The notes beneath the pieces were generated by a model. That model was not told the DNA's origin, searched no databases, and was given only the letters and a program-made list of their open reading frames with translations. A stretch of 50,708 bases of DNA, the filler included, from Porpidia crustulata (taxonomy: Eukaryota): the NCBI GenBank assembly GCA_964255105.1. It is 3 parts of 3 records of this genome, joined end to end, with 100 filler letters (N's around TTAATTAATTAA, not from the genome) between each part and the next. Parts side by side here need not be neighbours in the genome. Positions count along the whole stretch, not along the records: positions 16,994 to 33,804 come from CAXUWE010000242.1; 2 more parts are not named here. One strand, given 5' to 3'. This document shows positions 1 to 50,708 of the stretch, in pieces. Positions within the stretch are counted from its first letter, which is position 1. Each line of letters opens with the position of its first letter. Position numbers and translations under genes: made by a program.

Positions 1-24
1 CCTCAAACCCAAACCCTCTCCCCC

Positions 25-2310
<2,286 letters not shown>

Positions 2311-2980
2311 TTATGATATGTAGTAAGCGACGACAAGTCGAGGAAGGTACTTTCTTTATCGATTTCTTTGGAACAGCCATGACGTCCGCGGGTGATATGA
2401 GGCAAGGTATTTCGGTTTAAGGCCGACTGTTTCGGTGGTTTGCTTGCGAAATGTGGGGGGGAGAATTTGTTCGGAAAGCCGATAGCAAAGGTACCTGGCT
2501 AGGAAACGGTCGTCATGTTTAGAATTTTACCCTTTGAAAACTTTGACAGAGCCCCGAAGAGCTAATGGCACTCCTAAATAATTGCGAGCTTGAAAAGGAC
2601 CATGCATGCCGACAAGAACGGCGCATGCTGAGCCCGAGATATCGGAAATAGACACGACAATGCACGATTGTCGCTAGTGATTTTGATCTCCTAGCTAATT
2701 GCAACATCACGTACTTTCGCATGTGCATTGAAATCTAGTTCTTATGACTGGCAGTATTATAGTGCTGTTGACAATGGTGATGGGTTCCAAGATGCTTTGT
2801 AGCACGTGATTTGGACATATTGTGCTCATCGTGCATTAACCAATTTCGTAGTGGGAATGGCTGGTATTGCCTAGACGAGTAGATCTATATGGGATTCATG
2901 TGGCGCTATATAGATGAAGGTGTATATATTCTATCCGAAAAGTTGTAATCATGATTCAAAGACCCTTTGTTCTCAGAACA

Positions 2981-5900
2981 TCACAAATTGACGGCGCTGC
3001 ATATAATTTTAGCAAGTATTTGAGCTTGCGGCATATGTTGCTACACGAATAATCAGTATGAATTTTGTGAAGCAAAAGACGGCGTAGTACTTACCATTAT
3101 TGAAAAATGATGAGCGCCCTCCACGCGCTTTACATCCACTCTGCCCCCCCGGGAATAGTGTCTCCCAGCCAGCCGCTGTGAAGTCGCTCCGTTTTTCAGT
3201 TAGGAACTTCATGCCTTCCGTATCATCGGGTCCCGGCGGAAGTTTGGGTAATTTGACTCCATCCATGACACAATCTGTCGCCCACACAATCGTAGCCTTC
3301 TTCAACTGTTTAGAAGAGAGCGGTTTTGCATGATAAGCATGCAGCACCTCGATTGTAGCATTGAAGTGCGCAAATAGGTGAGCAGGAGGCGAAGGCGATG
3401 GGCCTGACATGACCTTGCCAAATATGTCGATGGAGTCAAGATGATCGTAGAAGCGTTGCGGTAATCGGTCCAAGCCTTTTGGTACAGGAGCGTCGACGAG
3501 GACAAGATTCTCCACTTGCTCGCCTTCTTGGATCAAGATCTGAGCGGCTCGATACGCAAGAATACCTCCAGCAGACCAGCCGCCCAGGTTGTAGGGCCCT
3601 TTAGGCTGCCTACGCCTAACTTCGTCGAGGTAGCTGCTCATCAGCTCGTTCAAGGAACAAGTCATCATTTCTTCAGGATGGCGAACGTAGGGACAATTGA
3701 GGGCCAGCACTGATAGGTTACGATCAATAGTTGGAAGATTTGCGTAAGATGATGCAGAGCCTGCGCCGTCAGGGAACAAGAATGAAGTCTTCGAACAAAT
3801 CCATGGGCGACCTTGTAGGATTACCGATGTTGCACGTCGAGGCTGCGCGGTCTGTTTTGATATTTCGGTGAAAGACTCTTCCGAAGAGGAAGAAGTGTCC
3901 GAGTTCTCGGCCTTGTCATCGGATAATGTGTGCTCACTCTCTGTTACTATGGAGTTGAGACTGATGGAAGACGACTTTGAAGAAGTTGGAGTCATGCTAA
4001 GTTTACTGGTAGGTAGGGAGTGGGCCTCCAGTATGTCCTGCGCTTTTGTTTCTCCTGGTGGAGTGAGGAGAAGCCTAAGATCTCGCAATGTGTCACAACC
4101 GAGGAACAGATTAGCCTCGTTGCCAGCTTCAACATTGAGTTCATCACGGAGTCGACTTGTGATCATCATGGATAACAAGGAATCAATCCCAATATCCGTG
4201 AAAACTGTGCCATCAGTAAAATCTTCCGTGTCGATTCCACTTTCCTCTGAAATGATCTGTAGTATTTGCGCGAATTGTCCCTCTGCAATTGCGCCTCCAT
4301 TTGCTAATATAGGTGTTTCTGGAAGGCCGCAATCATTTTCAATTGGATCTAGAATTGCTGTAACTGGTGACTCACTTGGATCTTGGTGATTGACCTTGAC
4401 TTCTGGAGCTGAAATGAGAGTCACTTCTGCTATATTGTCTTTTGTGGAGTCCCTATGGGTGCCTGCCAAGAAGATCTTCAATCCTTTGATAGTATCAAAT
4501 CCATGAAGTGTAGCAGCGTCAATGTCCACAGCAAGCTCGTCCTGGAATCGGCTTGCTATCATGAGGCCGAGTAGGGAATCGATACCAACCTCATCCAAGA
4601 CGGTGTCGTCTCCTAGCTCTTCACTATCAATGCCGCTTTCTTCTGAGATGACCTGCAAAGCTCTCTTAAACAACCCTGCCGATTCAGCGTTCACAATCGC
4701 CGGTTTTTGCTCAACTGCAGATGGCTGTCGTTCAGGCTTTGATAGCTCAGCTTTAGGAGCGACTGGCATGCTTGAAGGAATCGGTTTTGCCAAGCTTACA
4801 CTTGGTGTTTTTGACCCTTTGTGCTCTTGAGTTCGCTGCGAACTATTAGCAGCGGGCTTGGCCAACGTCGATGGTTCTTTCTGATTTTTAGTCCTGGTTT
4901 GTGTTGCACTCTCGGTCGACAATATGTAATGGAGGAGTCGTCGTGCCACACCTTGCAGCTAATAATCAAAGTCAGAGACGGTACATACCAAGTAATACGA
5001 GCGCTTCCATCGGGTGGAGATATGATGGAGATGTAATATAAATGGGGGTTTTGGCGGCAGATTGCAGTAAGGGATGGACTCACTGCGATTCCCCCGAATA
5101 TTGCCACAACCTTGTCCCCATCAAGTACAAGAACATCACCCTTCCAGAGCTTTCCGGAGGACTCCAGCATAGCTACATGAGTCTCATAGTGTTTGTTAGG
5201 CGATAAGTCTTCAAACAATTGGAAGGAGCTCCAGCCATGGTTGACGAAAACTTCAAGGTCCAGGTTTGATTTATCGTTTGCGTTCATCACGAATCCAGCT
5301 GACTGAGAGAGCGCATCAATGTAGGCGGGGTGTGTGTGGTATTTACCATCTGTTTTCATGCTGCTGAAATTGGCAACAGAAAAAGCTTCCATTGCAGAGC
5401 TGTCAAGCACAATCTCATCTAGAGCCCTGTATTTAGGATCGAAATCGGCAAGTGTTGCGACCATCTTGTAGATCATGGGCTTGTTAAATAAGTAGGTCTT
5501 TTTCTCTTTAAGCATGTCCCGCATCTTGCCCATACGAGCTTTAATTTCAGGAACCCTACGCTGTATTTCCTGAACCTCACTCGGCTCCGAAAACCGAATA
5601 CTGCACTTTGCATGCTGCGCTTTCTTTTGACCGGAGGTCTGATTGAGTCAGCAAAAGTCGTCACTATGAGCACAAAGATAGCAATCCCTACATCAACTGA
5701 ACGGAAGACCAACTTGGCTCTATCTTCATTCGTGTTCATCTCTACGAAGGTTCGGAGAAGTTGCGGGCCACGAGGCGCGGCTATCAGTGCTTTCTCGATC
5801 TCCATGTCAGCAACGACAATACCGTGATCCTTCAAATGAGACTAGTAGCGCTGTCGTAGATAGTCTCCAATTGAAAGGGCGATGTCGGCGTACACAGACT

Positions 5901-8900
5901 GCAGATGGTGAGAGTTAGCTCTCATTGTCTCATGACGAAACCGAGAAGATTCCTTACCGGAGTGCAAAGTGGAACTCCATTGACTTTGTGACCTTGCACC
6001 AACGGATTGAGGTCAGGGCGAGAGATGTCTGACTCAAGTACTAGAAGTCCTTGATTCCCATTGATTGTTTCCTCCACGACTCTATGTATGGTCGTACTTT
6101 CAATACGTGGTATCGTGAATGCTTCAACGCGTGGTACGACGGATTTCTCAACGCGGGGTATTGTGGATTTCTCAGCGCGTGGTATCGTGGGTTCTGCCCG
6201 GACCGCGCCCGGGGAAGGACCATTTTGTGCGAGCAAGGGGTCTCCCTTTCGCAGAGACCAATCATTTACGTATTGCATCCAGTATCCCTTCAGATCCCAT
6301 TTGTAATTTGGTAATTGCAAGACTTTGTGGGAAGACTGGAAGTCACGATGGAACTCTCTCCATTGGATATCGGTGCCTGCCATATACAGCTTGGCAATTG
6401 TTTGAGCCAAAACTTGCCATGTGTCCGTCTTCCGTCTGAGAGATGGTAAAGTGTCTACCTGAGGCAGCGTGGCTTTGACCATACCAGAAACAATTGGATG
6501 AGGTCCGATCTCGAGGAAGAAAGATTTCTCAGTTATAACACCACACTGCTGTGCCGCGTTGAGAGCGCCAAGCATATTCACGGTCCTGCGGCAGTGTCGG
6601 GATAGGTGATTCGGACCCAAGACACCGTCTTCACGAACAATGCTTCCATCTAGAGGATTCAACACAGGAATTTCCGGAGCGTGGAATGGAACAGTCTGCG
6701 CGGTTCGCTCAAACTCCGAAAGAATGGGTTCAACCTGGGCTGAGTGGAACGCGTAGGGCAGGTTCAAAACGCTCGCTTTAATGTTCAAGGTTGCCAGGAG
6801 CTTCTGCGCGTCTTGTATCACTTTCTCAGTACCGCTGATGACCAATTCTTCTGGACTGTTGATGCATGCAAACTCATACTTCTTGCCTTTGAGAGTCTTC
6901 TCGATGGTGGCCAAGTCTGCTCCTAGGTTCGCTTTTATCGCCAGCATCGAGTGCGTACCGGGAACACAGTGTTCTTGCAAGAGCAGCGCCCGCTTTCCAA
7001 CCAAGTATATAGTGTCCGAGTCTGAGAGAACACCAGCTATGTTCAAAGCCGCATATTCCCCTAAACTGTGGCCCACCACAGAATGGGGAACAATGCCCCA
7101 GGAAATCCACATCCGCGCTAGAGCCATCTCGAGACAAACAATGGCGAGCTGCGAGACAATAGGTGTTGGCTCAAAGCTCTCTCCTTCGCTGGCTGTGAAG
7201 AAAGATTTGAAATGTGGAAAGCCGAGACTTGTTGCCATCATCTCGAAACGATCAACGTCACGGCGAAAGGAGCTGTATCCTTCATAGAGCTCTTTCGCCA
7301 TCCCGAGATATGCGCTTCCCTGGCCAGTGAATGCGAAGACAACTTTAGGTGGGGAAGCTGGATGTTTTTCTCCCTGCTTGGTCTCAAGTGCGCGCCCTAA
7401 ATTTGTTTTGATTGCCTGGATATCATTCCCGTGTACCATAACTCGATGTCGATGATGCATACGACGAGCAGTGGTCGTCCAAGATAGTTGCGGAAGCTCT
7501 TCTAATCGAGCGTTGTCGAGGAAAAGCATAAGTGCAGCTAGATTACCCTGAAGCGATTTGAAGCACTTTGCAGAAACGGCGACAATCTGAGTCGAACGGC
7601 AGTCGTTGCCTTCCTCATTCCCTGTAATTGGTGCATCTTCTAGTAGCAACGCTGTATTGCCACCAGCGGCGCTAAAGTTGTTGAGGAATACTTTACGCAC
7701 ACCTTCGTCAGGTCGCTTCCACGGGACTGCTTTGTCGGCGATGAAGACTCGGCGCTCTTGGAGATTTTTGGAAAAGACGTGATTTATCTTAGTTTTGATG
7801 CCACAATGGGGCGGTATTATGTTCATTTTCATCATCAACAATATTTTTATGAGGCTTGAGACGCCTGAAGCCGCCTCGCCATGTCCGATATTAGCCTAAG
7901 ATTTATGTCAGCTGTTGCTATTAACACTATGCTGGAATTTATGACCTTTGCTGAGCCAATGTATAAGTTCTCCCCATCTTTCTGCTTTCGGCGGGTATCG
8001 TCAGGCGCGAACGTCTCCACAACAGACCGCATCTCTGCGCCATCGCCCGCTTGCGTCCCTGTCCCATGCACTTCAACATACCCAACATCGTATGGATCTA
8101 CTCCGGCTGTATTGAGTATTTTGCGAAATATATCCTTTTGAGCCGCAACAAGCGGGCGAGTGATGGACTCTGCTTCAGCGGAATGATTCGTGTAAGCCCC
8201 AGATATAAATCCTTGAATTGGGTCTCGATCGTAAATAGCGTCTTCGAGACGTTTCAAAATAACGGTACCAACTCCTTCGCCTCTGCAATATCCATCAGCG
8301 TCGTCGTCGAACGTTTTGCAATTTCCAGTTCTAGATAGGAAATGACCTCTATCAAGCCCAGCGGTGAAATCGGGGTTAGTGATTATATTCGTTCCACCCG
8401 CGATAGCTGTGTCGATTTCGCCGCGCCAAAGAGCGTTGCAAGCAACGCTCATAGAAGCTAAGCTGGATGAGCAGGAGGTATCGATACTATAGCTAGGGCC
8501 GCTGAAGTTGAAAAAATAGTTTATCCTCCCCGGAATAAATGCTCGGTTGCCCCCCGGAATATGATAAGCGTCAATATTCTGAGCACTGTTGGTCTCCATC
8601 CAATCATTACTAGTCACACCATAAAAGACCCCAACTCGATCTTTTTGTGTTGATGGAGTTGCCCCGGGGACAATACCAGCCTGCTCTATTGCTTCGTAGG
8701 CCGTCAAGAGAGCGATTCGCTGGGCCGGATCTACTTGTGGCGCTTCTCGTGGGGAGATATTAAAAAATTTGGCGTCGAATAATTCCGGGTTATCAAGCCA
8801 GCAGCCAAATGGTGTAGCACTTGTATTCTTCTGCTTACCTGCGGGATCCACGTGCGTTTTCGCATCCCAGTGCAGTGGTGGTACCACTTTATGGACATCA

Positions 8901-10260
8901 CGGCCCTCGTAGAGTAAATTCCAGAATGACGGCAGGTCATCGGCGCTAGGGAACCTGCCAGACGAACCAACGATGGCAATTTTAGACCATCGGGCCGCCC
9001 GTTTGGACGATGTCTTGACGGCGTCTCTTTTATAGCCTGTGGCTTCGGATTGGACGAGGGAAGCGAGTCGGGATTGGATAAAGAGCGACTTTGATCTATG
9101 ACAAGTGATGCATCACAGCCGCCTTGTTTTAATGCAGTCCGAATCGCACCGTCGGCAGCCACACCTATTTGATGCACGACCAAAGGCATGCCTCGAGTCG
9201 AGCCAGCGATAAATCGCAGGCGCTGAGTGACTCTGTCCCAGCGTAATGGTTTTCTCAATGTCTTCCACAGCAGCACGTAGTAGAGATCGAAAGTCGCCAG
9301 ACCAGGTGGTGTCCCCAGTCGCACTTGATATTACTGGTATAGTTATAAGGTGAGCCCCCCATTGGTCGGCTGACGTTGTTGATAGGATCGAATCAACATC
9401 CTTTTCACTGAATAGATTGGGGGCATGATATGGGGTCTTGATACCAATGGGAGCTGTATGGCTGGCTATATATGGACCGCTGCGCATGCTAAGTAGAGCA
9501 GACGGTGGCCCGTTTATGACAACTCCAGAGTCTGAGACAGCACCAACGAACGGCTGTGCGGTTACTGGAAGACCCTATTAAGGGTCAGTAGTTGCATCCA
9601 TCACATAATTGGAGAGATCCTACCGCATTTTGTGAAAATGCCTTGATTGCTTCGTTGGCTTCCTCGACGGTCAATCTGGGAACAAGCATCGACCAGTCGT
9701 CGTCAAAACCTTTCGAAAGGCTTATTGTGAGGCAAGCTTCTGCGGAACGCATTCCTATCCTGAAGGCAACAACTACGCTTTGTATAGCAGGAGCGAGCAA
9801 GTTAGAGAACGTGGTCGAGGAGCATACAGCGGCTGCGGCAAGAGCCCCAGAGCACAAGCCGATAATCTGAGAGTTGGCAGCCTTTGGATACGACCATTCT
9901 TGTCCATATTTGCTAATTCTTGTCAACAAGATACTCTTCGCTTCCGTCCCTAGTGTTACTGCTTGAAGCTCACCTAATAAAACGTGCGAGCTGATAGGCG
10001 CAGACCAGTGCGAGGTCAAGCCCAGGATGTAAAGACCCAGCAAGACCCTGAGCTGCTAATTCAGCAAAGTTTGAGAATCGTACAAAGACCTGCTGTTGAC
10101 GCTGGGGTAGTCGGCCAATCTCTGCTCGTAGCGCATAATAGGTCTGCTCGAAAAAGTGGACGACCAATGGGTCGTTGTTCTGGTGTACCAGATCACCAAG
10201 CCCTTTGCTGTAGTCGAATGTCTCGTCTCCAAAGACATAAATGTGGCTCACTTCGCCTAT
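2981..10260 (-). pseudogene. Non-reducing iterative type I PKS (SAT-KS-AT-PT-ACP-ACP-TE), disrupted as assembled
   Basis: Domains: [51 protein letters not shown] and HPAYID; two ACP GIDSLL; TE GGWSAGG. Lesions: ATA where ATG is expected (10258-10260), frameshifts at ~9257, ~8987 and 3144-3150, and an in-frame TAG at 5842-5844. The corrected last exon ends at TGA 2981-2983. Confidence 0.88.
6069..6188 (-). repeat. Five degenerate 24-bp in-frame tandem repeats in the PKS AT-PT linker
   Basis: Units translate as TIPRAEKS / TIPRVEKS / VVPRVEAF / TIPRIEST / TIHRVVEE. Confidence 0.85.
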
Positions 10261-11671
10261 GGTAGGTAGCAGGTACGTGTGAGGCCAGGTCTGAGATGAA
10301 GAATTACAATAAAAGGAACAATTCTTTGTATGTTGTTTCTAATCGTACCTCGACGGCAGTGAATGGCCTTGCATGCTTTGAAAATTACCACAAGTCCGCA
10401 TGGTGAATTCAATAGGTAGGGTTGTAGGAGGCCCTGATGACTGAGCAAGATATTCATGTCGGTTACCTCCAGGAAAGCCGTGTCGGGGTTCATTGTCTGC
10501 GGGGAGCGCCAGCGTTATCCCGAAAGTCGGATAATCATCTTCTGCGGTTTGGACAGGATTTTAGTTGGCGGATTCTTTCTCGGTTTGAAGCTGTGCTGAA
10601 GAAGGCCGACATGCCTGCCACTATCGGACCGACTGATCAAAGGGCAGAGAGCGACGCTACAAATGGATCAGCAGTCAATAAAACCTTCAGCCTTGAGACA
10701 CTGAACGAATGCCAGATGATTGCCTTCTGAAATCTGAGGTTTGCACAAATGTTTTCATGTTCGTATGTTCATAAACGTAGACTACCTGTGGAGGATGATG
10801 GTGATAGTCTGACCATGCGCTAAAATCTTAGCGATCTTGGCAATCACATTCTTTCGTAGAGTCAGGTACTTTTCGCTGTACTGATGCATCTGATTTCTTA
10901 CAAGGACCATCCCTCTTAAAGTTGTTCGAATACAGACTTGAATGCGACGTAACTGCACCAGTATTAGCTGATGATCAGAGAAACAGTACCGCCATCAAGA
11001 CTTGAGAGCACTGAGACGATCAAGCTAGAATGGATTCTCCGTCAGTCAAACCATGTGTATATGACTTTTGCTATACTTCAATACATAGAGACAACCTGTG
11101 AACTATGATACTTCTACATCACTTCCATCAGAAGCTCATCGAGTTGCCTCTTTCCACCTTATCACAATTTTGCCCGTCCTACTCTCCACATCCCCTTTCC
11201 CTCCTCCCTCTCTCCCTCTTTCCCTCATCCCATCCTACCTCTTCCTGTTCCTTTCTCCTTCTCTCGTCCAGCTGCCCCGTCCAACATCGAACCCTCTGCA
11301 AGCCAACCGTCCATACTCCCACTCCATGACGCTCCCGCCCTCAGCCCACCAAATCGCGCTCTGAGTAATCGTTGTCGCCATAGCTCTTGCCCTTTTTCCA
11401 GCAGAAACTTTGAAGATTCAATGAATATGGATACATTGTTTAGACTGGAAGAAGGGCAGGACACGAAGACGTATGTGTATTATTGAAGGAGACCTGCGCA
11501 CCTACTTCGAATTAGCTTGCAGTTACGACGGCGTAGAGTACAACCACGAGCTAGCTCTAGCGGCGCAGAAATCGGTGCCCACAAGCGCCGGAGTTAAAGT
11601 ACCCACCGCTGCTCTATATGATGTTACACGATTGAAAGGACAAGCTTTCACACAGCAGATAACCCTCTGAC

Positions 11672-13475
11672 ATGGCCGCTATTTCGGGCGCAAAATGTGC
11701 CGGCCATCATGTCTGCGTCAATGTTTTTAGACCACCAAAACTAGTATTTGGACAACTCTCGCGACAGATGCGATTGCGGGGAACCCGGGGTATGGCCTCG
11801 ATGAGTGCTGAGAGTCAGCACAAGGTCGGTGTTGGCACTGTCGACATGTCTGTCACAGCTAAATTTCCTGCAGCTACTTGCAGCCAATCTCGAAGAAGCC
11901 GATCCAAAAATGTTTGAGATTGTACAAAAGGTCCGCTCGAGCCCGAGTCTTCAGACCAACTTCGAAGACGCACCAGTTGACCCCAAGGGATGTAGGAAAC
12001 ACGGCGGCAGAAACATTTCATTAATCTCATCCCGTCTGAGAACTTCACTTCACAGGCAGTACTCGAAGCGTTAGGGAGCGTAATGCAAAGTATGCTTGGC
12101 CACAACTCTAAAGCGCCTGTCAGCCCGATACTCATACCCCGACAGACAAATACTCGGAAGGATATCCAGGGGCTCGTTACTATGGGGGAAACGAGCATAT
12201 TGATGAGGCTGAACGACTCTGCCAAAAACGAGCGTTGCAGACCTTTGGTTTAAGTGAGGACGACTGGGGAGTCAACGTGCAACGTACGCCATCGTGCACA
12301 TTCTAGTCTCCACCTCTGCTAATGGGGAGATTCTAGCACTTTCTGGATCTCCTGCAAATCTTTACGCTTACTCGGCTCTTTTGAATGCCCATGACCGCAT
12401 CATGGGTCTCGATCTTCCCCATGGCGGCCACCTCTCTCACGGCTATCAAACACCTACCAAAAAAATCTCAGCTATCTCCAAATACTTTGAGACACTACCG
12501 TATCGACTCGACGAATCCACGGGCTTGATAGATTACCGGAAGCTAGAAGACCTGGCGATGCTCTATCGTCCTCGTATTATCATAGCTGGAACATCTGCAT
12601 ATAGTAGACTCATCGAGTATGAGCGCATGAAATCGATCGCTGATAAGGTCGGAGCGTATTTACTTAGTGATATGGCGCACATATCAGGCCTTGTCGCAGG
12701 AGGTGTCATTCCATCGCCGTTTCCTCATTCGGATGTCGTCACAACGACGACCCATAAGTCTCTACGAGGTCCACGTGGCGCAATGATCTTTTTTCGAAAG
12801 GGTGTACGCCGGACTGACAAGAAGGGGAACAAAGAGATGTATGATCTTGAGAACCCTATCAATGCTTCCGTCTTTCCTGGCCATCAGGGTGGACCTCACA
12901 ATCACACCATATCCGCTCTTGCTGTAGCTCTTCACCAAGCCCAAACCAAAGAATTCAAAGAATACCAGCGAACTGTCCTTCTAAACGCAAAAGCCTTGGC
13001 CGAGCGTTTAGGGAATTCCAAGGAGAAAGGTGCCTTAGGTTACACAGTAGTCGGAGGTGGCACTGATAACCACCTTGTACTTATTGATCTCAAGAACAGA
13101 GGCGTGGATGGTGCTCGAGTGGAGCGGGTTCTCGAGCTCGTCGGCGTTGCCAGTAACAAAAACACTGTTCCCGGGGACAAATCAGCGATGAAGCCGGGTG
13201 GTCTACGGATGGGATCACCTGCGATGACCACTCGGGGACTTCTACCGGAAGACTTTGTACGGATCGCTGATATCGTCGACCGAGCTGTTACTATTACCCA
13301 AAATCTGGACAAGACTGCCAGAGAAGAATCAGAAGCCCAAGGTCAAAAGAATCCAGGAAGTGTGAAAGCTTTCTTGGGTTACCTCGGTGAAGGAAATGAA
13401 GTCAGGGATATCTTGGAGCTGAGGAGAGAAGTGGAGGAGTGGATTGGCACATTTAGCTTGCCGTGGATCAAATGA
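11672..13475 (+). CDS. SHM1: Serine hydroxymethyltransferase, mitochondrial type, 5 exons; start codon uncertain
   Basis: Spliced product contains [64 protein letters not shown] (PLP Lys) and [12 protein letters not shown]. The Arg-rich, acid-free N-terminus resembles a mitochondrial presequence. Confidence 0.93.
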
Positions 13476-15446
13476 AAATCTGCGTACTGGCCCTAGCATC
13501 ACGAGGTAAATTCAACATAAGTATCTACATGGTTTGTACAACATACGAGAGACGAACCATGGGTCGAATTGATGGTAATCACATTAGTCCAGGCCAAAGG
13601 TATATGAGCGGGAGCATGGTGTTCGGGGACACTTGATTGTTGGCTTCGTGGTGCTGTATCTGTGTCGTCTCAATTAGGCCTAAACCTTCAACACACCTCA
13701 TAAAGCAAATACTGCTACCAGCAAAATATTTGTCTCGCTTTCTCTACTACGAAGTCAATCTATGATACTGCATTAAACGTTTGCGAATAATGAATAGCTT
13801 CACCACCAAGAATTTCAACCCAAGAATTAGTAGAATGGAACAGAACATTCTCCAAGATGTCACCAAAAGGTACCAAGAGCCTCCAGCTACCATAGTGGTA
13901 ATACAACTTATCCTTGTTTTCCCAAATTTGGCTTGGTGGTTTGTCCGCTAACATGTTCTTACTGGCACGCACCGATTTGGTTTTCTTTATATTTGTCAAG
14001 AAACCAGGATCTCCGATCCGCTCAAAGCTCTGCACTCGAAAAAAGCAAGGTTCTGCGTAGAGGTATACCCTTGACCTCGCTATAGAATGGAATCTTTTGT
14101 GTCCAATGCCGCCCTAACCCACCATTTCAGATGCAGCCATACTCACTGAAACAGTTTACTGACTGGCAACAACTTATGTAGACTAGAAACAGATGGCCAA
14201 AATTGGTGCTGGCTGGCTTTGCTTTTGATGCGGCAAAGGCACAAGATACTCGAACCGGGTTCCGTTAGCTGGTTTTTCTTCAAAGCGATTGTTTGACTAA
14301 GAATTCTCACCAGAAAGGTATTAGTATTACGCTTTCCAGCCGCTGGAGTTACCGGGGTTTTACTTTGGTAGGCCCAGTGACCTATTTTTACGGAATCGGT
14401 GAACACGAGACCTGAGATAGTTTGGCAACCGAGTAATCTATCCTCGTGTACCTCGATACCTGACATTTCTGCAGCAGGCACTTCTTGCCGGCTGCTTTCA
14501 TGGTGTACCCCTTGCACAGATTTATGGCAATAGTATCTGAGCCTATTCTCCAGATAATTCCAAGTTCTCTTATATGATAACAAGTAAACGCCAATCTTTC
14601 TTAATCACCTATTTATCGAACACGTCGTTGTAACCTTACCGCAAAGCGTTAGAGACAGCAAACGGGACAGCGGCCCGCACCTTAAAATTGACGTTCCTAA
14701 CGTTCCCATAGTCCCGAGACTGCTGTAACAGTGATTGTGCAATGACATTTGTGTGGAAACGATGGTAGCAGCTTTGTGTTAATGTTGTCAGATCATTTAA
14801 AATCAACAAAGAACAAGTTCTGGTTTATCGCGCGAGTGATGAGAACGACGTAGAATTTGAGAAGCTCAGTGGGAGCCCTGTCAACACGCGGTGAGACCGG
14901 TTGAAGATGTTTGGCAGTTTAGCAGCAGCATGTAGGTAGTCGTTTTTTCATTAAACGAAATGGCAATCGATTTCGTACGTTTTCTCACATCTCTTCTTGC
15001 TTGAAGCAGGGCTGTCTGATGTCTTGAGAGTGTCTGCACGTTTGCCATGATTGGCGTTGACTGCAATCCAGAATTACGTTTCCTTAGTGTCGTTAAACAA
15101 GAGATTTTGCATTTCATGAAAGGATTATTTTTCTATTTCGCCTTACAGAAGTAGCTTGAAGACTAGTGGTAGCGTATTTCCTTTATGGAAAGCACAGATT
15201 TACTATCAGGATGACATTATGGCGAGACTAGGTGTGCGTTCACAGTCTCATAGAGAATAAATATTTTCTGTACGATGTGTATGATTTACCGTCGGCATTC
15301 GTTAGAGCTGAATTTAGGATTTGGATGAGGCCTGTCTATCTCAATATCTCGGGAGTTTCTTTTGGGTGTTGACTGGACTGCGAATTGATTTAATTTTCAC
15401 CACCCCTTCCGTTCTTCACACAAACAGCATCAACAATCAATCTAGC

Positions 15447-16893
15447 ATGACTTCATGTCGTCAGAATTGGTTTGGCTTTCATGGTCGACGTGGCGCATTG
15501 TCACTAATCGGCAGAAATCCAGCGAGCAGAATCGAGACGAAACCAAGAGAACCACCTCCACCAGCGACGCCAGTACAGCTACCTCGTTATGCAGCCTACT
15601 GTACCCAAAGTACTCCACCACTGCCTGCACAAGAGATCAGTAGTCTTTTCAGCACGACCCAGAGCTTAGGTGTCAGTAAGAAACACGTCGAAGCACTAGG
15701 TGCACAGATAAGTGTAGAGGTTCCTCTGGATCAGCTCATTCCTCAAGAATTCCTGCCCTCATTGGACTGGCACGAGAATCCAAATCAGACCGGCGGATCT
15801 GACGTTTTCCCGGCGTCACTCCCTTTACCTGAAGAAAAGCTTCGTAATGGAAGCGACAAGCCCGGACATGCAGAATTCTTCAAGCTTGCAAACGAATTAC
15901 GGATTGATAACGAGGACGCGTTCCGCTCACTGGAAGGACTTAGCCCCCTCGAAAACCGAAAACCAGTCAGGTTGGCGTACGCTCGGAATTTCTTTCAAAA
16001 ACTGCTCTTTGTTGCGGAATATTGGGATACGAGATCAGATAATTACCAGCATCCAGTACCAGAGGCCGAATCCAGTGAACAGGGCCGGAGTAGTACAAGT
16101 TCACCGCAGCGCAAACAACCAACCTACACCGGTCGCCGCATCGGTAATGGCCAGAACATGCCGCCTCTTTACCGTGATCAAATGATTAACGCATTTGTTG
16201 AACCTATTGCCTGGGCTTTCCGCTGTCGAGTCGAATCGCCCAAGAAACCCCCGAAATTCAGATACAACAATCTAATGATTCCTGTACATCAAACCGACAG
16301 TGTTTATTGCAGCCCACAAGATCAAATGCGAGCTCGTGCAAAGATGCTTGAAGGTCCTCTGATGGGCATCACATGTCGTCACACCCTTTCGTTCCGGAAA
16401 CCCGACGAGTTTCTAGGCGAGGGTAAGGCGGAAATTAGAGACTTGTTGTATGAGATAGCTTTGGGATTCCTGATCGCACAGCAGAGAGATAGAGAGGGCA
16501 AGCTCGAAGTGAAACACTGGGAAGGGAAATGGTGGTGCACGAAGCCACGGTGGGGCGGTGCACGAGGTGGATCCATATTCGATGGAGATGAGGACGCAGG
16601 TCATGGTAGAGGCAGCGTCGTACATCAAGCCAAAGAAGAAACTGAAGGCAAAGCCGATGGGAAATCATCATCTCCACACAAGAAACGAGCCAAAACCGAG
16701 CCGCAGTCCAAAAAGGCCGACGACGTCTACCGCAAGAAATTCCAGCTCGACCACAACGGCAACCTCATCCAGCCGGAACCCCAATACGAGCCGAGGATAA
16801 TCTACCAACACATTGGCCAAGTTAAAGGCAGCGATTTCGACGACGTAAGCTCCCCCCTTCCCATCCGCAACTCCGCTCCCCCGACTATCATCC
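15447..16893 (+). CDS. Hypothetical protein, 3'-truncated at the contig end; start uncertain
   Basis: Open frame of >460 codons with protein-like blocks (YTGRRIGNGQNMP, LEGPLMGITCR, WWCTKPRWGG). A donor-like GTAAGC lies at ~16845 just before the break. Confidence 0.7.
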
Positions 16894-16993
16894 NNNNNNN
16901 NNNNNNNNNNNNNNNNNNNNNNNNNNNNNNNNNNNNNTTAATTAATTAANNNNNNNNNNNNNNNNNNNNNNNNNNNNNNNNNNNNNNNNNNNN
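16894..16993. other. Artificial contig spacer N44-TTAATTAATTAA-N44
   Basis: Exactly 100 nt. The palindromic 12-mer supplies stop codons in all six frames and is identical to the second spacer. Confidence 0.98.
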
Positions 16994-17779
16994 GGGTGGA
17001 TGTTGTATATTCGAAATCTGGAATCCGGGTGTCTAGAGGGGTTTTGTTCGGTGGGAGATGCCCATGTTTTGGAGAATCGTCAAATGAAATTTTAGCTGAA
17101 CGGAATCGTTTATCTAGGCGAAACGATGGAGAAGCGTCTTGGATTGTGCTGCGTGTCCATTATACCCATTTTCATGAAATATTCGAAAGGTAGCTTTATT
17201 GTATTGTAAGATCCGACCCCATCTGAAAAAATCAAATCAACGAATTTCCAAACTGCCTGTCCATTTATGATCCTCTGAGTGAAGGATATAAGCAGCGACC
17301 GTCAAGACCGCTCCTACCTTCTTAAAGTAGACATCTAGCTCGCATTAGCGATCGATCTTTCCTATACAGTTGTTGAGCTTCCGCAGTGTGCTCTGGATTT
17401 CGAGGTCGCACCGGACCTTTGATGGATTCCGTGGGTGATGAGAGTTGTGCATCTTGCGTTGTTATACTTAATCTTGCGATTTTTTTATCCGCAGTGGTTT
17501 CGTTTACGACGTGTTTGTTTGATAGACTCTGATTGTTCGACGGTCATTGCTCTGCTTATTTTTGCGTGGAAATTGCTGTATAGTCGTTGAAGGATTCCAC
17601 TATACTTGAAGCTTGACTCCGCTCTCATAGCTTTGTGTCGCGATTTTCACGCATTGGGCTTCTTTGAATTGGATATGATTCGTTGGCCCATAGAAAGTGG
17701 CTGATTGCATCGATCTGTTCTGATTGTTATACCTCCCCAACCAACATCCGTCAAAACCCAGGTAAAGTATACTCAGAAG

Positions 17780-18714
17780 ATGGGCCAAACCGTGTCTTCG
17801 CAAAACCATGACATGAGCGGTGGTGACGGTAGCCAAGGTAGACCACTCGATAGCCTTCAATAATTTAAAGTACTCATAGCTACCTAGAATCCTTCGAAGC
17901 AAACCCAAGCGGAAGTTGGGAAATCGTCAATGAGCCTGAATTGACCAGTTCGTCCGATGACCCTGGCGGTAGCAATCAAGTCCCAGATCGGGAGGTTAAA
18001 GTAAAAGGCAAGGATGAAGCGAAGAGACCAACCCCGGAGACCGAAAACGCGGTTGATGCTTCGAATGATGGGTCTAGCCCAAGCAAGGTGGAGAAGCCAC
18101 TCCAGCCCGAAGAATCGTGTCCTGTCTCAAACGAGACGTCCGGGTTTCGAGCAAAGGAAGTAGTTTCGGTCGAATCTCATGCATTACCGGAGAGGCCAAA
18201 GAGGAATGCTGGATCAGCAGATGGAGATTTAGAGGTTGAAAAGGATCCTAAGAACCTAGCACCCTCCACGAAATTAGGATTCCAAGCTGGTGAGGCAAAA
18301 GAAGAAAAGGCTCGCCAGCAGCGGGTCCAATAGGCAGTCGCGGCATATAATGCAATGAAGGCGGAACAGAAGCTCATGAGCAACGCTGTCGCTTCGAAGA
18401 AATCGATAGCTAGGAAAGCGCAAAGTCGACCCGACAGATACATCGCCGAGAATCCGTCCCCCGAAGAGACTCGCCTAACAGCAGAGCAAGACCCCGTCAA
18501 GCTGGGTGATGAGCAAGCCGTATCACTTGCTAGAAAGGATTTGGTGATGGCGACAAAGAGAGCAATGAAAGTGATGCAGGAAATGGAAAAGGCCAACTGC
18601 GATGTTGCGGAGGCGGCTCGTCAGTTGCATTTGGCGAAAAGAAGTGTGGGTCTTGGAGGTAGGGAGGACGAGGATGGGGTGATGGAAGAGGTTGATGACA
18701 GGGTTGAGGGATAG
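17780..18714 (+). pseudogene. Orphan low-complexity/coiled-coil protein interrupted by one nonsense codon
   Basis: ATG at 17780 (MGQTVS...). A GT-AG intron at 17838-17887 joins it to the 17941 frame. ORFs 17941-18333 and 18355-18714 share a frame and are separated only by TAG 18331-18333 (QQRVQ*AVAAYNAMK). Confidence 0.55.
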
Positions 18715-19285
18715 GTTTTGGAATCGAAAGGATTAAGAAGGAAATGGCCCTAGACGTTATTGAAAATCTTTGGAATAGGTTAGGGTAGTGGTTATAGAAG
18801 ATACTTTGTCTCCTTTTCCAGAATCCTTGTCCTATGCCCTCTAATCGTGATTTCCGTCACCTTTAGATCAGCTTTGTCTCATTTGGTGAGATTAGGATCG
18901 TCCGAAGATTTTCACGCATACCGTGATGATGAATCGAATTTGAATATCGCGTGAATGATGCCTAGCACTAATCGATTGGACTTTTTTTTTCACTTCTTTG
19001 CACGGACCAAACAGACATCACAATCGTCTGAGATGAAAGACACGTTACCACAAATCTTTCCTCACTTGCGCAAGTTTCACTCCTGGAACTTTTACAGACC
19101 TTTGGGAAACCTTGATCGTGTCTTCTCTCACCATCAAATAGGTAAGCTGTGATTCTTTCAAGCATGCTTCTTCATCTTGAAGCCTGGCTGATTTGAATCC
19201 AGTAACTTAGTCTGCTTCAATCACAAATTATCGGAGTCTTACCTTCGTGAAGTTTTCGTGAGATACACAACTGTCAATACACATA

Positions 19286-19866
19286 ATGGGATCAGGAATT
19301 AATCCCAGAAAGCGCACGCTTAATGCCTTTGTGGAGTCGGAAGACGAAGACCAAGGTAGCTCCTTTGCAATGGATCGGTAGTAATCATGAAATGTTGACA
19401 TTAACACGTACCAGAGCCACCTACGATTGCGAAGACAAAGAAGGCCGTGCCCAAAACGAATACTATGACAACAGCTGAGAATGAGAACACAAAAGCTGAA
19501 TTGGATGGCGTCAACGGTTTGAGTGAGCTTGACCGCGGTCTATACCGATACTATGAGCATCTCATGGATAAGAAGTCTACGGAAGCCGTGGCGAAATTAC
19601 ATGTCCTTGAACAGGAAACAAAACGTGCAGGGGAAGAGTTTATATACTCCTTCAGCAAGAGAACACAGGCTCAAGAACAGCTCAATACTGCACAAGCAAA
19701 ATTTTCTCTAGCTCATGCGCACTATGTGCGCGCTGGGGAAATGGAAAATAGCGCAGCCGACGCCCTGCAGAAAGCGAAGACAAAGCCGGGAGCCAGGTTC
19801 AAACCAACTCTTCAAGGCTTCAGGGATTTAAAAGCAGCTGTTATGGAGTTAGAGACTCTCAAATGA
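19286..19866 (+). CDS. Small hypothetical coiled-coil protein, 2 exons
   Basis: ATG at 19286 (MGSGINPRKRTLNAFVESEDEDQ). An intron GTAGCT...CAG joins in frame to ORF 19447-19866, which is Ala/Glu/Lys-rich and helical-looking. Confidence 0.55.
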
Positions 19867-21260
19867 AATTATGTGATACTAGGGCCAATGTGGATCTGGA
19901 TTCAGATGGTATTCTCCACTTCAGATAGTGAAAAGTGATGGTGAGACATGCTTGGATCCGGCATAGCGAATATAAAACCCAGTTTCCCCGAATCGCTTCT
20001 GTTTCTCGGAGTATCTTCTAGTCTGGTCAGATCTTCAAAGATATGGTCCAGAAGCTGCGCAGTATACTGCCAAGAAGATGTTGAGATTCATCGATATTAG
20101 CTATGTTCTCCAATGTTTCGTCCTTGACGCAAATCCAATAGCAATCTCCACTTCAAGCCGACGTGCCGATATCACAATAACACCGATCAGGAATTGTGAC
20201 AAGTATGTTTCCACAATCAAAAGTGTTATTCGCTGAGTCGCTGTCCTCTGACTCTCCATCAACACCCAAGGGAGAATCCACCTGAGATCGCGCCAAGTGT
20301 ATTTTAGGTCATGTCAAGTAGGAAGTGCACACTATAGTCTGTACTTAAACCCTTCGTGGCCATGGATACCTATTGTCCTACACCAGTAACTGATATCCAG
20401 CGAGTGTAGGGGATGAGACTTTCTTTCCGTCAGGAAAAACACATAGTCTAATTAGTAAGTTGAGGAGAATGTCTTCACCGCCTGTAAGTATCTTGGGGCG
20501 TACATATCCCTCTTCTTACTTGTTCAGTCCATAAGTGTTCCCTCCTAGAAACGTCAGATCTGTGAGGAGATGCCTCAATTGGCAAAGTAGTAGCATTCAA
20601 CCAAATATAACGAACATCGCCAAGGTGTGATCATTGAGCAACGTGTAGAGACTTCGAATGCTTCGTCAAGAGAACTCCGGGGCAACAAGAGACCGCGTTT
20701 CCAAGGTAATGTGCACTCAAGATGGTGATCTAATATGCACTCACCGTTCATTAGCAGCAGCCACGTCCGATATCGGCGGGATCGTCGTAAGAATAAAGCT
20801 GATCGAAGAACCGATTGCGTTTACCGAAATGTCCTCTGGGTCGGAAATTGGCTCAGTCAAGCTGGCACTCGTTAGGGAGTTGCATAAGATCCAAGGCGGA
20901 AGCAACGCTTCAAACTGTGTACAAGTTCCTTAGAGCCAGGAAATCGGTAGTCGTGTTGCCAACAGCAGGCGAAGAATCTAGGGCAGCCCTGGCGGCGAAG
21001 GCAAGCGTTACGAAGCGTAGATGGAGGTATCTGGAAAAGAAAAGTAGCCCGACCTCGCGACTCGCGAATGGAACGCTGCTGCGACGCTTTAGTTGGACAA
21101 GTCGCCACATCAAGCGAACGGAAATCCGGCGACCACGATTTCTGGAACATCCAATGATGATCGAATCCTAACGCATAAGGTTGCGGAAGCACAAGACAGG
21201 TTCGAGTTTGGTAAGGAGGAAGTCGGAAAATGTAGACCACGAACCTTAGGACATTCTCAG

Positions 21261-21290
21261 ATTACCGCGAGGCTAATTACCGCGAGGCTA
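21261..21290 (+). repeat. Perfect 15-bp tandem duplication ATTACCGCGAGGCTA x2
   Basis: Two identical adjacent copies are read directly. Confidence 0.85.
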
Positions 21291-22593
21291 ATGACCATCT
21301 GCTGATGACCATGACTTGTAGTCCGGCAGAGGAGAGCGACAGTGACTTTAAAGATTTTAAAGTAAAAGATAGTGCGGATGTATCTTCAATCCAGTGTTAT
21401 GTGAGAAAAGTCGATGACTCAATGATTAGACTTGCTCTCCAATACTGATATGATCTCGCTGGTCGCAGAAGTAGAAGAGCTTCAACATGAGTTCCCATCT
21501 CCAGCCGAATAAACCAAGATCTCACAGCAGCGTCATGTCCCCACGTAGATATTGTTCCTATCTCTCCTATTCCCAGCATCCTTCCTCGTTTCCTTCCATA
21601 CAAGCACCGCGACTAGGCCCAATGACTCGAACCACCAACTAGCCTTACGAATTTCTTCACTATGCCCCAGAAACCCCACTGACGCTGGGGCTCTTCCTGT
21701 TCTTTCCACTTCCCATATGATGCCGGAGGTGTCGTAAAATGTTTCTTAGGCGACCGGGCGCGTTTGGGCGATTTTGCGAGGAGAGGGGTTGATGGACGCG
21801 ACATGGTTGCCGGATAGTTTTTTTCCCCCCAGCTCGTTTCCGGAGTGGATGGAGATGTGTTGGATTCGGTGGGATTGTCCGTAGGGAAAGGATTCAAGAG
21901 CGGAAAACGGGAAACAAGTGAGGTAGAGGAATGTTAGCTCGTACGTATAACATCGGGTATCGGAGAATATATATAGGTCGTCGCATAGACCGTCACACCG
22001 AGTCATTGCGCAGCCTTGAGCAAGATAGATGTGTAGCGCGAGCTAAATTCGCGCAGTCGCACAAATCTACACGTAGCAAATGCATAATGTTACGAATGAG
22101 TCAATAAAAACCAATAATTTGATTAGTTCCGCCTAGTCCGTGCACACAATGGATATTCACCGAGGACGCTTTTGATGGGACGAAGAGAACATGAGGCTCA
22201 AATGAGTCAGATCGAGCAGTAACGTTCGTTAGTCAATTAAACAAGCGCGATGCTGTATACTCGTATCCACTGCCAGTTCGGCCACCATGCTGAGGGTTAG
22301 GGTTATATGATCGACTGATGCGGGAAATCCATACCGCCAAACTCGACTGTACCTGTGGAAAACATCACCTGAACGCTACAAAGTCAAGTGATAATGAACG
22401 AAATACACGGATTTGATCGAGACACGGTTAGGCAACATCGAATCATCGAAAACTCTTCTTGAAATAATCATTCAATCTGATTGATGTTAATGAGGATCGA
22501 ATTTCGCGTATGGATTTTCTGCCCCCGCGTGCGTGGTTGGATTATAAATTATAAAGCTTCCGAGATAAAATACAGAAAGAACTTTTCCAAAAT

Positions 22594-23158
22594 CTACTTG
22601 GGATATTCATGAGGATTCTCCTCATAGTACCAACTCTGCTGTTCCTCCGTCAGAAGATCCTTCGGGCCCAATCCAAACCATTCTTGAAAGCACGCTTCGA
22701 TCCTGTTAAATTGCTGGATACAAGCCCGCAGATCCTGAGCAAAATCGTCCTCCGAGGTAGTCCGTACACCATGAAGCAACCAAAAACCAAATTGACTGGG
22801 AAGATTCGGCGCACAAGCTCCAGCCCTTGGATCGCATACGATGGTTTTGTTCCGGCAATACTTCATGTACTCGTCCAACTTTGCTTCGTCGATGTCGCCA
22901 AGATATTTCGAAGAGAGAATGGTCTCTGGTAGAAGAAGGAGGTAGACCCCATTTGGCGACACGCTCCTTGGCGTTAATCAAAGATGAGATCCTCGACCGA
23001 CGAGCTGATTGAAGAAGGGAAGAGGAAAACGATTGAGATGAGGAAAGGGACGAGTCCGCATTCTCCAAATCCATTATACCCCTAGTTGGCGAGACGTAGG
23101 GCTTGAGGGGTTCCTCTTGTATAGTGGTGCTCCTTGTTTTGCGACATCGGAAGTCCAT
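22594..23158 (-). CDS. Hypothetical protein; 5' structure unresolved (possible frameshift or relic)
   Basis: ORF 22594-22962 looks protein-like (FGFWLLHGVRT...CFQEWFGLGP) but starts at GTG with no ATG near its 5' end. An overlapping ATG ORF begins at 23158 in another frame. Confidence 0.35.
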
Positions 23159-23655
23159 AATGGTAATTCATCACGGCTGATCGCAATAGCAGCGACAGCA
23201 GTGACATAAAACTCTGTGAAGGGTGTGACTATCACCGAAACTAGGAGGATCTGAGCCGATGGATTATGGACTCGAGTGGCTAAGGTATTTGAGGAAGAGA
23301 CGTATTTATGTTCGTTTCATGTCATGGGTCCATGTAATAAGCCTTGTTTCGATCAAACATTTTTCATCTGTTGTTTCAGGGAAGGTTGTGAACAAGCGAC
23401 GGAATTGGATCATGGGTACCTATGTAGGTAGCTAGATGCCTCGCTAGCTTCAGCTTGGTTCAACGAAGAGAAAAGGGGAGTGCGGGCCGGTTCCCCCTAC
23501 AATCTTCGACGACGGTGATGACCAAGACAAGAATCAAGCGAAGCTAATGCCATCGCAGCACGCCAAGGCGCTCCGAGAGTATCGTAGAAGCTTTTTTTAG
23601 CATTACTCTTATATGTATATACGTATCGTACTTGGGGTCGAGCATATCCTTCCTC

Positions 23656-26600
23656 TCACCACTCCGATCCCAAATCGCTATATATGATAGCAACCTCCCC
23701 CTTCCTCGGACACAGGAATATACCATCGGCCGTAGCCTGACACAAGTCCAAACTCTCGGCATTGACCCAGTCTCGTGGAAGAAAGAAATGACGGAGGAGG
23801 GTACTGGGCCCTTCGGGCGTCTGTATCCGCCACGAGCACACCCAGAATGACTCGTCCATGAAAACTAGGCGACCATTGCTCAGTACTTCCAAGGGACGTT
23901 CGATGGAGGAGGAGATATGGGATGGTATGGGAATGGACAATAGGGTTTGGGCTTCTGCTGTACCGGAGGGTTTGGCAAGGGATACGCTTTCAAGCACGTG
24001 AAGGCGGTTCGTACGTCTTCCGTGTTGCCGAGATTTTGCGATGAAAAGTATTATGAAGGCTTTGCTGTGGGATATGATCAATTTGTCAATGGTCTCGTGA
24101 CCGCCGTCTAGGTCAAGTTGCGCTAGCTCCAAAGGCTGCAGATCCATGCTGCCATCATCAGTATAGCAAGGAGATGCATATGGAAAGGGTTCGATCCGCC
24201 ACTGACGACCCCTCTCGAGTGTGCTCCAGGTGTAAGCGGTCACTGAGGACGGCGAAAAGGCAAGAAGGCTCCCGGGGTCCAATGGGTGATTGGCCCACGT
24301 GACAGGCCCCTGCGATGAAGAGTTGTAGGTCCCACACACAGAACGTCGCTTTATCGACCATAGCTGTGCTGACTCTGGACTGGCGATCAAGACAAAATTG
24401 GAGTTAGGACTGATAAGTAATCGGTGCGCTCCACCCTTTTGAACATTGAAGCTTTCGTTCATGACGGAGCGAATTTCCCATTTGTGGTCTTTCTTCTCTC
24501 TTGCCGTATTGACGACAATACGTCCTCCAAGGTCTACAAAGGCAAAATGTATCCCATCCTCTGCCCAAATCAGATGCTCGATGATCATCTTGGCCTGGGA
24601 TTTTGCTCCTTGGATTTTCTCTGCATTGGAAATGGTTTCTAATTCCACAATACCGACGGCATTACCAATGCACAATAGATCGCCCTGACGTCGTGTCGAG
24701 AGCGCTGTGATAGGGACAAGACTCTGGACATGCGATTCCGAGGTATTGAACGACACGCTCTTCATGCTCTCGGCCCAAGTATCGGTATCGTGGCTCTGTT
24801 CATCCATGTCGGATATCCTGATTAGGGAGTTTGGTTCCCAGACATTGCAATAAGAGCCTCTGATATCATAGAATCGTCGACCGTCGGGGCTGAAACATAC
24901 GGCTGTGATCACATCTTCAGACGAAAGTTGGTAGATGAGCTGGAAGGTATGAAAGCTGTACAGTTTGACAGTGCCGTCGACGTCGCTGGTCACGAAGAGA
25001 GCTCCATTAGGATTGATATCAAGTCCAGAGGGGGTAGCTTCGGATGTGTCCACCTTCAACTCTTGATGCGTTTGTTCGAAGGGATGCCATTTGAACACCG
25101 CCCCGTCGATGTAGATACCGAGTACTTGGCCATTCCGCGGATGCCACCGCACGAAACTGACTCCGGTCCACGATTTACGGGAAGGATGGCTGGTTTGCAT
25201 TCTTCTCTTGCATCTATTGATCAGTCCTGGTGACTTCAGAGACCAAACGGAGAGAGGATAGCCACGGTATGCAATCGCAACCTGAGTCATATCCGGATTG
25301 AACGCCATGTCGTTTGGCGAATTTGGGTTTGTACCGGGTATTGTGTTATCTTCTCGAAAGATGGCGGAAGAACTTTGCTGCCAGCCATTCCCTGTGTCGC
25401 CAAGGTGAAATTTTGTAACCTTCCGAGTGTCCAGACCTGCGACGAGGATAGAGTCGAGCTGAGAAAACCTGAGGTCTAAGGGTCGAACATTGGGAGGACT
25501 AGCGGTGGCATAGAGAAGCTTACCCTCTGAAATGTTCCAAATCTTCGTAGATTTGCTGCCATATGATGCAAGCATCTCGCCGTTATCGCTAAAGCATATA
25601 TGATGGACGTGCTCTTGGTGAACAAATGTCCGAATCTCCTCAAAAGACCGTGAATCCCAAAGAGTTGTACTGCCTACAGAGGTCAAGATGGCAAGGAAAC
25701 GGCCAAAGCACTGTATCAGCAATGCTTCACGATTTGTCCCGACCGACAGTCGGGCAAAGCAATCGTCCCACTCAGCTGTCGACAGCCCTTCAACACGAAG
25801 TGGAGAGGCTGGCGACTGTCCAAATTGCCGGTAGATCCTTGAATTAGTGGGGCAGAATTGAGGTATGTATTTGTAAATGGCATTCGGGTCCTGGAGGAGA
25901 TGACCGCCAAATTTTCCCACGATCTTCAGAAGGTCGGTAGCCCAGAGTTCAAGGAGTTCAAATTCTGCCAGGTGAGAGTTGAGTGATAACCTCCTGGCGT
26001 AAAAGCTCTGGTATTGCCGAACAAAAGCCGTGACATGTTGAGATGTGTAAACGAGTGCTTTCAGCTCGCCCATCATGGCCAGTGCCTGAATCCATGGAAG
26101 AACGAAACGTCCGGAGAAAAATTTAGTCATCAGTTCCAAAGCATGCTCGGACTCTTCCGAGCCATGACTGAGATGCCAGCCCCACGACGATGCCGAATAG
26201 GCGTATAACGGGGGCCATGGCTCTTGGGATAACGTATCACGAAGGTTCCGATGGATGAAGATGGAAAGCGTTGTTTTGAAGAGTTTTTCATGCGCAGCTT
26301 CAGCCTTCAAAAGGAAAGAAATCCCGGAATTACTGACGAGATACTCGCGAGCAGTGTAATGTACCAGTGAGACGTAGTCCTTACCGTCGCGTCTGTCCAC
26401 TTTGACGAAGTGACCACAGACTTGGTTGATGGTGTCTGCCAGATCGAGAATTCTGGGATGCTCGGGCCTCAACGCCTCTAACAACTCATCCGTATGGAGA
26501 GACTTTCTCGAATACGTTGTCCATGCCAATATCGAACGAGCTAATGACACATCAAAAGGTTTTTTAAGCCTGTTGATCGCACTGGACATGCGTTGGTAAA

Positions 26601-28756
26601 GATCCTCCATGCCGGAAGGGACCTCATCGAGAACTTGCTTAATGTCTCTTTCCGTGTGACACTGGGTTATTTCTTTGAGCACAAGGTGCACCCATAGAAA
26701 GGATCCCCCGGCTTGACTAACTAATTTATTAACTATCTGCTGGCGGAACTGTTGACTCCCACGCATGAATGGCTTCTCTGATGTAGCGTAGTGCCGGATA
26801 TCACTCTCATTATTGTCTAAAGACGCTGAGCGGACTGTGATGCTTGCAGCGACTCTATCGAAAGCCACTTTGATATCAGGGATTGGTCGGCTCGTCACCA
26901 GGACATGAATGATTATTTGTGATGAGGCGAGACTTTTGAAGTGCTCAATGATAGCCAATGATGAATCAGATTCATCAAGAGCATCGATAACCCAATATAG
27001 AGGAGCATTATTCACTAGACCAAAAAGAGTTGAAACGAAGATTCGTTGCCAGATGCTCCAAGAATCCATTTTATCGAGCCTGACGCCTTTGTCGTTCATG
27101 ATCTTGAGCATTTCGTGCAAGTCTGGTACGTCTTGCGCTGTCTGAAACGCTAAAGATCCCAATAAATCGCCCGGAGATTGCTTTGCCGAGTCTCCGTGCT
27201 GGAAGAAAAAGTATTGGCAAAGACGACCTTTCTTGAGAAAGTGGTTGATGAGAAACGAGGCTTGAACAGATTTCCCGGAGCCTGGCTGAGCATAGAGCCA
27301 TAGAACGTTAGACTGCAGCGAATGCTCCCACTTTATAAAAACCGGCGTGTCCAATATACCACTACAGGTACCTTCCTTCCATCGATGAAGCTGAGAATTG
27401 AGATCTTCCTCCGGTGCGCGAGACACTCCTAGTAATTTCTCCAGCGTTCGTGTGCTTGATTTCGACCTCGAAAGCGAGGCTTCGGAAGCTGTTTGCTCGA
27501 TTTAGGTTTTAGTAATCCTGGATGTGGGTTGGACTTACAAGTATCCTGGTACCTCGAGACGAAATTGCTCAGAAGGGAAGAGATACTTTGGTAGTTGGAG
27601 TTTTCTCGACTGTTAAATTTACATACGTCATGATGGTTTGCGTTCAATGGCTTTATGATTTCGCCAGGATAGCCAAGGGATGACGAATCTTTATTGACTA
27701 TCATCTTCATGACATTAGTCCAATATCCGGCGGCTTCTGGAACCATTGGTCAGACTTACCACGTGTTTTAAGGCAACCGAAGTCTCCAGTGTTTCGTAAA
27801 AGGAGACTATTGACTGTATACGACCAGCTACATCTCGAAAAGCATCATTTAACTCCGTTATTGACGGAGATTTGCGGCTAAGCTCTGCGATGTACGCTTT
27901 CGGACTGTGACTGAATATCGAAACAGACAGCAAGCGATTCAGATAATCTGCGAGACTGTTGCCGCGATGAGGTGTGGAAAGGAACAGCACAGCACGGGTC
28001 TGCGAGATGATTTGCTTGTATTCATCGTTGCTCTGGCCGTTGATGTAAGCCTGTGACAGTTCCGATCAGCAGAGCTCAATACACGGTCCGCTTTCTGATA
28101 GCTGATCTTCGCCCTTGACGTTCGAGTACGATCTATCACATATTGATGATCGGAATTTGATCAACGAAAGCCCCGTCACAGGCAGCGCACCAACCTTCTT
28201 GAAGACAAGACCACCCATCGAATGGACAACGAAAATAATTGGTCTCTGATATACGAGTGAGCAAAAGCTATTCGAATCTGGGTCAAAGCTTCCCACCTTG
28301 CCGATATCCAGATTATTTCGATCTTCAATATCTCGTCCGAATTTCAAATGGAATAGCAAATCCCTTGCGAAGTCTGAGATGCTCGATACGTTATTTGGTC
28401 CTGTGTTCATATAGTCGGCATTGTAGCCAAAGCTCATGATCCTTGCGCTGCTGATCTCAGGTTCGAGCGGTAGCCATAACTTTGGCCAAAATCGATTCGA
28501 ATCTCCATCGTAGCACCACGTCTTCTCACTAGATCCGCCTAATCCGTGCACAAAGATGATATCCACCGAGGGCGCTTTTGATGGAGCGAAGAGAACGTGA
28601 AGTCCAGAAGAATCAGATTGAGCGTTTGCAATACGTTCTCTACGATCAGTAGTGGAGTTGGAAGGACTATTACTCGTGGGATGATGTAAATGTGGCGGCT
28701 AATTGATGGAGGATCAGCTTCGTAGATATGCTTACGGTTCTTTAGCATCGTACCAT
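23656..28756 (-). CDS. Fungal NLR-like protein: N-terminal alpha/beta hydrolase (SesB/PGAP1-like) + NACHT + WD40 beta-propeller
   Basis: Hydrolase motifs DIIFVHGLGGS, IMSFGY, VHSMGG, FLSTPHRG and NHHDVCKF splice in frame to the 1256-aa ORF. That ORF has Walker A AQPGSGKS, Walker B WVIDALDES, FLWV, LVHYTAREYL and C-terminal WD-type repeats (FSDNGEMLAS, FSPDGRRF). The start is tentatively a one-codon ATG exon at 28754-28756 (alternative 28827-28829). Confidence 0.88.
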
Positions 28757-29201
28757 AACGATGGATGTGAATCACATAAGGAAAGTGCTTGTACAAGTTG
28801 ACAAGCAAGGAATTTAGCACCCTAACCATCAATTTCCTCGAGGCTTGACTTAACAGAACCCGGGACGTTGCGAGGATTGACTGCAATTTGAAGGCTTCAT
28901 CAACGATAGGATAGGCGAGGCTACCGTTACTACAGCTAGATCTCACGTAAAGTTGGGCTGATATGCAAGAGAGAGTCTGCGCCACGAAGCGGGCGGATGG
29001 GTGATTGGTGTTTACACCTTGGTACTACCTTACCTGACGAAGATGAGTTGGCAATTGGACGAGGCTGCTATCGTCGAGCAAGTGAAAGGAAAGGTCACTT
29101 CAAAACATCAAGCGATACACCTGTCGCTCGCTCAAGGCTACCCCAGCCGTTAACATACCAAGTGCAATACGGAATTGGCTGTTCTTGCATCCTACAAAGC
29201 A

Positions 29202-32114
29202 ATGCAGGCCCCAACGGACATACACATGGTGCTTGGTCTTGAGCAGGCAGCCTCCGTGCAGAGTGAGCTTGGGGGTAACTTCCCTCTGGATGATGCTGTA
29301 CTCGAGGGTTTGTTAGTCAATAACAGAGCCTCATATGGTATTGACAAGCTATGTAGTATTGCCTTCAGGGACGAGAGTCATCTCGGCTGACAGCTTTGGA
29401 GCCTCTGCTTGGTCCACCACTGCACGCATCGATGCAGTCACAGAGCAAGGTGCGCCGGTTGGGTTTTTCCTCAAGGTGCGACCAGGCAGCTTCCCAAGCC
29501 TTTGCAAGAGGCGAGCTATAGACTGCGTTGACTGATGTCAATGTCGTGCAGTGCTTAGCGACAGAAGAGGGTCGAGCCCAACTCGAGGGCGAATACCATG
29601 CGATGTGCGAGCTACGAAGAACGGTTTCTCATTTGGTACCGTCGCCAATAGCGTGGGGACGGTTCCGCCTCGCTAGCCCGCCAACATACTTTTTCCTCAT
29701 AGAGTTCGTCAACGTTAGCAACAAGCTCCCTGACCCTGTTCAGCTTGGCCTTCGCCTCGCGGAACTACATCATAAGAGCGTCTCTCCAACCGGCAAATTT
29801 GGTTTCCACATCACAACCTACGATGGCAATCTTCCACACAATGTTGAATGGAACGACAGCTGGCCCGATTTTTTCACCAAGCTCCTACAAAGTGCTTACG
29901 AACATGACAAAAAGGCTAATGGGCTCTGGGAGGAGCTGGAAACGTTATTCACACAGGTCATCGATACCGTGATACCCCGATTGCTCCGGGCCTTGGAAGC
30001 AGATGGAAGGAAAATAAAACCGTGTCTGATTCATGGCGACCTTTGGGAAGGAAACTTGGGCACTGAGTACAACACGGGAAAGATCTACATCTTCGACTCA
30101 TGTGCCTATTATGCTCATAATGAAATGGAGCTAGGTCCCTTAGCCGTGGATCACCATCGTCTCCGAGCCAAGGTCTACAAAAGAGAATACCTGCGTCACT
30201 TTGAAGCCAGTGAGCCGGTCAATGAGTGGGATGATCGCATACGTTTGTATAGTCTGAAAGAGCTCTTCATTAATGCTGCCCTTTTTCCAGGTTCGCAGGT
30301 CAGGGCTAGGTTAATTTTTACCAACATACAATCGGAAGACAACGCAAGCTTACATGTAATCTAGGGCCTACGAAACCCTCAATTACTTGGTCTGCAAATT
30401 CCCTAATCCACATACCGTCGATTTACAGAAATCGCCTGCATGGGATGTCAAGTCGGTTAGTAGTGCTACCGTCGAGCTCTTCACACAGGAACATGGATAC
30501 CAACAATCAGATCTTGAGCCCCTAGATCTCGATGCTCAGGCCGATGAGAAGTCATTGAACAAGGGAAACGGCCAGCCTTTTCAGGAAGCGCCGCGCTTGA
30601 ACAACGACAACACCCCACTACTCTGTTCACAGCAGACGGGAGCAGGGTATGGCATTTCCAAGGAAGACATTGCAAAACACGCTACCGACGATGGTGACCC
30701 GGCTCATATTGCTGAAACCATCCAGAGCCTTGATATAGTGGCGGATGACCCTTGCATAGAAGCCGTCGCCGTCCAAGAGGCTGAAATGAATGTTCTTTCC
30801 ATGACCTTTGGCACTGCTGATTGGGAAGAGTCTGCCTTGAAGCTTGTTCACAGTGTCAGTCCAGCCTGGGAGTCGAATCCAGGCAGAGTGGAAGTCGTTC
30901 GATTCACAGACGGCATCATGAATACCGTTCGTCGTTTCCACATTACTCTGGCTTTTCTTAATGTGGCTGACTAACATCCATAGCTCCTGAAATTGACCAA
31001 AAAGGTCCCCGGACGACCTGACAGCATAAACGAGGAAGAAGCCGTACTGTTGAGGGCCTATGGCAAGGATTCAGACATCCTTGTTGACCGGGACATGGAA
31101 GCAGTAACACACGCATTGCTTGCAGCGCGGGGACTTGCGGCACCACTCCTTGCTCGCTTCCACAATGGACTGCTATACGGGTACACGCCGGGTCGTGTCT
31201 GCAGTCCCCAGGATCTTCAAAAAGAGATGGTATGGCGTGCTGTTGCAGCCCGGCTAGGTGAGTGGCATGCTCGTCTTCCTCTGCCACTACTCGATGTCGT
31301 GGAATCACAACATGAGCTTGCTGCAACCAACGCTTCGGATGATCAAGGTATTATCGGTCGCTCTCAATCTGCAAATATATGGAGCGTGATTCGGAAATGG
31401 ATATCTGCGCTTCCAACTCGCAATGAGACGGAAGAAACCCAGAAGACGGTCCTCCAGAAAGAAGTGGAAAAGTCTTTTGGAGCATTAAATCATGACAGAG
31501 GCCTTGGACATCGCGGTGTAAGTACCAATCAGACTTAGTTGGTGATCCAGCCTGACTCAATATGTCTGTAGCTCGTGTTGGGACACTGCGACCTCCTCAC
31601 CGCAAATATCATTCTTCCTTTGGAAGGAAACACGCCGTCGCATGAATCTGATGGCGTTACGCAAGCCAAGACTCTCAAAGAAAGAATCCGTTTCATTGAC
31701 TATGAATACGCTGTCCCATGCCCGGCAGCCTTTGACCTTGCCAATCATTTCGCAGAATGGGGTGGCTTTGAATGTGACTATAACTTGTTGCCAACGAAAG
31801 CGGTGCGACGAGCTTTCATCAAGGAGTACGTTGGAAGCTACAGTCAATACGCTTCTCTTCCGAACACAACGTCAGGCTCCGTGGTCGACGATCTGCTTGC
31901 TGATGTCGATCGATATCGCGGAATGCCAGGGCTTTACTGGGGTGTCCAGGCCCTGATACAAGACGTGATCTCTGATATCGATTTTGATTGGGAATCGTAT
32001 GCCGCTGTCCGACTGGCAGAGTACTGGGCCTGGCGAGCAGAAGTAGATGGTTCGCGGATAAACGAAGGGAAGGAGATGCCACTGAGAGAGCAAAGGTGGG
32101 CTCAATCGGACTGA
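29202..32114 (+). CDS. Fusion of a fructosamine-3-kinase-like (FN3K) domain and a choline/ethanolamine kinase domain, ~873 aa, 6 exons
   Basis: Exons 29202-29307, 29357-29475, 29552-30309, 30365-30926, 30984-31517 and 31572-32114 are all GT-AG and phase-compatible (2622 nt). FN3K motifs: GKFGFH, LIHGDLWEGN, YYAHNEMELG. Ethanolamine-kinase motifs: FTDGIMN, LLRAYG, HCDLLTAN, FIDYEYA, FDLANHFAEWGG. Confidence 0.85.
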
Positions 32115-32581
32115 AATCGGCTCTGCAACGATCAATCACGGCTGGGTAATATGTGAATGTGGGCTGTGTTTCCTTGTCATCTTCCTTGGACATGTCTGTT
32201 CTACTTCTCTCCGTTACGACACCTGTATGAGCCTACAGCTCCTGGTGGTTGACGATTATCCAAAGCCTGTAGCAACAAAAGACCAATCAGAAATGCTATC
32301 CCAATCAAGCGAGAGCCTTCGGGTCGTAATTCACACAAGATAAGTAGTATTGCCTGAATGAGGCAATTAGTACGCGACCCCGCTTCTTTGGGCCATCGGA
32401 ATAAAAGACTTTTCATTCTTTCTCATTCTCATTCTCATCCATGATGCATCCATGATGGCTACCTTCTTCTTCTTGGGTCAGATCCTTCGCATGAATTTCT
32501 TCATCCACTCTCCAAGGTCCGACCAGCAGCAAGTAAGATCCCTTGTCATTGCGGGGCCAATCCACATCTTCGCAGCCTCAA

Positions 32582-33804
32582 ATGTCTGTCCCACCAAATG
32601 CTGAGTCGGGGAAACGCTGCATCGTCTATGGCACCTTTGACCTCTTCCACGAGGGCCACAGAAGACTCCTACAGCGTGCACGTGCGCTGGCGTCTCACCT
32701 AACGGTAGCAATCTCCACGGAGAGCTTCGACCTGACCGAAGGCAAGCTCAACATTCGCCAAGGCCTTGTGCAACGTATTCACGCAGTGGAAGCTTCTGGG
32801 TTCGCAGACGAGGTCATAACAGAGGAATATTACGGCCAAAAGTCCCACGACATCCAGAGGCTGAAGATCGATATCTTGGTCGTTGGGAGCGATTGGACCG
32901 GGGTTCACGATTACTTGCGCAAATACTGCGAAGTTGTCTATTTGGATCGTACTGCGGGCATCTCAAGTACTCAATTACGAGGCGAGCTGCGTATAGGAGT
33001 GGTGGGCTGTGGTGGTGCTGCTAAGACATTCGTCCATGAAGCAAGACTCGTGAGCGGAGTACGCGTCGAAGCAGTATTCTCGCCTTCCGAACTACGCTCA
33101 CGAGTTTTTGCAAACGAGCACGGGGCACTCCGTGTCTCGGCTACCTTCGTTGACCTTCTAGCAGCAGTAGACGCAGTGTATGTCGCTTCACCGCACTTAA
33201 CGCACGTGCCCTACACCATTCAGGCTCTGACGGCAGGGAAACACGTCCTCTGCGAGAAACCTCTCTGCTTCACCAAGCGCGAGGCCGAATATTTGTACGC
33301 TCTCGCATCAGAGAAACGCCTCATACTCCTCGAAGGCATCAACACCGCGTACTCCCCCTGCTTCCAAAGGATCGTTTCGGCCGCTGAGAGCGGAAAGATT
33401 GGAAAATTGTACGGGATATTCGCCACTTGCACCGTCCTCACACCGCCGAAAGGCAGAGATTACGACAAGACACAAGGCGGGGGGAGTATTTCCAAGCTCG
33501 CCAGTTATCCCTTGCTCGCTATTATTAGAATTCTTGGCATGAGCGAGATGCAGAGCGTCAAAGTGAAGTCCATCTACGATGCCGAATCAGGCGTCGACAT
33601 CTTCTCCCGCATCGACATCGCCTTCAACGACGCCATCGCTACGGCCACAGTCGGTATCGGCGTACAAGCTGAAAGCGATCTCGTCATAGCGGGGATCAAA
33701 GGACACATCTACGTGCCCGCACCATGGTGGACCGCTGACTCGTTTGAAATGAGATTCGCAGATCCGGCGCGGTGTGAGAAGGTGCAGGTGGAGGCGGGGG
33801 GAGC
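32582..33804 (+). CDS. TagD-like (glycerol-3-phosphate-type) cytidylyltransferase fused to a Gfo/Idh/MocA oxidoreductase; intronless, 3'-truncated
   Basis: N-terminal domain YGTFDLFHEGH (HxGH), VGSDW and RTAGISST. Then a Rossmann motif IGVVGCGGAA, DAVYVASPHLTH and GKHVLCEKP. The frame is uninterrupted up to the contig end. Confidence 0.9.
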
Positions 33805-33904
33805 NNNNNNNNNNNNNNNNNNNNNNNNNNNNNNNNNNNNNNNNNNNNTTAATTAATTAANNNNNNNNNNNNNNNNNNNNNNNNNNNNNNNNNNNNNNNN
33901 NNNN
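33805..33904. other. Artificial contig spacer N44-TTAATTAATTAA-N44
   Basis: Identical to the first spacer. Confidence 0.98.
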
Positions 33905-34351
33905 GTTTATTAGAGGTTTTTGGGTTTTGGATGGTTTGGGTGTTTGTTTGTGGGTGAGCAGAGGGAACGGGGGGGGGAGGAGAAAGTGGTCTTGGTTGCG
34001 CGCTCGTGTTGATGCAATTTATTCAGATGGCATGGTTTTTACGTTGGAGAAACAATTCGTTATGCTGGATGCTATGTATCGTAATGCCTCCCGTAAGTAT
34101 GCCGTGGTCATGATGCCGTATCTACACCTCAGTCGCCGTTCCCCTTGCACTGTCCTTTGTGCTTGCCGTGGTTTTCCGGATCCGGATCCGGATCCGAAGG
34201 GCAGCCTAGCAGACAGAATAAGTGTTCAGAAAATGCCCGAAGAAAATTCAAATGGTCGGGTCAGGTCAAGAGAAGAAGTGGGAAATGAAGTGGTTTTTAC
34301 TTTGGGCATGCTCCTTCCACCGGACAGGCCCGGCACATTCGTCTTCTCCGT

Positions 34352-35960
34352 TTACGCGACGGCTTGTTTCGTACCTTGAGAGAGAGGGAAGAATTGGTCG
34401 AAGCGTCCGGCCGGGTCGTATCGCTGCTTGATCTTTTGCAGGCGCGCGACGTTCTGGCCGTACACGGTTGCGAGTGGTTCGTCTCCGAATGCGAAGTTGA
34501 TGTAGCTATGGAAACGCGTCAGTAATTTAGTTACATCTTGGTTTGCAGGATCCGAGAAAGACAGGCTAGAATATAATCTGAGACTTACGTGCTATTTGCG
34601 GCCACATTGTCGGTACCTCTCCACAAGTCGCGAACCCTGGAACCAAACGCCTCTGCGACTGGATCCAGAGTCGCGTCCGAGTACCATGGGATGACCAAAG
34701 CGTTGAACTTGACGGTGTGGCGGAATGCGTACGACGAAGACGAATCCGGTAGCATTTGCGCCTTTGTTAATGAGTAGTATTCCATCAAAACGGCCGACAT
34801 CTGGGTGCCGGGGTTTTTGAGGAAATTGACATATTCGTTATACACGGCGCGCCAGGTCGCGGGGTCCATTTGGTTTAGACCGGCTCCGTAAGAGGGCTTG
34901 CGCATGCCTTTGACGCAAAACGAATCGCTACCGTCGTTCAGATGGTCGTAGGTGACAAATGAGCTGGTATCCACAATCGGGCCAACGGCGTAGATTGAGG
35001 CAAACGCGGCTTTGTACTGGTCCACGGTTCCTCCGGCGTAGAAAGGAATTGCAACGACAGCAGGTTGGCCTTGGTTGGCAAAGTACAGGAATATAGCCAT
35101 GGGAGGTTCAAGAACCAGATTATTAATTGCTTTAACCAGGTCCTCGATCTTATCGTTAGTAAAGACCAGACTGCCAGTGTAAGCGCCGCTTGAACCAATC
35201 GGAACTTTGTAGGACTTCATGGTGGCTGAGGTGACAATGCCAAAGTTGGGACCTGCACCTCTGAGCGCCCACCAGAGGTCGGTTTGAGAGGCGTCTACTT
35301 TGCTGAGCTTGCCATCGGCGGTAACGAGGTTGACGGAGAGCAAATTATCAACACCCATGCCGTAGAGACCCATGAGGCGACCAAACCCACCACCTAATAG
35401 CGCACCAAGAGTCCCGACGCAGTTACAGTTGCCGGTAGGGACTTGGACGCCGTTTGCGTAGGCCGCTGTAACAACGTCGGAGATTAGCGCTCCTCCTCCG
35501 TAGGTGACTTCAAGTTTGTCGGCGCTGAAAGTCACGGTGCTCAGGAGTCGCAAGTTGATGACTAAATCTCCCGCGCCAATGTTGAATGTGATAACCCAGG
35601 AATGGCCGCCGTTCTGCGCGAGAAATTTGATGTTATTTTTCACGCAGTATTGTACCTTGAAGTGATTAGCACTGCGGTATGTGAACATGGGACGTAGATA
35701 AATCCTACAGTAATAGCAACGTCGCTTTCTGTAGCGACATTGACCACCGTGCTAGGGTTGGGCGCGTCAAGTTCACTCCATCGCGGATTGTTGACCGATG
35801 TATGTACAACTGACGCCTTTGACGACAGCAGCTTCGGGAGTTCTTTGTCGATTTTGCATGACTGATCACAGCTAGCAGTAGCTGGGGCAGTCTGTGGCAG
35901 CGCACTGGCAAGAACCAGAGGCAACAGTGCAGGAAAAAACCAAAGGCTTAAGAAGAACAT
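34352..35960 (-). CDS. Secreted FAD-linked oxidoreductase (FAD_binding_4 + BBE, VAO superfamily), 3 exons
   Basis: Signal-peptide-like MFFLSLWFFPALLPLVLASALP, NGGHS (covalent-FAD His), GNCNCVG, DLWWALRGAGPNFGIVT, and last exon YINFAFGDE...RLQKIKQRYDP. TAA at 34352-34354. Confidence 0.9.
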
Positions 35961-37482
35961 GTTTGCTGTACAATTAATTCCACGTGGGGAGAGCAAGGTA
36001 ATATATACAAGGGAGCGTCACCCAGCCGGGCCAGCCACACAGTCAGTGCTATCCGGCGCTTTTTCCTCCCCTAAGGTCCCTAGGGGTCGCCGGTAGTGAA
36101 TGGTGTCAATCACTCTGCATTCACTAATACCCATTAGCCGAGCAGCCGACCTCCAGTAGCTGCTCATTCCAAAATGGGGCGGATATTGGTCTATCATTGC
36201 GCCAAAAAGGTCCAGATTGAATTGATTGACCGTTTGTTTAGTCTTGTTGCCTCTTCGTCATCATGGTAATTCCCGTCAATAGAGTATTGTTGATGAACAG
36301 AGCATGGTCTGATCAAGCAGATCTTGGTCAATGTGCTGATAGTGCAGCTCAAACTGGTTCTGGTCGGAAACAACATACTTGGATATCTCGCTCACAGACC
36401 GAGGTTGACCGCTGTATGTCAGAGTCGTTGGCGCTAGCCCCCAATCAATTCTAATTATACGAACTCTTCCAAGTACCGCGCTGACCAGTAGCATTAACAT
36501 GAGACACAACCTGAGAGGATGCGGAAATACAGGATACGGCGGTATTCTCGAGGCACAGGTTGGCAAAGGTGATTTTAGGGGAATATCGCGGGGGCCGCGG
36601 TAGGAGGCAATCTAGGTAAGCGAACAGGCTATTACTAACAGCTATCTAGGGGCCTTAATCGTACCAACCACCACAAAAGATGTCCACGAGGTCGTTGTCA
36701 GGGACGCCAGATCTCCCCGCATGGAGGCGCAACAAAAACGTGTTCAAGGTCAGCATTCGTCTTGGCAAGAGTCCCATTCGCCCAAGTCTACGGCCGAGCT
36801 GATCACCTACTCACCTTGAACGCACCTACAAGCCACGAGATCGAGATTGCCCGTGGAAAGGATAGCCCGACGAATAGTGCTTTGGATATTCTCTGGGAAA
36901 ACACATCGGTGATCATAATGCGCGAAAACGAATGTGTTTCGCGTCCCCAATTTTCCCCTTTGCGATTTCTCACCTCATGATTGAGAGCTTGTTCGACTTG
37001 AAACCATTGAAACATGCGACGTCGGACTGGCTTACAAGGCAAGGCGGTCAGCGGTATCGAAAGTAACAAGAGTGCCAATTGCGTTAACAAAGGTGGAGAA
37101 GGACGACCAAGGTACAACAGCTATTGAAGCTGTTCGGGGATGCTTCCCAAATGATATTCGCGCGGAGACGACCTGTGCTTCATTGGAGTGTCTGCCGAGG
37201 AAGGATTCAACCGGCGGCAGAGAAGCGCAAAAGGCAGCAGTGACTTTACAAGAAAACCGAGTACTATCTAAAGATAGTGAATACAAGGGCGTATTTGTCT
37301 GTCTTTGCAGAGGTGTAAGCCTGTATCGGAATTCTGCCGATGTTTCTAGATCTACAGAGATGTTCTTAGATATCTCAACATTAGTCGCAGCTCGCTCAGG
37401 CGTCGGCGTGCTTCCTCAAATATGTCTCTATGCGACTCGCCTATCTGAATAAAAGCATTGCGTGAGATGATGCATCTAACGT

Positions 37483-38874
37483 TCAAGTATGGCCGTTTGT
37501 GCTCGGGGCTTCCCCTTCCCAGGAGAATACTACAATTGATAGCTCAGAAGCAGGGGGTTTCTTAATACTGACGAGCTTGAACCTAGGATCAGCATCATGG
37601 AATAGTTGTTTCCAATCTTTCGAGGTTCTCTCTTTGGCGTTCAAAAGCTCTTTCATCCCAAGGTCCAGATTGCTGGCAAATAATCTGTAAGCGTGTGAAT
37701 ATATGGGGTAGGCGATCAACGTACCGAGCCTGTTTCTCTTGATACGGGGTCATTTCACCTGGTTCCGGAAGACAGAACTCGTTCACTATTACTTTCGCGC
37801 CGTGTTTCAAGGCTGGTATTATGCTTTTCACAATTTTGAGCGCGTATTTGTCAGACCAGTCATGTAGTACCCATCGAAACAGGTAGATATCCGCGCCATG
37901 GACCGGTTGCTCGGTGAAGAAATCGTGGCCTCTGAATTCAAATCGACTGGCCATACCCTCTGGAACCTTAGCGGTCTTCACGACCTCGGGAAGGTCCTCA
38001 ACGATGCAGCGGATATTGGGGAAATTTTCCGCTATCGCTTGGCTGACAGTACCGTGAGATCCCCCCACATCAACCAATAAGCCATTGCCGACGCCTGCCC
38101 AATCATAGTTATCCACAATGTGAGAATGCTCAAATCCAGGTTTCATATGAAACAGCGTTATAGAATCTGCAAATCGCTTAGCGCGATATGGATCCTTACC
38201 AAGAGAAACGAAGAATGGGTCATCCGTGTTGTTCGCATACGAGAATCCAGTCTGTGAGGGCTCCTCCGAGCCGGGCCATTTTACCATCGCATCAATGGTA
38301 CGTGACGCGGCTGGCCAAAGTTCCTCACATAGCTGGCCGAGGCATGCTCTCAACATGGGAATTTCAGCAAGTGCTTTGGACGCCGGGGTATGGGCTACAA
38401 CGCCCTTCCGCGGTTCTTTGAAGATACGATCAGTCATAGCAAAATGAAGCAATCGGCGGAGATCGTCTTCATTTTGCCCACAGCGCTCTGCTATCTCAGG
38501 AAATGTTGTTTCTCCACCGACAGGGAAGCTGGATGCAATGTTGAATCGATAAATAGCTTGTACCCCTAGCAAACCATTGTGCTGCAAAAGTATCAGTATT
38601 GCGCCAGACCTCTGGCCGTATCTCATACCGCATCAGTAGCTTTATTTATCAACGATGGTATTGGTCCGAGGGCCAAAGCCTTAAGCTCGTCCATTGCTTC
38701 GAGGAGAGCATTCTGAGATGATTGGGCAGCATGCGTGAGCAGAGAAATCTGTGGAGGTGTATCGAGATCCCATGAGGGGGCTTTGAGGCCTTGAGACAGT
38801 AGATGTTCTTCGATGTTGGCAGTCTCAATCTGGATCTTTGACGCTAGTTCCGCCATCCTACTTATGGGAGCCAT
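37483..38874 (-). CDS. SAM-dependent O-methyltransferase (fungal secondary-metabolite, Methyltransf_2 type), 3 exons
   Basis: ATG at 38874 (MAPISRMAELA). Motifs LVDVGGSHG, HDFFTEQPV, RWVLHDWSD and NAKERT. Confidence 0.92.
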
Positions 38875-39817
38875 TCCCAATATCTTCCTGGCCGCTTGCC
38901 AAATTCCCTTGGGAATGAAGCAAATTCCAGACAAGAAGAGAGTTCTTCTACAGGCGCGAGTTACGATCGTTGCCAAAGACACACGAGATCTGGGCGTTGA
39001 TGTCCATGCCTGCGTGTCAGTGCAGAGACCTAGACAAGAGCCAAGAAGCTTATGGTGTATTGTATGTATAGCTATACAATCGATTACTTGTTCGAGAAGC
39101 TAGCTGTAAGCTGTAATCAAGTATTGTAGGACGCTCTTCTAGCTTGTATACTTCTTGGCTGCGTAGTTACAAATGGGTCCAAGAGTGTAGGAACAGAATA
39201 ATAGTACTAATGATTTTGTGGAGGCAGTGCTTGTTGCGTTGACTAGGGTAGCTTTTAGGTACCTTAGTGCGCTGATAAATCTATACTAAAGGGGACCTTG
39301 GGGCGCTCTGAATGACTGGCAGAGGATGACTTACATTGGAGAAGCGGCACAGTCAAAGCTTGTTGCAGGAATGATCAACTTTTAGCTGTGGTCAGCAAGA
39401 ATCCTGCTGGAGGATACATAAGCGGTACAACAACAGGCAGCTGACATCAGGAGGGAGGGTAAGAGTAAACATGAATTACAAAAATACTTCGTCTATTATG
39501 GTATACTCAATACTCTAGCTTACTATCGAACGACATGCGGAAATCAAGCAACGAGTGGGATTATTCTATTATCATATCATAGTCCATAATTGCGAATCAT
39601 GGTTGTTGGGTCTTCCATGAGAACTTTCCGACATTTCCAGATTCATATTATCTATCAGATAGATTCAGGTCTTGATGGTCGGTGTTGTTTCTTTTCTGAA
39701 GGAAAAGAAAAGAAGCACCCAAGAAGAACCCTCGGGGTTACGCTATCTCATTTTAGAAGAAGCGATATGGTCCTGTCACGAATGATATCGGACTTTCACT
39801 GGGCCATCTACCTCTAG

Positions 39818-41944
39818 TCAACCTCCGTTGATCAGGACTTGAACGCTCTTTTCCCTTCTGGGCCAGGGCACGAAAAAGTCCTTTGCAATTTCAACATTAT
39901 CCGTTGTTGTTTGGAAAAGCGTCATACGATGTCCAAATCGACGAATAACTGCTGCTATTGCAATGTGTAATTCTGCGTAGGCTAAACTAGAGTACCGTAG
40001 CATCTTGTCAGCAAGGTGTCGAGAAGCCAAAATGGAGGGTATTATTTCCTCCACATATCATGACGATGCAGGATAATGAAGACGGAGTTCTCAGAAACGG
40101 AGAAAATTCTTACTTGATGCCGAGACACTGCCGGCTCCCTTTCGAAAACGACATTAGGTAGCGGTCAAGGTGGCGGTTTTCAATCCAGCGTTCAGGGATG
40201 AATGTTAGGGGATCTGGGAAGATATTCGGGTTCAGATGGACAAGCGCACAAGTCATACCGACTGGTGTTCCAGCCGGAATCTTCCACATCACACCATCGT
40301 TGTTCTTGGAGTTCGATTTGAAGTACATAGGTTCTTGAGGCGAAATGCGTTGAAGACGTTGGCAAACACCATAGCCAAGGCGGAGACCTTCCGACACCAC
40401 AGCACTGTAAGATACGATTAGCTGATTCTTTCCACAGTGTCTCTCGTGGTTGAGCAGGCAGTGACTTATCAGGTACGGTAGCCGCTCAAGTTTGGAACAG
40501 CTGGGAAGATCATCGGGGTCTGGGATAGCGGTCGTCATCTCGTCGTACAATAAAGATAGGATTCGAGGACTAGAGAGAACGTAGTACACAATCACGGATT
40601 GTACTAATGCGCTTTGTATCAGCATTCTCTAAATCGGGGTAGATGATGTATGTACACACCCCATGCAGTTGTCTCCGTGCCAGCGGATACTACAAGTGCT
40701 CCCTCTTGCGCAAGCCGATCTACCGATTTTTCTGGTTCTGGGAGATCTCCTCGCATCAAGTTTTCGAAGATTGTGACATGCTCATTGTGATGATCTTTCT
40801 GCTCAGCGACTCTCTTTTTGATATCGAGGATCTGATTCTTCATTTCCTATCATAACAATAAGTCAGATCACATATGATGGAGGGTTTGGACAAGAGACCT
40901 GGCGCCACCGTGCAAGATGTTCTATTTCAGTGTTTCCTTGAAACACCGAAAGCCTAAGTTCGTGGCATTAATTTAATTTTTGTTGTAGAAATGGACACAC
41001 TGACCCAGCAAATTTCTCCATGAGAGGAACAACCCATGGCAGATGTTTCACAAAGGCTGCAGCTCGAAATGCGAATGCAAATGCTCGATAAAAAGGTGTT
41101 TGAAAATCAGGCACTTGAAGAAAGTTGTATGACGTTGAGAAGGCATATTCGGCGGCAATATCAGTGCTCAAGCAACTGAAAGCCATGGACAGTGGGACAG
41201 GGCGACTTGAGCTTTCGTATTGCTCAATCTGGCTGCAAAGGAGTTGTACGTTCCTGACAATAAGAGGTTCAAGCCTGGTGATGGAAGCCTTGGAGAAAAA
41301 GCTGCTTAAGGCATTACGGCGCAGTCTGTGCAGATCATGCCCGAGTGTTCCAGATACACTCTGAGCTTGATCAGAACTTGGTGACAGACCATCATATTCA
41401 GAAGCTCCGAATCTCTCACCTCTGGAACCCTGTACTGTAGTCAGATATGTTCTAGCAAGTTGTGGAGATACCAACCCAAATTGCCTGGCTGAAAATTTGT
41501 AGCGATCTCGTTTCGAAGAATGACCGCCATATAACTCCTTGATAAAATCTGGGTCATTTATGTGAAGCTCGTCGGGACTTATGCGGACCAAAGGCCCTTC
41601 AACAATGGTAAGTCCTGCTGAATTGGAAATAGTGCAGTCATCATACGATATGGTAAACGTGTGATTACCGTAGCTCAAAATCTCGTCCATGGAAACATAC
41701 CATATTTTTCATGCATCTTTGCAATTTCAAAGGTGTACTGGCCTCCCCTAAGACCATCATGGTAAAATTCGAATAGTACTGTCGAAGCTGCCAACCTTGG
41801 CCCTGGGAATTTTGCTAGAGGGTGGAAGAACAACCGGTAAACCACTTTGCTGATTATCCATACCAATACTAGAATGGTCACGGCTGGGATCCCCGCAGAC
41901 AAGGAGCACACTTGTGAGATGCTGTGGATGGATGGAAAAGTCAT
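39818..41944 (-). CDS. Cytochrome P450 monooxygenase (resembles the CYP58/trichodiene-oxygenase-like group), multi-exon
   Basis: N-terminal TM followed by [27 protein letters not shown] (I helix), EGLR (ExxR), PERW and [10 protein letters not shown] (heme Cys). Confidence 0.92.
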
Positions 41945-43554
41945 TATGAAATGCAGGAGTTGGACGGGATAGATGGGAAGAAAAGAATAGTATCAACCTG
42001 GTGAAAGAGGTAATGAACTCGCATGTATGATTCCGGAAGAGGAAGAAGGGATACAGTGAAGGAATCTTCAGTCCGTATCCATAATCGCTGTAGCCGACGC
42101 TTCACAGGATGTTTAAATCATCAGGACTTTTGCGCCAACTCATACATCCAAGAGGAAATCAATCCGAGCCGTTGCAAAACCCTTCGCGCGCTCCCCCAAA
42201 GGGATGGAGTGCTCAACTAAAGGAGCACTAGTGCAAGGGCAACTCTCAAACACCACACTCGAGACTGTGAGCATTCACTCTGTGGTTGATCGTCACTGGA
42301 TCTCTTCGAGTTCTAAGTCTGCAAACGACAAGTCTTGAGCTTCTTTCAATAGGGAAGCACGGGAAGCCATTAGGTATTCTAGGTTTAGGAGGTTATTGAT
42401 CCCTCCACTGTAATTGCCTGGCATACAATCGGATGCAATTCGGGCTCCTTGTACGAGTGATCAAGCAGACTGAAGGCAAGTTCAACAAAGCATGTGGGAC
42501 AGCACAACCATAAGAGCCGCGTTGTATTATAATTACATTGTATCTTTGTATCACAATTTTCATCTGGAGTGGAAACCCGGAAGTGGTTGGTCAGGCTTCG
42601 GAGGCTTGTTTCGCACTAGTGTTAGAATACCGTGTATCAGAGCTCGCATGGTACACTAGCGTTGCTGTTGGTGTTTTCTTACTGTGCATTGGCGCTATTC
42701 TAGTTTTCAGCCGATCGAAATAGGTCCCCAGCCACCGTCCGTATATAACCTAGTGTATTAAGTGCTCAGTAAATAATACTCGACCAGGGTGACACGACTC
42801 CTGTACGAGGTACTTCCGTGCCATTGAGCAAGATTGTCTTAATCTTGCGATATTGAACAACATGGACGGTGGTCTAAGGCCTCGTGATGAGAACTCGAAC
42901 ACTCTATTCTCAAACGCGACTATGTGAGACACCCGCCGGGCTTCAGTGCACGTTTTTGCAAGTCGACATTGATACGCCCGCAAGGGAGGTGTCGACAGCT
43001 GAGGACAAGATTGGTCGCTTTACACACTACCTTTCAAGTTGTTGCGGGTGATGAAGGGCCACCGATACCCTTACCCTGGCTACCCAGCCTTCGTCATGTC
43101 CTAGCGGGCTTATGGTTTCTAACGCTGACGACTTGCTGATATCGGGCTCGGCCCTATTTGAGACATACAAAGGATTCGGCGTCAAGCACCAATCATAGCC
43201 TTCTATAACGTCTGGGTTCAGACGACCGCAGCATTCCAGGCACATAACCTTGAATTATTGTGGTGGTATGGTTTGACTTGGATGACTATATTCCGGGCTC
43301 TCCGTGGTGGGGGGTGATCATGAAGAGATGAGACAACCATCAATTATAATCACGCATTAGCATGGCGCACATTGTAAGCTAGGTCTCCATTCTTACCTTA
43401 TCATTTGCGACGTTACTTAATTGCTCCGAAGATCCGATATTCGCTGGTTGTCCTTTATCCGTCGCACTTCTGCTCGAATGCTCAATTGTCTATATCGTTC
43501 TAATCGATACAGTCAATCGTGGATCTCCTCACGCAGACCTACCTATAGCCCATC

Positions 43555-44938
43555 ATGAGTTACGCTGGCAAAGGTGCTCTGGAAGCGGTAGCTGTGGTTT
43601 TTGCAATTTTACCAATGGTTGCCGTTGGTTTACGATTCTATGCCCGCAGTCTCAGCAATGCGAAATTAGGTATTGACGACTGGTTGATGGTCCCAGCTTT
43701 GGTAGGTTAGAGAATCGCAATGGTATAAAACAGTCTAATTGTATCTCAGATACTTTGTGTTGTGCTGGGAATTGTCCAAATATTAGGTATGCAAGATACT
43801 TCGCTCATTACGGTGATTAGCAAGTATTGACATGGTCTCTAGGAGCGCAGATTGGGGAAATAGGAGCGCACCAAAAGAAAGGTCCCCAAGGGCTACTGGT
43901 CATGGATCAAGGGCTCATCCGTTACGAAAAGGTAAGATTCGTGGATCGCGAAGCAAGAAAAGGTCTACATGCTAATATTCTGATTCTGCGTCTCAGTGCA
44001 AATATGCATTGCAGTTGTTGGCTACGATTACATTGGCGTTTACAAAGACCTCCGTCATATTCCTCTACCGTCGGATTTTCACGGTCAAAAGCTTTCGACA
44101 TGTTGCCGACGTCGCCATAGCTATCACTACATCGTGGGGTATCGCTTTTGGCTTGGTGACCGCTTTCCAATGCACTCCCGTTTCCACCATCTGGACCCAA
44201 TTTGAAATGGACTATCCGGCTTACTGCATCAATCAACAAGCTTTCTACATGGCGACTGCGGTCACGGATGTCGTAATCGATCTCTTCATATTCTCATTAC
44301 CTATTCCCATGGTTTTGAGGCTGCATCTACCGAGAAAGCAACGAGCCGCAGTTGCTGGCATGTTTCTCCTCGGTGCAATGTGAGTAACAACGGGGTCACC
44401 ACGAAAGACACTATACTGATCCGGGTCACTTTAGTGTTTGCGCGGCTGGTATTGTTCGTCTTGCCATATTTGCCCAGACGAGGAATTTCACACTCGCGCA
44501 AATTGCGGCATATTTTATGGACATTACATGTATGTACCACCTTTCTTGCCGTCAAAATGACATTTCTAATCATTCTGCTCAGTCTATACAGCTCCAACAT
44601 TTTTCTGGTCGTTAATAGAATGTTCTGTGGCCGTCGTGGGAGCTTGCCTACCTACGCTTCGTCCTTTACTCATGACACAGCGTCATGACTCATCCAAAGT
44701 GATCTCTGATTACAGCCGTGGCAGCAACAGTCGGAAAAGCAAACCCACGCTCACCGACATCACAGCCGATGACAGGTCCTCCACCGCTTCGATCGCGGGG
44801 CTGCAAAAGGGCAAAGCTCACACAGGAGTCACGGAATTCCAGTCACACGTCGAAAGCCTGCCATTACAGGACGTTGCGCCTGCACAGGGCATAAGAGTAC
44901 AGAGAGAATTCTACGGGGGGAACGCAAACCCCGTTTGA
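43555..44938 (+). CDS. Pth11-like / fungal rhodopsin-domain 7TM integral membrane protein without CFEM
   Basis: ATG at 43555. Motifs VGLRFYAR...LGIDDWL, KTSVIFLYRRIF, FQCTPVSTIW, DLFIFSLPIPMV and VVGACLPTLRPL, with several short GT-AG introns. Confidence 0.88.
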
Positions 44939-46258
44939 ACGTCATTAAGTACATGTATCATACGAGCACCACGATCTTCCATGTCCATATGCCATTTTTC
45001 TTGTATACTAGTGTCATTGAGCTTCTCGCTCGGGCTTTCGGTGTTACCTTATTCCGTACCTCATACTATCTGCAAACCGGAGACCAAAGCCCGTCCAGGG
45101 GAGTAAGATGTACCTAGAGGATCCGGCACCGAAAGGCGCCTCGAAGGAGCTATGATCGCTCTGAACAAAATCGGACCTGGCACAGCCGTCGGTCTTGGTG
45201 TATCTCTACACGTTGAGATAGATTAAGGGACGCGAACAATGCTTAAGTTCAACGCGTACTCCGATACTATCCCGGAGGTATGGATCGCGTATGCACACAG
45301 CATGCTTTAGAAGCAAGTTTCGAAGGTATTATTGTCCGTGAGGGGCGTACCGCGGGAGTCACGCTGTTTGAATGTGGAGAACGTGACTAATATTACTGCA
45401 TCAATTTGGCAGCCCGTCAATTTGATTGAATACTATTGGGGTCCGAATTGCGATCTGCAGCTTTATCGGGACATCCATCAATCTATTTCAGATTGTGGTT
45501 GGAGGTTATTGAAGGACTCTGAAATCTGAAGCTCTACTCTTCTTGGAAGTACAAGAAGCCAATGTGTCTACCATAGTACAATCACAGCACCTCCCACGGA
45601 GCTGGGGGAGGTAAGCTAGCGGGCCGTCACCAACCTATGAATCCATCGAGCGTGTGGGAGCTAAGCTCGGGGTGGAGCTCAACACGGTATAGCCGTTACA
45701 CTGTATACACTAGCGACCGTATAGCGCAAAGCGGCAATGGCTAGAATGGTGTAATATAATATTACAAATACTACACAAATGACAAAGGGTGATCAGCTGC
45801 CCGTGTGCCCGTGTCCATCCATCCATGTCGTGCAGTTTGGCGCCAACGTTGAAATACCTTAGGCTTCAAGGTGTATCGTTCCCTAGCGCCGCGTCTCTCG
45901 AAACCGACTGTATTTTACGCCTTTTACAAACGCACGGACGAATCAGTGATCGTGATCTGTCACTCTAATTCACAACTCGGGTTACACAACATCGATGCTC
46001 CAAGTGGGCACAGGCAGGGTGTGGCTTAGAAAGCAGCCGTCGCTGATGTCTCCGGACAATTGCCTCGTGGCCACCAGCAGCGAGATGCGTAAGTGCCGCG
46101 ACCTTCGAGATTCGTTTACAACACGCATATGAGTTTGCTTTGAACGAATGGTCGATCTTTTATACATGCGAAGTAGTTTCCCCATTCTTGTCTACCATCT
46201 TCATGACATTGGAGAAGTTTTCTTGTAACCTTCCGACGTTCCCGCTACGCCTTTCACG

Positions 46259-47863
46259 ATGGCCTTCTATGCATCTTTAAGAGAAAAGGTGTCCGAAGGA
46301 ACAAAGATCCTAACCGACCAACATGATCAAAATTTTCAAATTCCCCTAGAAAGATGGTCCATGATTGACCACCAAGTCCCATCAGCGGTCTTGCAGCCCG
46401 TTAGTGAGGCAGACACCGTTGTAATTGTAAGCTCCCGCTATCAGCTTGCTCACTTTCCACGTTGATTCTACTTCACGCGTCGCTGCTTTTGACCCTCGGA
46501 CTGCAAAACTGGGTAATCTAATATTGCTGTATTTCAGGCGTCCGAGGCTATTAAGGCTTCCATACCGTTTGTCGCCGCAACCGGTGGTCACAGTCAGTGG
46601 TCTACTATAGGCAAAACCGGCTTTATTCTGGACTTCAGTCTCTACAAGGACGTATCAGTGGACTCAGTAACACACGTGGCGACCGTCAAAGGGGGATTGC
46701 TGACCAAGGAATTGCAAGTTGCCCTCTACAAAGCTGGTCGATTCACAAGTATGTTCTAAAGATGTGGGGTCTCTTGAGAGCTGTTGAATTCTAACCCCGT
46801 CATAGCCGTTAGCAACGGGAATACCGTCGGCGTTATCCCATACTTTCTGAATGGAGGAATTAGCTCCTACACGCCCCTGGTAGGTTTTGCCTGCGAGAAC
46901 ATCATATCGGCGCGCATAGTTACGGGCAAGGGACAACTTGCAGTGGTAGACGAGAAAACCAATCCAGGGCTTCTGTGGGCGATTCGAGGTGCAGGTCAAC
47001 AATTCGGCATCGTCACAGAACTATGCATAAAGACATATCCACTCTCTATGATAGGAAATGCTGATGGGTCTCGCTCACTGGGCACTTTCATTTATCCCAC
47101 CCAGCGGGCAGAGGATGTATGTCGTGCAATGAACAAGATCATGACCGACTCAGAGCACGTCACAGCTGGACATTTCATGATCGTAAGCCCGCCCCCAGCT
47201 TTTCAGCAATGCCTACTGGTGGCGCCCCAGTATCTCGGACCTTCGGAAAACGCCGTGGCAGCTTTCAAACCTCTGGCCGACCTCGAGCCGATGATGGCCA
47301 TGACTAATCCTGTAACTTTTGAGCACCACAGTGATCACATAGAACAGATGTGCGCCAAGGGAGATTTCAAGCGTTTCAGCCAAATTGGCATTCAAGAGTT
47401 CAACGCTGACAATTTTATCAAACTCATCGACATTCACCGCCGTCTGCTGGAGAAATTTCCGGATGCCGGACGCTCTGGATTAACAGTCGAGTGGCACTCC
47501 TCGTCAAAGAAACCGGCGGCGGTAGATACAGCGTTTGGAAATCATGACATTGACCTATGGCTGTGAGCTGGACTTTGTCAACTTGTCAAGAAGACAGCTG
47601 ACACTCGTGAACCTCACAGGAATGTTCTATCGTGGTACACCGATCCTGCAGACCATGAAGGCGTGGCTCAGCTTGACCGAGAAGCTCAGGCGGCCGTGCG
47701 GAGCGGAACCGAAGAGAAGGACTATGTTACCTATGCCAACAGTGATCGCCTCGATCCAATTGATTATCGATACAAGGGGAGCGAGAGGCAATCCAAGTTG
47801 AAAAAGCTGAAGCAAGAATGGGACCCGAAAGGAGTCTTCACCGAGGAATTTTTGCATGCGTAG
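46259..47863 (+). CDS. Cytosolic FAD-linked oxidoreductase (FAD_binding_4 + BBE), 4 exons
   Basis: Motifs ATGGHS, TVGVIPYFLNGG, LLWAIRGAGQQFGIVT, YANSD and KLKKLKQEWDPKGVF. No signal peptide. Confidence 0.9.
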
Positions 47864-50501
47864 GGTCTAGCTGGGATTTCATGCATGTTGTGATCAGACA
47901 ATCTAGACACTCATCACTGGGACTTGCTGTTATCGTTCCCATTTGATTCAAAGAGGTGGGTTCAGTCTACGTATAGACTATCATTGACGGATAGCGGAGG
48001 ACTCCAGATGCTTTAGTTCTGATGGTCGCTGCACGATCTCACAGTCATTACGTCCTCGGATACTTGCCCTTTTGCTCTCGTGGTCGTTCCCAAACGCCAA
48101 GGGATTCTCGTTGTTCCGTTTATTATTCATCGATTTGGGTTGATCGCCTATTCTTTACTAAGTCTCCTAATTTTAAAATAATAACACGATCGTCAGTCTT
48201 CTGTCTCACATCTTTGGAAGCTCCGCGGGAGAGCCTGATTACAGATTTGGTCACGCGCGAACCATGATAGCCGTCTATCATTTCCCTCCCTTTTTATCAT
48301 CTCAGAAGATATGCATGGCTGTCTACCAAACTTTGCTTTTGGGCTACTACTGAGTTTTCGTGTCTGACTTACTACAGCATACTCAGGGCTTGGGTGGGAC
48401 TGCTCACTTTTGTGGCTTGACGTGATTTACACGCGCGGTGAGTAAGGCCCAGCACCGCACCGTTTTGAGACATTGATGCTTCTCGCATTTTTGCCTTAGT
48501 CAGTATGAGGTGTTCCGCGCCTATCCACCTAGGCCACATGATATTGTTGCTCTTGGCAGCGACCTTGGACGACTCGACAGCAAATCGGCAGGACTGGGCC
48601 ATTGCATGGACACTGGCGATCTAGACCTTTGTGTCCTGTAATATCCTGACTGTTGCTACACCTGCATGTCAACGAGTTGGCTCGCAGGACGCAAGCCCGC
48701 TGAAGCAGTCGTCGTATTGGCGATACGTATCACAGTCGGCTACATAACCTCGCAGTAAATTCTGACGCAATCAAACTCCTACCTAAAGTTCCCTTACGCG
48801 ACCCGCGGACGTCGTGACATTGATTATCGCGAGGGATGTCTCCGGCGCTTTTTCACGTCCTCGTGTAGGATGCGGCGTGGTGTAGCGTTCCGGTCGCACG
48901 TTCACATTGGCAATCGCCGTGATTGTGGAATACGATGTGGATGGAAGGTCTTCGAAGCGGGGTAGGTAGGCTGTCTGTGGTCTTTCGTGCATACTGTGCC
49001 GCAGGTATCTCGATGGCGGGGGAAAGAGCGATAAGGAAGTTCCGGCAAGCATCTTGTTTGGGCAGCTTCTACGTGATGTTCAAATCCGTGATTTACCCCA
49101 CTTTGCTGGTCAAGAAGCGGTGTGGAAGGTCCATGATGAGATTAAGAGAGGTGAAGAGTCGGCCAGCATTAGTGGAAACAGCGCCAATAACCATCACAGA
49201 TTAGTCCTCATCATGATGTTATTATTAATTGATTATTACCGTACTTTGTTCTTTGTATTCATATTATTAAAGGTAGTGTTAGTCCATCTCATTACGCTTG
49301 TCGCTAACCAAGCTTATGGGTTTCCCTCGTTCCCTATCGAGCTGCCGGCTACGGCGTACTATAATAGCTATACGGGATACCCGCTAACGTGCCGCACACT
49401 AGTGGTATCGGCCATCATACTAGTGGCGTATCAGTCTACCTTAACCCGACTTCCGTTGTCACGCATTTCACTCCAGCATCTTTCAAACAAACACAACAGC
49501 CAAACAAGGTAACATCAGAAGACGAGTGATTCAGGATTTCGAGGACTCTGCTCTGTTCCACCTGCCAAGTACCGGTTTTTGTGAGTCTATGCTGCTGTCG
49601 CCAACTCTTGCTCTCTCGATCGTCTACGAGGGTCTCGAGAGGGCCGAATATGCAAAGCCGAAACTCTCTTCATGCTCGGGCCTTCCATTAGATCTCTAGC
49701 GCCATCAACCTTCTCCTCTTTGGGAATTGCACGCTGACATGCCCAAAATGTACGAAGAGCCCGACTTCTGGACGCACTGTCTAGCTGGAAAGGATCTCGG
49801 CGGTGTTGTGCCGCATCCTTGATGTTGCTGAACGAATCCAGACTTCGCAAACGCCCCGTGCAAGACATCACGGAAAGTGCGCGGGAGTCGCCGGTGAAGG
49901 CGTCGCGGGTGGCCTGAGGTTCATCGGCAATCGCTCACCTTTCACGCAACGGCTTCGAAGCTCAAGTCTTGGCCGAAGATCTCTGTTGGAATTCCGGCAG
50001 TTGTAAACCCACCAGCTCATATCCAAATGTGAGAAAAGGGCCCACGTCCGCGGCACTGGCTCACTGGGCAAAGTCCAAATACCTGGGAAGCACGAGGATG
50101 GCCGCATTGGGGCTTATCTCCATCCGGGTATTTCACCATGTTATCCAGAGTCTTCTAGTGCACTCTGACTCCGCTCATCTGCATACAATCTATTCGATCA
50201 AGGGATGCCTGGCAAGACAGCAATGCTGGTGCTCGGATAAACTGTCTGTTGCTATCCTTTCCTTTTCCAACACTAACCACGTCACACCGCATTTCCCTTA
50301 CCTGATGCTTTGCATGGATTCTCACGGCTTTAGCGGCACGCTGACTGTCGAATCTCTTGCTGCTTTTCGCTCGGTATCTCTATGGACAAGCACGTGAAAT
50401 GCCGACGGAAACTTGGGGCTACCCAGAGCCTTGAACGTAGTTAGCAATCTTTGGATAACTGCCCGAATTACAACGTCACCAGTCAATCATCAATTCCCTC
50501 G

Positions 50502-50708
50502 ATGATGGCGAATACATACCCAGAGAAACATCTGGACAACCAGCCGTTACTCGAATCCGAAAGCCAAGACAGGACCCGAGACACCAGCATTGACTCTTCG
50601 GATATCATCCCCAACCCAAGAAAGAACGGAATACACCATCGCCCTTGGCTCACCTACCTTCTCGCAACCGCCTACATCCCCCTCCTTACCCTCTACATCC
50701 TCCTCTTC
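50502..50708 (+). CDS. N-terminus of a probable type II membrane protein, truncated by the window end
   Basis: Frame is open from ATG 50502 to the end: MMANTYPEKHLDNQPLLESESQD...HRPWLTYLLATAYIPLLTLYILLF (hydrophilic tail then a hydrophobic helix). It is absent from the ORF track, probably because it has no stop within the window. Confidence 0.5.
   Translation, partial: MMANTYPEKHLDNQPLLESESQDRTRDTSIDSSDIIPNPRKNGIHHRPWLTYLLATAYIPLLTLYILLF

Follow-up and report, generated by a model that had tools for sequence, protein, structure and literature searches.

The window analysed here is a 50,708-nucleotide stretch of Porpidia crustulata DNA made of three contigs, with joints consisting of 44 N's, TTAATTAATTAA, and another 44 N's. 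The joint at 33805..33904 is artificial and not genomic, and the middle contig truly ends at 33804, inside the second of two genes on the plus strand. Four domains are confirmed by Pfam at 29202..33804, far above chance. Their identities, given as ketosamine-kinase-like, choline/ethanolamine kinase, HxGH cytidylyltransferase, and NAD(P) oxidoreductase in an earlier sequence-only reading of the locus, are all correct, and the word "fusion" used there is justified for gene 1 as well as for gene 2. The same reading placed the co-oriented pair about 470 bp apart, and the measured gap on the same strand is 467 bp (32115-32581). This intergenic spacer is interrupted by stops in each of the three frames and scores as non-coding by codon usage, and the large insertions and deletions of relatives map to it, at 32278-32469.

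Gene 1 (29226..32114, plus strand) comprises six exons, 29226-29307, 29357-29475, 29552-30309, 30365-30926, 30984-31517, and 31572-32114, and encodes 865 aa. The introns of 49, 76, 55, 57, and 54 nt all run from GT to AG, and homologue alignments confirm the exon junctions. The start proposed earlier, an ATG at 29202, lies in frame and eight codons ahead of 29226, and the two starts are equally possible. The gene model is supported by FN3K homologues, which align over aa 6-332, and by ethanolamine kinases, which align from about aa 448 to the end of the protein.

The N-terminal domain of gene 1 (aa 1-334, 29226..30407, plus strand) belongs to the FN3K (ketosamine-3-kinase-like) family PF03881 by its score and by its intact catalytic motif HGDLWxGN. 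Fructosamin_kin (PF03881) matches exon 3 at 3.9e-32 and 112.1 bits against a cut-off of 22.4, and the BLASTP alignments of aa 6-332 with fungal FN3K proteins have 48-59% identity. Ketosamine phosphorylation is at most a predicted activity. An unspliced intron 3 would end the FN3K protein at the TAG at 30362-30364; this reading was discarded, since homologue alignments continue through the helix encoded past the intron. The C-terminal half is a full-length ethanolamine-kinase domain (30750..32114, plus strand), with Choline_kinase (PF01633) matching exon 5 (4e-20, 72.8 bits) and exon 6 (2e-29, 103.3 bits) against a cut-off of 29. Its Brenner motif (HxDxxxxN) and choline-kinase motif (IDxEY...) are intact in the alignment. 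By its position in the tree, this part is read as a native fungal gene from a divergent paralogue clade.

Between the two kinase domains lies a linker of 114 codons (30408..30749, plus strand), which gave no match in a Pfam search and has no equivalent in FN3K or ethanolamine kinases that occur as separate proteins. Its frame contains no stops, against 4 and 8 in the remaining frames, and is open in only 90 of 20000 shuffles. The codon log-odds are +0.19 per codon, while real exons score 0.13-0.18 and intergenic DNA at most 0.005. Linker identity falls to 27% between relatives, and on one relative's contig (run X2) a deletion and an insertion of one base each, separated by three bases, leave the frame intact; the linker is fast-evolving and probably disordered. 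In the distant relative P0323, a single ORF matches exon 4 end to end and holds the FN3K C-terminal helix, a longer and diverged linker, and the ethanolamine-kinase start up to an identical intron position. The coding-type statistics of the linker and the architecture of P0323 show a real kinase fusion in the predicted protein, one that is older than P. crustulata. Gene 1 is thus, on sequence grounds, a lineage-specific single polypeptide of FN3K and a divergent ethanolamine-kinase paralogue. FN3K together with PF01633 in one protein is absent among 49 long FN3K proteins, the FN3K domain is absent from the 120 long ethanolamine-kinase matches listed, and no paper on an FN3K-ethanolamine kinase fusion was found in the literature.

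Gene 2 (32582..33804, plus strand) is intronless, with 407 codons present. As 33804 is the true contig end, the gene lacks about 44 C-terminal residues according to the alignment, and a tblastn search with P0001 finds this lost end nowhere else within the window. P0001, a protein of 451 aa, is the closest among the matches listed, at 89% identity. The first domain is a TagD-type cytidylyltransferase (aa 11-136, 32612..32989, plus strand), matched by CTP_transf_like in Pfam (7e-13), by PDB 1coz and 2b7l (about 6e-30), and by TIGR01518 at 8.5e-30 and 103.4 bits, which is under the equivalog cut-off of 165.4. HxGH (FHEGH), RTxGISST (RTAGISST), and K55, the Lys aligned to TagD K46, are intact. The second domain is a Gfo/Idh/MocA oxidoreductase composed of a Rossmann fold and a C-terminal domain (32987..33781, plus strand), with matches to GFO_IDH_MocA (PF01408; 4.8e-22, 79.3 bits, cut-off 24) and GFO_IDH_MocA_C3 (PF22725; 2.6e-06). 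It resembles PDB 4had (3.8e-22) and the KijD10 3-ketoreductase (1.8e-20). The EKP motif is intact, and the Rossmann motif is GCGGAA where GxGRIA is usual. Pfam and alignment agree on the architecture of the TagD-Gfo/Idh/MocA family, a single chain that is alignable over its full length. A comparison with a close relative counts 104 base differences in 1263 nt and 44 amino-acid differences in 408 residues, presuming that P0001 is that relative's protein, and is a rough sign that gene 2 may be under constraint.

The gene 2 fusion family has 7979 matches, and PF01408 and PF01467 occur together in all of the best 120 of them. Only part of the earlier description as an undescribed module stands: no such fungal pathway was found described, and the gene 2 fusion is a common bacterial family, not a fungal invention. 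The prokaryotic members are annotated as "Gfo/Idh/MocA family oxidoreductase" or "glycerol-3-phosphate cytidylyltransferase". Homologues from Hirsutella, Lecanicillium, Aphanocladium, and Oidiodendron are 56-59% identical among the matches listed, and Propionibacteriales and Micrococcales rank straight after the fungi at 53-55% identity (best 120 of 7979). In a careful tree of 59 rows, the window and the four named fungi fall in a 19-row fungal clade with support of 100/100, and this clade joins an Actinomycetota clade in a group of 41 rows with support of 100/99. A quick tree of 104 rows agrees on the placement. In an alignment of 19 rows, ten of them from the fungal clade, with a mean column identity of 63%, all ten fungal rows share an extended N-terminus and a deletion of 4 residues between the two domains. 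Since a single fungal clade is joined to Propionibacteriales, gene 2 was likely taken horizontally from a Propionibacteriales-like actinobacterium. Bacterial contamination or a chimeric assembly was rejected as its source, since gene 2 sits together with intron-bearing genes on one contig and the pair is spanned by independent contigs. A metagenome scan with gene 2 found no fungal contig; its matches were five bacterial fusion loci, at about 46% identity, and otherwise generic oxidoreductases.

The pairing of the two genes recurs in relatives. Two rock-metagenome contigs, 11628 and 6185 nt long and each from a run of a different study, span both genes and match 29108-33804 collinearly, with about 92% identity. 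In four further assemblies, homologues of exon 4 and of gene 2 lie on equal-sized contigs from the same sources (259427, 35111, 48544, and 53979 nt). Such co-residence applies to four of the seven exon-4 entries, and the contigs of the remaining three measure 8287, 1235, and 1142 nt. Together, these contigs show a conserved two-gene cluster in a small ascomycete clade. The linkage is documented only in one sub-clade, whose gene 2 copies have at least about 70% identity. For Aphanocladium album, locus tags put the sole long FN3K homologue among those listed, PWT90_08713, far from the gene 2 orthologue PWT90_01023, which speaks against adjacency of gene 2 to a long FN3K gene in that species.

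Both genes have substitutions at positions aligned with substrate pockets. The residue aligned to TagD K44, where we take a basic residue to be called for, is Arg in all 85 prokaryotic rows and in 14 of the 19 rows of the fungal clade. Only the remaining five rows differ, with Glu in the window and P0001 and Gln in P0002-P0004. Every row with shown linkage is one of these five, and P0003 is without linkage data. The second Trp of YWGxW, presumably part of the head-group pocket, is kept by 116 of the 120 ethanolamine kinases among the matches listed; the other four, all members of the paralogue clade to which the window's kinase belongs, carry Gln or His, and the window itself carries Gln. In gene 2, the residue aligned to W74 of TagD is Tyr. 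R145G, beside the Rossmann glycines, is found only in the window's gene 2, which also has E293D and T372I at positions that are at least 90% conserved. One relative carries a RIP-like degraded copy of both genes, with gene 2 in pieces on the 259427-nt contig; all 20 testable amino-acid changes in this degraded gene 2 are consistent with a single C-to-T or G-to-A.

In prokaryotes, a TagF-like or LicD-like polyol-phosphate transferase is found beside the fusion in 56 of 71 loci (TagF-like in 30, LicD-like in 30). The transferase often immediately adjoins the fusion gene, and Pfam confirms the transferase families; ORFs in the high-GC loci were called using a GC3 filter. The LicD-type partner suggested in the sequence-only reading, or one of TagF type, therefore has strong prokaryotic precedent. 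LicD, TagF, and CDP-alcohol transferases are absent from the window, where the contig stops inside gene 2 and the view is of the upstream side. Choline-kinase-like or FN3K-like genes are present in none of the 71 loci within the fetched flanks, as searched with home-made HMMs of limited reach, and these families are absent from 87 neighbour proteins scanned with Pfam. The fusion enzyme thus appears to need no dedicated kinase in its native prokaryotic setting. There the enzyme would provide an activated alcohol phosphate (a CDP-polyol, CDP-glycerol-like or otherwise) for the TagF-like or LicD-like transferases of teichoic-acid and capsule loci.

A joint CDP-alcohol pathway of genes 1 and 2 is plausible and unproven, and we hold it tentatively, at a probability a little short of even. 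The kinase fusion would phosphorylate a free alcohol, which may be a polyol, a glycerol-like compound, or an amino-alcohol. The TagD domain would couple the alcohol phosphate with CMP from CTP to give a CDP-alcohol, while the Gfo/Idh/MocA domain would convert the keto form to the hydroxy form or back, either ahead of cytidylyl transfer or following it. A transferase absent from the window would then consume the product. The feeding of gene 1 products into gene 2 and the identity of the alcohol are the parts that we infer. Nothing found favours in particular the Amadori-product salvage that had been suggested for this locus. In a bolder and unlikely version, a new eukaryotic route, "third Kennedy-like", would have been built around a bacterial teichoic-acid precursor enzyme. 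The two-headed kinase would salvage a polyol or amino-alcohol, and the enzyme, retuned by Arg to Glu/Gln along with Trp to Gln in the kinase, would make a CDP-alcohol for a wall-glycan alcohol-phosphate (teichoic-acid-like, with a LicD-type transferase) or for an unusual phospholipid head group. Relatives of the host clade occur in rock metagenomes.

The linkage could also be merely an inherited neighbourhood. Gene 2 alone would then make a CDP-polyol from central metabolites, and gene 1 would be an unrelated tandem kinase, with, for example, one half for ketosamine repair and the other serving as a second ethanolamine kinase in phosphatidylethanolamine synthesis. We regard this as a substantial possibility that is still clearly below even. 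The absence of such kinases near the prokaryotic fusions agrees with it, as do the confinement of the linkage to fairly close relatives and the orthologues of Hypocreales and Oidiodendron, which give no sign of a linked FN3K-ethanolamine kinase gene among the 49 long FN3K proteins and the 120 listed long ethanolamine-kinase matches. Against mere descent, the two genes co-reside in six independent assemblies though the linker fell to 27% identity, rare pocket-aligned substitutions affect both genes in one lineage, and kinase followed by cytidylyltransferase is the established order in CDP-alcohol pathways.

It is unlikely that gene 2 of the sub-clade is a decaying or catalytically weakened relic of horizontal transfer in a cluster without joint function. 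The loss of the invariant Arg to Glu, the changes R145G, E293D, and T372I, and the fragmented C-to-T/G-to-A copy of the relative all point that way, and Arg to Glu/Gln and R145G could mark a weakened enzyme instead of a new specificity. Gene 2 nevertheless keeps an open frame up to the contig end and its catalytic motifs, over half of the base changes that separate it from the close relative leave the protein unaltered (a rough estimate), and intact orthologues occur throughout the 19-row clade. Least probable of the readings is that gene 1 is two genes, FN3K and ethanolamine kinase, with the linker untranslated or alternatively used and the kinase starting at the Met in "...AEMNVLSM...". This in-frame Met is near where stand-alone ethanolamine kinases begin aligning, the donor sites of introns 1-4 are non-consensus, and the gene model was drawn from sequence and homologue alignments. 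However, the linker scores as coding over its stop-free length, and in both this gene and P0323 a single exon and frame hold the FN3K C-terminal helix and the ethanolamine-kinase start, despite the differing length and sequence of the linker.

Bacteria use CDP-activated polyols for teichoic acids and capsules, and in mammals CDP-ribitol serves the glycosylation of dystroglycan. That fungi keep a bacterial CDP-polyol synthase, in one clade beside a double kinase, raises the question of fungal CDP-alcohols beyond CDP-choline and CDP-ethanolamine, and of what they decorate. The claim that no fungal pathway of this composition is described agrees with our literature search, in which candidate papers were judged unrelated by title; the search also found no paper on the biochemical characterisation of the bacterial TagD-Gfo/Idh/MocA family. 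If true, the joint pathway would give a function to this very common and apparently uncharacterised family, and would be an example of a transferred gene wired to native genes.

The prokaryotic TagD-Gfo/Idh/MocA fusions of Propionicimonas, Aeromicrobium, Friedmanniella, Lachnospiraceae, and Akkermansia share the full-length two-domain architecture and catalytic motifs of gene 2 at 35-56% identity. In contrast, the fungal copies have the N-terminal extension and the 4-residue deletion, the window's sub-clade lacks the invariant Arg, and the window's copy adjoins a kinase gene in a eukaryotic genome instead of TagF or LicD. TagD/TarD (PDB 1coz, 1n1d, 2b7l) aligns with the N-terminal 126 residues at about 6e-30, with HxGH, the K46-aligned Lys, and RTxGISTT conserved. 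Gene 2 differs in its fusion to an oxidoreductase, its K44-aligned Glu and W74-aligned Tyr, and its score below the TIGR01518 cut-off, and its use of sn-glycerol-3-phosphate is putative.

The genes gtp1-gtp3 of Streptococcus pneumoniae reportedly encode, according to a 2010 paper, a reductase, a kinase, and a cytidylyltransferase acting on free triose or glycerol. This route is the closest precedent for a kinase entering such a pathway, a likeness at the level of activities. The CDP-2-glycerol pathway of this species has been attributed to three genes (PMC1391919). In the bifunctional CDP-ribitol synthase (Bcs1; TarI/TarJ) and in the CDP-6-D-glucitol pair of Campylobacter jejuni HS:5, a reductase works with a cytidylyltransferase to produce the CDP-alditol of a surface polymer (PMC10918830). 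These systems share their logic with gene 2, a likeness of function and not membership, since they pair IspD-type transferases with reductases of the SDR or MDR families, while gene 2 is TagD-type with Gfo/Idh/MocA. In relation to the Kennedy pathway, gene 1 carries in its C-terminal half a true homologue of fungal ethanolamine kinases, although a divergent paralogue without the pocket-aligned Trp. Phosphoethanolamine cytidylyltransferase (ECT), the step after the ethanolamine kinase in that pathway, shares the TagD fold with gene 2 (PDB 3elb, 3.1e-11). However, ECT/PCYT2 has tandem eukaryotic-type domains, whereas gene 2 has a single bacterial-type domain (about 6e-30 to TagD versus 3.1e-11 to human ECT) joined to an oxidoreductase.

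The gene pair lies at the 3' end of the middle contig of the window (16994-33804; the other contigs are 1-16893 and 33905-50708, and the artificial joints read N44-TTAATTAATTAA-N44). The model of gene 1 (29226-32114, plus strand) comprises six exons separated by five GT..AG introns, each 49-76 nt long, and its product has 865 aa. An alternative in-frame ATG at 29202, the start chosen in the sequence-only reading, adds eight residues. Pfam matches are Fructosamin_kin in exon 3 (3.9e-32) and Choline_kinase in exons 5 and 6 (4e-20 and 2e-29), and exon 4 has no Pfam match. Gene 2 is an intron-less ORF (32582-33804, plus strand, cut at its C-terminus by the contig end) that contains CTP_transf_like (7e-13) and GFO_IDH_MocA with its C-terminal domain (4.8e-22 and 2.6e-06). 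The top NCBIfam model for its N-terminus is glycerol-3-phosphate cytidylyltransferase (8.5e-30), with a score under the equivalog cut-off. The two genes share one orientation with 467 bp between them; this spacing and the Pfam matches bear out the sequence-only description of two co-oriented genes about 470 bp apart with four catalytic domains.

Fungal fructosamine-kinase-like (FN3K) proteins match gene 1 over aa 6-332, up to the helix '...LVCKF' encoded 3' of intron 3, and end about 10 residues beyond that helix. Stand-alone fungal ethanolamine kinases (EKs, 410-450 aa) match from about aa 448 through to the C-terminus. The 114 codons between the two parts have no counterpart in either family, and one rival explanation is that gene 1 is mis-modelled. 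In the collinear contigs from two rock-metagenome sequencing runs, X2 lacks one base at 30624 and gains one at 30627, and X3 has the deletion alone; a second compensated indel pair occurs in exon 3 of the rock-metagenome relative. The linker is free of in-frame stops (the other two frames have 4 and 8), and its frame stayed open in just 90 of 20000 shuffles. Its codon log-odds are +0.19 per codon, versus 0.13-0.18 for bona fide exons and at most 0.005 for two intergenic controls. When exon 4 was searched against 1.84 billion representatives, 30 proteins were recovered. One of them, P0323 (278 aa), matches exon 4 end to end at 27% identity overall, with the FN3K helix, a longer and much-diverged linker, and an EK start extending to the same intron position, so the fusion is present in at least one distant relative. 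PF01633 was found in 0 of 49 long FN3K-containing proteins and PF03881 in none of the 120 long EK matches listed; within those searches the FN3K-EK fusion is therefore limited to this lineage. Judged by its sequence, gene 1 is a real fusion. Another combination, PF00248 aldo/keto reductase with FN3K, occurs in 16 of the 49 long FN3K-containing fungal proteins (among P0136 to P0166), from Pseudogymnoascus, Aspergillus, Hypoxylon, Daldinia, Acephala, and Viridothelium. It is either a second, recurrent FN3K fusion type or a recurrent merged gene model.

The EK half of gene 1 is a divergent paralogue. A quick 39-row tree, made without a mixture model, places it in a five-row clade (SH-aLRT 99) with Cladonia borealis JMJ35_009613 and three other proteins, and the canonical EK that Cladonia also has, JMJ35_008117, falls in another clade. 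The Brenner and choline-kinase motifs are intact. The second tryptophan of YWGxW is Trp in 116 of the 120 EK matches listed, and is replaced by Gln or His in just the four paralogue-clade members, with Gln in the window. If this tryptophan lines the head-group pocket, as we take it to do in choline and ethanolamine kinases, the paralogue, and with it the EK half of gene 1, may act on a different alcohol.

The sequence-only reading had proposed looking for the pair as neighbours in other genomes, and such neighbours exist. Contigs of 11628 nt (X2) and 6185 nt (X3), from different studies but both rock metagenome, are collinear with 29108-33804 and bridge both genes, with 276 differences from the window in 3297 positions and 104 in 1263. 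The X2 contig continues for another 1280 nt beyond 33804. Large indels are confined to the intergenic spacer, and the likeness ends at 29108, 118 nt 5' of the gene 1 ATG, between it and an upstream NLR-type gene. Run X10, from a third study, has short pieces in 26 of 30 bins. At 32418-32469 the spacer itself carries a short repeat of 'cattct' and a stretch rich in ATG; these coincide with the only large differences that set it apart from the relatives, where a 64-nt segment is swapped for 23 other letters, and insertions are present at 32278-32282. Further relatives have homologues of exon 4 and of gene 2 in the same source on contigs of the same size: P0322 / P0352 with P0292 / P0293 (259427 nt), P0323 with P0004 (35111 nt), P0324 with P0298 (48544 nt), and P0353 with P0304 (53979 nt). 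Four of the seven exon-4 entries are thus co-resident with gene 2, a match that shows one shared contig and not the spacing, and the other three are on contigs of 8287, 1235, and 1142 nt. The gene 2 homologues of the co-resident relatives have about 70-72% identity and belong to the window's seven-row sub-clade (100/99). By these contigs, the pair is conserved in relatives.

On the 259427-nt contig both genes are degraded (P0293, P0291, and P0292 for gene 2; P0322 for exon 4). Gene 2 is fragmented there, the pieces being 382 aa and 49-62 aa long. P0293 differs from P0001, a close gene 2 homologue, at 23 of 382 positions, and all 20 testable changes fit single C-to-T or G-to-A substitutions, which is RIP-like; 21 of 41 changes in the degraded linker copy are of this type. 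This copy suggests either an earlier duplication of the whole block or its loss in that strain.

For gene 2, 7979 of 8000 candidate homologues were significant, and the 120 listed all have the same two-domain architecture. The best matches have 89-61% identity, followed by Hirsutella minnesotensis, Lecanicillium sp., and Aphanocladium album at 58-56%, and then by Propionicimonas, Aeromicrobium, Microlunatus, Tessaracoccus, and Pseudarthrobacter at 53-55%. An Oidiodendron maius orthologue sits inside the P0007 protein cluster. A genome scan found the fusion in Propionibacteriales (51-56%), many Bacillota, Akkermansia, Bacteroidales, Saccharibacteria, and a Methanobrevibacter bin, and the matches listed from an Atlas feature search are all bacterial or archaeal clusters of the same architecture. 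In an unrooted 59-row IQ-TREE phylogeny, a 19-row clade with ultrafast bootstrap 100 and SH-aLRT 100 unites the window, P0001-P0017, and Oidiodendron; just five of its rows are known as fungal. Its sister is a 22-row clade (87/80) whose 14 named rows are all Actinomycetota; the two are jointly supported at 100/99, and a 104-row quick tree is concordant. A 4-residue inter-domain deletion and a short N-terminal extension occur in 10 of 10 fungal-clade rows of the 19-row alignment. Because the fusion is widespread in prokaryotes and patchy in fungi, the economical reading is that gene 2 is a bacterial enzyme gained by horizontal transfer. Contamination was excluded, since the contig also has intron-bearing genes, independent contigs bridge the pair, and orthologues in named fungi sit on contigs of 0.1-1.0 Mb. 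Besides the Methanobrevibacter bin, two Saccharibacteria genomes carry the fusion (contigs L106, L153, and L158 in all). Phyla are intermixed in the 104-row tree, where Bacillota require 11 changes, which indicates that the gene also moves among prokaryotic lineages.

Directly upstream of gene 1 is an NLR-type gene (23656-28698, minus strand) with an NPHP3_N NACHT domain (2.5e-41), WD40 repeats, and an N-terminal hydrolase-like part. In P0168, a gene model from Zalerion maritima, FN3K is merged with NACHT, WD40, and PGAP1-like domains, so FN3K beside an NLR may recur. The first 6.6 kb of the middle contig (16994-23600) is gene-poor or degenerate, with short ORFs only and a Pfam match in 0 of 15 ORFs of at least 90 aa. 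The first contig holds a non-reducing polyketide synthase (about 3012-10338, minus strand) with SAT, KS, AT, PS-DH, two PP-binding stretches, and a thioesterase. Beside it are a tryptophan-halogenase-like fragment (460-1053) and a serine hydroxymethyltransferase, the stretches given being 460-10338 and 12258-13472; by domain content, this looks like a halogenated aromatic polyketide cluster. The third contig may hold another secondary-metabolite neighbourhood at 34588-45000, with a FAD_binding_4 oxidase, an O-methyltransferase, a P450 fragment, and a fungal-rhodopsin-domain gene. LicD, TagF, and CDP-alcohol transferase genes were found nowhere within the window, and the usual bacterial side for such a gene lies beyond the contig end.

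In prokaryotes, the fusion neighbourhoods scanned with Pfam (87 proteins from two metagenome and eight actinobacterial loci) are teichoic-acid or capsule loci. Glyphos_transf (TagF-like) lies shortly downstream of the fusion in 5/8 actinobacterial and 2/2 metagenome loci, and further neighbours are LicD, GT4 and GT2 glycosyltransferases, IspD-like transferases, an ABC-2 exporter, and a flippase. Locally built HMMs were then used for a census of the 71 loci that yielded a full-length fusion ORF; the remaining 14 of 85 candidates were dropped. TagF-like genes were present in 30, LicD-like genes in 30, and either in 56 of the 71, where seven TagF query ORFs and one LicD query ORF match by construction. 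Nine of the 15 loci with neither gene are truncated (<11 kb). A choline-kinase-like or FN3K-like gene was found in 0/71 loci with HMMs built from fungal proteins, which may overlook distant bacterial kinases. The N-terminal domain of gene 2 matches TagD and TarD at about 6e-30 and keeps HxGH, the K46-aligned lysine, and RTxGISST, and KijD10, a nucleotide-sugar 3-ketoreductase, is among the best matches of solved structure to the oxidoreductase domain. From these neighbourhoods and domain matches, the ancestral role is to provide TagF- or LicD-type transferases with a CDP-activated alcohol phosphate.

The identities of both genes, their ancestry, and their linkage are firm. That the two act in one pathway is tentative and falls somewhat short of an even chance; it draws on the conserved linkage, the kinase-then-cytidylyltransferase order, which is the established one, and paired residue changes. 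At the position aligned with TagD K44, gene 2 homologues have Arg in 85/85 prokaryotic and 14/19 fungal-clade rows; P0002-P0004 have Gln there, and the window (Glu53) and P0001 have Glu. The five rows with Gln or Glu are, P0003 excepted, the sub-clade rows with documented linkage to the kinase gene. The same five have Tyr or Ala at the W74-aligned position. An inherited neighbourhood without functional coupling is a rival only slightly less likely.

The change at the K44 site may reflect either a shift to a new substrate or a loss of enzyme strength, and a further rival holds that gene 2 is a decaying transferred gene. The window alone has R145G, E293D, and T372I at positions conserved in at least 90% of rows. 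Against the rock-metagenome relative, gene 2 shows 104 base differences in 1263 nt versus 44 amino-acid differences in 408, a rough comparison that suggests purifying selection, provided that P0001 is the protein of that same relative.

The literature search found no paper on the TagD-Gfo/Idh/MocA fusion family. Bcs1 and TarI/TarJ follow a pathway logic like that of the fusion, but the protein families differ. For gtp1-3 of S. pneumoniae, we take the activities to be reductase, kinase, and cytidylyltransferase; this route to CDP-2-glycerol, with all three together, would be the nearest precedent. Three genes are thought to encode that pathway (PMC1391919). The C. jejuni pair making CDP-6-D-glucitol again resembles the fusion in logic but differs in protein families (PMC10918830).
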